This document shows, piece by piece, positions 1 to 64,000 of a stretch of DNA of 64,000 nt (position 1 is the first letter of the stretch; each line of letters opens with the position of its first letter). Location: the NCBI RefSeq assembly GCF_032444005.1, contig NC_091288.1:217062001-217126000 (forward strand). The letters are read 5' to 3'. The stretch comes from Ranitomeya imitator (taxonomy: Eukaryota). Position numbers and translations under genes: made by a program. The notes under the pieces are model-generated. The model was not told the origin of the DNA. It did no database searches and worked only from the letters and a program-made list of their open reading frames with translations.

Positions 1-3000
1 AGGGTGGCACTTCTCCCTCGCATCAGTTGGTTTCCTGTCCTTGACGGGGAAACCTCATGCAGGAAAACTTGTTGAGAAGACCCAAAGACAAGGCATTCCC
101 AGACCTGGCCGGCCAGTTCAGGGAGGAATCCCTTCTCTGCCTTGGCTGGTCCAAGGTTCCTGGAAGCACCATGGTTGGTACTAGGGGACTTTCAGATGAG
201 ACCAACGTAGGAGCACATGGGTCAGTATCAAAGAATGCTGGTACCACTGGTCAGGTGCTTCCCAGCTCACCTGTCCCCTTGGAGTTCTGCAAGAAAGAGG
301 GCAGATCAGTCAGCGCCGCTCCAGCAAGGTGGATGAATCTGCAGCCTCCATAGATGATCTCCCGGCTGAGACTTATCCTTCCTTTCAAACCATTAACTTT
401 TGCTTGCATTGGGTGGTAAGTTATCTTCGGGAAAGTTCACTTGGTAATGTGGTTCACCTTTTTTCTTGTCGTTTATTGGGGGAAAGAAGTGTGTGGCTAA
501 AGCAAGCAAGGAATGTGCACTTTGTAAAACCTTATTGCCCGATTCCTATCAGAAGAGGCTTTATTAATCTTGAATAGAGCAGACGGTGGCAGAGAAGACC
601 CCTAACTTCACGATTGACTTAAGATCCATCAATAGAGCAGAGGTTAGTTAAGGAATCCCTTAAATCCCTCTCTGAAGGGGAAAAAAGGATAAAGTGGTTA
701 GGAAGGTTTCCCTGGTGTCTGGTAATTCCTCTAAATCGGATTACGAGGACCACTCTGCCAATTGCTCCTCACTGACCTCCTCTTCAGATGATGGCTCAGG
801 ATGTCATTGTTTTCCGCTCGAAGAAGTGGATAGGCTGGTGTAAACAGTCAGATCCATAATGAACATTGTGGACACTAAGCCAGAAAGATCAGTGCAGAAC
901 ATCATGTTTCGGGGCCTAGAGCAGAAAAGGCATAAATCCTTTCAGTTAAATGAAAGGATCTAGGCTTCTGTACAGAGTGAGTGGAGAAAGCTGGAGAAGA
1001 GAGGTTCTCTTCCCCCATCCTTCAAAAGCAAATATCCCTTTGACGAACCTTCATCAATGTTGGACAAAGTCCCTAAACTGGATGTGGCAAAACAAATGTA
1101 TCCAAGAAAGCTTCTCTGTCTTGTGGTGATATGTGGGCATTGAGGAATCCCCTCAGTAGGAAAGCGGACACCTTTGTTAGGGTTACATGGGAGGCATCAG
1201 CAGGGGCACTGACCCGGCGGTAGCAGCAACGTGTACGGCTAGGTCCTTATTCTGGCTGGACCATCTGAGATCCCAGTTGCAGGACAGAGTGTCTAGGGAC
1301 AACATCTTGGCCACTATTTTGATTATGCAGGGAGCAGCGGCTTTTCTATCGGATGCTTCTGCGGACTCTGTAAGGCTGGCGGCAAGGATGGTTCCTTCAG
1401 GACTATAATAAATCTGAAGACTTTGAACACATTCCTGAGAGTTCAGTCTTTTAAGATGGAATCCATTAAGGCAGCAATAAATATGCTTGTTCCTGGTTGT
1501 TTCAAGGCAGTCCTGCATTTGAAAGATGGGTAATATCATGTGCCCGTACATATGGAACATCAAAAATGCCTCAGGGTTGCAATAATCATTGACGGTGTAG
1601 TTGGGCACTTTCACTTCAGGGCCCTCCTATTTGGGCTGACTATAGCTCCTTGGGTCTTGACGAAGGTCTTTGCTCCTCTCCAGGAAGCTGTGTTGATCAT
1701 TTCATATTTGGATAATTTCCTGGTGGTTGGCAAATCAATCCACCATTGTAAAAGTCAACTAGAGAAGGTGATGGCTTCCCTAAAGGGCCTTGGCTGGCTA
1801 CTGAATCTAAAGTAGTCCAGATTAGAATCCCCCCAAATATTGAGTTTCTGGGGCTCTTATTGAACTCAGCAGTGCAGGAATGTCCCCTCCCAAGTGGTTA
1901 AAAAAGAAAAAATGTGATAGCCATTTAAGTCCTCTTCATGTCAGTCAGGAGTACAATGTCCCTGCTTGTTCTTTGGGCCCTGTTCCATTCCCGGGTTTGC
2001 AATGGAACATTTTAAAGAATGAGGTATCCTTTATGGGGCACCTGGATGGGAGGATGACTATTCCTACAGATGGTACAATCCTTCCACTGGTGTCTAGACA
2101 GATGAAACCTGTCCAGGGGGGATCCCTGGATTACTAAAGCTACGCAAATTGTCACCTCAGACGCAAGTCTCAGGAGATGGAGGGGGGCTCATCTAAAGAG
2201 GGATGTAGTCCAGGGGGTCTGAACTAGGAGTGAGACAACACTGTCATCGAAGTCAAAGGAACTAATAGTGGTAGAGCAGGATGTAAGTAAAATTCCTTGT
2301 ATCCCTACAGGGGCAGCATGGCAGGATACTCTCGACAATCAAGTATCGGCGTCTTACATAAATCGCAATCTTTGACCAGATAGTTCCGTTGTGGGGTCTC
2401 CTGGTCATAGACTTTTGCCGACAGACTAAACTGAAAGGTGAAGGAGTTTTGTTTCTTGGACCCCAGGGAAGATCCCCTAGTGGTAGATGCTTTCCTGGCT
2501 CCGTGGGATTTCAGCCTGGCATACGCCTTTTTCTCCAGGAGCCCTGATCCCGCTAATTATAAGAAAAATCAGGGAGGACAGGCCAAGGATTGTGTTGATG
2601 GCCCCTTTTTGACCCAGAAGACCATGGCTCTCATGAATAAAGATAATGTCTATGCCTGATCCATGGGTTCTTCCAGAGATTCTGAATTTCCTTTCTCAAG
2701 GGCCAGTGTACCATCCACAAAAAGCCAGCCTCAACTTGACGGCATGGAATTTGAAAGGGTGCTGTTAAAGGAAAGAGGTTTTTTCCCCCTAATCTCATCT
2801 CCTCCTTACTTCAAAGTAGGAAGTCAAGTCACGACCAAAATATATGCTAGAACCTGGATGAAGTTTTTATCCTCTACAGTGTCTAGGGTCGAGTATGGGA
2901 GCGCCTGGGGGGAGTATTTTGGAATTTTTACAAAAGGGTCTTGATTTAGGTTTATCTACCAGAACCCTGAAAGTCCAGGTGGGGGCTCTGTACAGCTGTG

Positions 3001-4102
3001 ATTTGGCTAGTAATTATTGGGTGTCACAATTTATTAAAGCATCATTGAGATCTAGGCCCATTTCTAAAGTAAAATTAGTCCCATGAGATTTAAATCTGAC
3101 AGCCTTAATGGATGTACCATTTGAGCCCTTAGAATCGGCACCCCTTTTGATTCTTTCACTTAAAATAGCCCTGTTGGTAGCTTTAACATCTGTCATAGTC
3201 AGATATACAGGCTCTTTCTATAGCACGACCATTTAAATCAGAGTAATCTTTAAGCCAGACCCAACCTACCTTCCCAAAGGAGCATCCTGGTTCCATAGAC
3301 TACAAAAGGTTGTTTTCCCTTCCTTTTGTTCTAATCCGAAGAACCAGAAGGAGGAAAGACTTCATACCTTGGATGTTAGAAGATGCGTAGTCCGTAGTCC
3401 GATACTTGTCCGTTACAAAAAGCTGGAGAAAGGATGGTCATTGTTCATGTCCTTCCAGGGTTCCAGGAAAGGGCTTAAAGCCTCAAACGCCAAAATTGCA
3501 AGATGGATTAGGGAGTCAACTTCTTTAGCCTACTCGACAAGTGGCAAGGCAGGCCCAGAAGGTTTAAAGGCTCACTTCACACGAGCTGTAGCAACCTACT
3601 GGGTGGAGAGATCAAACGTCTTTATAGAAGAGATTTGTAAGGCAGCAACCTGGTCCTTTACTAACACTTTCTATAGGCATTATAGATTGGATATGGGTGC
3701 ACCTTCCTATCTCACCTTTTGGGAGAAGGGTGCTCCAGGCTGTGGTCCTTCTCTGAATTCTTATCTTCTCTCTAGTTCTCTCCCGGTGCTCTCGTGGGGT
3801 AATCAATTTAAAGTCTTAGTTACTTACCAGTAACAGGATTTTTCAGAACCCATGACAGCACACTTGTATTCTCTCCCATAACGTGTGGGTGAGCACTTCT
3901 TTCGCTAGGGTGGTGATTCCGCACCTTACATTTGTGGTCTTGGTGTTTTTTTTTTTTTTTTTTTATTGTAACCCAACTGATGCGAGGGAGAGATGCCATC
4001 CTTTTCAGCCTATAGGTTTCCTGTCCTTGATGGGCGGATCCCCTCTTGTGGTGCTGTCATGGGTTTCGAAAAATCCTGTCACCGGTAAGTAACTAAGACT
4101 TT
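1..4102 (+). mobile_element. Degenerate DIRS1-like tyrosine-recombinase retrotransposon; 5' end cut by the window edge
   Basis: Broken RT (HFRALLFGLTIAPWVLTKV...SYLDNFLV, 1540-1815). Dam-like methyltransferase remnant (VDAFLAPWDFSLAYAF, about 2438-2659). Tyrosine recombinase (HFTRAVATYW...AATWSFTNTFYRHYRLD, 3369-3833). Terminal inverted segments 1-30 vs 3973-4002 and 3810-3863 vs 4050-4102. Confidence 0.9.
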
Positions 4103-5152
4103 TCAATGAATGAGCGGTCTGAAGTGATGCGCTTTGATGCAATGAGAGAATGGACTACGCAGAAACATCAGATCAGTCTGTACTCCTGACTGATGTGACA
4201 CCGCAAAAAGGTGAGAGTATAGAGATGTACTCTGGATGGTTCTAGTTGAGGTGTGAAGATGTGGGATACAGTCTCAGGAACTCCGTTGATAATAAAATAC
4301 TGATGAATACAATCCTTGACTGTATGAATAAGGTTTTGGGAGAGGTAGTACAGACAGCCCGATCTAAATGGAGAAACATGGATCCAAAAGACCTTTTGCA
4401 AGTAGCTAAGTGAGTTGATCAAACCACGTCAAAACGACCGGTCATGTATGCTAGAGAACAAGGAAAACCGTACAAAGAGAGGGCAAATATTACACCAAAT
4501 ATAAAACGTTAATAAAAATATTAAACGGCATATAAGACTGAGACTAGTTAATTCTAAAAAATATAGAGGAAAGATTAACCCTTCCATATCAGCTGCGAGA
4601 GGTACCAGAAATAAGGTTTATTTGGTCTAATATTTTCTTAATAATTATATTCTGTTTTGAGAAACGGTTATTAGTTAATTGAGAAGACTACATATCAACA
4701 CAGTCTCATAACATGTTTGTGAGAAGAGGGGAGCTGGTGAAAATTTTAGATGGCTGCTACATTTGTCGGTAAATTGGTATAAAAGTCTTGCGCATATGGT
4801 AATAAATAGAATTGTTTATGCTCCCGACAGTGTGCGTTTGCATTTTTTCTTCTCTGAGCGCTTGTAACAGAAAAGGCTGAAATTCACACTTTTGCCTCAC
4901 TGGCGATCCTGCTATCTGACTCTAGTTTTGTGGTTTCTCTGCTTTCTTTTGCTTCTTTGTTCTCGTGGAGGATTCTCTATACTACAAGCAGGTGAAATAA
5001 GTACAACTGCTACAACTCTCATCCAACCTTAGACCCTGTTAATGATTTTCTTTCTCATTATCTGAGTTTCAGGGGGTTATTAGTTTATTCTCAAAAACAG
5101 CTCAGTCTATCTAATACGTTTTTTCAATTTCAGTTCCTGCTTTCCCACCACA

Positions 5153-6898
5153 ATGGCGTCTGCTGAGCTGAGGGACGAGCTGGACTGCTCCATCTGCCTG
5201 AGCCTCTATACAGATCCCGTATCCCTGAGATGTGGACACAACTTCTGCCGCTCGTGTATTGTGAGTGCGCTGGATGCACAGGAGGCGGCTGGAGGGTATT
5301 CCTGTCCTGACTGCAGAGCAGAATATCCGGAGCGTCCGGCCCTGGAGAAGAACCGGAAGCTGGAGAACATAGTGGAGCGTTTCTCCTCTACTCAGCCTGT
5401 TTCGGAGGAGACCACAATCTTCTGTACTTATTGTACAAAGTCTCCTGTACCGGCTGTGAAATCCTGTCTACATTGTGAGACCTCGCTATGTGATGACCAC
5501 CTGACAGCCCACAACAAGACATTAGATCATATATTAATAGATCCCACAGATTCTTTTGGTTACAAAAAATGTTCCCTCCACAAGAAGGTTCTGGAGTATT
5601 ACTGCCCGCAGGACGCAGCTTGCCTGTGTGTGTCTTGCTGTTTGGTTGGTGACCACCGAGGACACCAGGTGGAACTTCTAGATGAAGCTTCTGAGAAAAA
5701 GAAAATGGAATTGAGGAAATATCTGGATGAACTAAATCCACAAAAAGCAGATATTCAGACAAGAATCAAGAATCTGCAGGACCGTAAGAGGAAGGTCCAG
5801 GAGAAAGCCTCCGATAAGAGGAAGAACATCAGTAAGATATTTATGGACATTAAGAAGCAACTGGAAATGGCAGAAAATAAAGCACTGAGCGAGGTCTCCA
5901 GGCAGGAGGAGAAGATTGTGTCCCAAATATCTCAATTGATCAAGAAACTGGAACTAAAAGTGGACGAGCTGTACAAGAAGATGAGTCACGTGGAGGAGAT
6001 GTGTCGTGTCACCGAACCAATAAGACTTCTACAAGAAAGTGACATTACAGTGTGTAGTCATGGAGGTGATGAAGACACAGGAGGAGATGGTGAAGAGGCC
6101 AGTTCTGACGAGGATATGGATGTGGGACAAGACTCAGGACATGCTGATGTTCATGTATCTGGCATCAAAGAGCAGGAAAACATGACTGACCCAATTATTG
6201 TCCTACAGAAATCAGATCAAGAAGACTCTTGTTGTGGTCAAAGTATGGTTGTACATGAAGAAGCTTCAGATGAGGACCTAGATGAGATGACTGATCTAGA
6301 TGAGGTTCTGATTTTACTGACCTTACACCGATCTATGAGGGATATTGTCACCAATGTAACATTAGAGCTCGGGGTCCATGTCCCAGACATATTGCTGGAT
6401 GTGGACACTGCTCATAGAAGGGTGAAGATATCAGAAGATCTGAAAACTGCAACACAATCAAAACACAAACCGGAGAGGCCAGAATCGCCAGATAGATTTG
6501 AGTCTTGCTCCCAGGTGTTAAGCAGATGTGTCCTCTCCTCAGGACGACATTACTGGGAGGTAGAATGGAACCAGATAGGAGAATGTAGCATTGGATTGTC
6601 CTATCCGAGTATAGAAAGGGAAGGAGAGCATTCTTGGATTGGACTTAATAATAAATCTTGGTGTTTGGATATGTATGCTACACTATGTCAAGTATTGCAC
6701 AACTCAGTCGAATTAACTCTCGTAAAGCCAACATGTCCGACACTTGGGGTCTTCTTAGACTATGAGGCCGGGCGTCTGTCCTTCTATGAGCTGTGTGACC
6801 CCATCAGACACTTACACACCTTCACCGCCTCCTTCACTGAGCCCCTACATGTTGTCTTGTATGTGTATAAAGGAGCCTCTGTTACAATAAGAAGCTGA
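5153..6898 (+). CDS. Intronless class IV TRIM E3 ligase (RING, two B-boxes, coiled coil, acidic insert, PRY/SPRY), 581 aa, TRIM25/TRIM39-like
   Basis: RING CSICLSLY..CGHNFC..C..CPDC; B-box1 CTYC..CLHCETSLCDDH; B-box2 CSLH..YYCPQD..C..C..H..H; PRY/SPRY LDVDTAH, GRHYWEVEW, LGVFLDYEAGRLSFY. Open ATG-to-TGA frame. Confidence 0.95.
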   Translation: MASAELRDELDCSICLSLYTDPVSLRCGHNFCRSCIVSALDAQEAAGGYSCPDCRAEYPERPALEKNRKLENIVERFSSTQPVSEETTIFCTYCTKSPVPAVKSCLHCETSLCDDHLTAHNKTLDHILIDPTDSFGYKKCSLHKKVLEYYCPQDAACLCVSCCLVGDHRGHQVELLDEASEKKKMELRKYLDELNPQKADIQTRIKNLQDRKRKVQEKASDKRKNISKIFMDIKKQLEMAENKALSEVSRQEEKIVSQISQLIKKLELKVDELYKKMSHVEEMCRVTEPIRLLQESDITVCSHGGDEDTGGDGEEASSDEDMDVGQDSGHADVHVSGIKEQENMTDPIIVLQKSDQEDSCCGQSMVVHEEASDEDLDEMTDLDEVLILLTLHRSMRDIVTNVTLELGVHVPDILLDVDTAHRRVKISEDLKTATQSKHKPERPESPDRFESCSQVLSRCVLSSGRHYWEVEWNQIGECSIGLSYPSIEREGEHSWIGLNNKSWCLDMYATLCQVLHNSVELTLVKPTCPTLGVFLDYEAGRLSFYELCDPIRHLHTFTASFTEPLHVVLYVYKGASVTIRS

Positions 6899-8604
6899 GG
6901 CCGAGCTTAAATGTTCATGTGTGAATTGTCCCAGTTGTTGGCTTATTAATGGGTTACTTCGATCTCATTAACTTCTGGTATATGGATTGAATATGCCATA
7001 ACTTTTGTGACTGTTGGACCCCCACTAATTCCAAGAATGAAGGAACCAAAGCCTCCCCTTAATGGTTCCTAGTATGAATATTGGCTGTGAGGTTTTTTTT
7101 TTTTTTCTTCTTTTTTTATGCTCCGTATTTTAGTTTACAAAAAGCACAGCACAATACATTAACACTTCCCAACACATTCCATAAGTGTACGTCACCATCG
7201 GGTAGGGGTTCCTGCAAATGAATGATTGGTTACATCATGGCGATCATGCAGGCACAGCTTATCTTTGCTTACGTGATAGCTGAGTTCTGTCTCCCACACG
7301 ATCGGCACCCCTACGATGTGATCACTTGCTGCCGATGATGGTCATCCCAATTGGAGGTCAAATAATGACCTCTGGGTCTGCCAGTTATGGGGGCCTGTTG
7401 GACCTTTCTGGGACCAAGATCTAAAAAGGCGTTCTGGCAATGTCACACTGACGAGTATAATGCATTGCAGTACATGTGCATTAGCGCAATGATCAGAAAA
7501 GTAATCGCACAAGTCCCATAGAGGCACTAAGTACTGTAAATAAAATAAAAAAACACAAATGAACAAATCCTTAAAAAAAAAAAATTTGACCATAAATAAT
7601 AATTTGGTTAAATACAAAACTAAATAAAATGTTCGGAACAACCTAATCTATAAAACTGACACGTTTAACCCCTTAAGTGAGCAATTAAAAAAAAAAAAAA
7701 AAAGTGGCAGAAACTAAGTTTTCATCACTCCGTTGAACAAAACAAAGAATACATTTAATCAAAAAGTCGTATGTAAACAGGAATGGTGCCTCTGATAATG
7801 CAATCTTATCCCACAAAAAAAACAAGTCCTCATTTAGCTCCATCAGCGCAAAACTTAAAATTCTGCAGCTGCTAGAATAAGGCAATGCAAAAACTTTTTT
7901 TTTTTTCTAGAACATTGTATTTATTGTGTAAAAAGTAGCAAAACATCAAATGATATAAATTTGGAATTGTTGTAACCTCACCGACCCAAAGAATAAATAA
8001 AATAAATAAAACCAATTCTTTACCTGCTGTTGATTTGTTCATTCTGCCTCCCAAAGATTGCAGTAAGGCTCTGCTCACATTTATCCTGTGCTCGGCACTG
8101 AGCGCTTACACCGGGTTTCCATGTAAGTCTCTGAAATACGTGATTCAGACAAATCCCCAGGAGAATATTCCCTATAATGAGGCAGATAAAGGTACTGTAG
8201 ATGCTGTCTGACCTATGATCCGGCGGTTTCAGTCATTTTAGGATTGCATAAAAGCACGATCCACCACAGTTTGGTGCATCTCTGAAAAGAAGGAAACTGC
8301 TAAACAGAGGCCAGATTGAGGCTGCAGAGTTACTCTGCACTCTTTATAATGAATGGATTAAGTCAGGGTTTTCATCTGAATCATGTAATTTGGAGATTCA
8401 ATAATTGTTTTTGGGCATTTTTATGACCTTCAATTTATGATAAAATAGCCTGGAAATATAATTCTTCAGGTCAGTGTGATACCAAACTTTCTCTTTCATT
8501 TCTGAAATTGAAGAAAACACCAAAACCTTTTTTCCCATAGATGCAATTTGTTTTAATAGATTTTTTTTTCCAGCTACCAAAAAACATTGAGTTTCTATGT
8601 CCAG

Positions 8605-9000
8605 TTCTTTTCCTCCTTGGCCCAGGTAAGACTCTTCTGGCGTTGTCTATTGGTCATGAGTGGCCGGACACAAGGAATGTGACACTTGTAGCCCATGTCC
8701 TGGAGACGTCTGTGTGTGGTGAAGCAATGACTCCGGCAGCAGTCCACTCCTTGTGAATCTCCCCCACATTACTGAATGGCCTTCTCTTAACAATCCTTTC
8801 CAGGCTGCGGTTATCCCAGTTACTTGTGCACCTTTTCCTACCACACTTTTTTCCTTCCACTCCACTTTCCATTAATATACTTGGATACAGCACTGTGTGA
8901 ACAGCCGGCTTCTTTAGCAATGACCTTTTGTGGCTTCCCTTCCTTGTGGAGTGTGCCAGTGTCGCCTTCTGGACATCTGTCAGGTCAGCAGTATCTTTGT
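8605..9000 (-). mobile_element. Tc1/mariner transposase fragment
   Basis: Minus-strand translation ERIVKRRPFSNVGEIHKEWTAAGVIAS resembles the Tc1 HTH_Tnp_Tc3_2 region; frameshifted. Confidence 0.75.
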
Positions 9001-9029
9001 CCACATGGGGAGTATTTATCATTTTTCTT

Positions 9030-10790
9030 ACTAACTATAACGTCTGCACTTGTTTCCAGGATGCTGAGATGTCGAATTCGGAACGTTCAATGTGTAAACA
9101 TTCGGCCAGTTCCATGGGTTTCGGTGAAATTTGTGGTAAGGAGTGGTGTGAATTGAAATCTAGCCCGCTGGGTAAGAGTTTAGTTTTCCTGAAGTTGTTC
9201 CCCATAGTGGTAGCAATGGAACTGTGGGGAGAGGATTTAAGTAACAAGATCTGCTTCTGGTCTAATAATATGGGTGTGGTTCACAGGACTAATATTTAAC
9301 CATCTTCATCTCTGCCAGTGTTTGCTTTTGCTTGGGCCTCTGGTTCTTCATTGCTTGCAATGGAATATCTGGTTCAGGTCTCGCCATGTACCCGGTATTC
9401 AAAATACTTGTGCTGATGCTCTTTCCGGTTTCCATTGGCAGGAGTTTTGTCTTATGCCAGAACCATCCGAGGTGGTCAGGACCTGTCCCACAGAACGATG
9501 ACGAGCACATGATGGAGCCGATTCGTTCTTCAGTGGCTCCTTCTACATGGAATAGTTATGGTAAGACGTGAAGCGAGTGGTGAAGCATTTCTAATCAACA
9601 GTCTGGTAAGGCAAGACTTTTGAAAGAAATGACGCTCTGTGTTCTTCAGCTCAGGTCCAGTGGTATATCCTATACAGGGGTTAGGAGGAGGTTAGCTGAA
9701 ATAAGTTTTTATTTTTGGTTTTATTGTTTAGTGGACGTCCCGAAAGCCTTAAGCCTTCGACAAGCTTTGAGGGGTTGGAGAAGGGAACATGTTAGTAGAG
9801 TGTTGTCGCCCCATTTCATACGGTCTTCTGGGACGGCTCTTTACAAAAGCTGAGGTAGTATGTGGAGAAGTTTTTGAAGTCGCATTAAGCGGGACTTAAG
9901 TGATGGGTGAGAATCGGGCTATTCGGGTGAGAATGAGGAGTTCTAAAACGGACCATTTCAGTCAAGGGGTTTGGATATCGTTAGTGTTGATGTTTTGGTC
10001 TGCCATTTTCGATGGTCATGTCTTGTCTGTCTGTCATTCGGGAAGAAATTTCATCTTGCATCATGACATGTCACCATTGACATGTTTGGTACGCATTCTT
10101 TTCGTATAGGTGCAGTCACTGAAGCGGCTAGGGCAGATATGTCTAATGGGGAGGTCATGAGAATCGGGAGATGGAAATCTAATTGCTTTGCAGGTTACAT
10201 TTGCCCTGATCTATTAAATTGATGTGGTTGCATATTGCAGGTCAGAGTCGTCCTATCATGTGGTTCTGTAGGCACTCTTGGTTGGCCCAGAGGATTATTT
10301 GCAGAGCCGAAGGGAAGACTCTAGGATTTTGTGACATCAAGGCATTCTGGAAAAGGATTCCGTGATCTTAAATGTTTTTGAAGATATGGAAATGAGCAGA
10401 AATGCCCGCTATCCAATCACCCTGGTAATGCAGGCAGGAGGCCATGATTTATGTTTTTTTTTTTTGAAGATGGCGGAGCTCCTGACTTAAATGCGTGCTT
10501 CAGAGAGATGATTTTAGTATGTTCGGAATTTGGAAATAATTTCATGGGTGACATGGTAAGGGGCCAGGAATGCTGTGGCGGTTGAAAAGTCCCCGAAACA
10601 GTCAACGGTGGCATTTCTTGTTTTGTTCGCTCAAAGGCCACACAGACAATTGGTAAGGGATCACCGTCGGCTAATGGGACGAGATGGACTGCATTTAAAT
10701 GATGTGGCTTTAGACCTCTTCTTATCAGGTTTGCAGGACGGGGTTGGGCTCTTTTTCTTAAGTGGGGTGCAGTGTAGGTATACATGAGGC
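9030..10790 (+). mobile_element. Degenerate Ngaro-like tyrosine-recombinase retrotransposon (RNase H, YR, SGNH-hydrolase ORF); 5' part missing
   Basis: RNase H remnants GFGEICGKEW, LFPIVVAMELWG..FWSNN, HVPGIQNTCADALS. YR start SVAPSTWNSY and C-terminus GTHSFRIGAVTEAARA...IGRWKSNCFAGYI (about 10088-10221). Downstream relic with xHS, QAGGHD and DGLHL (10683-10697). Confidence 0.8.
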
Positions 10791-11518
10791 CCCTTGTAGT
10801 GGTGAATTATCAAAAAAATGGAGCTGAAGACAGACTTTGCCCATCTAGAGTCCCCATTGTTTTAGATATTGGTGTTTAGAGTATAATGGATAAAAATGTT
10901 TTGTGTTCTACTAGGAGAAATAATAAATCAAAGTTTGTGTTTCCGTTCATCATGTTTTGGAGAGCTCTGCTTTGTTTTGGTGAAGAATTATTATTATTTA
11001 TTATTATAGCGCCATTCATTCTATGGTGCTTTACAATTGAGGAGGGGTATACATAATAAAAAGTACAATAATCTTAATTAATACAGGTTGCGACTGGTAC
11101 AGGAGGAGAGAGCAAAAGCGTTAAATTGTAGAACTTTACCAGAAGGTGTCACTGTTGGCTCACCAGGCGCTATAATGTACCGTAATATTGTATAATGCGA
11201 TGAGCTGTAAGATGTATTTTATGCTATACACACCCCAACCCTCCCAACATGGCAAGCAGGGATTATAATGACACCCTTAATGCGATGTGTCATGGGGAAA
11301 AATACTAAAAGAAAAATGACAGACATTACACAGAATGGGAGGAGGACATCTGGGCACCCCATCCTTGTCGCCCACCGCTGGCCGTGTCCTGAGGCTGAGC
11401 CCCATGCCAACTTGGTCTGTGACGTTGTCTAAGAATGGGAAGATAGGAGTTTCTGAAGCGTACATGTATTTGGGGAGCTGATTCGGGGCCTATAAATAAA
11501 ATAAATATATACCGTAAT

Positions 11519-11549
11519 ATTTTAATGTGTGTGTGTGTGTGTGTGTGTG
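11519..11549. repeat. (GT)n microsatellite
   Basis: Run of about 12 GT units. Confidence 0.9.
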
Positions 11550-11739
11550 GGGGTCTTGGGTATATTTTTGAGGTTTGGTAGAGTCGGCATTTGATAGTCT
11601 GTTTTTAGCTTAGGTGAGATGTATTTATGGGACATGGTTTTTGACAATTTTATATATTTGAAATAATCCCTTTATTAGGGGGTGGTCTGATATGAGGCCT
11701 CTATTGGGGGGGGGGGGATCTGGACTAAGGCCTTCATTA

Positions 11740-12027
11740 GGACGGGATCACACTGGTGACTAAAACGGACGAGTGTAATGCGATAAAGAACCACATTGCA
11801 CTTGGACCAATGTTAAACTATGGGGCAGCATCCGAGTGCTGTGCGTTAAATGCTGACCCCGGCAATGGAAGAGATGGAGAAATTAGTTTCTCCGCCTCTG
11901 CGAGAGGCTCGGCGCACAGACACAGGACACTCGTTTCCCGCTCGCAGCAGAGCAGGAGCCGAGGGTCATTAGCATATCGCATCCGATGCTTTCGCATCGC
12001 ATGCAATAAGCTAGTGTGACCCCCGGC
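11740..12027. mobile_element. PIF/Harbinger-type MITE
   Basis: Imperfect TIRs GGACGGGATCACACT and AGTGTGACCCCGGCC, flanked by TTA on both sides (11737-39 and 12028-30). Confidence 0.75.
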
Positions 12028-12199
12028 CTTAGGGGTGAATCTGGCCTTAGACTAGTTTAATGAGATCTGATCTGAGGCCTCTATTGGGAGGGGATTTTGG
12101 TCTAGGCCATGGGATCTGATCTGTTTCTGATTTGTTGTAGGGGGTTTGTGTTTATCGGGTTTGTTTGTTTGGTTGGGCTGGTTTCATTACTAGGCCCGG

Positions 12200-13075
12200 A
12201 GTGACGGTGTAAGAAGATGAACCGGACCGGGGATGCCTCTCTTGCACCGTTCCGGAACTGTCGGGACTGTCACCATTGTTGCACTGGGAAGAGTTTTATG
12301 GCCCGGATCTACCTATGCATGTCAGCAGGGGGCGGGTCAGAGATAAAAAGGGCTGTGTGCGGGGAAAAAGGCAGGCGTCCTGGCGGGGAGACTGCGCGTG
12401 CCGCAGGGTGAGGTGAAGGCCTTTTTAGTGGAGCTTCTCATGAGCGCAGGCCCACCCCCCTGTGACCGTGTCCACTGATCGCGGACATCAGACTGCTACA
12501 CACCTGTCGTCCTCCGTTTTCTGGAGGTGACTCACATGTGAGACCAGTGACTGCTGCGGGCGTGCGGCCTAACCGAGACCAGGTGACTTGTCCAGAGCAC
12601 AGACTCTTCACCCGCAAACACCACGGAGCAGAGCCACGCTCCAACGGTATCGCACATAGAACTGATGCTAGTACGAGGAAACCGTGGGAACGGGCACGCA
12701 CCTAGTTCAGTAAAGACTCTCTGCCTGCATCGAGGAACCGGACCTCCGTCTACCCAGGACAACCCAGATACATCACGTGCCGCGGTTAGTGCCACCGTTG
12801 AAGACCAAGACGCTGCAATCAAGAAGTCGACAGACTGATACTCTTCTTCTCATTTTGAACATTCTTGTTTCCCCTCCATCCCTCCAATTTCAGTATTTTA
12901 TACTCCCTACCTCCCATACCTATTTTCTCCCTGACAGGAGTTTACATCTGTTAATAAATTTAACTCTTGATCTGCCTCCCGTCCGTGACTACATCCCGAT
13001 CCCTGCAATTCTACGTCATGCCTCAAGGTGCCACATTGATTTACAAATCAGAAGAGGCACCAGAGATGGTGTCAG
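12200..13075 (+). mobile_element. Possible LTR remnant
   Basis: GC-rich segment with a TATA-like GATAAAAAGGG, AATAAA near 12953, then TGGTGTCAGGA (resembles a tRNA-Leu PBS) near 13067. Ends and TSD not resolved. Confidence 0.3.
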
Positions 13076-14003
13076 GAAGGAGGCGGTTCATTAGCCTTCC
13101 ATTCGGCGGTCACCGAGTACTGACTAGGCCATTGGACCAGGGTCCTACCAATCAAATTATTATTTTTTTTAATCTGGTTTAGTGTTTAAGGGGATCTGGT
13201 CTCTGGTCTTTATATACTTTTATAGGGTCTAATTACCAGTCTGCATTTTGTGGGGTCTGATGTGATGTCAGGTTGCTGTCACTTGTGCATTGTCTGCCTG
13301 GGATGGTGGGAGGTTTCTGATTTTCTGATCTCTTCATTAGATCTGTGTCTCTTCTCGGATCATGATTCTGTGACTTTTTCCACAGCTCCGTGCTGAGAAC
13401 AAGGATAATTTTAGCGTTACTGTACATCCCATTTTGGCCGTCACCTTTTACGAGGGCCAGGAATAGCCGGTAATCCTATCCTGCTCGCTCAGTGTCTTTC
13501 CCGGCCGCTGACCAGGCAGAATTCCTGCCCCTCGTAGCGAGATCCATTGTGAAGCTTTTCCAAACAAAAATAAAAATACATTCCTCATAAATATCGGTTG
13601 TCCTCATCTGTCAATTAATGAAAAACTTCTTGGATGTTTGGGTGCTAAACAATATACCAATATGGCTGGCAGTATTCGTCTTACAAAGGGAGTTGTCACT
13701 CATTTTTTCCCAGGCTCATAACTAGTAAGTCCACCAGATTAATGCAGGTTTTACACTCGGCCATATTGGTGGTCATCCAGTTCTCCCAAGATCTGTTTAC
13801 TGGGTTTTGGTCTCAGTAACCTTGGACTGTGAGTTTGTTGTGGGGACACTCAGGTGGCAGATCAGGTTCACACTACGTACTTGAAGACTCAGCCGAGTGT
13901 AATGATCAGAAAGAACAGCTGAGACGTGCAGGACGCTACAACAGCTGAAGTCTAAAGTGAACTCGGCACTGTTGCCGATGCGCTCCACTCCTTGCTGGAC
14001 TCG

Positions 14004-15548
14004 ATGGCGACTGCAGATCTGAAGGACGAGCTGAATTGTTCCATATGCCTCAATATCTACACTGAGCCTGTAACTCTGAGATGTGGCCACAGCTTCTGTC
14101 AGGGGTGTATCCGATCAGTACTGGACAGGCAAGATGGGGTTGGCATCTACACCTGCCCAGAATGCCGCGCAGAATACCAAAAGCGCCCACCATTGCGAAG
14201 GAACTTGAAGCTTTGTAACATCGTGGAGCATTTCCAGTCAACACAACCAGAGGGGAAGCCTCCCGGGATCTTCTGCACCTACTGCGTCCATGCCTCCGTC
14301 CCCGCAGTCAAGACTTGCCTCATGTGCGAAGCTTCTCTGTGCAGTGTCCATCTGAGCGTTCACAGCAAATCCACTGACCACGTATTGACGGAGCCCACCA
14401 GCTCCATGGACAACAGAAAATGTGCCACACACCAGGAGATGCTAAAGTATTACTGCTGTAAAGATGCCGCCTGCATCTGCGTGTCATGTTGCGTGTTTGG
14501 AGATCATCGAGGACATCAGGTGGAACTTCTCAAAGAGGCTTCTGAGAAGAAGAAAGAAAAACTGACAAAAGTTCTGGAAAAGCTGTCCTCAAAACGTGAA
14601 GAGACGGAGAAGAGCGTGCAAAGCTTACAAGATCACAAGAGAGGAGTCCAGGAGAAAGCCGCAAACATGACGACAAAGGTGACTGCTCTGTTTAAGGACA
14701 TCAGAGCCCAGATCCAAGCTCTGGAGGAACGGGTCTTGAGTGACATCTCCAGACAGAGGGATAAGGTCTCTCTTTCAGTCACTGATCTGATCCAGCAACT
14801 GGAGATAAAGAAGGAGGAGTTGTCCAGGAAGATGACGTACATCGAAGAGCTGTGCAAAGTGCCCGATCCACTCGCCATCCTACAGGGACGGGACGTCAGC
14901 AGAGCTGAGCCAGATGAAGGACTTGGTAAGAGGCTACTGGTTGTAGGTGATCTTGATGAAGTTCTAACCTCGTTGACCCTACAGTCGTCTTTATCCAGTA
15001 TTGTGACCGACTTAAAGCAAAATGTGAACATCCAAAACTTACTGCTGGACATTAAGACAGCGGCCGTTGATGTGGCTGTGTCCGGAGACCTGAAGAGTGC
15101 TACGTGGTCCAAGACCCCGATCTGGACAAAAGCTTCACAAAGATTTAAAAACTTTTGTCAGGTTCTGAGTTTTCAGAGTTTTGGCTCCGGAAAGATTTAC
15201 TGGGAAGTGGAGACCAGTGAACTAGGGAATTGGAGAGTGGGGGTGGCATATCCCAGCATGGAGAGGAAGGGAGATCTGTCCGGGATAGGCCAGAACAACA
15301 AATCCTGGTGCCTTCGCCTGTGTCAGAAGGATTATCTCGTCGCTCACGCTGCAAAAGAGATTCCACTACAGATGGAGACCTCGCTGCAGAGACTAGGGGT
15401 ATTCCTGGACTACGAGGCAGGGCGGCTGTCCTTCTATCAGCTTTGTGACCCCATTCAACATTTGCACACCTTCACTGCCACCTTCACAGAGCCTCTTCAT
15501 GCAGTGTTTCTGGTATGGCGGGATGGTTGGGTGAGAATCCGGAGCTAG
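14004..15548 (+). CDS. Second intronless class IV TRIM E3 ligase (RING, two B-boxes, coiled coil, PRY/SPRY), 514 aa
   Basis: MATADLKDELNCSICLNIY..CGHSFC..CPEC, two B-boxes, YWEVE, LGVFLDYEAGRLSFY. The ATG at 14004 is preferred over the TTG start at 13992 because it aligns with the first TRIM start. Confidence 0.95.
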   Translation: MATADLKDELNCSICLNIYTEPVTLRCGHSFCQGCIRSVLDRQDGVGIYTCPECRAEYQKRPPLRRNLKLCNIVEHFQSTQPEGKPPGIFCTYCVHASVPAVKTCLMCEASLCSVHLSVHSKSTDHVLTEPTSSMDNRKCATHQEMLKYYCCKDAACICVSCCVFGDHRGHQVELLKEASEKKKEKLTKVLEKLSSKREETEKSVQSLQDHKRGVQEKAANMTTKVTALFKDIRAQIQALEERVLSDISRQRDKVSLSVTDLIQQLEIKKEELSRKMTYIEELCKVPDPLAILQGRDVSRAEPDEGLGKRLLVVGDLDEVLTSLTLQSSLSSIVTDLKQNVNIQNLLLDIKTAAVDVAVSGDLKSATWSKTPIWTKASQRFKNFCQVLSFQSFGSGKIYWEVETSELGNWRVGVAYPSMERKGDLSGIGQNNKSWCLRLCQKDYLVAHAAKEIPLQMETSLQRLGVFLDYEAGRLSFYQLCDPIQHLHTFTATFTEPLHAVFLVWRDGWVRIRS

Positions 15549-16310
15549 GATTACAAACACAGATGACCCTGGTCCCGCCGGATGGAAGCCCTTCGAGCCT
15601 TATCCTAACTGCTAGCATCTCTGGTGCCTCTTCTAATTGGTAGGACTTGTGTGATGTCCATGTATGCGTTGTGCTGCAACAATGACGTCACGCTGAGCTT
15701 GCCAATCAGAAGATGAGTTGAGGATTGCTGCAGGTGGCAAGGTGGAGGTTTGGGGGACTTCCAACTGGTGGCCACTTAGTAGTGGTGGGTACTGGGCCAG
15801 GGTCCTACGAATTGTTTCACTCCCCTTTAATTACGAACGGAATAAAGATGGGAAGCGCTAATTTTAAAGGAACACTCCAGACAAAACTCAGTGGGTGGAG
15901 CCCTAGACGGCATTATAGTGCTCCACCCCAGAAAGGCTCCTCATGAGCTTTGCTAAAGTTTCCCTTTTTAAAGCTGCTTGTCAAACCCTATTAATGTAAA
16001 AGGATACCCTGATCTACACAAATGATCCCTTGTGTGCTGGATCAAGGTGGGCCTGAACATTGGGACTTGGTGATCAACAGAATGGAGGACTTTCCATTCT
16101 CCCTTGACCTCAAGACCATGGCGCGAGCTGTTGACTTGAGTGCAGGTGGCTGTAGACTCTGTTCATCAGTCGTGGGGCCTGAATGGAGCTTCATTCAGAC
16201 AAGGTCTTCCGGCCAGGGGAGAACGGCGATTGATGGGTGTCCCAATGATCTATCCAGTGGTTATTTGATCATTCTGTGTAGATCAAAACCGTGTAATGAA
16301 AACTTGTGGG

Positions 16311-16338
16311 ATACGTACGTACGTACGTACGTACGTAC
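16311..16338. repeat. (ACGT)n self-complementary microsatellite
   Basis: gatacgtacgtacgtacgtacgtacgtac. Confidence 0.85.
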
Positions 16339-16345
16339 AAAAAGC

Positions 16346-16633
16346 GAAGGAAAGGATGGCACTCACCGACCCATTAAAACATCCCTTTTAATGAAGTACC
16401 ATAAAAAAAAACAGCTCCAGGAGAGTCTAGTGTGGAGTGACTGGAAGACGGACGTTTGGCCCAATGTGCACTTCTATGGGTCCTGCACTTCTACCAGGAC
16501 CAATAGAAGTGCACATTGCGCAAAACGGCCGTCGTCCAGCCACTCCACACAGGACTCTCCTGGAGCTGTTTTTTTATGGTACTTCATTAAAAGGCATGTT
16601 TTAATGGGTCGGTGAGTGCCATCCTTTTCCTTC
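16346..16633. mobile_element. Fold-back (almost fully palindromic) MITE-like element
   Basis: GAAGGAAAGGATGGCACTCACCGACCCATTAAAAC...GTTTTAATGGGTCGGTGAGTGCCATCCTTTTCCTTC; the arms pair almost to the centre. Confidence 0.85.
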
Positions 16634-16784
16634 ACATTTTGGACATTGACTTTATTTGATTGCATGGATTGGCTTCCGAGAGCCCGGGGACGGGTCTAAT
16701 CAGTGGCCAGAAGGTGTTGCAGCAGTGTGGAGATATAGCCTAGCGGCTTTAGATCAACGTATGATTTTGGGATGTGCGGTTCAT

Positions 16785-16822
<38 letters not shown>

Positions 16823-17282
16823 AAAGCATGTTCTAGTCTTCTTGGACCAGCACTCCTCCCATTTGGCACAGGTGATTTTAATTAGCAGGAGACTGTACAG
16901 GGGTCTAGCCCATTTTGGCTCTCACTGAAGAGCTGGAGGAAGGTGAGTTTAAGTGCTCCTTTCATTTTGGTGCTGGTGCTGTGTGGTGGCCATTGTTGCC
17001 GTGGCTTTGTGCTGGAGGGGCGGCGCGGTCTGGAGTCATGGTGACTCAGTCTTGCAGCATGGGTGCTGTGGGGCAACAGGCCGTCCGCCCTGCTGGTGCA
17101 TGGCCGCTGTGGTGGTGGGCGCCGCACGGCTCCGCTCCGTTAGGGCGATAGGACCCACTACGAGGTTTGCCGTGAAGGGGCAGTGGGCTTCATACAGTCT
17201 GATCAGAATGTTAAACTGAAAACCTCATATTCAGTTATATTAATTTTTGCCTAGCGGCTTTAGATCAACGTATGATTTTGGG

Positions 17283-17435
17283 NNNNNNNNNNNNNNNNNN
17301 NNNNNNNNNNNNNNNNNNNNNNNNNNNNNNNNNNNNNNNNNNNNNNNNNNNNNNNNNNNNNNNNNNNNNNNNNNNNNNNNNNNNNNNNNNNNNNNNNNNN
17401 NNNNNNNNNNNNNNNNNNNNNNNNNNNNNNNNNNN
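17283..17435. other. Assembly gap (N run)
   Basis: 153 Ns. The 34 bp just before the gap (17249-17282) duplicate the sequence starting at 16738. Confidence 0.99.
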
Positions 17436-18764
17436 CTCTGGTTGTGAAACCACACGATAAGGTAAAATATGGTTATCTTGTATATTTTGCTTGCAATACT
17501 TCTGTTGACCACATGGTTCGCTGTTCAAAAATATCCTACAGAAACATGAAGCGCATAAGATCCACATCTATACAAAGCTCCACCCAGTGGTGAAAACACT
17601 TATTGCAGTCATTTACATTTATTCTGCAAATAAATATATTAATTATAATTAATTATATATAAATAATAATCTGCAAAACTCCATTTAGTCCTCATGTGGA
17701 ATATGAATGAATATTTCATGTGTGTGACACAAATGTATCTCGCTTGTCTGTTAAATTTTACTACTTTATGGGTTATTTTTTGATGTTACTCTCCGTATGC
17801 AGAAACCCATCAATAAACCTTTCCTTCTGATGAATTATGAGACTTTTACATTTTTGGTCTTCTCCGCCGTCTCCTCCACTGGACATATCTGGCCACATTC
17901 TCTAGGTTTGTGGCCTTTCCACTACTTCTCCATGACCCTCCACACCCTCTTATTCCTTGCTCATGTTTCTACCTGGATGAGCCCCATTTCCCCAGGAGTC
18001 CTATTGCAGTTGCCTATTCTGCCTCTTTAGGAAGTCAAGACTTTCAATAAGTTGTGGGGCTTCGGCAAACTTTAATTTATGGAGGCAACCATGGAAATTA
18101 ATGAGGAGGGGATTAAAATGTCCTTCAAATTGGTGTTCTCCTACTGGTCTGTATAGATTGATGGTGACTATATAGGTTGTCACCCAGATTTTCCCAAAAA
18201 TTGCTGATTGAGTCTGTGAGGATCAGGGTTTTTTTTTTTTTCTCTAGACATGTTTATTATGTGCACTCGATGGCGGCATAACCACTGTAAGTCCTAAACA
18301 CTGCAACTACGGAAAGACCTCCACCCCAAGAAATTTGCTGCAGACCATCATATCTTTGGATCTGGGAATCTGCCGGACATTTCTCTGTCCACTATATAGT
18401 GTAATTATGTAACACACCGCCACCGTCAGCCCATAGCACATATGGAGGGGCGACATTACACGGTGTGACATTACCGCAGCGCTGCAGCAGCTGACTCACA
18501 TCCTGGGCTCAGCTTTTGCACAAGGCTCCCAGAGTGATGTTTCCGTTCTTAGCCCAAACCTGAGAAGAAAAAAAACAGCAACATCTAAATGTGCAATTGT
18601 CAGAGCCGCATCCATTGGGGTGTCGGGGGCTGCGTAAGACGGGTTCTCAAAGACCCGAAAAGTTAAAGTCCTGAGGTTATGGAAACCAATGACCAGTAGG
18701 GCTCAGCTGCCAACGGTTCTTCCCAAGGTGATGTCATAGTTCCATATAGTGCTGAGATAATACG

Positions 18765-19105
18765 GCCATATACAGCCCATGTACTAGAACCATATAGTGT
18801 CAATGCGACCATATGCAGCCCATGTAATACCACCATATAGTGTCAATGCGGCCATTTACAGCCCATGTAATACCACCATATAGTGTCAATGCGACCATAT
18901 ACAGCCCATGTACTAGAACCATATAGTGTCAATGCGACAATATACAGCGCATGTACTACCACCATATAGTGTCAATGCGACAATATACAGCGCATGTACT
19001 ACCACCATATAGTGTCAATGCGGCCATATACAGCCCATGTACTACCACCATATAATGTCAATGCGGCCATATACAGCCCATGTACTACCACCATATAGTG
19101 TCAAG
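18765..19105. repeat. 43-bp minisatellite, about 8 copies
   Basis: CCATATAGTGTCAATGCGRCCATATACAGCCCATGTACTACCA; period 43 seen at 18791, 18834, 18877. Confidence 0.9.
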
Positions 19106-19509
19106 ATATTATTGCCACATAATCCCACCTTATAGTGCCAAGATAATACGGCCATACTATGCGAAGGTAATGCTGCCATGTAAAGCCAACATAATGCCAT
19201 AATATAATGACCAAGATAATATGAAATAAGATAATACTGCAATTCAAATCTAAAAGTTCACATTTTTTGTGATATTTTTCCTGCCGATGTAGAAGGGAAG
19301 ACCGGGCTGCTGCCAGAGCTGCTGAAGCGCTGGGTCCGGAACTGCTGGGGCCGAACCTCCTGTTCCTGGGAGGAACGAGATTGCAGCCGGAGTGAGCCAG
19401 TAACCAGGGTGAAAGGGGAGTGGCCAGTCAGTTTGAGGTAAAATGGGTTGCGTGGCAACGGAAGCGGTCTTACCGCCAGAACGCTGATGAGGTACAGACC
19501 GCAAACGCT

Positions 19510-20977
19510 GAGAGGGGAGCGACAGGCCGGGGCGTGAAGAGAAAGGGCGGCATAGTGAGGGACTCACCGAAGCCGGCGGTGCGCAGGGGAGCATGCGATC
19601 GATGGAGCGACAGGCCGGGGCGTGAAGAGAAAGGGCGGCATAGGGACTCACCAAAGCCGGCGGGTGCGCAGGGGAGCATGCGATCGATGGAGTGACCGGC
19701 CGCGGCGTGAGAAAGTGCAGCATAGTGAGGGACTCCCCGAAACCGGCGGTGCGCAGGGGAGCGTGCGCTCGACGGAGCGACAGGCTGGGGCGTGAAGAGA
19801 AAGGGCGGCATAGTGAGGGACCCACTGAAACCGGCGAGTACGCAGGGGAGCGTGCGATCGACGGAGCGACAGGCTGGGGCGTGAAGAGAAAGGGCGGCAT
19901 AGTGAGGGACTCACTGAAACCGGCGGTGCGCAGGGGAGCGTGCGCTCGACGGAGCGACAGGCTGGGGCGTGAAGAGAAAGGGCGGCATAGTGAGGGACTC
20001 ACTGAAACCGGCGAGTACACAGGGGAGCGTGCGATCGACGGAGCGACAGGCTGGGGCGTGAAGAGAAAGGGCGGCATAGTGAGGGACTCACTGAAACCGG
20101 CGAGTACACAGGGGAGCATGCGATCGACGGAGCGACAGGCTGGAGCATGAAGAGAAAGGGCGGCATAATGAGGGATGTAACGGGGTCTACCAAGCTGGGG
20201 TACCTCTGTGAGTACCAACCCGTGTTTCAGGAGGTCCACTTTGCTTTGGCTTGAGTCTGAATGAAGGACGCTGGCAGGAGTTCCTTGGTTACATGGGCGC
20301 ATATAAAAGATCACTGTTTCTCCACATATTTCCAGTCTGACAACACTTTACTCACAGGACACAGAATATATAACACAGATACACAGGGCAGGCCAATAGA
20401 AAAGCGGCAGGCCAGACAAGCATTACAATAGCTGCAGGTGGCCGGAGCCTGCCGATATTTACTGTGGGAATTACAAAGGTGGGGGACGGACAAAAGGGGA
20501 ATATCGTGTCCCCTCTGCCCAGGGGCGCAGCCTGTGGGCTGATGCATCTCCCATGGAACCTATTATACATACATATAACTGCACAACATATTCTGGGTGC
20601 TGAGTGGTTCCGTAACAAGGGACTCACCGAAACCGGCAGTGCGCAGGGGAGCGTGCGATATGTGGGGCGACAGGCCGGGGAGTGAAGAGAAAGGGCGGCC
20701 TAGTGAGGGACTCACTGAAACCGGTGGGTGTGCAGGGGAGCGTGCGATCGACGGAGAGACAGGCCGGGACGTGAAGAGAAAGGGCGGCATAGTGAGGGAC
20801 TCACTGAAACCAGTGGGTGTGCAGGGGAGCATGCGATCGACGGAGCGACAGGCCGGGGTGTGAAGAGAAAGGGCGGCATAGTGAGGTACTCACTGAAACC
20901 GGTGGGTGTGCAGGGGAGCGTGCGATTGACTGAGAAACAAGCCTTGGCGTGAAGAGAAAGGGCGGCATAGTGAGGGC
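19510..20977. repeat. GC/CpG-rich 88-89-bp tandem repeat interrupted by a solo LTR
   Basis: Unit GTGAAGAGAAAGGGCGGCATAGTGAGGGACTCACTGAAACCGGCG...; starts at 19792, 19881, 19969, 20058. Confidence 0.92.
20176..20617. mobile_element. Solo LTR (442 bp)
   Basis: TGTAACGG...CCGTAACA ends with a 5-bp TSD AGGGA (20171-75 and 20618-22) that matches the host repeat unit. Confidence 0.9.
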
Positions 20978-21118
20978 CTAGTTAGTTAACCAACTGTTTA
21001 GTTAACCAATGTTTATTCAGTTTTTCCTTTGTACCCTGTTTACCCTGCTATCTCCCTGTAAATTTTCCCACTGTTAAATAATTAAATATAGTTTATCCCT
21101 GCTCTGCAGCATTTGTTA

Positions 21119-21402
21119 GGCTACGTTCACATTTGCGTTGCGTCGGGCGCAGGTTCGGCGACGCATAGCGACGCATGCGTCATGCGCCCCTATATTTAAC
21201 ATGGGGGCGCATGGACATGTGTTGTCTTGCGTTTTGTGATGCATGCGTCTTTTTTGGCGCAAGCGTCAGGGCGCAGTGGACGCAGCATGTTGCATTTTTT
21301 GCGCCAAAAATCATGCCAAAAAAGGACGCATGCGTCACAAAACAATGCGTCTTGCGTTGCGTCGCCGACGCAACGCACAACAACGCAAATGTGAACGTAG
21401 CC
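21119..21402. mobile_element. PIF/Harbinger-type MITE
   Basis: Perfect TIR GGCTACGTTCACATTTGCGTTG / CAACGCAAATGTGAACGTAGCC, TTA duplication (21116-18 and 21403-05). Confidence 0.9.
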
Positions 21403-21405
21403 TTA

Positions 21406-24329
21406 CTGCATCCCAGCACCTGCCTACCTCCTCTAAACTGCATGCTCGCAAACGCCAGAAGCCTGACAAACAAGATGGAAGAACTAGAAGCAGAAATATC
21501 TACAGGTAACTTTGACATAGTGGGAATAACCGAGACATGGTTAGATGAAAGCTATGACTGGGCAGTTAACTTACAGGGTTACAGTCTGTTTAGAAAGGAT
21601 CGTAAAAATCGGAGAGGAGGAGGGGTTTGTCTCTATGTAAAGTCTTGTCTAAAGTCCACTTTAAGGGAGGATATTAGCGAAGGAAATGAGGATGTCGAGT
21701 CCATATGGGTCGAAATTCATGGAGGGGAAAAATGGTAACAAAATTCTCATTGGGGTCTGTTACAAACCCCCAAATATAACAGAAACCATGGAAAGTCTAC
21801 TTCTAAAGCAGATAGATGAAGCTGCAACCCATAATGAGGTCCTGGTTATGGGGGACTTTAACTACCCGGATATTAACTGGGAAACAGAAACCTGTGAAAC
21901 CCATAAAGGCAACAGGTTTCTGCTAATAACCAAGAAAAATTATCTTTCACAATTGGTGCAGAATCCAACCAGAGGAGCAGCACTTTTAGACCTAATACTA
22001 TCTAATAGACCTGACAGAATAACAAATCTGCAGGTGGTCGGGCATCTAGGAAATAGCGACCACAATATTGTACAGTTTCACCTGTCTTTCACTAGGGGGA
22101 CTTGTCAGGGAGTCACAAAAACACTGAACTTTAGGAAGGCAAAGTTTGACCAGCTTAGAGATGCCCTTAATCTGGTAGACTGGGACAATATCCTCAGAAA
22201 TGAGAATACAGATAATAAATGGGAAATGTTTAAGAACATCCTAAATAGGCAGTGTAAGCGGTTTATACCTTGTGGGAATAAAAGGACTAGAAATAGGAAA
22301 AACCCAATGTGGCTAAACAAAGAAGTAAGACAGGCAATTAACAGTAAAAAGAAAGCATTTGCACTACTAAAGCAGGATGGCACCATTGAAGCTCTAAAAA
22401 ACTATAGGGAGAAAAATACTTTATCTAAAAAACTAATTAAAGCTGCCAAAAAGGAAACAGAGAAGCACATTGCTAAGGAGAGTAAAACTAATCCCAAACT
22501 GTTCTTCAACTATATCAATAGTAAAAGAATAAAAACTGAAAATGTAGGCCCCTTAAAAAATAGTGAGGAAAGAATGGTTGTAGATGACGAGGAAAAAGCT
22601 AACATATTAAACACCTTCTTCTCCACGGTATTCACGGTGGAAAATGAAATGCTAGGTGAAATCCCAAGAAACAATGAAAACCCTATATTAAGGGTCACCA
22701 ATCTAACCCAAGAAGAGGTGCGAAACCGGCTAAATAAGATTAAAATAGATAAATCTCCGGGTCCGGATGGCATACACCCACGAGTACTAAGAGAACTAAG
22801 TAATGTAATAGATAAACCATTATTTCTTATTTTTAGGGACTCTATAGCGACAGGGTCTGTTCCGCAGGACTGGCGCATAGCAAATGTGGTGCCAATATTC
22901 AAAAAGGGCTCTAAAAGTGAACCTGGAAATTATAGGCCAGTAAGTCTAACCTCTATTGTTGGTAAAATATTTGAAGGGTTTCTGAGGGATGTTATTCTGG
23001 ATTATCTCAATGAGAATAACTGTTTAACTCCATATCAGCATGGGTTTATGAGAAATCGCTCCTGTCAAACCAATCTAATCAGTTTTTATGAAGAGGTAAG
23101 CTATAGGCTGGACCACGGTGAGTCATTGGACGTGGTATATCTCGATTTTTCCAAAGCGTTTGATACCGTGCCGCACAAGAGGTTGGTACACAAAATGAGA
23201 ATGCTTGGTCTGGGGGAAAATGTGTGTAAATGGGTTAGTAACTGGCTTAGTGATAGAAAGCAGAGGGTGGTTATAAATGGTATAGTCTCTAACTGGGTCG
23301 CTGTGACCAGTGGGGACCGCAGGGGTCGGTATTGGGACCTGTTCTCTTCAACATATTCATTAATGATCTGGTAGAAGGTTTACACAGTAAAATATCGATA
23401 TTTGCAGATGATACAAAACTATGTAAAGCAGTTAATACAAGAGAAGATAGTATTCTGCTACAGATGGATCTGGATAGGTTGGAAACTTGGGCTGAAAGGT
23501 GGCAGATGAGGTTTAACAATGATAAATGTAAGGTTCTACACATGGGAAGAGGGAATCAATATCACCATTACACACTGAACGGGAAACCACTGGGTAAATC
23601 TGACAGGGAGAAGGACTTGGGGATCCTAGTTAATGATAAACTTACCTGGAGCAGCCAGTGCCAGGCAGCAGCTGCCAAGGCAAACAGGATCATGGGGTGC
23701 ATTAAAAGAGGTCTGGATACACATGATGAGAGCATTATACTGCCTCTGTACAAATCCCTAGTTAGACCGCACATGGAGTACTGTGTCCAGTTTTGGGCAC
23801 CGGTGCTCAGGAAGGATATAATGGAACTAGAGAGAGTACAAAGGAGGGCAACAAAATTAATAAAGGGGATGGGAGAACTACAATACCCAGATAGATTAGC
23901 GAAATTAGGATTATTTAGTCTAGAAAAAAAGACGACTGAGGGGCGATCTAATAACCATGTATAAGTATATAAGGGGACAATACAAATATCTCGCTGAGGA
24001 TCTGTTTATACCAAGGAAGGTGACGGGCACAAGGGGGCATTCTTTGCGTCTGGAGGAGAGAAGGTTTTTCCACCAACATAGAAGAGGATTCTTTACTGTT
24101 AGGGCAGTGAGAATCTGGAATTGTTTGCCTGAGGAGGTGGTGATGGCGAACTCAGTCGAGGGGTTCAAGAGAGGCCTGGATGTCTTCCTGGAGCAGAACA
24201 ATATTGTATCATACAATTATTAGGTTCTGTAGAAGGCCGTAGATCTGGGTATTTATTATGATGGAATATAGGCTGAACTGGATGGACAAATGGCTTTTTT
24301 CGGCCTTACTAACTATGTTACTATGTTAC
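21406..24329 (+). mobile_element. CR1 LINE: complete ORF2 (APE endonuclease + RT) with three frameshifts and an intact 3' end
   Basis: LNCMLANARSL, VGITETW, GGGVCLYV, MGDFN, SDHN (endonuclease); SPGPDG, YRPVSL, QHGF, YLDFSKAFD, FADD (RT). Frame changes near 21725, 23320 and 23930. 3' UTR ends GCTGAACTGGATGGAC...(TATGTTAC)2. Confidence 0.95.
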
Positions 24330-24652
24330 CTGCTTATTACACCAGCACATCAGGGTTTGGAACAGATTTTTCGCTGTGAATACTGCCCATGTGAACAGAG
24401 CCTAATACTTTGCTTTTTTCCTGGAGTTCTTGTCACCAGGACCCGATCTCACAGATCATTTATGAGGTTACTGAGCTCTAAAACTGAGCATGATATACAC
24501 CGGTATTATAATGTAAGCATATGTATAAGGGACCAGCTGGTATAACCTAGGCGTGCACTGTATATAATTCCATATGTGCAGCCGGTATAACCTGGGTGTC
24601 TCCTGTATATAATTATATATGTACAGCTGGTATAACCTGGGTATCTCATGTA

Positions 24653-26213
24653 CAGGTGCTGCACACATAATTAGAATATCATCAAAAAGTGAATTTATTT
24701 CAGTTCTTAAATACAAATAATGAAACTCCTACCTATATTCTATAGAGTCATTACACACAGAGTGATCTATTTCACGTGTCTATTTCTGTTAATGTTGATG
24801 ATTATGGCTTACAGCCAATGAAAACCAAAAAGTAATTATCTCAGTAAATTAAAATACTTTATAACAGCAGCTTGAAAAAATGATTTTAAAATCCAAAATG
24901 TTGTAATACTAAAATGTCTGTTCAGTAAATGCACTCAGTACTTGGTCGCGGCTCCTTTTGCATCAATTCGTGCATCAATGCAGCGTGGCATGGAGGCGAT
25001 CAGCCTGTGGCGCTGCTGAGGGGCTATGGAAGCCCAGGTTGCTTTGATAGCAGCCTTCAGCTCGTCTGCATTGTTGGGTCTGGTGTCTCTCATCTTCCTC
25101 TTGACAATACTCCATAGATTCTCTATGGGGATAAGGTCAGGTGAGTTTGCTGCCAATCAAGCCCAGTGATACTGTTGTTTTTACACCAGGTATTGGTACT
25201 TTTGGCCGTGTGGAGGGGCCAAGTCCTGCTGGAGAATGACATTTCCATCTCCATAAAGCTTGTCGGCAGAGGGAAGCATGAAGTGCTCTACAATGTCCTG
25301 GTAGATGGCTCGGCTGACTTTGGTCTTGATAAAACACAGTGGACCTACACCAGCAGATGACACGGCTCCCAAACCATCACTGATTGTGGAGACTTCACAC
25401 CAGACCTCCAGCAGCTTGGATTGTGGCCTCCACTCTTCCTCCAGATTCTGGGACCTTGATTTCCAAGGTCTAGTGTGAAGTCTCCACAATCAGTGATGGT
25501 TTGGGGAACCATGTCATCTGCTGGTGTAGGTCCACTGTGTTTTATCAGGACCAAAGTCAGTGCAGGTATCTACCAGGACATTATAGAGCACTTCATGGTT
25601 CCCTCTGCTGACAAGCTTTATGGAGATGGAAATGTCATTCTCCAGCAGGACTTGGCCCCTGTCCACACGGCCAAAAGTACCAATACCTGGTGTAAAAACA
25701 ACAGTATCATTGGACTTGATTGGCCCCAAAGGCGCCTGACCTTAACCCCATAGAGAATCTATGGAATATTGTCAAGAGGAAGATGAGACACCAGACCCAA
25801 CAATGCAGACGAGCTGAAGGCTGCTATCAAAGCAACCTGGGCTTCCATAACCCCTCAGCAGCACCACAAGCTGATCGCCTCCATGCCACGCCGCATTGAT
25901 GCAGTAATTGATGCAAAAGGAGCCGCGACCAAGTACTGAGTGCATTTACTGAACATACATTTCAGTAGGGAACATTTCGGATTTAAAAATCATTTTTCAA
26001 GCTGCTGTTATAAAGTATTCTAATTTACTGAGATAATGAGTTTTGGGTTTTCATTTGCTGGAAGCCATAATCATCAACATTAACAGAAATAAACACGTGA
26101 AATAGATCACTCTGTGTGTAATCACTCTATAGAATGTACGAGATTCACCTGTTGTATTGAAGAACTGAAATAAATTCACTTTTTTTATGACCTAATTTTG
26201 TGAGATGCACCTG
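24653..26213. mobile_element. Fold-back Tc1 derivative: two transposase 3' halves in inverted orientation
   Basis: CAGGTG...CACCTG termini with TA on each side (24651-52 and 26214-15). Left arm encodes SPDLIPIENLW..AATKY on the minus strand; right arm encodes SVMVWG..QQDLAPVH..ENLW on the plus strand. Junction near 25466. Confidence 0.9.
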
Positions 26214-27414
26214 TATATAATTATATATGTACAGCTGGTATAACCTGGGCATCTCCTGTATATAATTATATATGTACAGCCGGTATAACCTGGGCATCTC
26301 CTGTATATAATTATATATGTACAGCCGGTATAACCTGGGCATCTCCTGTATATAATTATATATGTACAGCCGGTATAACCTGGGCATCTCCTGTATATAA
26401 TTATATATGTACAGCCGGTATAACCTGGGCATCTCCTGTATATAATTATATATGTACAGCCGGTATAACCTGGGCATCTCCTGTATATAATTATATATGT
26501 ACAGCCGGTATAACCTCGGCATCTCCTGTATATAATTATATATGTACAGCCGGTATAACCTGGGCATCTCCTGTATATAATTATATATGTACAGCCGGTA
26601 TAACCTGGGCATCTCCTGTATATAATTATATATGTACAGCCGGTATAACCTGGGCATCTCCTGTATATAATTATATATGTACAGCCGGTATAACCTGGGC
26701 ATCTCCTGTATATAATTATATATGTACAGCCGGTATAACCTGGGCATCTCCTGTATATAATTATATATGTACAGCCGGTATAACCTGGGCATCTCCTGTA
26801 TATAATTATATATGTACAGCCGGTATAACCTGGGCATCTCCTGTATATAATTATATATGTACAGCCGGTATAACCTGGGCATCTCCTGTATATAATTATA
26901 TATGTACAGCCGGTATAACCTGGGCATCTCCTGTATATAATTATATATGTACAGCCGGTATAACCTGGGCATCTCCTGTATATAATTATATATGTACAGC
27001 CGGTATAACCCGGGCATCTCCTGTGTATATAATTATATATGTACAGCCGGTGTAACCCGGGCATCTCCTGTATATAATTACATATGTACAGCCGGGGTAA
27101 CCCGGGCATCTCCTGTATATAATTACATATGTACAGCTGGTATATCCTGGGCATCTCCTGTATATAATTACATATGTACAGCTGGTATATCCTGGGCATC
27201 TCCTGTATATAATTACATATGTACAGCCGGTATAACCTGGGCATCTCCTGTATATAATTATTTATGTACAGCCAGTATATCCTGGGCATCTTCTGTATAT
27301 AATTATATATGTACAGCTGGTATAACCTGGGCATCTCCTGTATATAATTTTATATGTACAGCCGGTATAACCTGGGTATCTCCTGCATATAATTTTATAT
27401 GTACAGCTGGTGCA

Positions 27415-27506
27415 AGCTGGACTATGGAGTCGGTAAGTCAAACCTCCGACTCATCAATTTCCATGACACTGACTCCATCAAAATGGGCTCCGACTCCACA
27501 GCCCTG
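27415..27506. mobile_element. Small element with GGAGTCGG / CCGACTCC inverted ends inside the satellite
   Basis: ACTATGGAGTCGG...CCGACTCCACAGCCCTG; left end degenerate. Confidence 0.5.
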
Positions 27507-27929
27507 GGTATAACCTGGGTATCTCACATATATATTATATATGTACATCTGGTATAACCTAGGGAACTTCTGTGTATAATGATATATTTACAGCCGGTAT
27601 AACCTGGGCATCTCCTGTATGTAATTATTTACAGTATTGCCACGGTGCACATTTTGCAGGATTGTGGAGCCTGATCTGTTCACATCATTTCTAACCACAA
27701 CCACTTCCTACAGTTACTCTGGGCTGGAGGTGGTGGGGCTGAGCGGCGCACACCTACACTGCCGGGAGAACGCTGCGCCACACCGGCTCCTGTAACCCCT
27801 TAATTCCTGGGCATTCTGGTATCTGTGGATTCACTGCAAATAATAGAGAGAGATTGACTCCTGCTGCACCCCTGCCCCTTCACCCAGAAGAGCATTTGTG
27901 GGGTCAGATCCTGATGCTGGGGGGTCCAG

Positions 27930-28480
27930 GCTCACAATCTTCATTATAGGATAGAGCTGAGGTCCAGGCTCTGGGCGGCTGATCATGTTCTCCCCTCCAT
28001 GTCTATACAGATCTTGAGCCCTGGGCAGAGTCATGGGGGGCAAATAAGGGTCTCCAAACTGTTCCCACAAAACTGAAGCTACAATTGTCCACAATGTCTT
28101 GTGCTGAAGATGAAGATTTCCCATCACTGGAGCTGAGGGGTCCGAGGCCGCCCCCTGACAACAGAACATAGCATTATCTTCCTCCACCATCTGTACAGGG
28201 GGCACAATGCAGTCAGGGGGGAATCACCAAACCCAGAATCCTCCATCAGATGCAGATAGAGAAGTGCGATCCGTCACTGCAAAGAACATGTCTCCTCCAG
28301 AGTCCAGTGATGGCGGCTTTACACCACTCCATCCGACGCTCGGCATTGTGCTTGGTGATGTACGGCTGCATGCAGCTGCTCAGCCATGAAGCTCTGGGTG
28401 GGCGCGCAGTGTTTGTTTCAGAGGAGGTCTGGACCCTGCAGTTAAGGGGGTCAGCAGAGCGGTGGGGATGTTTATGCAAT
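27930..28480 (-). mobile_element. Degenerate Tc1 transposase fragment
   Basis: PYITKHNAERRMEWCKA...HVLCSDGSHF (28246-28479) and VLWEQFGD (27831-28205 ORF) resemble Tc1 N-terminal and DDE regions. Confidence 0.65.
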
Positions 28481-31400
28481 TGGTGGGTGCGAGGTTGCAG
28501 GCAATTACCAAATTGGAAAAAATGTACATAGTGTAGGATCTATGCCCTGTGGCCACAGTGTCAGGGTGCAGGTGCAGGCTGCATTGTGGGTGATATAAGG
28601 GCTGATAAAGTCAGAGGGAGCAGAGCAGCAACATCCGGGAATATGTGCAGATTGACACTAAACACAGAGCCGCGCACTGCTCTCTGCACATCTCCTGGTG
28701 AACAAGTCAGCGAGCAGCCCTCCGGCCCGGGATCCTGAATATTGGGAGTAGCCCTCGAAACGGGCGACCCCAACACCCCAGTGGGCAGATTTCCAGAAAA
28801 GAGGCCCCCGATTGTAAGTATGCGACTCCTATTCTTCTCGGCCCATGGTGGATGCCCAATCCTTCACCCCAATGTCGGATCTGTTATGGACCATTTGTAG
28901 CACCGCCGTCCCCTACGGTGACCGGGCGCACAGTTCACTGCAGCCTCTGAAAACCCTCAAGCTTCTATTTATTTAAGATGATTATGATCGTACATGAGCG
29001 TCACTGTATCGGGGTGGAAGAAAGGGATATTGAGGGACATCTAGAGCACCGAGGCCCATGGTGACCAAGCAAGAAAAAACAACAAGAGCTTAGCCTTTAC
29101 AAACTTAATTTCATGAAATGTGTTTGAGAGGCAACTGTGGTGGAAGTGGGGCATGTTTTTAAGGGTAAGATTCCATCTTTAGGAGGGCTCGTTTTCCTAA
29201 TGTCTCCCCTTTTCATCACTAAAGGGTCAGTCACTAATCTAGATCGCGATAGGCTAACCCATATTCTTCACCCGATGGGCATTTTGAGTTTTTAAATTTT
29301 TGAAAAATTAAAATTGTATTATTTTATTTATTTCAAAGATTACTTCCATTAACGGAGGAGCCAAGTTGTGTCCTCTGTTTATCTCTTCTCCCAGTCAGAA
29401 TGTGGCCATCGGTTTGCAAAAATTGGTTCTGATCGATGGAGCAGGTTGCTCTTGTCCAAGGAAAATACCTGCTCCTTGTCAGTCAGACATAAATATTCTG
29501 TTCATCAGTCAACTGTGATATCTAACAAACGCAAATATATCTCTCAGAACACAATATTTAAGAAGGAGAGAACCTATTGATTGGGAGGTCTCGCGAGGTT
29601 CCGTTACTGATTGCCATGTGTGTGACAATCTTCTATCTTTTGCCCTCTTACAAGAGATTGTGGGCTTCATCCTATTCATTACAAGACATTGTGGCGCCAA
29701 AACACGAACCCAATATTTTTAAATCTGTAAATCCATCAATCGATAAATTCCTCCAAATGCCAACAGTGGGTGGTGTCAATGATGATGGAAGGTCATCATA
29801 ACCTTTAGACATGTTTTTTACATTATCTACCATCTCGGGACCCTTTATGAAGTCAACGACTCTCACAGCTGAAGAGCTGATACCAAAAATATGGGACTTC
29901 CATGGGGGTCACAAGAGGTGAAATAGACCCAATCGTCATTTCAAGCTGAGATGTGAAGAACCCGTGTGAGTCCCGCTCTCCACCGGCTCCAGTACATGGA
30001 TGGAGGAATTGTTCAGGGTCAAGATGGATCTCTTCGGAAATTAGATCAAGAAAGAAGGCTAAAATGTCAACTTTTCTTGTGTTTTATTTATTTCAACCAT
30101 CTCTTCTGATAACTGGGAGCTAAGTTGGTTTCTCTATTTATGAGACCTCCGTGAACAGAGATAATGTAGTAGGTGGCCATTGGTTTGAGTAAATAGGTTC
30201 TGGCCCATGAAACAAGGTGCTCTTGTTGGACGAAAATATCCACCAAAACGAACCGGATAGTTTTAAATGTGTAACCTCCCCTAATTGATAGATTCCCCAA
30301 ACACCAACATTAAATGATGCTCATGATGATGGAAGGTCGTCACAACCTTTAGACCCAGCTTTTACATGGTCTACAACATATCTTTCATAAAGTCCTCAAT
30401 GACTCTCACAACTGGAGTGCTAGTACCAAAGAGATGGGACTGCCATTGGTCCCAAGAGGTGAGACAGACCCCAAGGTATAAAATAATGGGCTTGTAGGGT
30501 TCCCTCTTTCCATCAGCTAGAGTATATGGATGAAGAAATCATTAAGGTTCACGATGGACCTCTTCAGCAATGAAATCAAGAAAGAAGGCTAAACGTTAAC
30601 TTTTCTTGTCCTGAGGTTTGGTATTTATTCTAGTTTCTGGTTTGAGGTCTAATCTATTTTTTGTCCCCTCTGCTGATAGCACTGCCGTTTTGGATTTGCT
30701 CCAAGTATTCTTATGCTAGTTATTGATGAGCTATTTCTTTTGAAGTTATCTTCTATTATCCATGTACAGGGTGACAATAGGAGGGAGTTTACCCAACTTT
30801 TGAAGTTTTTTCCACCATCAAACTTTAAATTTAGTCAGAGATCAGAGTCATTAAAACCAGACATAAGAAGAGTGTGCCAATGATGTTCTATTAGCACGAC
30901 ACATTGAAGGGGACGATAACGTCACCACCTCAGGTCCAGCCATAAGCTCACTTGATGGCTCTACAGGACCCGCCATGTGAAATATGGATAGGCCGTCTTC
31001 ACCAGAGAGACTCTCCATTTTGGCTGACTCTCCATCTTGAGCATCGGGCCGCCTTTTTTTTTTTTCTTCTAGTAAAACAACCCCTTTAAGTCTGTATCTC
31101 CAAACTTTTAACTGTGCGGTCCTTCTATAGGTCTACTACAAGGCCTTGAAACTTTAGGGTTTACAGCAAATCTTTGAGATTGCCTATGACATCACTGTAC
31201 ATAAACCAACCTGAGGTCTGGTATGGTGGTCCTCGGTCAGAGAGCTTCTTTCCTCTTCGCTCATTTCCTCGCCTTTTTTCTCTTTCTTGTGTGAAATGCT
31301 TCATCAATAATGTTTTCTTTCATGTGTGACCACACAACTCGTACATCACAGATTTAAGGGTATCTCCACCCAACAGGTAGGACACTTCTGGAGATTTGGT

Positions 31401-32565
31401 GGTGCACATGTTAATATCGTGAAGGAACCGGCAGCCGTAATGATTGTCACACAACTGTCCTAGAACAAATCTGCCTTATCCAGATGTGTTTGGCATGGTG
31501 GTGGGCCAAGTGATCTATCGAACCAATCCTGAGATAAGTGTAGGGTTCACTAACCTGGAGAAAAAACTGTAGACACAGAAAGTCTACTGATTTATTAGTT
31601 CTACATATTGTATGTCCTGGTAACGGCAGGAACATCCTCCGATCATATCCAGTCATGACATCCATTGTGTCACTACCTAGAATGTCCTCCGATGCATAAT
31701 AGCAAGGGGAAGCTGAGACGTTGGCAGATAGTGACTGTCATAAGCTGCCAGCATCTGGCGCTCATCTTGGAGATTGCTTCTTTCTTTTTATCTTCCTTTC
31801 CATCCAAAATATCTGATAATCTTCACTAACTACAGAGCAGATTGAGACATGAGCTTGACCAGCAAAAAGAACCAGAACATTAATGCTTGGAGAGCAAAGT
31901 GTCCTGTGAAAGCTGAGACTCCCGATATAATGAGGAAGTGCTTTCTTCTAGATCTTTTCCCATGGTAATCCTACTAGATAAGGTCATGGGCACCAACTAA
32001 AAATCCACCTTCTAGCATATGTCGGAGATGCTTTATTGCCCCCACAGATACCAGTGATATTGTTGCTTTCACCCCTAACACATAACCTCATGAGGCAGGA
32101 TTAAATGTTTGATGCCTTCTCTGGATCATTGGGTTGATTCCTCCAACTCTTGTTGGCCAAGTTTCATGAGTCGGTAGAGAAGAGATTCCTGCACAAGTTC
32201 TCACCACTCATGGGTCACACCGAAGAAATCTCTATATCTATTGTCAGCTCTGGTGACCATCAATGTCGGTCCATGTATATTTTGCACCTTTTATTCACTA
32301 TGGAAGCCCCACCCGCAGCCCACTCGAAGGTGCAAAAACTGACTAATATAATGACTGAACCTGAAAACTCTGTAGGGTGAGAGCAGTCGCTGCACCAACC
32401 AATGACACCAAACCACAAGACCCAGATACGAGGTCTCAGTCGTCTTCTCATGCAGAGTAAGCCAAGACATCTTCCTCTCACGTACTAGAACAAGACATGC
32501 AACCGGCACAAAGATCTTCAACCAAAGGTCAGAGAAAATGATAATGTCCTACTAAACTTGAATTT

Positions 32566-34165
32566 AGGGGCAGTATTATAGCAGTTATATTCTTGTACAT
32601 AGGTGCAGTATTATAGTAGTTATATTCTTGTACATAGGAGCAGTATTATAGTAGTTATATTCTTGTACTTAGGGGCAGTATTATAGTAGTTATATTCTTG
32701 TACATGGGGGCAGTATTATAGTAGTTATATTCTTGTACATAGGGGCAGTATTATAGTAGTTATATTCTTGTACTTAGGGGCAGTATTATAGTAGTTATAT
32801 TCTTGTACATAGGAGCAGTATTATAGCAGTTACCGTATATTCTTGTACATAGGAAGCAGTATTATAGTAGATATATTCTTGTACATAGGAGCAGTATTAT
32901 AGTAGTTATATTCTTGTACTTAGGGGCAGTATTATAGTAGTTATATTCTTGTACATAGGAGCAGTATTATAGTGGTTATATTCTTGTACATGGGGGCAGT
33001 ATTATAGTAGTTATATTCTTGTACATAGGGGCAGTATTATAGTAGTTATATTCTTGTACATGGGAAGCAGTATTATAGTAGATATATTCTTGTACATAGG
33101 GAGCAGTATTATAATAGTGATATTCTTGTACATAGGAGCAGTATTATAGTAGTTATATTCTTGTACATAGGAGCAGTATTATAGTAGTTATATTCTTGTA
33201 CATAGGAGCAGTATTATAGTAGTTATATTCTTGTACATAGGGAGCAGTATTATAGTAGTTATATTCTTGTACATAGGGAGCAGTATTATAATAGTGATAT
33301 TCTTGTACATAGGAGCAGTATTATAGTAGTTATATTCTTGTACATAGAGGGCAGTATTATAGTAGTTATATTCTTGTACATAGGAGCAGTATTATAGTAG
33401 TTATATTCTTGTACATAGGGGCAGTATTATAGTAGTTATATTCTTGTACATAGGGGCAGTATTATAGTGGTTATATTCTTGTACATGGGGGCAGTATTAT
33501 AGTAATTATATTCTTGTACATAGGGGCAGTATTATAGTAGTTATATTCTTGTACATGGGAAGCAGTATTATAGTAGATATATTCTTGTACATAGGGAGCA
33601 GTATTATAATAGTGATATTCTTGTACATAGGAGCAGTATTATAGTAGTTATATTCTTGTACATAGGAGCAGTATTATAGTAGTTATATTCTTGTACATAG
33701 GAGCAGTATTATAGTAGTTATATTCTTGTACATAGGGGGCAATATTATAGTAGTTATATTCTTGTACATAGGGAGCAGTATTATAATAGTGATATTCTTG
33801 TACATAGGGAGCAGTATTATAATAGTGATATTCTTGTACATAGGAGCAGTATTATAGTAGTTATATTCTTGTATATAGGGGCAGTATAATAGTAGTTATA
33901 TTCTTATACATAGGGGGCAGTATTATAGTAGTTATATTCTTGTACATAAAAGCAGTATTATAGTAGTTAAATGTTTGTACATAGGGGCAGTATTATAGTA
34001 GTTATATTCTTGTACATAGGAGCAGTATTATAGTAGTTATATTCTTGTACATAGGGGCAGTATTATAGTAGTTATATTCTTGTATATAGGAGCTTTATTA
34101 TAGTAGTTATATTCTTGTACATAGGAGCAGTATTATAGTAGTTATATTCTTGTACATAGGGGTCA
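32566..34165. repeat. About 35-bp satellite, about 45 copies
   Basis: GGRGCAGTATTATAGTAGTTATATTCTTGTACATA. Confidence 0.97.
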
Positions 34166-34689
34166 GTTTTATAATATTTTTGCAGATTTAGAAGTTTATT
34201 TTTTTAAATGTTCTGCAGTGAGCTCTCATTTTAAGGAAGAGATGAGGGAACAGGTACTATGAAAGTAAAACTACCAAAACTGAAATTACTACATTTTCTG
34301 CTGAATAATGACTAATATTTAAAGATTACTTGATGGTTACAACCTGCAAAGTGCATAAACTCATGTATGAAGCGAGTCTGGTAATGAATACTTGCTTTGT
34401 GTTAGGCACTTACCTCTGGGTTCCCTTTATCTGGGCTGGATGGGAAATGACCGTTCCACCGTCCTACTGATTCCTTATTGAAAACTAAATTTGACAATTT
34501 TACCAAATAAATTGCTGCATTAAATTCTTTCACCTATAGGTGGCAGTCTTTGCTCTGTTATTAATGAATGCTTAAAAAACACAGCAATCCGAGTGGTAAA
34601 ATATGGTATAACAAGTAACATTCCTATTAAAAAAAAAAAAAAAAGAGGTTATGTTTTTTTTTTTTCTGTTCTTTTGAATATAGGCCAGC

Positions 34690-34786
34690 ATGATGGACAC
34701 ATTCAGTGTGATGTACTTTGTTGCTGTTGTTCTCCCCATAGTTCTCATCACAGGCCTGTGTATCAGCTGTCATAGAAAGATACCAA
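34690..34786 (+). CDS. LAT: LAT coding exon 1 (short ectodomain, TM, CxxC): MMDTFSVMYFVAVVLPIVLITGLCISCHRKIP
   Basis: Polypyrimidine tract and AG at 34682-83; phase-1 GTAAGT donor at 34787. LCISCHR resembles human LCVHCHR. The upstream acceptor implies a non-coding exon that I did not locate. Confidence 0.9.
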
Positions 34787-34905
34787 GTAAGTGTTGGAAT
34801 TCTCAGTATAATACGTGTCATGGCGAATATGAAAGATGTTGTAGAAGTCTGAATTTTTAAAAAATTTTTGTAAAAAAAAAACTTTTTTTGTGCTTTCTCT
34901 CTTAG

Positions 34906-34939
34906 TTCACATAACGCAGACAGATTACTGTGATAACAA
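34906..34939 (+). CDS. LAT: LAT coding exon 2 (IHITQTDYCDNK)
   Basis: ttttttgtgctttctctcttAG acceptor, GTAAGT donor, phase 1 to 2. Confidence 0.8.
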
Positions 34940-34994
34940 GTAAGTTATTCCATTCATGTAAATTTATATAATCAACAGCATCATTTAAATAAAT

Positions 34995-35325
34995 AGATTC
35001 CCTCATAAAAACAGCGCCACCTATAGGACATAAAGATATAAAGTCTATCAGGAAGTAATGAAACAGCGCCACCTGTAGGTCATAAAGGTGTATAGCGTAC
35101 ATCAGGAAGTATGGACACAGCGCCATCGACAGGAAGACTCCACCAGGAAGCCGAAAAACAGCGCCACCTACAGCACATAAAGATATAAATACTCCATCAG
35201 AAACTATGGATGGTCATAAAGGTCTATAGAGTCAATCAGGCAGTATGGAAACGGCACCACCTACAGGTCATAAAAATATGTAGTGTGCATCTGGAAGTAT
35301 AGGAACAGCGCCACCTGCAGGTTAT
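34995..35325. promoter_or_regulatory. Degenerate repeat (about 52-bp units) carrying six CTCF-like motifs and ETS cores, in LAT intron 2
   Basis: CAGCGCCACCTNNAGG-like at 35012, 35064, 35118, 35159, 35252, 35306; CAGGAAGT at about 35049 and 35103. Function is inferred, not shown. Confidence 0.5.
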
Positions 35326-35506
35326 ATGTCGATAGACTCCAATTGGGCAAAAATTCTCTTGTTTCTCATCTTCATCTTTGGTTACATTTAGAGCCTACGT
35401 AGGCATGGCCACCTAAAGTACATTTTTTAGGGGAGGGATAAAATTGATGGGCAGTACTACATTACCCAGACTGATTTTTTTGTATTCTCATTCTCTTGTG
35501 TCGTAG

Positions 35507-35559
35507 GACTCATTATGCTCCACCTTCATCAAGCTTTATGATTATGAATAGACCACCAG
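35507..35559 (+). CDS. LAT: LAT coding exon 3 (THYAPPSSSFMIMNRPP)
   Basis: tctcttgtgtcgtAG acceptor, GTAAGG donor, phase 2 to 1; the other two frames contain stops. Confidence 0.8.
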
Positions 35560-35784
35560 GTAAGGCCTGACCTCAGATTCCCACATCTGTTTGACCACCC
35601 CATGGAGACAGAACGTTCTTTGTAATGTACCGGAGACGGCCTGCCTGCTCTAACCCCACGATATTTCCATAAACACCCAAACATTGATCGTATCCGAGGA
35701 TCAACCCCAGAACAACAAAGTTTAGACCGTAGGACATGTTCCTCGGCTGCTGAGAACTGACCACCATATCCTCTGTCTCCACAG

Positions 35785-35848
35785 CTCACCTGCGATCAGT
35801 CTCCTCTCAGGGCACCATGTGCCACCAGGACATCTTGCTCACCATTCC
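35785..35848 (+). CDS. LAT: LAT coding exon 4 (AHLRSVSSQGTMCHQDILLTIP)
   Basis: ctctgtctccacAG acceptor, GTACGT donor, phase 1 to 2. QDILLTIP resembles human QPDLLPIP. Confidence 0.85.
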
Positions 35849-36221
35849 GTACGTATCCGTCATCTCCATATCCCTGACGTTGGCCTTCTCCTCTGCACCT
35901 ATCTTCACTCAGTAGGGTATATGCCTCAATAGATTGTAAGTTCTGACGGTTTCCAGGTCAGTGTGAACAGACACACACATTAGAAAGTTGACTCTGTTGA
36001 CCTGAGAAGGCCTCGGTGTTTTCGTAGACTTCTAGAAAGTAATTCAGAGGTTGGGATTTCTTACACTTCCTCATATCACGGGCTGACCACAGATTTATAG
36101 CTTCTTGAGGGTTCTTGATGATAAGGAAGTACGTGATAACACCACTACAGATGAGCAGATCACACTGAGATAAAGGGCTCCTACGAGTGAGCTAAGACCC
36201 TCTGAACATCTGTCTCCACAG

Positions 36222-36274
36222 GAAGTCACCCAACTGCGAGAGCCGTAGAAGTTCGGTGGGAAGAGAAATTCAAG
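36222..36274 (+). CDS. LAT: LAT coding exon 5 (KSPNCESRRSSVGREIQ)
   Basis: tctgtctccacAG acceptor, GTAGGT donor, phase 2 to 1. P|KSP resembles human P|RSP. Confidence 0.85.
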
Positions 36275-36765
36275 GTAGGTTCTAAAACTCATCTCATCTG
36301 GAGCATGTATCCCAGGGTTTTATTATGAGGTGGGCACCAGATATATTTGCCCCGTGGTGCTGGTGATAATGTGGGTCTGATGGCGATGATGGATATGGAG
36401 ACTTTCACCGGTTTACCAAAATTTGGTGACTTCCAGATTTTTTGTAGGACCCTTTTGTAGGGTCTACGTCTTGAGCATTGGTTGTGAGGATCTACTATAT
36501 TCTAGACCTTTTATTTCGAATGATCTAGTCAACCTCTGATACAGGTTTTTCTACTTGTCTTCCACCCACTGTATTAAGTTCATTCATATCCAACCTCATT
36601 TCAGAGACACATACAGCAGGACAACCAGTAGACAAATATCTTATGTTTATGGAGAACTTTACCTCTGCGGATAGTCTCACGTCTTCATCATATTTCTTAA
36701 ACTTCTTCTGTCATTATACTGAGTTGTCCAAGTCTTTTCTTGATTCCTTATCTTTCTGCTCTCAG

Positions 36766-36804
36766 GTTACCCCGATGGATGCGACTCCATCCCACGCGCA
36801 GCAA
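36766..36804 (+). CDS. LAT: LAT coding exon 6 (GYPDGCDSIPRAA)
   Basis: Long pyrimidine tract ending ctctcAG, GTACGT donor, phase 1 to 1. DGCDSI resembles human DGANSV. Confidence 0.65.
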
Positions 36805-37189
36805 GTACGTGACCTCTGTAATCTTATGTATCAAGCACAAGTCCAACTTTCCATATGGCACTCGTGATACCCGAGGACCATAAGTTTGGCCCTTCCTAAA
36901 GTCACCTATGATGATGGTAAAACCATCTACCAGGATTGTTGTTGGGTTGATGTATTTCCTAGTTCCCCATACTTGGTTACGACTTATGGCCATCTTGATT
37001 TAATTGGGGACATACGAGGTGGTCATCAGAGTATCTTCTGCAGGCTCTTCATGAATGACTTTACATTTCCCACTTGTATAAAATTTGTACGCGCAAGTAC
37101 AAAACCAGGAAAATAATTTGTTTAAAGTGGAAAACCCCTTTTTAAGTCAAGTGGCCGCATCAACTGTGTCCCTTCTCTCCCATCTGTAG

Positions 37190-37289
37190 GTACTTATCTC
37201 TTAAAAAGTAAAAGTATAGAAGTAGATGATTATGACGATGAAGGAGAAGACCCAAACTACTCCAATGACAACCAGGCTTGCGGATACAT
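37190..37289 (+). CDS. LAT: LAT coding exon 7 (STYLLKSKSIEVDDYDDEGEDPNYSNDNQACGYI)
   Basis: cccttctctcccatctgtAG acceptor, GTAAGA donor, phase 1 to 2. Acidic tract, YxN and GY resemble human DEDDYHNPGYL. Confidence 0.88.
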
Positions 37290-37489
37290 GTAAGAAGGCC
37301 TGATATCCAGTAGATGACAGCGTGTGGATACGTAGTGCCTGCCTCCATGGGAAATACTGTAATGAAATGCTGAATGGAACATAAGGAGATGGTGGAGAAT
37401 GGCTGACACTATGATATAGCTGACAATATGAGAGAGCTGACATTTGCTAGACCTTTTATAGCTGATAACACGTCAGAGCTGACACACAC

Positions 37490-40400
37490 GATCCAAACCT
37501 TCGTACATGTACGCAGTGCACCATCCAAACCTTCATACATGTACAGTGCATAATCCAAACCTTCATACAGAGTGCACCATCCAAACCTTCATACATGTAC
37601 ACAGTGCACCATCCAAACCATCATACATATACACAGTGCACCATCCAAACCTTCATACACATACACAGTGCACCATCCAAACCTTCATACATATACACAG
37701 TGCACCATCCAAACCATCATACATATACACAGTGCACCATCCAAACCTTCATACACATACACAGTGCACCATCCAAACCTTCATACACAGTGCACCATCC
37801 AAACCTTCATACACAGTGCACCATCCAAACCATCATACATGTACGCAGTGCACCATCCAAACCATCATACATATACACAGTGCACCATCCAAACCATCAT
37901 ACATATACACAGTGCACCATCCAAACCTTCATACACATACACAGTGCACCATCCAAACCTTCATACACATACACAGTGCACCATCCAAACCATCATACAT
38001 ATACACAGTGCACCATCCAAACCATCATACATATACACAGTGCACCATCCAAACCTTCATACACAGTGCACCATCCAAACCATCATACATATACACAGTG
38101 CACCATCCAAACCTTCATACATGTACAGTGCATAATCCAAACCTTCATACAGAGTGCACCATCCAAACCTTCATACATGTACACAGTGCACCATCCAAAC
38201 CATCATACATGTACACAGTGCACCATCCAAACCATCATACATATACACAGTGCACCATCCAAACCTTCATACACATACACAGTGCACCATCCAAACCTTC
38301 ATACACATACACAGTGCACCATCCAAACCATCATACATATACACAGTGCACCATCCAAACCTTCATACACATACACAGTGCACCATCCAAACCTTCATAC
38401 ACAGTGCACCATCCAAACCTTCATACACAGTGCACCATCCAAACCTTCATACATGTACGCAGTGCACCATCCAAACCATCATACATATACACAGTGCACC
38501 ATCCAAACCATCATACATATACACAGTGCACCATCCAAACCTTCATACACATACACAGTGCACCATCCAAACCTTCATACACATACACAGTGCACCATCC
38601 AAACCATCATACATATACACAGTGCACCATCCAAACCTTCATACACAGTGCACCATCCAAACCATCATACATATACACAGTGCACCATCCAAACCATCAT
38701 ACATATACACAGTGCACCATCCAAACCTTCATACACAGTGCACCATCCAAACCTTCATACACGTACACAGTGCACCATCCAAACCTTCATACACAGTGCA
38801 CCATCCAAACCTTCATACACAGTGCACCATCCAAACCATCATACATATACACAGTGCACCATCCAAACCTTCATACACATACACAGTGCACCATCCAAAC
38901 CTTCATACACATACACAGTGCACCATCCAAACCATCATACATATACACAGTGCACCATCCAAACCTTCATACACAGTGCACCATCCAAACCTTCATACAC
39001 AGTGCACCATCCAAACCTTCATACACGTACACAGTGCACCATCCAAACCTTCATACACAGTGCACCATCCAAACCTTCATACACAGTGCACCATCCAAAC
39101 CATCATACATATACACAGTGCACCATCCAAACCTTCATACACATACACAGTGCACCATCCAAACCTTCATACACATACACAGTGCACCATCCAAACCATC
39201 ATACATATACACAGTGCACCATCCAAACCTTCATACACATACACAGTGCACCATCCAAACCTTCATACACAGTGCACCATCCAAACCTTCATACACAGTG
39301 CACCATCCAAACCATCATACATGTACGCAGTGCACCATCCAAACCATCATACATATACACAGTGCACCATCCAAACCATCATACATATACACAGTGCACC
39401 ATCCAAACCTTCATACACATACACAGTGCACCATCCAAACCTTCATACACATACACAGTGCACCATCCAAACCATCATACATATACACAGTGCACCATCC
39501 AAACCTTCATACACAGTGCACCATCCAAACCATCATACATATACACAGTGCACCATCCAAACCATCATACATATACACAGTGCACCATCCAAACCATCAT
39601 ACATATACACAGTGCACCATCCAAACCTTCATACACAGTGCACCATCCAAACCTTCATACACGTACACAGTGCACCATCCAAACCTTCATACACAGTGCA
39701 CCATCCAAACCTTCATACACGTACACAGTGCACCATCCAAACCTTCATACACAGTGCACCATCCAAACCTTCATACACAGTGCACCATCCAAACCATCAT
39801 ACATATACACAGTGCACCATCCAAACCTTCATACACATACACAGTGCACCATCCAAACCTTCATACACATACACAGTGCACCATCCAAACCATCATACAT
39901 ATACACAGTGCACCATCCAAACCTTCATACACAGTGCACCATCCAAACCTTCATACACAGTGCACCATCCAAACCTTCATACACAGTGCACCATCCAAAC
40001 CATCATACATATACACAGTGCACCATCCAAACCTTCATACACATACACAGTGCACCATCCAAACCTTCATACACATACACAGTGCACCATCCAAACCATC
40101 ATACATATACACAGTGCACCATCCAAACCTTCATACACATACACAGTGCACCATCCAAACCTTCATACACAGTGCACCATCCAAACATCATACATATACA
40201 CAGTGCACCATCCAAACCATCATACATATACACAGTGCACCATCCAAACCTTCATACACAGTGCACCATCCAAACCTTCATACACAGTGCACCATCCAAA
40301 CCTTCATACACATAACAGTGCACCATCCAAACCATCATACACGTACACAGTGCACCATCCAAACCTTCATACACAGTGCACCATCCAAACCTTCATACAC

Positions 40401-42965
40401 AGTGCACCATCCAAACCTTCATACACATACAGTGCACCATCCAAACCTTCATACATGTGCACCATCCAAACCTTCATACACATACACAGTGCACCATCAA
40501 CACCATAATACGTGTGCACATTGCACCATCCAAACCTTCATACATGTACACAGTGCACCATCCAAACCTTCATACACATACAGTGCACAATCCAAACCTT
40601 CATACAGAGTGCACCATCCAAACCATCATACATATACACAGTGCACCATCCAAACCTTCATACACATACAGTGCACCATCCAAACCTTCATACATGTACA
40701 GTGCATAATCCAAACCTTCATACAGAGTGCACCATCCAAACCATCATACATATACACAGTGCACCATCCAAACCTTCATACATGTACAGTGCATAATCCA
40801 AACCTTCATACAGAGTGCACCATCCAAACCTTCATACACATACACAGTGCACCATCCAAACCATCATACATATACACAGTGCACCATCCAAACCATCATA
40901 CATGTACGCAGTGCACCATCCAAACCATCATACATGTACGCAGTGCACCATCCAAACCATCATACATATACACAGTGCACCATCCAAACCATCATACATA
41001 TACACAGTGCACCATTCAAACCTTCATACACATACACAGTGCACCATCCAAACCTTCATACACATACACAGTGCACCATCCAAACCTTCATACACATACA
41101 CAGTGCACCATCCAAACCTTCATACACATACACAGTGCACCATCCAAACCTTCATACACATACACAGTGCACCATCCAAACCTTCATACACATACACAGT
41201 GCACCATCCAAACCATCATACATATACACAGTGCACCATTCAAACCTTCATACACAGTGCACCATCCAAACCTTCATACACAGTGCACCATCCAAACCTT
41301 CATACACATACAGTGCACAATCCAAACCTTCATACACATAACAGTGCACCATCCAAACCTTCATACATGTGCACCGTGCACCATCAACACCATAATACGT
41401 GTGCACATTGCACCATCCAAACCTTCATACATGTACACATTGCACCATCCAAACCTTCATACACATACAGTGCACCATCCAAACCTTCATACACATACAG
41501 TGCACAATCCAAACCTTCATACACATACACAGTGCACCATCCAAACCTTCATACATGTGCACCATCCAAACCTTCATACACATACACAGTGCACCATCAA
41601 CACCATAATACGTGTGCACATTGCACCATCCAAACCATCATACATATACACAGTGCACCATCCAAACCTTCATACACATACAGTGCACCATCCAAACCTT
41701 CATACACATACAGTGCACAATCCAAACCTTCATACACATAACAGTGCACCATCCAAACCTTCATACACAGTGCACCATCCAAACCTTCATACACAGTGCA
41801 CCATCCAAACCTTCATACACATACAGTGCACCATCCAAACCTTCATACACATACAGTGCACCATCTAAACCTTCATACATGTGCACCATCCAAACCTTCA
41901 TACACATACACAGTGCACCATCAACACCATAATACGTGTGCACATTGCACCATCCAAACCTTCATACACATACAGTGCACCATCCAAACCTTCATACACA
42001 TACAGTGCACAATCCAAACCTTCATACACATACACAGTGCACCATCCAAACCTTCATACATGTGCACCATCCAAACCTTCATACACATACACAGTGCACC
42101 ATCAACACCATAATACGTGTGCACAGTGCACCATCCAAACCTTCATACATGTACGCAGTGCACCATCCAAGCCTTCATACATGTACGCAGTGCACCATCC
42201 AAACCTTCATACACATACGCAGTGCACCATCCAAGCCTTCATACATGTACACAGTGCACCATCCAAACCTTCATACACATACAGTGCACCATCCAAACCT
42301 TCATACATGTACTCAGTGCACCATTTATGCAGTTCAATATCCAAACTGCCAGAGATGAAGCCCCTGATATATGCACAGTTCACAACCCAAACCTCTAAAG
42401 CATACATACTGTAGTGCTCCATCCAAAACCTCAAATACATACATAGTGCACCATCAACACCATAATACGTGTGCACAGTGCACCATCCAAACCTTCATAC
42501 ATGTACACATTGAACCATCCAAGCCTTCATACATGTACACAGTGCACCATCCAAGCCTTCATACATGTACACAGTGCACCATCCAAGCCTTCATACATGT
42601 ACACAGTGCACCATCCAAGCCTTCATACATGTACGCAGTGCACCATCCAAACCTTCATACACATACACAGTGCACCATCCAAACCTTCATACATGTACTC
42701 AGTGCACCATCCAAACCTTCATACACATACACAGTGCACCATCCAAGCCTTCATACATGTACACAGTGCACCATCCAAACCTTCATACACATACAGTGCA
42801 CCATCCAAACCTTCATACATGTACTCAGTGCACCATTTATGCAGTTCAATATCCAAACTGCCAGAGATGAAGCCCCTGATATATGCACAGTTCACAACCC
42901 AAACCTCTAAAGCATACATACTGTAGTGCTCCATCCAAAACCTCAAATACATACATAGTGCACCG
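37490..42965. repeat. 5.5-kb minisatellite of 26/30/32-bp variant units in LAT intron 7
   Basis: CAGTGCACCATCCAAACC(T/A)TCATACA(CATACA). The unit has no + strand stop codon, which explains the long spurious ORFs. Confidence 0.97.
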
Positions 42966-43140
42966 TCCACACATTCATGCATCAAAGACACAGTCCCAAA
43001 TCTTTTTTTTAATCTAAGACTATTCATCCATCCCACCACTTCAACAAATGAACAGATCACTAGATGTAGGCTTCATTCATCATTGTAACACCTTCACCCC
43101 TCATCCTTATACTAATGCCCTACACTTTATACCCATCCAG

Positions 43141-43229
43141 TGTGGTACTACCAGACGACGGGGCCACTAATCTTGGACCTGCGCTGGTGGTTACATGCGA
43201 TGTGGACAACAGAGCGAGCCTCTCCTCAG
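43141..43229 (+). CDS. LAT: LAT coding exon 8 (VVLPDDGATNLGPALVVTCDVDNRASLSS)
   Basis: acccatccAG acceptor, GTACGA donor, phase 2 to 1. Completes GYI-VVLPD, matching human GYL-VVLPD (PLC-gamma1 site Y132). Confidence 0.9.
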
Positions 43230-43319
43230 GTACGAGAACGTTCTGTCATCTATCAGGGAGAAAGGTTTGGACCAAACCATTTCTGAGGCCTCTGATTATA
43301 CCTTGTTTTTGTTTCGCAG

Positions 43320-43370
43320 TGGGCACCGATGAAAATTATGTAAATGTCGGCAATTCTGATGACACAAAGG
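43320..43370 (+). CDS. LAT: LAT coding exon 9 (VGTDENYVNVGNSDDTK), YVNV no. 1
   Basis: ttgtttttgtttcgcAG acceptor, GTAAGG donor, phase 1 to 1. Confidence 0.9.
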
Positions 43371-43580
43371 GTAAGGGGAACGTTAATAACGGCATTTCCT
43401 CAAGATGTGGTCTGAAATTAGCACTTAACGCAAAATGTTGAAAATTGGTTTGGAAAGTTTAGCGTTCCAACACCTGGTGATAGGCACAGAACCAGAAATC
43501 TACCAGAGATGATTGGCTACCGATCTTGTTCTTGCTTCTATGGACCTATCTTGTAATAATTTCCATTATTCTGTTTTCAG

Positions 43581-43634
43581 CACCTTCCATCGATGGCAAC
43601 TACGTTAACGTCGGAGATGCGAGTGATATCAAGG
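43581..43634 (+). CDS. LAT: LAT coding exon 10 (APSIDGNYVNVGDASDIK), YVNV no. 2
   Basis: ttattctgttttcAG acceptor, GTATTT donor, phase 1 to 1. Confidence 0.85.
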
Positions 43635-43719
43635 GTATTTATATTATAGATATGCGTCAGGAAAGGCAATTGTGGGAGAAGAGGTCAGACACATGGGGAA
43701 AAGGGCAGGAGAATTAAGT

Positions 43720-44640
43720 ATGAAGGATGCTTAAAATGTTGGTTGAAATTCAATGGTGATGGTTATTGAGGAGGAGTTTGTGGAGACTGATGAAGGATAA
43801 GATATGAAAAAGGATCAGGAATGGAAGAGAAGGTTGGAAAGACTGGTGAAGAATATGGCATGGAAGAGTGGAGATATGCTGCTACGGTCAAGGTCAGTTA
43901 TGTGGTCAAAGAACTGTTAATGAGGAGGAGGCTGGATAAATTGGTTAACGACCTAAAATGGAAGAAGAGGTTGGATAGCTTAGTCAGAAATCTGTTATAG
44001 AACTTGGAGGTTGAATAGATTGGTAAAGAATCATGTATGGAAGAGTAAAATGGATAGATTGGTCAAGGATCACACATGGAAGAGGTGGATTGATAGTTTG
44101 GTTAAAGGTCAGATATGGAGGAGATGGTTAGATAAAAAGTCTAAGAATCATATATGGAAGATGTAATTCGTTAAATCAGTCAGTGTTAGGTATGGAAAAG
44201 GAGGTTGGATAGACTGGTCAAAAATTAGGCATGGAATACTGGAAATATGTCAGTATGGTCAAGGTTAAGTATGGCAGAGGAGGAGAAATACAGAGGTCAA
44301 GGATCAGTTTTTGAAGAGTAGGTTTGATAGATTGGTCAAGGATCAGGAACTGCAGAGAAGGTTAGATATAAATGTCAAGGATCTGATTTAGAATGATGGC
44401 CAAGAATCAAATGGGGAGAAGGAGGTTAGATCAAGACCATTCAAAGTCTGGCATGGAAGATGGGTTTAGATAGATTGGTCAAGGTTCAGGTATGGAAGAA
44501 GAGGTTGAATAGACCAAACAAGGTCAGGTGTGGAAGAGGAAGTTATATATAGGCTGTTCAAGGTCAGGTGTGGAAGAGGAGGTTATATAGGCTGTCCAGG
44601 GTAAGGTGTGGTGGAGGAGGCTAATTAGGTGGCTAAAATT
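43720..44640. repeat. Highly degenerate minisatellite (about 39-bp units) in LAT intron 10
   Basis: Recurring GGTCAAGG.TCAGGT.TGGAAGAGGAGGTT.GATAGA.T. Confidence 0.7.
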
Positions 44641-45032
44641 ATAGAGTTGATGGTTAAATAAATTGCTGAAAAAATAAAGAAACTTAGAGTTGTCCATCTA
44701 GTTTTTATTTGGCTCTTGGCTATTTCCCGGGGCCTTCTCATTGGAATGCATAATTTTTTGTTTAGCCAAGAGGTAACATGATGAAATCCAGCACACCGAT
44801 CAATTTTAGTGTTAGGAGATCCTGATATACATTAGATCCTTGGCAAATTTCACTACATTTCACAATATGTCAGGCGTGACTGGAGAGTTTAGACCTATTA
44901 AGGAAGGATCACATATTGGTTTACTAAGTGGCAGAAGGATTATATCCAGATAAGACGAGTGGCAGGACTTGCCAGAATAGGATGATGCTCGGATACATTG
45001 AATGCGTCAAACGTTAAACTCTCTTCTCGTAG

Positions 45033-45095
45033 GAGAAAGTCTGGAGTATGTGAATGTAGAAGATGCCGAAACCCACTCCGCTTCCATTAATCAGG
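45033..45095 (+). CDS. LAT: LAT coding exon 11 (GESLEYVNVEDAETHSASINQ), YVNV no. 3
   Basis: ctctcttctcgtAG acceptor, GTAGGT donor, phase 1 to 1. SLEYVNV resembles human SREYVNV (Y191). Confidence 0.88.
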
Positions 45096-45222
45096 GTAGG
45101 TTTTCGGGAAGGTACTAGGTAGGTGGAATGTCCTCAGGTCTTAGATGAACATGCTAGTGAGCAAATTTAGGTTATAAAATATTTCCAAACTATGAATTAT
45201 TTGCTTGCTCTGTTTTCTACAG

Positions 45223-45308
45223 GGGAAAAAAAACATCTTGCATTATGTCTTACAGAGAGTGAAGATGATGACATTCCCGAATATGAAAACATTGAGAAAG
45301 TGCATTAA
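45223..45308 (+). CDS. LAT: LAT last coding exon (GEKKHLALCLTESEDDDIPEYENIEKVH*)
   Basis: tgctctgttttctacAG acceptor, with an in-frame alternative AG at 45254-55. PEYENI resembles human PDYENL. TAA at 45306-08, followed by a GT donor at 45310. Confidence 0.88.
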
Positions 45309-45482
45309 GGTATATAAGTAACCCTCTAGTCTTGAGTTGGGGGGCAATGGCCAACTCGTTGTCTCATCTTGTCAAATATTATATCTGGGGATGTTTACTA
45401 TCTCCATCCTCTACATGTCTTCCAGGTTAGGACTCCATCCTTGCTGAAGGACAGGCCTTTATTTTTTATTTTTTTTTTTCAG

Positions 45483-46360
45483 ACAACTGACCCCCAATAT
45501 TCCCTGCCTGGACCCAATAGGAAGTCTTCTTGATGGACCTTTTATGCCTTAGGTTGACCTGTTAACTACGTTTCTTGAGTCCTATCTTTGGGATGACCTC
45601 CTCTTGCCCTTACTGGACTATTCTACATTGAGTTTCTAGGTTGAACTGGATCCCATTATAATTCCCAACCAATCCTTGATGAACCTGAGATGAATCATGA
45701 GTCATTTGAACATAGATGAAGATGGGATCTGACCCTTGGAAAACTCATAATGAATATTTTTCTTTTCTAATTTACTCTTTTTTTTTTTTTTTTTTTTTGT
45801 TTTCTGAAGAAATAAGATGCCACCAAACTGGTGTCAGACACGTTTACAAAAATATTAGATACATCTAGAAGACATCGGAATAGTTCCTAGACATCACGTA
45901 AGAAAGTGGAATGGAACTATTGGAATCCTGTGGTGGAAATGGTTGGAGACCACTAATCTAACCTGAGACATATATATGGTAGTGCATGTTTTTGTTATTT
46001 ATACCTTGTAGATATTTTTATGTTTTCCTTCCATATCTTGCTGGCCAGAGCCTGAGATGTTTGCCTCTTCTATGATCATGGACCTGTAGCTGAAGAACGT
46101 GATAATTTGGTGCCACTGTAGATGCTCAAGATGAGACTCCTTGTGTCTGTAGTAATAGGCCTACAACATGTATAAGCTGACACAAACTCCTCACAATAAT
46201 TAAACTCTTTCCCCCATTATCCTATGATGATATTCCTGAGAAAATGTAAAGATAATCTTTGTGGGGAGTGACCGAAATGCATCCGACACGTTTTATATGA
46301 CGACTTATTTATTTCTTTTATTCTAGTATTTCTACTGTTCATTTTATTATGTTATTAAAG
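45483..46360 (+). other. LAT: Candidate LAT 3' UTR exon
   Basis: T-rich tract and AG at 45481-82; ATTAAA near 46199 and 46354. The 3' end is a guess. Confidence 0.35.
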
Positions 46361-47535
46361 GCTTTGATATCAACCCAAGGGTCCAATCATTTCCTACATA
46401 TTTGCATCTGTTCGAGTGTCAATTGCCTGGTTTATGGCGAAGGGGCAAATTTCGGGTTACACTATGGGCAGTGTTGGAGTATAGAAATTGGTTGAGGGAT
46501 GGAATTTGGCTAGGATTAGGCCGGTCATCCAACAGTTCATTGGGGTCACACACGTCTCCCCAGACGTCCCTGATGCATGCGAATGTCAGACTGAATGTTT
46601 ATGTATTCTCCATGGAAGAGCGGAGGGTTTCCTGAGGAAACAATCGAGTAGAGCGTTGATTTTCAACCGGTCATTCCTTCTCTCCATCAATATCATCTGT
46701 TGGGGGAAGAGTCAGGAGATCCACATTAACGATAGATGGTTGGCCGGCACCACCGATACCGACGGGTTCAGCAGATTTTAATGTGTATGGGAGGATTTGG
46801 TGTTGACCTATAGATTGAATTAGGGCTGGGAGATATAGAGGGGTTTACGGTTTGACCAGAGTTAGAAGTGGTTTGAGGGCCGATTGTTATGTCTGCTAAT
46901 GAAAGGTGTAATGAAGGCAATCCAGAGACACAGTGTGCCTAGCAATCAGAGCGCACACAGTGATCTGACAAATACCCAAAAACAAAGAACGAGCTCTGAG
47001 ACGTGGAAACTCTGTAGACTGCACACCTACCTATGCTAAACACAACTAAAAGCGGCTGTGGATTGCGCCTAGCAACTACCTATGCAACTCGGCACAGCCT
47101 AAGAAACTAGCTAGCCTGAAGATAGAAAAATAGGCCTGACTTGCCCCCAGAGAAATACCCCAAAGGAAAAGGCAGCCCCCCACATATAATGACTGTGAGT
47201 AAGATGAAAAGACAAAACGTAGGGATGAAATAGATTCAGCAAAGTGGGGCCCGATAATCTTAGACAGAGCGAGGATAGTAAAGCGAACTTTGCAGTCTAC
47301 AAAAAACCCTAAAGCAAAAACCACGCAAAGGGGGCAAAAAAGACCCACCGTGCCGAACTAACGGCACGGCGGTACACCCTTTGCTTCTCAGAGCTACCAG
47401 CAAAACAAAAGACAAGCTGGACAGAAAAAAAGCAACAAAAAAGCACTTAGCTATACAGAGCAGCAGGTCACAGGAACAAGCAGAAGAAGCTCAGATCCAA
47501 CACTGGAACATTGACAAGGAGCAGGGATAGCAGCA

Positions 47536-50500
47536 TCAGGCGGAGTTAAGTAACGAAGCAGTTAACGAGCTCACCAGAACACCTGAGGAAAGAAGCTCAG
47601 AAGCTGCAGTACCACTTGTGACCACAGGAGTGAATTCAGCCACAGAATTCACAACAGTACCCCCCCCTTGAGGAGGGGTCACCGAACCCTCACCAGAGCC
47701 CCCAGGCCGACCAGGATGAGCCGCATGAAAGGCACGAACAAGATCGGGAGCATGAACATCAGAGGCAAAAACCCAGGAATTATCTTCCTGAGCATAACCC
47801 TTCCATTTAACCAGATACTGGAGTTTCCGTCTAGAAACACGAGAATCCAAAATCTTCTCCACAATATACTCCAATTCCCCCTCCACCAAAACCGGGGCAG
47901 GAGGCTCAACAGATGGAACCATAGGTGCCACGTATCTCCGCAACAACGACCTATGGAATACATTATGTATGGAAAAGGAGTCTGGGAGGGTCAAACGAAA
48001 AGACACAGGATTGAGAACCTCAGAAATCCTATACGGACCAATAAAACGAGGTTTAAATTTAGGAGAGGAAACCTTCATAGGAATATGACGAGAAGATAAC
48101 CAAACCAGATCCCCAACACGAAGTCGGGGACCCACACGGCGTCTGCGATTAGCGAAAAGTTGAGCCTTCTCCTGGGACAAGGTCAAATTGTCCACTACCT
48201 GAGTCCAGATCTGCTGCAACCTGTCCACCACAGAATCCACACCAGGACAGTCCGAAGACTCAACCTGTCCTGAAGAGAAACGAGGATGGAACCCAGAATT
48301 GCAAAAAAATGGAGAAACCAAGGTAGCCGAGCTGGCCCGATTATTAAGGGCGAACTCAGCCAACGGCAAAAAGGACACCCAATCATCCTGGTCAGCAGAA
48401 ACAAAACATCTCAGATAAGTTTCCAAGGTCTGATTGGTTCGTTCGGTCTGGCCATTAGTTTGAGGATGGAAAGCCGAGGAAAAGGATAGGTCAATGCCCA
48501 TCCTACCACAAAAGGCTCGCCAAAACCTTGAAACAAACTGGGAACCTCTGTCAGAAACAATATTCTCAGGAATGCCATGCAACCGAACCACATGCTGAAA
48601 GAACAAAGGTACCAAATCAGAGGAGGAAGGCAATTTAGCCAAGGGCACCAGATGGACCATTTTAGAAAAGCGATCACAGACCACCCAAATGACTGACATC
48701 TTTTGAGAAACGGGAAGGTCAGAAATGAAATCCATCGAAATATGTGTCCAAGGCCTCCTTGGGACCGGCAAGGGCAAAAGCAACCCACTGGCACGAGAAC
48801 AGCAGGGCTTAGCCCTAGCACAAATCCCACAGGACTGCACAAAAGTACGTACATCCCGTGACAGAGATGGCCACCAGAAGGATCTAGCCACTAACTCTCT
48901 GGTACCAAAGATTCCAGGATGACCAGCCAACACCGAACAATGAAGTTCAGAGATAAGTTTATTAGTCCACCTATCAGGGACGAACAGTTTCTCCGCTGGA
49001 CAACGATCAGGTTTATTCGCCTGAAATTTTTGCAGCACCCGCCGCAAATCAGGGGAGATGGCAGACACAATGACTCCTTCCTTGAGGATACCCGCTGGCT
49101 CAGATAAACCCGGAGAGTCGGGCACAAAACTCCTAGACAGAGCATCCGCCTTCACATTTTTAGAGCCCGGAAGGTACGAAATCACAAAGTCGAAGCGGGC
49201 AAAAAATAACGACCAACGGGCCTGTCTAGGATTCAAGCGCTTGGCAGACTCGAGATAAGTCAAGTTCTTATGATCAGTCAATACCACCACGCGATGCTTA
49301 GCTCCTTCAAGCCAATGGCGCCATTCCTCGAATGCCCACTTCATGGCCAGCAACTCTCGGTTGCCCACATCATAATTACGCTCAGCGGGCGAAAACTTCC
49401 TGGAAAAGAAAGCACATGGTTTCATCACTGAGCAATCAGAACCTCTCTGTGACAAAACCGCCCCTGCTCCAATCTCAGAAGCATCAACCTCGACCTGGAA
49501 CGGAAGAGAAACATCTGGCTGACACAACACAGGGGCAGAACAAAAACGACGCTTCAATTCCTGAAAAGCTTCCACAGCAGCAGAAGACCAATTAACCAAA
49601 TCAGCACCCTTCTTGGTCAAATCTGTCAATGGTTTGGCAATGCTAGACAAATTACAGATGAAGCGACGATAAAAATTAGCAAAGCCCAGGAACTTTTGCA
49701 GACTTTTCAGAGATGTCGGCTGAATCCAATCCTGGATGGCTTGGACCTTAACTGGATCCATCTCGATAGTAGAAGGGGTAAAGATGAACCCCAAAAATGA
49801 AACTTTCTGCACACCGAAGAGACACTTAGATCCCTTCACAAACAAAGAATTAGCACGCAGGACCTGAAAAACCATTCTGACCTGCTTCACATGAGACTCC
49901 CAATCATCTGAGAAGATCAAAATGTCATCCAAGTAAACAATCAGGAATTTATCCAGATACTCACGGAAGATGTCATGCATAAAAGACTGAAACACAGATG
50001 GAGCATTGGCAAGTCCGAACGGCATCACTAGATACTCAAAATGACCCTCGGGCGTATTGAATGCAGTTTTCCATTCATCTCCCTGCCTGATTCTCACCAG
50101 ATTATACGCACCACGAAGATCTATCTTAGTGAACCAACTAGCCCCCTTAATCCGAGCAAACAAGTCAGATAACAATGGCAAGGGATACTGAAATTTAACA
50201 GTGATCTTATTAAGAAGGCGGTAATCAATACACGGTCTCAGCGAACCATCCTTCTTGGCTACAAAGAAGAACCCTGCTCCCAGTGGTGATGATGATGGGC
50301 GAATATGTCCCTTCTCCAGGGATTCCTTCACATAACTGCGCATAGCGGCGTGTTCGGGCACGGATAAATTAAATAATCGACCTTTAGGGAATTTACTACC
50401 AGGAATCAAATTGATAGCACAATCACAATCCCTATGCGGAGGTAGGGCATCGGACTTTGGCTCTTCAAATACATCCTGATAATCAGACAAGAACTCTGGG

Positions 50501-51033
50501 ACCTCAGAAGGGGTGGATGACGAAATCGACAAAAATGGAACATCACCATGTACCCCCTGACAACCCCAGCTGGATACCGACATGGAATTCCAATCCAATA
50601 CTGGATTATGGGTTTGTAGCCATGGCAACCCCAACACGACCACATCATGCAGATTATGTAGCACCAGAAAGCGAATAACTTCCTGATGTGCAGGAGCCAT
50701 GCACATGGTCAGCTGGGCCCAGTACTGAGGTTTATTCTTGGCCAAAGGTGTAGCATCAATTCCTCTCAATGGAATAGGACACCGCAAAGGCTCCAAGAAA
50801 AACCCACAACGTTTAGCATAATCCAAATCCATCAGATTCAGGGCAGCGCCTGAATCCACAAACGCCATGACAGAAAACGACGACAAAGAGCATATCAAGG
50901 TAATGGACAGAAGGAATTTGGACTGTACAGTACCAATGACGGCAGACCTAGCGGACCGCTTAGTGCGCTTAGGACAATCAGAAATAGCATGAGTGGAATC
51001 ACCACAGTAGAAACACAGCCCATTCAGACGTCT
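47536..51033 (-). CDS. Retrotransposon gag zinc knuckle plus pol (protease, RT, RNase H, integrase, chromodomain); open frame
   Basis: CFYCGDSTHAISDC, DSGA, YLDD, DASE..NYDVGNRELLA, H..H..C..C, ISMDF..SDRG..E, and chromodomain EYIVEKILD..YLVKWKGY..NSW. Confidence 0.95.
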   Translation of the reverse strand, partial: RRLNGLCFYCGDSTHAISDCPKRTKRSARSAVIGTVQSKFLLSITLICSLSSFSVMAFVDSGAALNLMDLDYAKRCGFFLEPLRCPIPLRGIDATPLAKNKPQYWAQLTMCMAPAHQEVIRFLVLHNLHDVVVLGLPWLQTHNPVLDWNSMSVSSWGCQGVHGDVPFLSISSSTPSEVPEFLSDYQDVFEEPKSDALPPHRDCDCAINLIPGSKFPKGRLFNLSVPEHAAMRSYVKESLEKGHIRPSSSPLGAGFFFVAKKDGSLRPCIDYRLLNKITVKFQYPLPLLSDLFARIKGASWFTKIDLRGAYNLVRIRQGDEWKTAFNTPEGHFEYLVMPFGLANAPSVFQSFMHDIFREYLDKFLIVYLDDILIFSDDWESHVKQVRMVFQVLRANSLFVKGSKCLFGVQKVSFLGFIFTPSTIEMDPVKVQAIQDWIQPTSLKSLQKFLGFANFYRRFICNLSSIAKPLTDLTKKGADLVNWSSAAVEAFQELKRRFCSAPVLCQPDVSLPFQVEVDASEIGAGAVLSQRGSDCSVMKPCAFFSRKFSPAERNYDVGNRELLAMKWAFEEWRHWLEGAKHRVVVLTDHKNLTYLESAKRLNPRQARWSLFFARFDFVISYLPGSKNVKADALSRSFVPDSPGLSEPAGILKEGVIVSAISPDLRRVLQKFQANKPDRCPAEKLFVPDRWTNKLISELHCSVLAGHPGIFGTRELVARSFWWPSLSRDVRTFVQSCGICARAKPCCSRASGLLLPLPVPRRPWTHISMDFISDLPVSQKMSVIWVVCDRFSKMVHLVPLAKLPSSSDLVPLFFQHVVRLHGIPENIVSDRGSQFVSRFWRAFCGRMGIDLSFSSAFHPQTNGQTERTNQTLETYLRCFVSADQDDWVSFLPLAEFALNNRASSATLVSPFFCNSGFHPRFSSGQVESSDCPGVDSVVDRLQQIWTQVVDNLTLSQEKAQLFANRRRRVGPRLRVGDLVWLSSRHIPMKVSSPKFKPRFIGPYRISEVLNPVSFRLTLPDSFSIHNVFHRSLLRRYVAPMVPSVEPPAPVLVEGELEYIVEKILDSRVSRRKLQYLVKWKGYAQEDNSWVFASDVHAPDLVRAFHAAHPGRPGGSGEGSVTPPQGGGTVVNSVAEFTPVVTSGTAASELLSSGVLVSSLTASLLNSA

Positions 51034-51720
51034 TTATTCCTGCCGTTCAACTCTGGTCATAGTCCTATCGCACTGCATAGGCTCAGGTTTAACCTCAGGC
51101 AATACCGCCAAATGTTGCACAGATTTACGCTCGCGCAAGCGTCGACTGATTTGAATGGCCAAAGACAAATACTCATTCAAACCAGCAGGCATAGGAAAAC
51201 CCACCATGACATCCTTAAGAGCCTCAGAGAGACCCTTTCTGAACAAAGCTGCCAGCGCAGATTCATTCCACTGAGTGAGTACTGACCATTTCCTAAATTT
51301 CTGACAATATACTTCTATATCATCCTGACCCTGGCACAAAGCCAGCAAATTTCTCTCAGCCTGATCCACTGAATTAGGCTCATCGTACAGCAATCCGAGC
51401 GCCAGGAAAAACGCATCGACACTACTCAATGCAGGGTCTCCTGGCGCAAGAGAAAATGCCCAGTCTTGAGGGTCGCCGCGCAAAAAAGAAATAATAATCA
51501 AAACCTGTTGAATAGGATTACCAGAAGAATGAGGTTTCAAGGCCAGAAATAGCTTACAATTATTTTTGAAACTTAGAAACTTTGTTCTATCTCCAAAAAA
51601 CAAATCAGGAATAGGAATTCTTGGTTCTAACATAGATTTCCGATCAATAGCATCTTGAATCTTCTGTACATTTAAAACGAGATTATCCATTGAAGAGCAC
51701 AGACCCTGAATATCCATGTC
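51034..51720 (-). pseudogene. Retrotransposon gag N-terminal part, ending in an in-frame TAA
   Basis: MDIQGLCSSMD...PDLFFGDRTKF...LRGDPQDWA (Retrotrans_gag-like). The stop at 51034-36 is in frame with the downstream zinc knuckle and pol. Confidence 0.85.
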
Positions 51721-53548
51721 CACACCTGTGTCCAGAATCACCCAAATGTCTAGGGGAAAAAAAAAAAAATGAACACAGAGCAGAGAAAAAAAAAAAAAAA
51801 AAAATGATGTCAGAACTTTTTCTTTCCCTCTATTGAGAATCATTAGTTGGCTCCTTGTACTGTTATGTCTGCTAATGAAAGGTGTAATGAAGGCAATCCA
51901 GAGACACAGTGTGCCTAGCGATCAGAGCGCACACAGTGATCTGACAAATACCCAAAAACAAAGAACGAGCTCTGAGACGTGGAAACTCTGTAGACTGCAC
52001 ACCTACCTATCCTAAACACAACTAAAAGCGGCTGTGGATTGCGCCTAGCAACTACCTATGCAACTCGGCACAGCCTAAGAAACTAGCTAGCCTGAAGATA
52101 GAAAAATAGGCCTGACTTGCCCCCAGAGAAATACCCCAAAGGAAAAGGCAGCCCCCCACATATAATGACTGTGAGTAAGATGAAAAGACAAAACGTAGGG
52201 ATGAAATAGATTCAGCAAAGTGGGGCCCGATAATCTTAGACAGAGCGAGGATAGTAAAGCGAACTTTGCAGTCTACAAAAAACCCTAAAGCAAAAACCAC
52301 GCAAAAGGGGCAAAAAAGACCCACCGTGCCGAACTAACGGCATGGCGGTACACCCTTTGCTTCTCAGAGCTACCAGCAAAACAAAAGACAAGCTGGACAG
52401 AAAAAAAAACAACAAAATAGCAAAAAAGCACTTAGCTATACAGAGCAGCAGGTCACAGGAACAAGCAGTAGAAGCTCAGATCCAACACTGGAACATTGAC
52501 AAGGAGCAGGGATAGCAGCATCAGGCGGAGTTAAGTAACGAAGCAGTTAACGAGCTCACCAGAACACCTGAGGGAAGAAGCTCAGAAGCTGCAGTACCAC
52601 TTGTGACCACAGGAGTGAATTCAGCCACAGAATTCACAACAGCCGATAGAGCCATTTTTTTTAACCCCTTATATAACGTACATATTCATCATAAGCACGT
52701 CACTTTGTACTCCGTGACTGATATGTACATCATGCAGATCGCATTGTCCAGCTTCTGTACCAATGCCATCAGCTGCAGGAACCCAATTGATTCATACAGT
52801 TAGGTATTATTACCAATCCTAGCAGTTTAAGCCCTCAGGATTAATTTGACAGAGGGAGAGTGCTCCCTCTGTCAGCCCATCGGCACTCCCGCAGTGCAAT
52901 AGCAAAGTGCCGATGGATTGCTATGTCAACTGGAAGGCTGACAATGGCCTCCATGTCTGCTATATGCTACTGCCTATGAGATCATGCCAGAGGATGGGTC
53001 TAATGGGCCACCAATTAGTCAACGAGCAACAGGGTAAGTAACGCACTGCAATACACAAGTAGTGCAGGGTATTACCTAAGCGATCCTAAGATCACATGTT
53101 CAAGTCCCCTTGAGTTACTATAATATTATAAAACAAATCTAAAAAAAATATGTTTCTGAGTGCTATAAAAACGTAAAAGCAGCCTCTACAAAATCCCTTT
53201 TTTTCTCAATAAAATAAAATGTTTAATCTAGAAAAAAAAATCCTTGAAATCGTAATTTCATGTACTATAACACTATATAATTAGTTATCCCATATAGTGA
53301 ATTCTGCATACAAAAAGGGAAAAAAACAATGTCAGAATTGCTATTTTTCACTGACCCGCAGAAAAGGAACTGAGCGGCACTCGATGTGTTAATCTTCACA
53401 GGCATTAACTGCATAGGAGAAGTCTCGGCACAAACTTCAAGCCACCAGTCTATGTGTTTGCAGATGCCGGCATAAACTTCAAGCCACCAGTCTATGTGTT
53501 TGCAGATGCCGGGTGGTGCTTAGCATATAAAGCAGACAGACTTTCCAA

Positions 53549-53791
53549 CTTGTTAAATAACAAAAGATGCAGCACTCACCAGATTCTTGCTGAAGATAGT
53601 GTCCTAGCGCAAAATGCGCTTCCACGGGTCCAGGTACGGCGTGAAACGGCCGTAGTCCTTCTCCTCTCCTCCGCACCTAATCCTCTTTCCTGCCGCCTCT
53701 CCGCATAATGTCTCACATCGCTTTAAGCGAATAAAGGACACTATCTTCAGCAAGAATCTGGTGAGTGCTGCATCTTTTGTTATTTAACAAG
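53549..53791. mobile_element. Short element with perfect 57-bp inverted termini
   Basis: 53549-53605 CTTGTTAAATAACAAAAGATGCAGCACTCACC...GTCCT is the reverse complement of 53735-53791. Confidence 0.85.
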
Positions 53792-56700
53792 AATTGCTAT
53801 TTTTGTTCATCTGTCCCATAAAAAATTAACTAAAAAGTGATCAAAAAGTTTACATGTATAAAGTAAATTAAACCAAGAAAAGCTGCCGTTTGATACAGGA
53901 AAAACAAGCCCTTATGCATCTCAGTGTCTCAAAAAATTAAAAAAGTATGGCCTTCAGAAAGTAATGCAGAAAAAAAAAAATATATATATAATTTTTAAGT
54001 TATTTTTTTGTGCAAAAATTGCAAAACGAAGAAAAAAAAAAAATTTTGAATATCACTGTGTTCATATTGCCCCAAACAATAAAACTATAGTATTATTTAT
54101 CCTAAGTAAAGAACCAAAACCCAGAGAACTCACGGAAGGAGAAAGATACAGACAGGGAGTTCATATAAATGTATCTTTATTAACATAGCAGTAAGTCAAA
54201 TTACAAAAATAATATTAAAATTATACAAAAAAATATACCGTAAGTTAAAAGAGGTGCAACACAAGACAACCAATTTTGAGGTACAATAAAAAATTAGTTA
54301 TATAGAAAAAAACTAATATTACCATAGTCCTTATTGAAAAACAAGGCTGTAAGTCACTTCAAGAATCAAATAAGTCACATATTCAATTGTGGGATACCAC
54401 AAGAGAAACAGAAGTGAGGAAGGAAAAAGGATATTTTTTAAAAAGTAATAAATTTATTGAAACAACATGTTTAAAATTACACAGAACATTTAATATGGGG
54501 AGGGGAAAAAAAGAGAAAGGGAGGGGGTTAAACCACCAGACTGGAGAAACGAATCTGCACTATACCATAAAGGGTTTAAAGAAAAATAATAAATAAATAA
54601 ATAAACCCGATGAAAATATAATGGTAATACTGGTACAAGAAGGGGGGCAGTCTAGTTATGCTGAGCAAACCAAATATCCACACAGGGCAAGGTATAATCC
54701 CCCACAAACCAAAAGGGTATCCTATTGAAGGGTTAATAAATGAGCACACAATGAGTACATGTCTGTCCAAGAATGCAAAGCAAGAAAAAAACCTGCTAAT
54801 GTCCTGGTGAGTACATCCAAGATAGTGTGCCAATGTAAACAAAGGGGCTGCAAGGAGAAGGATATACTGCCAAGGAATGAATTACCTGTAGTGCCTAGCA
54901 AGTGCGGTGGTAACTAGCGCTGGTGGTAAGGTGCAGATGCGGTTCCCATGCGCCCGACATCTTCACCTTCAATAGACACACCTACTTGCAGACTCAAGGT
55001 ACCGCCATGGGAGCCTCATGTGCCCCCTCATATGCCAATCTTTTTTGGGGTGCTTGGGAAAGGGAAATTTTCCAAGGGGACACCATCCCTGAGATACAAT
55101 GGGTCCAGGGGTGGATGAGATACATCGATGATGTATGGTTCATTTGGGAGGGTACACCCCTGGACCTTCAAAATCTGATGTCCAAACTCAATAGCAACAA
55201 TCGTAATATATTCCTGACCTATAAATCTGGTCGTGATTTAGAATTTCTGGATATAAAGATCAAAGTTTCCGATGGCATGGTATGCACTGATCTATGCAGA
55301 AAACCTACGGCAACTAACTCTCTATTACATGCCAGCTCTTCGCACCTACCCACAATCATCAAATGAATCCCGATAGGACAGTTCTTAAGAGCCAGACGCA
55401 TTTGTTCCGAGAACTCTGATTTTGAAAAACAAGCAGTAGATCTTACGGATAGGTTTCTACTGCGGGGGTATAGTAAAAGAAATATTCGGAAAGGTTACAG
55501 AAGGGCTCAAAATACTCCCAGAGACTGTTTGTTATATTCCACCCAAAAAAAGCCAAAAGAAAATGGAAACCAAGTAAGATTCATCACAACATACAATAAT
55601 CGCTGGAATGATCTTAAACTAATATTTAAGAAACACTGGAATATTCTTTAGACTGACCCTATTCTTCCAAAAATCCTCCCTTCTGGTCCATCTATGGTAG
55701 CAGGAAGAAGCAGGAATTTACATGATTGGTTAGTACACAGTCACTATGACCCTATTCCCGAATTTAGGCAGAAGCCACTACAGCAGGGATTCTTCCCATG
55801 TGGGATGTGCAAAGCTTGCCTCAACATGAAAAGAGCGTTCTCTTTTATCAATGCTGAGGGATCTAGGACCCTGGAGATCCGTAAACACCTCACATGTTCC
55901 TCCCAAGGTGTCATATACCATGCTACATGCCCTTGTGGCTTAATATATATTGGTATGACTACTCGGGAAGTCAAACTCCGGGTACGTGAACATGTCAGGG
56001 ATATAGAAAAAGCCAAAACCATTCAGGACCTTTCCCTTCTTAAGACCATACCACGTCATTTTAAAACCAGACACGACTGTAACCCCAAAGGACTACTTTT
56101 TAAGGCTATTGATTAGGTCGACTTGGGAACACGTGGTGGTGATTTGGCCAAGTCTCTAGCATAACTGGAAAGCAAGTGGATTTATCGACTTGGTACAATC
56201 ACCCCACATGACCTCAACGAAAGTTTTGGATTTAATTCTTTCCTGTAACTGAATTCTCTTTTATATACTAAAGGACCGGTTTTTAGGTGTTTTTACTCAT
56301 TTTTCTTGTTGATGTACTTTTTAACCTTTCTCTCTTTACCCCTTCGTGGGGTATTTTTAGTATAAATTTTGGTATATCGTATTAATTATGTTGTTCTTAC
56401 CCTAGGCTTGTATATATATGTGGCGTTGCTCCTGATTATTGTGCCTCTCTTATCTTGGCCCTCCTTGTATCCTATCCCGGATCACGGCAGACGTCCTGTT
56501 CCAAAGGATAGGCCCTCGTCTACGCTTTTTGTGACGGAATCTGGACATCTGGTGTTTTCCTGCGTTCCTGCGTTTCCTGAAAGAGAATGGGTGGTTTACA
56601 CTCTAACATATGGACTAAAAAATTATTCAGCTATATATATTCATTATATTCTAACATATGGACTAAAAATTATTCAGCTATATATATTCATTATTTATTA

Positions 56701-57414
56701 ATTTTTTCTACCAACCTTTTTCAGTATGGCCCATATTTTTGGAGGCATTAACCCTAAAATATATATATTGACATCTGGGTCTCTGGGCAGACATCTTTGT
56801 TATTCCCATGTTATTTTTAAATTTTATATAGTCTTGTATTTGGGTTTGGTGATATATTTATTCCCCTTTTTATGTATTTATTTTTTATATATTTATTTAT
56901 GTATCTGCACGTAAAATTGGCCTTTTTGTATTATAGCTTTATTTTGTACCCTATAATACAGTTTATATTCACACACTGGCCATGTGTATATTAGTCACTG
57001 TGATCAGTATCGTGACACATCCTCATTTATTTTTGTTATATATCCCTTCCTCACTAGATATATAACAAATTTTCACACATATCCCTTGTCCCTGCCACAT
57101 TTGTCACTACTAGCCTTTTTATTTTCTGGCCATATATATGTATATGTATGTATATCCACTTTGTCCTTATGATTATTATCTATTTAAGCAGGCTCTTTTT
57201 TCCCTTTTCCCCCTCTCTTCCCCCCCCCCCCCCTTCCCCTACTATATACATTTCATTTTATTCTGGCCCCCGGTATCACACTGTACTTGCTCACTTTTTA
57301 TGCCCCTTCTTTGTTCATTCTCTGTTTTGCTCAGCGCTATACTGTTTCTCATTACAGTGCGCATGCCCAGTTAGAGTGACTCTTTTTCCCCTTCTCTTCT
57401 ATGTGCCTGGAAGC

Positions 57415-58170
57415 GGTACTGCGCACGCGCGGGGTCCGCGCTCCCCCTCTGACTCCCGAGAGGCGCCAGCTACGTGACCGCAGTGCGTTCCACTGCGTGT
57501 CACGGTGTGCACGCTCGGGAGTCCCTTTGGCATGGTGGGACGGCCCTTGTCTGCGTGTGCAACCATTACCCCTCTGGCACATTTGGATAACGCCTCCTCC
57601 GTCCTCCAGGATATTCCTTAGCGGCACTGCGCACGCGCGGGGTCCGTACCCCGCCCCTGACTTCCGAGAGGCGCCAGCTACGTGACCGCAGTGCGTTCCA
57701 CTGCGTGTCACGGTCCGCACGCTCGGGAGTCCCTTTGGCATGGTGGGACGGCCCTTGTCTGCGTGTGCAACCATTACCCCTCTGGCACATTTGGATAACG
57801 CCTCCTCCGTCCTCCAGGATATTCCTTAGCGGCACTGCGCACGCGCGGGGTCCGTACCCCGCCCCTGACTTCCGAGAGGCGCCAGCTACGTGACGGCAGT
57901 GCGTTCCACTGCGTGTCACGGTCCGCACGCTCGGGAGTCCCTTTGGCATGGTGGGACGGCCCTTGTCTGCGTGTGCAACCATTACCCCTCTGGCACATTT
58001 GGATAACGCCTCCTCCGTCCTCCAGGATATTCCTTAGCGGCACTGTGCACGCGCGGGGTCCGTACCCCGCCCCTGACTTCCGAGAGGCGACAGCTACGTG
58101 ACCGCAGTGCGTTCCACTGCGTGTCACGGTGCGCAAGCTCGGAAGTCCCTTTGGTCTGGTGGGACGGCCC
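57415..58170. repeat. 208-bp GC-rich tandem repeat (about 3.6 copies) in the Penelope 3' region
   Basis: Period 208, seen from repeated ORF ends at 57566, 57774, 57982. Confidence 0.92.
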
Positions 58171-58271
58171 TTGGAAGCTCGCGCAATTGAAGCTGCTTAG
58201 GTTATTTCCGGCTAATTCAGTGCAACCCCCATATACTATAAAAGCCCTTCACACCTCCCCAACCTTGTCCT

Positions 58272-58314
58272 CGCCCCACTGAAGAAGCTACGGCGAAACA
58301 GAGCTTGTCGGGCG
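58272..58314 (+). ncRNA. Minimal type I hammerhead ribozyme of the Penelope pseudo-LTR
   Basis: CGCCC(CA)-CUGAAGA-A-GC[UACG]GC-GAAAC-AGAGCUU-GUC^GGGCG; predicted cleavage after 58309. TATAAAAG at 58237. Confidence 0.75.
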
Positions 58315-58879
58315 CATGGGAACCGCATCTGCACCTCACCACCAGCGCTAGTTACCACCGCACTTGCTAGGCACCACAGGTAATTCATTCCTTGGCAGTA
58401 TATCCTTCTCCTTGCAGCACCTTTGTTTACATTGGCACACTACCTTGGATGTACTCACCAGGACATTAGCAGGTTTTTTTCTTGCTTTGCATTCTTGGAC
58501 AGACATGTACTCATTGTGTGCTCATTTATTAACCCTTCAATAGGATACCCTTTTGGTTTGTGGGGGATTATACCTTGCCCTGTGTGGATATTTGGTTTGC
58601 TCAGCGTAACTAGACTGCCCCCCTTCTTGTACCAGTACTATTATTTTACTTTAAACCCTTTATGGTATAGTGCAGATTCGTTTCTCCAGTCTGGCGGTTT
58701 AACCCCCTCCCTTTCTCTTTTTTTCCCCTCCCCATATTAAATGTTCTGTGTAATTTTAAACATATTGTTTCAATAAATTTATTACTTTTTTTTAAAAAAT
58801 ATCCTTTTTCCTTCCTCACTTCTGTTTCTCTTGTGGTATCCCACAATTGAATATGTAACTTATATAGAAAAAACTGATG

Positions 58880-59460
58880 TTTTATTTATATATGCCATAT
58901 GTTCGGAATAAAAAATATAATATTAAAAAATATGAAACATGAAAAGTGAAGCAAAAATGGCTTGTTTAAATACTATATATTCATTAAAGGAATAATACAT
59001 AAAAAGCTGTGTAGCGCAATACCTAAAAATGAATAAAAGTGCATAAGTGCCACAGCAAAAAAATAATTAAATAAAAAGAAAAGGGACAATCCATATTGGT
59101 AAGGCACAGAAATACTACAAAGTGCTATAATAAATAAATATAAAAATATAACAGTGTAATTTATACGTGTGACGATTGTCACAAAGCAAGCGCTGTATAG
59201 AAAACAGTGCCCACAGGATAATTAAAGTGCAATGGTGCCACAACAAAAAAAGAAAGGAGGGGGGAAGGGGAATACCGATGTTGTCAAAACAAAGATATCC
59301 CAGACGTAGCTCAAATCTAAAGATGGCAATACAAATGTGATGGTCCGAACATATAGGGTACCTTAGAAGATAGGTGTCTGCGTGCACACGCGCCCCGACG
59401 CGCGTTTCAGTACAAAATCCTTCGTCAGGACGAAGTATTTGCCTTAGTGACGGAGCCACT
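58880..59460 (-). mobile_element. Second Penelope pseudo-LTR/tail fragment
   Basis: Hammerhead core on the minus strand at 59397-59428 followed by an AT-rich tail, similar in character to 58306-58862. Confidence 0.55.
59391..59432 (-). ncRNA. Second minimal hammerhead ribozyme (stem I degenerate)
   Basis: Minus strand CUGACGA-A-GG(AUUUUGUA)CU-GAAAC-GCGC-GUC^GGGGCG, with a palindromic stem III. Confidence 0.6.
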
Positions 59461-60692
59461 AGGGGTTAATATTATTATTTTTGTAATTTGACTTACTGCT
59501 ACATTAATAAAGATACATTTATATGAACTCCCTGTCTGTATCTCTCTCCTTCCATGAGTTCTCTGGGTTTTGGTTCTTTACTTTGTAATTAAGTGGTCAC
59601 CACTATCTATTAAACCACACTTCACATTTTAAATTTTTCATTCGGATTTATTGAATTGTTTATACATTTATTATTTGTGAATTATTTTTCTGTGTGTGGT
59701 TTTTACCCCCTTTTGTTGCTATTATTTATCCTGTAGGGTAAAAGATAATCTGTCACACAACTCTGTCTACGGAAAAATAAAAATGTTATGGGTCTAGGAA
59801 TATGGCAAATAAAAGTGATTAAAAAAAGAAATTGCGAAATCGTAGTAAAATTTTTAAAAAAACGTGTAAATGAAAAAATTAAATAAATGATCTATGTCCT
59901 AAAGGCAAAAAAAAATCCAAAAATGAAGAAATAAGACTGAATGAAGTTCTCATGTGTCAGCACGGCCTTTGCTCTTGTGCTCGGAGAATTAGACGGTGCT
60001 ACTTGTGGTCTCATCTCACTCTTAGGGTTGACACCCGAGGAGCGTTGCGTTTAGGATGTCAAAAAGTGAAAGGTCTTACATCTTGCTCAAGAGCGTGACG
60101 AGTTAAAGGGGTTGTCCGTGGACATCAAATAAAACCTGCTAATTTAGATTAATTGTAATTCAGAATTATGAAAGTGGCATCGGCATGTCCAGATTTCCCC
60201 ACCAGTCCCACGGTCTGCTTCTGCAGGGAGCTTCTCAATATTATCCCATCAGCTGTTTGGCTCCGTTCATTCAGTGAGTTATACAAAACGACAAAATATT
60301 ACAAAAAGTTTTTAAAAATGGTCCTCGTCTCAATGACAAACTCTGAAAATAAGACACCTATGTGCTGTACCGAGGCCTGATGACGACTGAGCATCCTGTC
60401 CAATGTGGTTTTGGTGGTTTCCATTCCACCTAGTTCTAAGCGTCGTGTGTCTCATCAGATGGGGCGCACAATTACTGTTCCAGACATGCTGCTTTGGTGG
60501 GTCACGAAACCTAGTGAGAACGATAGGACAAGGTATGAAAAGCCATAAGAAAGAGCAGAGAAGAAAAGAAGAGCATTACATGGCCAGAGAAGCTGAAGGA
60601 CAGAAGAAAGGACACCTTCAGGAAGGCAATGTTGAGTGACCGTAGGAGGACCTAAGACAGAAGACTCACCGGGGGTGAACACAGAAAGATAA

Positions 60693-60783
60693 ATGTTCCA
60701 CAGCGCATTCGATGACTGGATAATTGGGTTGTTTGGAATATTGGGTATGGCCTTATTCATTGGTTGCACCAGCTGCTGGCACC
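60693..60783 (+). CDS. Candidate first coding exon of a second palmitoylated transmembrane adaptor (TRAP): MFHSAFDDWIIGLFGILGMALFIGCTSCWH
   Basis: ATG, short ectodomain, hydrophobic segment, CxxC, then a phase-1 C|GTAAGT donor, the same layout as LAT exon 1. Downstream exons were not confidently found. Confidence 0.55.
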
Positions 60784-61105
60784 GTAAGTACATCTCACCA
60801 GTTTGGCCTGAAGGCCTACTCTTTATCATGGTTTCAGGGCTCGTCCGCTTCAAGACTTTTGTTGGTGTTATGCTCAAGACTTGTGTTAAGATGCCACATG
60901 CCTCCGATAGATGTCAGTTGAAGGCTTTTTAGGCCGCCAGCTATATATTTTGACTCCCCCATAAACACTAACTCTTGGCTTGATCAAAAGTTCACAGGCT
61001 TCCAATATAGAAATCAGAATGAAGCCACTAATAGACACCCCTGAAACGTTGATTCTCCACTATATGTTGGACGAGAGTCAGAAGACCCCAATACAAGCTA
61101 GATGT

Positions 61106-61760
61106 TGTCACGGGGCTACCGCGACAGAGAGGTTCCAGAGAACCGCAGTGCTCTTGGCCTCGTTCACACACAGTGAACAGAAGCTCTTCACCTGTATTCT
61201 GACCTGGCTTTGTGCCAGCAGTGCAGGAGTTAACCTTATTGCTGAGTTGCTGAGAGTTGGGTCTCTCTCAGCTGAAGTGGATTTTGTAATCTGATCCTCT
61301 ATATAGACCCAGTCCTGACTTCAGCTATTGTCAGTGATCAGTTCTACTGCCTGGCTTGGAGGTTGAAGGAGAGTAGTGTTGGAGGTTTATTTACAGAGAT
61401 TGGTGTCTGCTGTTTTGGTTGCATGTTAAACCTATTTTCCTTCCTAAGTTTATTCCTTCTCTTCCCTTCTCTGTGTTTCCTCTGTGGTTGTGTGAGCATT
61501 TGGTGAGTTTGAGACTTTTAGTTACCTTGTCTGTATACACTGTTTATTGTTGTATTTATACACTGGTGCAGTCCACCTCCTTTGGGGGGAGAGGGGGCCA
61601 CTGATAGGGCCTGCACAGGAGACAGGGATACGCTGGCGGCTCGGGCCTCCTAACCATCATAGGTACCCCCGAGGTAAGCCAGGGCCCCATTTAAGTGGTA
61701 AGGTCAGGTGCGGGTCCCAGTACGCCGTCCTGCCCCTTTATCACCGTTTACGGCGTGACA
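61106..61760 (+). mobile_element. Solo LTR (655 bp)
   Basis: TGTCACGG...GCGTGACA ends; flanks GATGT and GATAT (5-bp TSD with one mismatch). Confidence 0.8.
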
Positions 61761-62199
61761 GATATGCTGGGTTTGGGTTAATAACATGTGTTGAGGTCAT
61801 GTTCAGGGTTTTTGTTAGGGTCGGAAGCCCCATTAGATAGCTTGATCCAAACTGTGAAACGACGGCCAACCGGATAAATACAAGGAGATTGTTTAATGAT
61901 CTGTTTAGACATGCCACAAAATGTTCTTTATGGGCAGAATGATGGTTAATATGATCATTCTGTGCCCATGCAATATTATCTTTATTGCCCGAACAGCATC
62001 TGATTTAATTGGCGATGTGCTGCCAATAAAGAAGATTTTTACGCCAGAATAAAAATGATCACATCCAACGAACAAGTGTTTCGTTCATCAAGTGATTACA
62101 ATCTTGTTAAGACTGACTGATAGTTGAGAACGAGCCCTGCTATAAATGCTCATTTTCCAATCATAAGTTCTTCCAAATGAGCCACAAGGACTTGTGAAT

Positions 62200-63480
62200 C
62201 GGGTTCAAGTTTTGAGTTAAGATATTGTGCAGATCATGTATCGAGGTTGGGTTCAGGGCTGCTAATAGTGTAATTTTCAAAGCTTGTGTCATGGTCGCAT
62301 TTAGTTCCTTTGTGGAATTATAAAACATATATCGGAGTTAGATTCAAGTCTTGCATTAGGATCAATCAACAGCATATGTTGGGTATGACTTGTGTTAAAT
62401 TTGGCTTCAGGACTCATGTTGGGTTGAGGACTTGTGTTGGGGTCAAATTCAGGTCTTGCATTAGTATTGAGTCCAGATCATGTGTTGGACTTGGATTCAG
62501 GACTTGCGTTGGGGTCAGGATCAGAACGTGTTATGTTGACTGAAGGTATGTCTTGGGGTTAGTGCAAGACATGTTAGGTTTTGGTTCACGGCTTGTTTTG
62601 GGGTTTGGTTGAGGGATTTTTTTAGGGTTAGAGTTACATCTTTCATTAGGATTGAGTCCAGAATGTGTGTTGGGTCCATGTTCAAAGCTTCTGTTTGGTT
62701 TGGGGCTCAAGTCTATGTGTTGGGTCAGTGTGCAGAGATTGTTTTGGGTTGGGGTATAGGGCTTGTGTTCGGTCCAGGTACAGGGCTTGTGTAGGGTCCA
62801 AGTACAAAGCTTGAGTTGAGTCAAGGTACAGGGCTTTCTGTTGGGTCATGTCGCAGGACATTTTTTGGGGGGTTGGGGTACAGGGCTTCTATTGGGTATG
62901 GGTGCAGAGCTTGTGTTGGATCTGGGTACAGGGATTGCGTTGGATCCAGGTACAGGGTTTGTGGTCTGGGTGCAGGGATTGTGTTTGGTCCAGGTGCAGG
63001 GCTTATGTTGGGTCTGGGTGCAGACCTTTTTGCGTCGGTGTGCAGAGCATGTGATGGATGTGGGTACAGAGCATGTTATGGGTCTGGGTACAGGGCTTGT
63101 GTTGGGTCCGGGTGCAGAGCATGTCTTGGGTCTGGGTACAAGGCTTGTGTAGGGTCCGGGTTCAGGGCTTGTGTAGGGTCTGGGTACATGGCTTGAGTTG
63201 AGTCCGGGTTCAGGGCTTGTGTAGGGTCCGGGTACAGGGCTTGTGTTGAGTCTGGGTACACGGCTTGTGTTGGGTCCGAGTGCAGGGATTGTATTGGGTC
63301 CTGGGACAGGACTTGTGTTGGGTCCAGGACAGGGATAGTGTTAGGTCCTGGGACAGGGTTTGCATTGGTTTCAGGTGCAGAGCTTCTGTTGTGTTGGGGC
63401 CCAGGGCTTGTATTAGGTCGGAGTGCAGAACTTGTGTCTGGGTCAGGCTCAAAGCGTGTGGTGTTAGTTTTAAGACATCA
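62200..63480. repeat. 24-bp minisatellite, degenerate toward the left
   Basis: CAGGGCTTGTGTTGGGTCTGGGTA; gives 8-aa periodic pseudo-ORFs. Confidence 0.9.
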
Positions 63481-64000
63481 TGTATTAGGGTGAGTACAGG
63501 ATTATTACTCCTAAAACGTCACCTCCCTGTCACAATGTAGTTGTTTAACAGGAAGAACTAAAAGAGGCATGAGTCCTTTGGTGACCGGATGACAGATTAA
63601 CAAGCTCCTTGAGAACCAATGTGGCTGACAGTGAAACTGTAGTTGACCCAGCTACAAGTACAGAACTTACAAAGCTGAGCTTAGAAACCACAGAGGCGGG
63701 TTAGATACCAGGGGCGTAGATAAGGGGGAAAGGCATTGGGGCGTGTGCCCCGGGTGTTGTGGAGGTGGTGGAGAACAAGCCACCCTACATGGACTGAGGT
63801 ATGTACAGTAGATACAAGGTAAGGTGAACCTCTTGCCCCAGATGAAGTCATAGTCCTGAATAAACCATCAGGAGTCTGCAGCAACTTTTTTTTTAATTTG
63901 TACAATTTTTCACAAAAATGTAAAAATAAGAATTGAAAGGAACAATTAAAAATTACATCCCTCCTCTGATATTTCTAACCTTTTCTTTTACACAATCTTT

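Follow-up and report, generated by a model that had tools for sequence, protein, structure and literature searches.

LAT is a textbook signalling condensate, the behaviour of which is thought to hinge on just three Grb2 sites. To our knowledge, its valency has so far been varied only by mutation. In mammalian LAT, the tyrosines of both YVNV motifs and of the YENL motif are Grb2 sites of the YxN type, with the two YVNV motifs being the main Gads sites (PMC2194190). Three is described as the lowest valency at which bond percolation can occur, and added valency has been proposed to break kinetic barriers (PMC9629719). The mammalian proteins (tyrosines Y132/Y171/Y191/Y226 in human and Y136/Y175/Y195/Y235 in mouse) share a very short ectodomain, one membrane segment with a CxxC motif, a PLC-gamma-type site (G-Y-[LI]-V-V-L-P-D), YVNV sites, an acidic stretch and a last YEN[LIV] motif, and they match the Pfam LAT family and are encoded by many small exons. 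The glycine at position -1 of the PLC-gamma-type tyrosine is a feature of tetrapod LAT (PMC10079008).

We analysed a 64,000-nucleotide stretch of the genome of the frog Ranitomeya imitator (hereafter the window), which contains a gene with all of these features. Its 12-exon model (Table 1) encodes a 249-aa protein that is the same at every residue as RefSeq XP_069591019.1 (LAT, Ranitomeya imitator). In agreement with the initial annotation of the gene as LAT, the modelled protein (identical to P0030) matches the Pfam LAT family with 60.2 bits, well above the curated cut-off of 27 bits, and residues 14-245 cover profile positions 15-236 of 236. The best matches in protein searches were all amphibian and fish LAT, the gene tree agrees with the species groups, and the neighbours found in an ESM Atlas look-up belong to the LAT family. 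As read from the sequence, exon 1 encodes about 20 hydrophobic residues followed by L-C-I-S-C-H-R-K, in which the CxxC represents a putative palmitoylation motif. An open reading frame at 25020-25166, which includes a hydrophobic stretch, was considered as the first LAT exon and rejected; the true exon 1 starts at 34690.

Table 1. Features of the LAT locus in the window (positions in the window; strand as read)
Feature	Position	Strand	Characteristics
LAT coding exon 1	34690..34786	+	start codon, hydrophobic membrane segment, juxtamembrane C-I-S-C-H-R-K (CxxC)
LAT coding exons 2-7	34906-34939, 35507-35559, 35785-35848, 36222-36274, 36766-36804, 37190-37289	+	AG/GT bounded, continuous phase
Tandem array of a 32-bp unit, ~176 copies, filling intron 7	37487..42836	.	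repeat unit and strong C-rich strand skew
LAT exon 8, 89 nt	43141..43229	+	(I)VVLPDD..NRASLSS: remainder of PLC-gamma-type site and spacer
LAT exon 9, 51 nt, phase 1-1	43320..43370	+	first YVNV unit, Tyr183; ..DENYVNVGNSDDTK
LAT exon 10, 54 nt, phase 1-1	43581..43634	+	second YVNV unit, Tyr201; ..IDGNYVNVGDASDIK
LAT exon 11, 63 nt, phase 1-1	45033..45095	+	third YVNV unit (..ESLEYVNV..), Tyr217; ..SLEYVNVEDAETH..
LAT exon 12	45256..45309	+	YENI site Tyr242 (..PEYENIEKVH); stop TAA 45306-45308
LAT 3'UTR exon	45483..46362 (end approximate, from contig cover)	+	after GT..AG intron 45310-45482

Exon 7 (37190-37289) carries a YSND motif and ends in ..C-G-Y, so that the PLC-gamma-type site (C-G-Y146-I-V-V-L-P-D-D) spans the exon 7/8 joint; its G-Y-I is invariant in our LAT alignment. 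Intron 10, like intron 7, contains a large tandem array. Exon 8, the 90-nt intron 8 and exon 9 can be read as one stop-free frame, and a representative search with this stretch returned LAT of Hyla sarda as the first homologue; a profile search subsequently reached caecilians, newt, coelacanth, gar and bowfin. Exons 9-12 are each entered in phase 1 behind an AG acceptor that follows a pyrimidine tract, and each ends at a GT donor. Since exons 9-11 additionally have lengths divisible by three, each of them could be skipped in frame.

Downstream of the PLC-gamma-type site, the protein contains four distal YxN sites, namely Y183, Y201 and Y217 (all YVNV) and Y242 (YENI). Across the six reading frames of the 64 kb, YVNV is encountered just three times, compared with a mean of 0.8 in shuffled sequence, and each occurrence falls in one of exons 9-11. 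The exon boundaries, their phases and the identity to the RefSeq protein thus bear out the arrangement originally read from the sequence, in which three symmetric (phase 1-1) YVNV exons and a final YENI exon occupy 43320-45308 of the forward strand. The further claim that four distal sites exceed the mammalian number also stands, as mouse and human LAT have three (YVNV, YVNV and YENL; PMC2194190, PMC10079008). Relative to the mammalian protein, the frog LAT has an additional YVNV unit encoded by a separate 54-nt exon, is devoid of the proximal YENE motif, and has a shorter spacer ahead of the final site (25 residues from the last YVNV, against 35 in human). Its two tyrosines in exons 9 and 10 are preceded by Asn at position -1, in contrast to the Asp/Glu of mammalian LAT. 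ZAP-70 substrates usually have an acidic residue at this position.

The additional unit stems from a duplication of the exon that carries the first distal site. The alignment identifies exon 11 as orthologous to the second YVNV unit in other vertebrates. Outside the YxNx core, the units of exons 9 and 10 share an identity of 0.47, whereas either of them reaches only 0.08-0.09 with exon 11; identity to the first unit of outgroups is 13%. By this measure of flank identity, exons 9 and 10 are true paralogues. They are 51 and 54 nt long, lie 210 nt apart in the same phase (1-1), and share the ending AAGG/gta. The codons of their N-Y-V-N-V-G segments (exon 9/exon 10) read AAT/AAC, TAT/TAC, GTA/GTT, AAT/AAC, GTC in both, and GGC/GGA, which confirms that five of the six differ just at the third base. 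Between the two exons, 21 of 48 aligned codon bases differ, with pS at 0.85 (saturated) and pN at 0.25. Between R. imitator and a related frog (contig L001), omega amounts to 0.07 (exon 9) and 0.10 (exon 10), compared with 0.22 for the whole CDS. Consistently, exon 9 has a mean identity of 0.85 among 11 frog genera, and exon 10 is more conserved than most other LAT exons. On these codon comparisons, both exons are under strong purifying selection. The flank identity, the saturated synonymous sites and the low omega together uphold the earlier interpretation of exons 9 and 10 as an old duplicate maintained by such selection.

Transcript evidence shows that the two copies are used together. The joints 43229/43320 (exons 8-9) and 43370/43581 (exons 9-10) are present in contigs of RNA runs X1 and X5, which come from two studies, and single contigs (X1 record 1 and X5 record 9) contain exons 8, 9 and 10 spliced in series; the loose end of an X5 contig at 43141 corresponds to the last 30 nt of exon 7. 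Farther downstream, the joint 45095/45256 (exons 11-12) is found in RNA run X2, of which record 7 also joins exon 12 to 45483, and the 3'UTR exon is supported by X1 record 5, X2 records 7 and 8, and X5 record 14. The joint between exons 10 and 11 (43634/45033) does not occur among the R. imitator RNA contigs, and the contigs at that boundary are unspliced; X2 record 7 likewise keeps the end of intron 10 ahead of the spliced exons 11-13. With this joint unseen, a single R. imitator mRNA that holds the four sites together rests on the RefSeq model and on the mRNA of the related frog, in which intron-free contigs (L001-L003) encode a 249-aa LAT with all four sites. The R. imitator contigs break 30-31 nt into exon 10, at the meeting point of spliced and unspliced k-mer paths.

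These transcripts also speak to a trivial origin of the second copy, namely that an exon was falsely duplicated during assembly or annotation. Such errors are a general possibility in a repeat-rich genome, and introns 7 and 10 do hold large arrays. However, exons 9 and 10 differ at nearly half of their aligned codon bases, they are joined in RNA from both studies, and assemblies and transcriptomes obtained independently from a dozen species contain the same two units. We therefore regard an artefact as already refuted.

The arrangement resembles mutually exclusive exon duplications, in which adjacent paralogous exons have similar lengths and the same phase. In frog LAT, unlike in those systems, the copies are spliced together: they occur jointly in the single X1 and X5 contigs, in L001-L003 and in all full-length models, and every exon is represented in transcripts or in the RefSeq model. 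Strict mutual exclusion, and an exon that is never included, were the outcomes that would have spoken against the first reading of the locus, and neither applies. Because both copies share one mRNA, the duplication lengthens the protein and adds a motif, with no either/or choice.

The initial annotation further proposed that valency could be tuned by skipping of the in-frame exons, which holds in part. The donor of exon 10 (AGG/GTATTT) is weak, with no G at +5, and is the weakest of the donors. Exactly the 18 residues of exon 10 are missing from isoforms X4 and X5 of R. variabilis and from Dendrobates tinctorius isoforms at two gene models, and the 18-aa gap in proteins P0011, P0037, P0031 and P0012 corresponds to this exon. 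Isoform X3 of Dendropsophus has 13 residues missing, including the exon-10 YVNV. All of these short isoforms are predicted (XP_) models. None of the annotated frog LAT isoforms skips exon 9 or exon 11, and only the full form is recorded for R. imitator in RefSeq. The R. imitator RNA runs were used in the form of assembled contigs, from which isoform proportions cannot be derived and rare forms are lost; no skipping joint occurs among these contigs and only inclusion was seen. Given its weak donor and its omission from annotated isoforms in close relatives, exon 10 probably behaves as a cassette whose inclusion is optional, giving LAT either four or three distal sites. A stronger version, in which exon 10 is a regulated cassette and lymphocytes of neobatrachian frogs choose between a four-site and a three-site form, is a tentative idea to which we give a rather low probability. 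If true, the switch would determine at what threshold or how fast LAT-Grb2-SOS and Gads-SLP-76 condensates form, depending on cell type, stage (e.g. at metamorphosis) or temperature, and it would be nature's equivalent of the valency series that have been engineered for reconstitution studies.

All 13 neobatrachian LAT proteins retrieved (Hyloidea and Myobatrachidae), which represent at least eight families, carry the additional 18-aa unit. The carriers include two species each of Ranitomeya and Bufo, as well as Dendrobates, Anomaloglossus, Leptodactylus, Rhinoderma, Hyla, Dendropsophus, Eleutherodactylus, Pseudophryne and one further frog. Among these carriers, the LATs of the other species in RefSeq and GenBank agree with the protein of the window in having four distal sites with identical order and spacing, at 62-96% identity; they display no difference in kind, and some have annotated isoforms without exon 10, unlike the R. 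imitator record. Public annotations already contain this arrangement for at least 11 further frog species, and our literature search found no account of the LAT motifs of frogs or of the duplicated exon. What is new is an unreported comparison and not a new gene, since the gene and its relatives were already annotated.

By contrast, the unit is missing from all 11 other LATs (Ascaphus, Discoglossus, three caecilians, Lissotriton, Latimeria, Lepisosteus, Amia, Polyodon and Acipenser), as judged on annotated proteins; an extra exon left unannotated in the genomic DNA of these species is conceivable. In the LAT tree, the carriers form one side of a branch with 100/100 support, and the stem branch has a length of 0.94 changes per column. 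A single gain suffices, given that the carriers fall on one side of one branch. As reconstructed from these proteins, three distal sites are ancestral and one gain accounts for the data, which disagrees with four sites being the original state of non-mammalian vertebrates. The sampling comprises no Ranoidea, Pipidae (Xenopus), Pelobatoidea or amniotes, with the mammalian state taken from papers, and the node of origin within frogs is therefore only bracketed. The duplicated unit has probably been retained for more than 100 million years, as estimated from published frog timetrees.

LATs of basal frogs (Ascaphus, Discoglossus), caecilians and newt are orthologous to the protein of the window and show the same motif order, with ..ESLEYVNV.. 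and ..SEDD..P[DE]YEN[IV] nearly unchanged. They differ in having one YENV/YQNV unit in place of the two neobatrachian YVNV units and in keeping S-Y-E-N-E, and a long branch separates them from the neobatrachian proteins. Sturgeon and paddlefish LATs also contain four distal YxN motifs (YVNV, YVNL, YHND, YVNA). The additional one, YHND, immediately precedes the last site and is not a copy of the first unit; it thus represents an independent and different gain. The suggestion that higher valency might suit signalling in an ectotherm finds no support in this distribution: newt, caecilians, basal frogs, coelacanth, gar and bowfin have three sites. Ectothermy can thus be rejected as a general explanation, as the other sampled ectotherm lineages keep three sites.

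The distribution bears on whether the fourth site does anything at all. Exon 10 might be a functionally redundant spare copy, kept by chance or because skipping it is harmless, and having no measurable effect; it is in frame and skippable, isoforms without it are annotated in relatives, and three sites suffice for mammalian LAT. Yet the exon persists in every sampled neobatrachian, its omega is about 0.1 and its conservation exceeds that of most other LAT exons. In the absence of selection, a 54-nt exon should have decayed over a span long enough to saturate the synonymous sites of the two copies, and we consider a spare copy very unlikely.

A more serious alternative arises from the proximal part of the protein. 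The S-Y-E-N-E motif (Y-E-N-E/Q at about residue 107-116) is present in every outgroup LAT and in no neobatrachian LAT; at this position, the window reads GYPDGCDSIPRAAS. The YxN motifs total five in most outgroups, as in human LAT, and four to five in neobatrachians. With the proximal YENE lost in the same frogs, the net YxN valency of neobatrachian LAT may not be raised, and the overall increase expected from the initial annotation is not borne out. The duplicated YVNV exon could instead replace the S-Y-E-N-E lost on the same stem, reflecting a turnover of sites: about five Grb2-binding motifs would stay, with a change in position and type towards more Gads-capable YVNV motifs farther from the membrane. 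The human equivalent of the lost tyrosine, Y110, is treated as a Grb2 site, and Y110F impairs the interaction of LAT with GRB2 (PMC11383308); the long stem moreover shows broad remodelling of LAT on this lineage. Against turnover, the three distal sites of mammalian LAT carry nearly all Grb2/Gads function, with the proximal sites being minor (PMC2194190), and the percolation analysis likewise counts three (PMC9629719). In addition, a YPN motif is located close to the lost site in Bufo and Anomaloglossus. Overall, we view turnover as a possible but doubtful account.

The identity of the motifs suggests a further alternative, in which the extra YVNV serves mainly Gads-SLP-76 and not Grb2-SOS clustering, so that more or alternative paired docking of Gads would strengthen the coupling to SLP-76 and PLC-gamma. 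Gads binds cooperatively, as a pair, to two LAT sites. The first distal site reads YENV/YQNV in Ascaphus, Discoglossus, caecilians and newt, and YVNV/I in all neobatrachians, in which it was then doubled, and the mammalian YVNV motifs are the primary Gads sites (PMC2194190). Conversely, gar, bowfin and sturgeons have YVNV/L at both sites without a third, and YVNV is also bound by Grb2. A predominantly Gads-related role is on balance unlikely.

We favour, with good confidence, a LAT tail that acquired four distal YxN sites in a one-time exon duplication, with both copies selected and co-included and with the docking and cassette functions proposed here. The small exon bearing the first distal site was duplicated in tandem, adding a YVNV, in a single event in the common stem lineage of at least Hyloidea and Myobatrachoidea. 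Both copies were then kept by purifying selection and are present in the main mRNA. Upon antigen-receptor triggering, a ZAP-70-type kinase would phosphorylate the four tyrosines; the three YVNV sites could dock Gads-SLP-76 or Grb2-SOS, and YENI could dock Grb2. The maximum number of distal cross-links per LAT molecule could thereby rise from three to four, which may affect the signalling threshold, and in R. imitator this number may be subject to regulated skipping.

A large frog clade keeps a tetravalent distal tail of LAT under selection, and exon skipping seems to allow it to dispense with the additional site. Basal frogs with three sites, neobatrachians with four, and the neobatrachian form minus exon 10 constitute a natural series, which could be used to test how the number, type (YENV versus YVNV) and position of sites affect thresholds, kinetics and temperature dependence. 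More generally, duplication of a tiny symmetric exon can add short docking motifs to the disordered tail of an adaptor, possibly offset by the loss of another motif.

The LAT model that we assembled from splice sites and phases comprises 12 coding exons (750 nt) and predicts a protein of 249 residues, which agrees at every residue with RefSeq R. imitator LAT (XP_069591019.1), scores 60.2 bits against the Pfam LAT family (cut-off 27) and shares 96% and 91% identity with its R. variabilis and D. tinctorius counterparts, respectively. The window thus derives from R. imitator or from a source that this gene does not tell apart from it. The protein features a hydrophobic N-terminal segment followed by C-I-S-C-H-R-K, a PLC-gamma-type site divided between exons 7 and 8 (C-G-Y146-I-V-V-L-P-D-D), a YSND motif and four distal sites: Y183, Y201 and Y217, each within YVNV, and Y242 within YENI. 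Mouse and human LAT have YVNV, YVNV and YENL (PMC2194190; PMC10079008), confirming the fourth site beyond the mammalian three that the initial annotation had proposed. The exons encoding these sites match exactly the block marked there. All four are preceded by an AG acceptor with a pyrimidine-rich tract, followed by a GT donor and entered in phase 1; because exons 9, 10 and 11 each have a length divisible by three, skipping any one would preserve the reading frame. Translated in six frames, the 64-kb window contains YVNV three times (mean of 0.8 expected from shuffled sequence), once in each of these three exons.

Coding exons of the R. imitator LAT tail
Feature	Position	Strand	Length	Encoded residues
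LAT exon 9	43320-43370	+	51 nt	..DENYVNVGNSDDTK
LAT exon 10	43581-43634	+	54 nt	..IDGNYVNVGDASDIK
LAT exon 11	45033-45095	+	63 nt	..SLEYVNVEDAETH..
LAT exon 12	45256-45309	+	54 nt	..PEYENIEKVH; TAA at 45306-45308

The likeness of exons 9 and 10, together with the correspondence of the exon 11 and 12 units to the second and last units of outgroup LATs, is as expected had the exon of the first site been duplicated in tandem. When the four residues of the YxNx core are set aside, identity across species between the exon 9 and exon 10 units is 47%; each of these two units shares 8-9% identity with the exon 11 unit and 13% with the single first unit of outgroups. As initially noted, both exons end in AAGG|gta, and in five of the six codons for N-Y-V-N-V-G the third base is the only difference; the residue preceding both tyrosines is Asn. 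At its donor (AGG|GTATTT), exon 10 has no G at +5, unlike exons 9 and 11. Synonymous sites between the two exons are saturated (pS 0.85) against a pN of 0.25; the copies are therefore old, and conversion has not homogenised them. Between R. imitator and the related frog represented by mRNA contig L001 (dS 0.67), omega is 0.07, 0.10, 0.16 and 0.13 for exons 9 to 12, 0.22 for the whole coding sequence and 0.36 for exons 2-6. Identity among 11 genera reaches 85% for exon 9, 73% for exon 10 and 43-74% for exons 1-8. Constraint acts on both copies, in agreement with the earlier suggestion of an old duplicate under purifying selection.

RNA evidence from R. imitator consists of assembled contigs. 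In one contig each from runs X1 (study P1) and X5 (study P2), exon 8 is spliced to exon 9 and exon 9 to the beginning of exon 10 (joints 43229|43320 and 43370|43581), with the end of exon 7 also on the X5 contig. Transcripts thus combine exons 9 and 10, ruling out the mutually exclusive splicing raised previously. A contig of run X2 (893 nt, no mismatches) includes the final 461 nt of intron 10 ahead of spliced exons 11-12-13, exon 11 being joined to exon 12 (45095|45256) and 45309 to 45483 in an additional 3'UTR exon that follows a GT..AG intron; intron 10 may here have been retained or be spliced late. No R. imitator contig contains the exon 10-11 joint, as every contig across that boundary is unspliced and the spliced ones end 30-31 nt into exon 10. 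Since a k-mer assembler breaks where spliced and unspliced paths meet, the missing joint is not evidence of absence. In the related frog, contigs L001-L003 (three runs; 1.1-2.3 kb) are intron-free and encode a 249-residue LAT whose four sites all lie in a single reading frame. The extra YVNV exon of frog LAT is real, transcribed and conserved.

Unspliced contigs cover much of intron 10 (43635-45032) in X1, X2 and X5; this intron harbours degenerate 38-40-bp repeats at 44015-44620, and its retention would bring an early stop into the frame that leaves exon 10. The stop codon lies 1 nt upstream of the junction 45309|45483 in the RNA contigs, so that LAT has a 3'UTR intron of 173 nt, whose acceptor contains a long T run; contigs cover the 3'UTR exon to ~46362. 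Intron 8 (43230-43319; 90 nt) is open in the coding frame, and its retention, seen in none of the R. imitator RNA contigs, would add 30 residues without a stop. At 43182, the genome has C and RNA contigs of two studies T, which turns the Ala of G-P-A-L-V-V in exon 8 into Val (G-P-V-L-V-V). As R. variabilis and D. tinctorius have Val too, an allelic difference is probable. A loose contig end in exon 7 differs synonymously from the genome (TGC/TGT). A C-rich unit of 32 bp, repeated ~176 times in tandem (37487-42836; 5.35 kb, 86% matches), fills intron 7 and accounts for the extreme GC skew between 38 and 42 kb. LAT spans 10.6 kb in the window versus only 6.3 kb in D. tinctorius, where two LAT models (P0034/P0035/P0031 and P0036/P0012) that differ by 4-5 residues lie on one 7.13-Mb contig and represent either a gene copied in tandem or a haplotype left uncollapsed.

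Regarding the proposed tuning by exon skipping, 18 residues equal to exon 10 are missing from R. variabilis isoforms X4 and X5, which otherwise match X2 and X3, an exon-10-less isoform exists at each D. tinctorius gene model, and Dendropsophus isoform X3 lacks 13 residues including the exon 10 YVNV. These isoforms are predicted models; the R. imitator record gives the full form only, and none of the annotated isoforms compared lacks exon 9 or exon 11. Optional use of exon 10 is thus plausible.

A query made from the stop-free reading of exon 8, intron 8 and exon 9 matched Hyla sarda LAT; searches with this protein and then with an alignment yielded LATs of 24 species or isoform sets, a collection outside Ranoidea, Pipidae, Pelobatoidea and amniotes in which outgroups were compared as proteins rather than read in genomes. 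In the aligned tails, all 13 neobatrachian LATs have an additional unit of 18 residues, in which N-Y-V-N-[VI]-G appears a second time: Dendrobatidae (three species), Bufonidae and Hylidae (two each), Anomaloglossus (Aromobatidae), Leptodactylus (Leptodactylidae), Rhinoderma (Rhinodermatidae), Eleutherodactylus (Eleutherodactylidae), Pseudophryne (Myobatrachidae; lineage checked) and one further frog. The unit is absent from the 11 non-neobatrachian LATs aligned, which have two sites before the final one: YENV and YVNV in Ascaphus, Discoglossus, Microcaecilia, Geotrypetes and Rhinatrema, YQNV and YVNV in Lissotriton, YENL and YVNV in Latimeria, YVN[LV] and YVNL in Lepisosteus and Amia, and YVNV and YVNL in Polyodon and Acipenser. 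Sturgeon and paddlefish differ in having an additional motif of their own, YHND, close to the end. In the maximum-likelihood protein tree, a 100/100 branch sets the carriers apart from the other LATs, so a single gain suffices. On this sampling, the ancestral number of distal Grb2-type sites is three, excluding four as the original non-mammalian state, and the fourth is a derived feature of at least the clade of Hyloidea and Myobatrachoidea. The neobatrachian stem is very long (0.94 changes per column) and carries the exon duplication, loss of YENE, the YENV to YVNV change and a shortened last spacer; Xenopus, Pelobatoidea and Ranoidea, all unsampled, would split it. Every LAT retrieved, including those of gar, bowfin, sturgeon, paddlefish and coelacanth, has Gly before the PLC-gamma-type tyrosine; the acidic residue of zebrafish (PMC10079008) would hence be a teleost change, not the general fish state.

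Phosphorylated YxN motifs of LAT bind Grb2 SH2 domains; in mammals, Gads too binds chiefly at the two YVNV sites (PMC2194190). Condensation is driven by Grb2-SOS cross-links between three sites per LAT (PMC9629719). Frog LAT could accordingly make four distal links, of which three could involve Gads, and skipping of exon 10 may return it to three. The proximal S-Y-E-N-E motif, counterpart of human Y110, which is treated as a Grb2 site (PMC11383308), is absent from all neobatrachian LATs and kept in every outgroup LAT; the net effect may therefore be relocation of a site rather than a gain. The Asn before both duplicated tyrosines likewise calls for reserve as to how efficiently they would be phosphorylated. 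In reconstitution, condensation kinetics slow with falling temperature and are limited by low valency (PMC9629719). The suggested advantage for an ectotherm finds no support in the comparative data, and ectothermy does not account for the extra site, as all other sampled ectotherms have three distal sites.

An extra YVNV exon, arisen by tandem duplication and providing a predicted docking site, is in our judgement very probably the best explanation; its anatomy and evolution are near certain. The initial observation is upheld, and its interpretation in part. Public annotation already covers the LAT gene and its four-site products in a dozen frogs; our literature searches found no published description of the added unit, of the duplicated exon or of isoforms lacking exon 10, and the motif comparison in a bird LAT paper is limited to human, chicken and zebrafish (PMC10079008). 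Four-site frog LAT represents a natural valency series in a well-known adaptor.

What the first reader, a model, noticed from the sequence alone, without database searches (positions are those of the whole stretch)
60693..60790. Candidate second raft-type transmembrane adaptor gene 15 kb downstream of LAT
Seen: MFHSAFDDWIIGLFGILGMALFIGCTSCWH followed by C|GTAAGT gives no signal peptide, one TM, a juxtamembrane CxxC and a phase-1 intron, the same layout and strand as LAT exon 1. Known: this layout is typical of LAT, LAT2/NTAL, LIME1 and PAG1 (for example LIME1 LCTACRR). Inference: an unannotated LAT paralogue or other TRAP in tandem with LAT. A possible exon 2 after the AG at 63550-51 would add RRTKRG but hits a stop 13 codons later, so the gene model is unresolved and it may be a pseudogene or continue beyond the window.
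Basis: partly seen in the sequence, partly recalled or inferred. Interest (0 to 1): 0.7.

Follow-up and report, generated by a model that had tools for sequence, protein, structure and literature searches.

The report
LAT-like adaptor gene beside frog LAT
The short reading frame is the true first exon of an expressed 13-exon gene that sits just downstream of the T-cell adaptor gene LAT in frogs and encodes a small LAT-like membrane docking protein that databases list only as "uncharacterized".

Summary
Window 60693-60783 (+) is the coding part of exon 1 of a real gene.

- **Transcription and splicing:** Transcript-like contigs from four public runs cover 60453-60787 and leave the genome at the GT of 60784. 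A related species' contig continues into exon 2.
- **Gene model:** The window is Ranitomeya imitator. The public 212-aa "uncharacterized protein" maps onto 13 GT-AG coding exons.
- **Protein:** It has an 8-residue N-terminus, one transmembrane helix, an invariant CxxC, a conserved RxxPxxP, an acidic block and conserved tyrosine motifs (YxN sites and a Y-L-x-V/I-L site like LAT's PLC-gamma site).
- **Distribution:** Orthologues occur across frogs, from Discoglossus and Xenopus to Ranitomeya, and in a newt. In seven frog genomes the gene lies directly downstream of LAT on the same strand.
- **Link to LAT:** No Pfam family matches. A shared phase-2 intron inside the Y+1 codon, phase 1-1 YxN exons and language-model neighbours tie it to the LAT/LAT2 family.

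Still open is whether it is the amphibian LAT2 orthologue or a third paralogue. The scan had not noted it before.

The parts
60453..60692 (+). 5' untranslated part of exon 1. This is the minimum extent; the true start site is not mapped. It holds five upstream ATGs forming three short uORFs that end before the main ATG.
   Evidence: Contig X1 starts at 60453, X5 at 60504, and X7 and X10 at about 60577. uATG list.
60693..60783 (+). Coding part of exon 1: Met1 to His30 plus the first base of codon 31. It encodes an 8-residue N-terminus, the transmembrane helix (best 19-residue Kyte-Doolittle window 10-28, mean 2.14) and the juxtamembrane Cys25-x-x-Cys28.
   Evidence: Identical to residues 1-30 of P0002. 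C25 and C28 are invariant in 15 species.
60784..64000 (+). Intron 1 (phase 1), which runs on to window-equivalent 64004. It contains a high-copy repeat (61106-61760) and a 24-bp minisatellite (62716-63444).
   Evidence: The GTAAGT donor is at 60784. The acceptor ...tatag is followed by exon 2 at L002 13313, which equals 64005. Repeats.
63552..63593 (+). It is not an exon of this gene.
   Evidence: No spliced contig uses it. The public protein maps without it. The exon 2 sequence seen in RNA is absent from the window.
34690..45313 (+). LAT, the upstream tandem neighbour on the same strand. Exon 1 starts at 34690 and encodes a TM helix plus C-I-S-C with a phase-1 donor. The PLC-gamma-site exon ends at 37289 with a phase-2 split in the Y+1 codon. 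The next exon runs 43141-43228. YVNV exons lie at about 43318, 43581 and 45033, and the terminal YENI exon follows.
   Evidence: Pfam LAT is recorded on the upstream gene in relatives.

Best explanation
Window 60693-60783 is the first coding exon of an expressed, conserved gene of 13 coding exons. Exons 2-13 lie at window-equivalent 64005-71194. The gene encodes a 212-aa type III membrane protein of the palmitoylated (raft-type) transmembrane adaptor class, and it is most likely a member of the LAT/LAT2 family that arose by duplication next to LAT.

Inferred mechanism:
- The N-terminal helix anchors the protein without a signal peptide.
- Cys25 and Cys28 are palmitoylated and steer it into ordered membrane domains.
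- After immunoreceptor engagement, Src/Syk-family kinases phosphorylate the conserved tail tyrosines.
- The pYxN sites (YENL 127, invariant SYENV 187, invariant DYVNV 205, plus YVNL 118 in most species) recruit Grb2/Gads-type SH2 adaptors.
- The invariant Tyr141 site (Y-L-K-I-L here, Y-L-E-V-L-P in most frogs and the newt) recruits a PLC-gamma-type SH2.
- The conserved membrane-proximal RxxPxxP can dock an SH3 domain.

Shown here: the gene model, transcription and splicing, conservation, purifying selection and tandem position. Inferred from family knowledge: palmitoylation, phosphorylation, binding partners and cell type.
For: Transcription and splicing: contigs of four runs cover exon 1 and stop at the donor. 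The X1 contig has 1149 further letters that are not on 58200-64000. The X10 loose end matches exon 2 at 25 of 28 bases.

Gene model: the window is 100% identical to L002 positions 1-13308, and P0002 maps onto 13 GT-AG exons.

Family: 16 hits at E<0.001 among 1.84 billion representatives. Fifteen are frog proteins and one is a chance microbial repeat protein. The broader profile adds more frogs, transcript-sized Logan contigs and Pleurodeles (E 3.9e-13).

Constraint: C25, C28, R40, P46, Y54, Y141, S186-Y187-E188-N189, D204, Y205 and N207 are invariant in 15 species. dN/dS is 0.35 against Anomaloglossus.

Synteny: the gene lies directly downstream of LAT on the same strand in R. imitator, R. variabilis, Anomaloglossus, Spea, Hyperolius, X. 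laevis and X. tropicalis.

Gene structure: there are many tiny exons and the intron phases are conserved between Ranitomeya and Anomaloglossus, with a similar 13-exon layout in Xenopus. A phase-2 intron sits inside the codon after the Tyr of the Y-L/I-x-V/I-L motif both in this gene and in LAT of this frog and Spea. The YxN exons are phase 1-1 in both genes. LAT and NTAL are known to share such a distinctive layout, unlike SIT and TRIM (PMC2196071).

Language-model neighbours are LAT 0.95, LAT2 0.95, then SCIMP, GAPT, LAX, LIME1 and PAG. For the tail alone, LAT2/LAT scores 0.89. The TRAP definition is from PMC2803307.
Against: No Pfam family, including LAT (PF15234) and LAT2 (PF15703), matches any of 13 members at E up to 10. 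The family profile found no LAT or LAT2 protein. tblastn of family members against the LAT gene gives only YVNV-level hits. hhalign of the family against one LAT exon gives nothing. Homology with LAT is therefore not shown by sequence statistics, and short SH2 motifs can arise convergently in disordered tails.

The run type (RNA) is a guess by the tool and rests on the spliced form of the contigs. Tissue and cell type are unknown. The main ATG has a weak context and follows five upstream ATGs. In dendrobatids and other hyloids the Tyr141 motif has lost the +5 proline and carries Lys or Gln at +2, so PLC-gamma binding is least certain in this very species.
Confidence: 0.75

Rival explanations
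1. It is simply the amphibian orthologue of LAT2 (NTAL/LAB), not a third family member. Amphibians would then keep LAT and LAT2 side by side, and LAT2 would have moved in amniotes, or the two arose as tandem duplicates.
For: [quoted passage not shown] The nearest language-model cluster for the tail is 50% Pfam LAT2. The protein is about 200-240 aa and ends in D-Y-V-N, and from my memory of the human sequence LAT2 also has an S-Y-E-N-V site and a C-terminal D-Y-V-N site. LAT and NTAL share the same gene layout (PMC2196071).
Against: The Pfam LAT2 model does not match 13 members. The family keeps a LAT-like Y-L-E-V-L-P site, whereas NTAL did not bind PLC-gamma (PMC2196071). In mammals LAT2 lies on another chromosome (7q11.23). 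I could not check whether frogs carry a separate LAT2 elsewhere.
Confidence: 0.35
2. It is an independent transmembrane adaptor that resembles LAT only by convergence: a TM helix plus CxxC plus short SH2 motifs in a disordered tail. It happens to lie next to LAT.
For: There is no significant sequence similarity to LAT or LAT2. Other TRAPs (SCIMP, GAPT, LAX) also score 0.89-0.93 in the language-model search. From memory, the RxxPxxP motif recalls SCIMP rather than LAT.
Against: The tandem, same-strand position beside LAT is kept in seven frog genomes spanning the whole order. An identical phase-2 intron lies inside the Y+1 codon of the Y-L/I-x-V/I-L motif. YxN exons are phase 1-1 and intron 1 is phase 1 in both genes. 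The motif order is colinear.
Confidence: 0.15
3. It is a transcribed pseudogene or non-coding transcript, and the reading frame is not translated.
For: Five upstream ATGs and a weak start context. The R. variabilis RefSeq model is a truncated 139-aa form. There is no protein-level evidence.
Against: The frame is intact over 13 exons in every species examined, and exons 11-13 are also present in R. variabilis. dN/dS is 0.35. The cysteines and tyrosine motifs are invariant over the frog radiation and in a newt.
Confidence: 0.03

Closest known systems
[quoted passage not shown]
   Same: Type III topology with a very short N-terminus, one TM helix, C-x-S-C followed by basic residues, and a phase-1 first intron. 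The tail is acidic and disordered. It has a Y-L/I-x-V-L-P site split by a phase-2 intron in the Y+1 codon, followed by YxNV sites on phase 1-1 exons and a terminal YxN exon. The genes are adjacent on the same strand.
   Different: There is no significant sequence match and the Pfam LAT model does not hit. The first intron lies 2 residues after the second Cys here, against 6 in LAT. The family has a conserved RxxPxxP, a P-R-Y-E/Q block, a D-S-E-E-D-F-E-E block and a conserved Ser-rich block before SYENV, all of which LAT lacks. The true LAT orthologue is the upstream gene.
LAT2 / NTAL / LAB (Pfam PF15703)
   Same: Same TRAP layout, similar size and several YxN sites. From memory of the human protein, LAT2 also has an S-Y-E-N-V site and a C-terminal D-Y-V-N site. 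The LAT-type multi-exon gene layout is shared (PMC2196071). UniProt auto-names the newt orthologue LAT2.
   Different: The Pfam LAT2 model does not hit. The family keeps a PLC-gamma-type site that NTAL functionally lacks. It lies beside LAT rather than on a different chromosome as in mammals. Orthology was not tested.
Other palmitoylated or Grb2-binding TRAPs (LIME1, PAG1, SCIMP, GAPT, LAX1)
   Same: Short ectodomain, one TM helix, tyrosine-based SH2 docking motifs, and CxxC in LIME1 and PAG1 (PMC2803307). From memory, SCIMP has a proline-rich SH3 ligand near the membrane.
   Different: They are lower language-model neighbours (0.85-0.93), have no Pfam match, and show no positional link. Apart from LAT and NTAL, the gene layouts reported in the cited paper (SIT and TRIM) differ from the LAT type (PMC2196071).

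Membership tests
Raft-type transmembrane adaptor proteins (TRAPs; PMC2803307) | Short extracellular part, no signal peptide, single transmembrane helix | tested here: met
   8 residues precede the helix. The best 19-residue hydropathy window is 10-28 with mean 2.14, and it is the only hydrophobic stretch. The layout is conserved in 15 species.
Raft-type transmembrane adaptor proteins (TRAPs; PMC2803307) | Juxtamembrane CxxC palmitoylation motif | tested here: met
   C25 and C28 are invariant in 15 frog species and present in the newt. Acylation itself is not testable here.
Raft-type transmembrane adaptor proteins (TRAPs; PMC2803307) | Long cytoplasmic tail with several tyrosine-based signalling motifs | tested here: met
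   The tail is 182 residues with 8 Tyr. Y54, Y141, Y187 and Y205 are invariant, and the YxN context is invariant at 187 and 205.
Raft-type transmembrane adaptor proteins (TRAPs; PMC2803307) | Tyrosine phosphorylation after immunoreceptor engagement; SH2 partners; leukocyte expression | not testable with these tools
   Run identities and tissues are coded. No biochemical data exist.
LAT/LAT2 gene family | Significant match to the family sequence models (Pfam PF15234 LAT or PF15703 LAT2) | tested here: not met
   No LAT or LAT2 hit at E up to 10 in 13 members. No LAT or LAT2 protein appears among the profile hits.
LAT/LAT2 gene family | Distinctive exon-intron layout and splice frames shared by LAT and NTAL but not by SIT or TRIM (PMC2196071) | tested here: inconclusive
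   Partly met. There are 13 small coding exons with phases 1,2,1,1,1,2,1,1,1,2,1,1. Intron 1 is phase 1 in both genes. YxN exons are phase 1-1 in both. The same phase-2 intron sits in the Y+1 codon. The 5' half of frog LAT was not mapped, and the phases of the published mouse diagram are not in the text.
LAT/LAT2 gene family | PLC-gamma-type site Y-L-x-V-L-P (LAT) followed by distal YxN Grb2/Gads sites | tested here: met
   Met at motif level only. Y141 is invariant, with Y-L-E-V-L/F-P in Ranoidea, Myobatrachoidea, Pelobatoidea, Discoglossus and the newt. It has drifted to Y-L-K-I-L in dendrobatids and toads. SYENV and DYVNV follow.
LAT2 / NTAL orthologue | Orthologous position and one-to-one relation with LAT2 of other vertebrates | not tested
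The only lead is UniProt's automatic name for the newt protein.

The most novel reading that the evidence does not exclude
Amphibians retain a third, unnamed LAT-family adaptor beside LAT. It combines a LAT-type PLC-gamma site, Grb2/Gads sites and a conserved SH3 ligand, and it is distinct from both LAT and LAT2. It would show that the family grew by tandem duplication at the LAT locus. It may be the adaptor that couples non-T-cell immunoreceptors to PLC-gamma in amphibians, a role that NTAL does not fill in mammals.
Probability: 0.35. Interest if true: 0.6.

Novelty: new member of a known kind. Interest (0 to 1): 0.5.

Why it matters
LAT and LAT2/NTAL are the central membrane scaffolds of antigen-receptor and Fc-receptor signalling. 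Their origin and the reason for their different wiring (PLC-gamma site or not) are known only from mammals. A conserved, expressed LAT-like gene directly beside LAT throughout frogs, and in a newt where its position could not be read, gives three things:
- a candidate for how the family arose, namely local duplication;
- a natural variant set of docking-site combinations, including repeated duplication of the SYENV exon in several frog lineages;
- a concrete gene for Xenopus immunology to knock out (LOC116407699 in X. tropicalis; LOC121398969 and LOC121398099 in X. laevis).

It also lets about 20 'uncharacterized protein' records be given a functional class.

Tried and rejected
1. No spliced contig uses it, the public protein maps without it, and the exon 2 sequence seen in RNA is absent from the window.
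2. Pfam scans of 13 members found only weak chance hits (Mito_fiss_reg, FAM176, RHEX and others) and no LAT, LAT2, GAPT, SCIMP, LIME1, PAG or LAX.
3. tblastn of 12 family members against the LAT gene in the window gave only YVNV-level matches. An apparent match of exon 2 to 35128-35184 turned out to be a minisatellite in LAT intron 1.
4. An apparent 'S-S-G-T-R-x-x-x-H' similarity after the LAT Y-I-V-V-L-P exon is read-through into a conserved donor region, not coding sequence.
5. hhalign of the family alignment against that LAT exon gave nothing.
6. P0021 (593 aa, E 2e-5) is a microbial repeat protein and a chance hit.
7. Bufo isoform X2 could not be located, because only the longest product of a gene is on record. 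The Pleurodeles locus has no DNA held because the gene spans 315 kb.
8. Literature searches for the LOC numbers and for LAT/LAT2 paralogues in amphibians found nothing on this gene.
LAT was compared exon by exon by reference only, so a full LAT-versus-family profile comparison was left out. Exons were joined in scripts only to check that they reproduce the public proteins P0002, P0004 and P0029, and for dN/dS.

Full report
**Observation.**
There is an ATG at 60693, then 30 codons (an 8-residue N-terminus, a hydrophobic stretch, C-T-S-C, W-H), one further C, and GTAAGT from 60784.
- An in-frame TAA directly precedes the ATG. The donor is phase 1.

**Is it transcribed and spliced?**
- Nineteen listed runs from seven studies hold part of 60300-60800, most of them about half of its sampled words.
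- I laid four runs from four studies on 58200-64000. Contigs lie on 60453-60787 (X1), 60504-60734 (X5), 60577-60787 (X7) and 60576-60781 (X10, a related species with 6 differences).
- Cover is absent at 59946-60333 and 62080-63243. The runs therefore behave as RNA, although their type is only guessed by the tool.
- The X1 contig is 1484 letters long. Only its first 335 letters lie here, and the rest lies nowhere in the 3.2 kb that follow.
- The X10 contig leaves the genome at 60781 and continues with 30 reported letters. These match the start of exon 2, which lies beyond the window, at 25 of 28 bases.
- That exon 2 sequence is not in the window.
The one contig there runs colinearly across the supposed acceptor.

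**Which gene is it?**
- A word search with the 79-aa read-through ORF, restricted to its first 40 residues, found a 139-aa 'uncharacterized protein' of Ranitomeya variabilis.
- Searching with that protein found 211-212-aa proteins of R. imitator, Phyllobates, Anomaloglossus and two Bufo species.
- The R. imitator protein (P0002) is encoded on a locus whose first 13308 bases are 100% identical to window 50693-64000. The window is therefore R. imitator assembly GCA_032444005.1.
- P0002 maps onto 13 coding exons, all with GT-AG introns and good polypyrimidine tracts. Exon 1 is 60693-60783. Exon 2 starts at window-equivalent 64005, five bases past the window's end. The last exon ends at 71194.
- The R. 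variabilis 139-aa model is a truncated form. Its exons 11-13 are present downstream.

**The protein.**
- The first 31 residues are followed by a 182-residue acidic, Ser/Thr/Pro-rich tail with 8 tyrosines.
- In an alignment of 15 frog species the invariant positions are C25, C28, R40, P46, Y54, Y141, S186-Y187-E188-N189, D204, Y205 and N207.
- These positions define five conserved elements:
  - a CxxC;
  - a class I SH3-ligand pattern RxxPxxP about ten residues after the membrane, also present in the newt;
  - a P-R-Y-E/Q site;
  - a Y-L-x-V/I-L site, which reads Y-L-E-V-L/F-P in most lineages and Y-L-K-I-L in dendrobatids and toads;
  - S-Y-E-N-V and D-Y-V-N-V.
- Most species also have Y-V-N-L/I and Y-E/V-N-L/V sites upstream.
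- dN/dS between R. imitator and Anomaloglossus is 0.35 over 208 codons.

**Distribution.**
- A profile of five hyloid sequences, scored against 1.84 billion representative proteins, gave 16 hits at E<0.001. Fifteen are frog proteins and one is a chance microbial repeat protein.
- A broader profile added Eleutherodactylus, Lithobates, Aquarana and both Xenopus laevis homeologues. It also added complete spliced ORFs on 1-2 kb Logan contigs, which are transcripts of other frogs, and a Pleurodeles waltl protein (E 3.9e-13) with the same order of elements.
- The family therefore spans Anura, from Discoglossus, Xenopus and Pelobates/Spea to Neobatrachia, and reaches salamanders.
- Absence elsewhere is not established, because the searches were capped and the tails are fast-evolving.
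- Every source calls these proteins 'uncharacterized' or 'hypothetical'. [quoted passage not shown]
- No paper in the held library mentions the LOC numbers.

**Position.**
- In R. variabilis, Anomaloglossus and Spea the gene immediately upstream on the same strand carries Pfam LAT. In Hyperolius the upstream model contains Pfam LAT.
- In X. laevis the upstream 249-aa gene has LAT's YVNL exons and the terminal P-D-Y-E-N-I exon. X. tropicalis has a 246-aa upstream gene in the same arrangement, which I took for LAT from its size and position without checking its exons.
- In the window LAT ends near 45313.
- The 15-kb gap in R. imitator is inflated by repeats. It is 3.5-5.8 kb in the relatives, measured from LAT's end to this gene's start in the locus tables.

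**Relation to LAT.**
- Sequence statistics give nothing:
  - no Pfam LAT or LAT2 hit in 13 members;
  - no LAT or LAT2 protein among the profile hits;
  - only YVNV-level tblastn hits on the LAT gene;
  - a null hhalign against one LAT exon.
- Structure and position give more:
  - LAT exon 1 of this frog has the same layout (short N-terminus, TM, C-I-S-C, basic residues) and a phase-1 donor.
  - LAT's YVNV exons and terminal YENI exon are phase 1-1 and phase-1-start, as are exons 8, 9, 12 and 13 here.
  - In LAT the PLC-gamma-type site ...G-Y-I-V-V-L-P-D-D is split by a phase-2 intron inside the codon after the tyrosine. The exon ends at 37289 and the next begins at 43141. The same holds in Spea LAT.
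  - In the new gene ...H-V-Y-L-K-I-L is split at the same nucleotide of the same codon, in Ranitomeya, Anomaloglossus and Xenopus.
  - With 12 introns in 639 coding bases, a chance hit on one given position is about 2%, before allowing for the few motifs one could compare.
- Brdicka et al. 2002 (PMC2196071) used just such a shared exon-intron layout and splice-frame diagram to argue that LAT and NTAL derive from one ancestor. They noted that SIT and TRIM differ totally.
- A protein language-model search places the protein nearest to LAT (0.95) and LAT2-like (0.95) clusters, then SCIMP, GAPT, LAX, LIME1 and PAG. The tail alone is nearest to a LAT2/LAT cluster at 0.89. These are leads, not tests.

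**How it most likely works (inference from the TRAP literature, PMC2803307).**
- It is a type III membrane protein, palmitoylated on the CxxC and thereby partitioned into ordered membrane domains with Src-family kinases.
- After receptor engagement its tail tyrosines are phosphorylated.
- The pYxN sites then bind Grb2/Gads-type SH2 domains, pY141 binds a PLC-gamma-type SH2 domain, and the RxxPxxP binds an SH3 domain.
- None of this is shown here, and cell type is unknown.
- The 240-nt leader has five upstream ATGs and the start context is weak, which suggests translational control.

**Open question.**
- I could not determine whether this is the amphibian orthologue of LAT2/NTAL or a third paralogue.
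- I hold this at roughly one in three for LAT2 orthology. In favour are the UniProt name, the size, and the S-Y-E-N-V and terminal D-Y-V-N sites. Against are the lack of a Pfam LAT2 match, the retained PLC-gamma-type site and the position beside LAT.
- I could not fetch LAT2 sequences or the frog LAT2 region.

**Verdict.**
- It is a new, unnamed member of a known kind (the LAT/LAT2-type raft adaptors), already present as uncharacterised gene models in public annotation.
- Interest is moderate.

Noticed in passing
window 62716-63444 (also 62401-62629); L001 about 11480-12200: A 24-bp (48-bp) minisatellite of about 30 copies fills part of intron 1. A similar array lies at the matching place of intron 1 in R. 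variabilis, so the array is older than the two species.
   Followed up: partly
window 61106-61760: A high-copy repeat inside intron 1 is covered by many divergent, deep contigs in the three same-species runs but not in the related species' run. It is likely a transcribed transposable element family. It helps explain why intron 1 is longer here (3.2 kb) than in R. variabilis (2.7 kb).
   Followed up: no
window 57412-58173: A 208-bp tandem repeat of 3.7 copies at 96% identity lies beside the Penelope element noted earlier by the scan.
   Followed up: no
window 35040-35330 and about 37500-42800: LAT introns hold two satellite arrays. One is a roughly 60-bp array in intron 1. The other is an array of about 5 kb of 26-32-bp units (translating as T-Q-C-T-I-Q-T-F-I) inside the 5.8-kb intron that splits LAT's PLC-gamma site.
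   Followed up: no
alignment A3; proteins P0009, P0011, P0012, P0035, P0038: Dendropsophus, Hyperolius, Mantella and Lithobates/Aquarana carry two copies of the Ser-rich S-Y-E-N-V block, placed differently in Dendropsophus than in the ranoids. This suggests repeated duplication of a phase 1-1 exon and parallels the extra YVNV exon reported for LAT in this scan.
   Followed up: partly
L001 22007-22063 and 22939-23586: The RefSeq model of R. variabilis (139 aa) ends by reading through the exon 9 donor, although exons 11-13 are intact downstream. It is either a mis-model or a short isoform lacking Y141, Y187 and Y205.
   Followed up: partly
L002 21382-30502; L001 24512-30114; L003 32089-40991; L005 17253-21336; L007 29446-29945: The next genes downstream, on the opposite strand, are two-domain Ig-superfamily genes (V-set/I-set, about 310-430 aa) in dendrobatids and Spea. 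In Xenopus a TRIM-type RING/B-box/SPRY gene lies between. They were not identified further.
   Followed up: no
window 60453-60692: There are five upstream ATGs forming three short uORFs of 29, 34 and 8 codons in the leader of the new gene. In another frog's transcript (P0031) an upstream in-frame ATG is open into the main ORF.
   Followed up: partly
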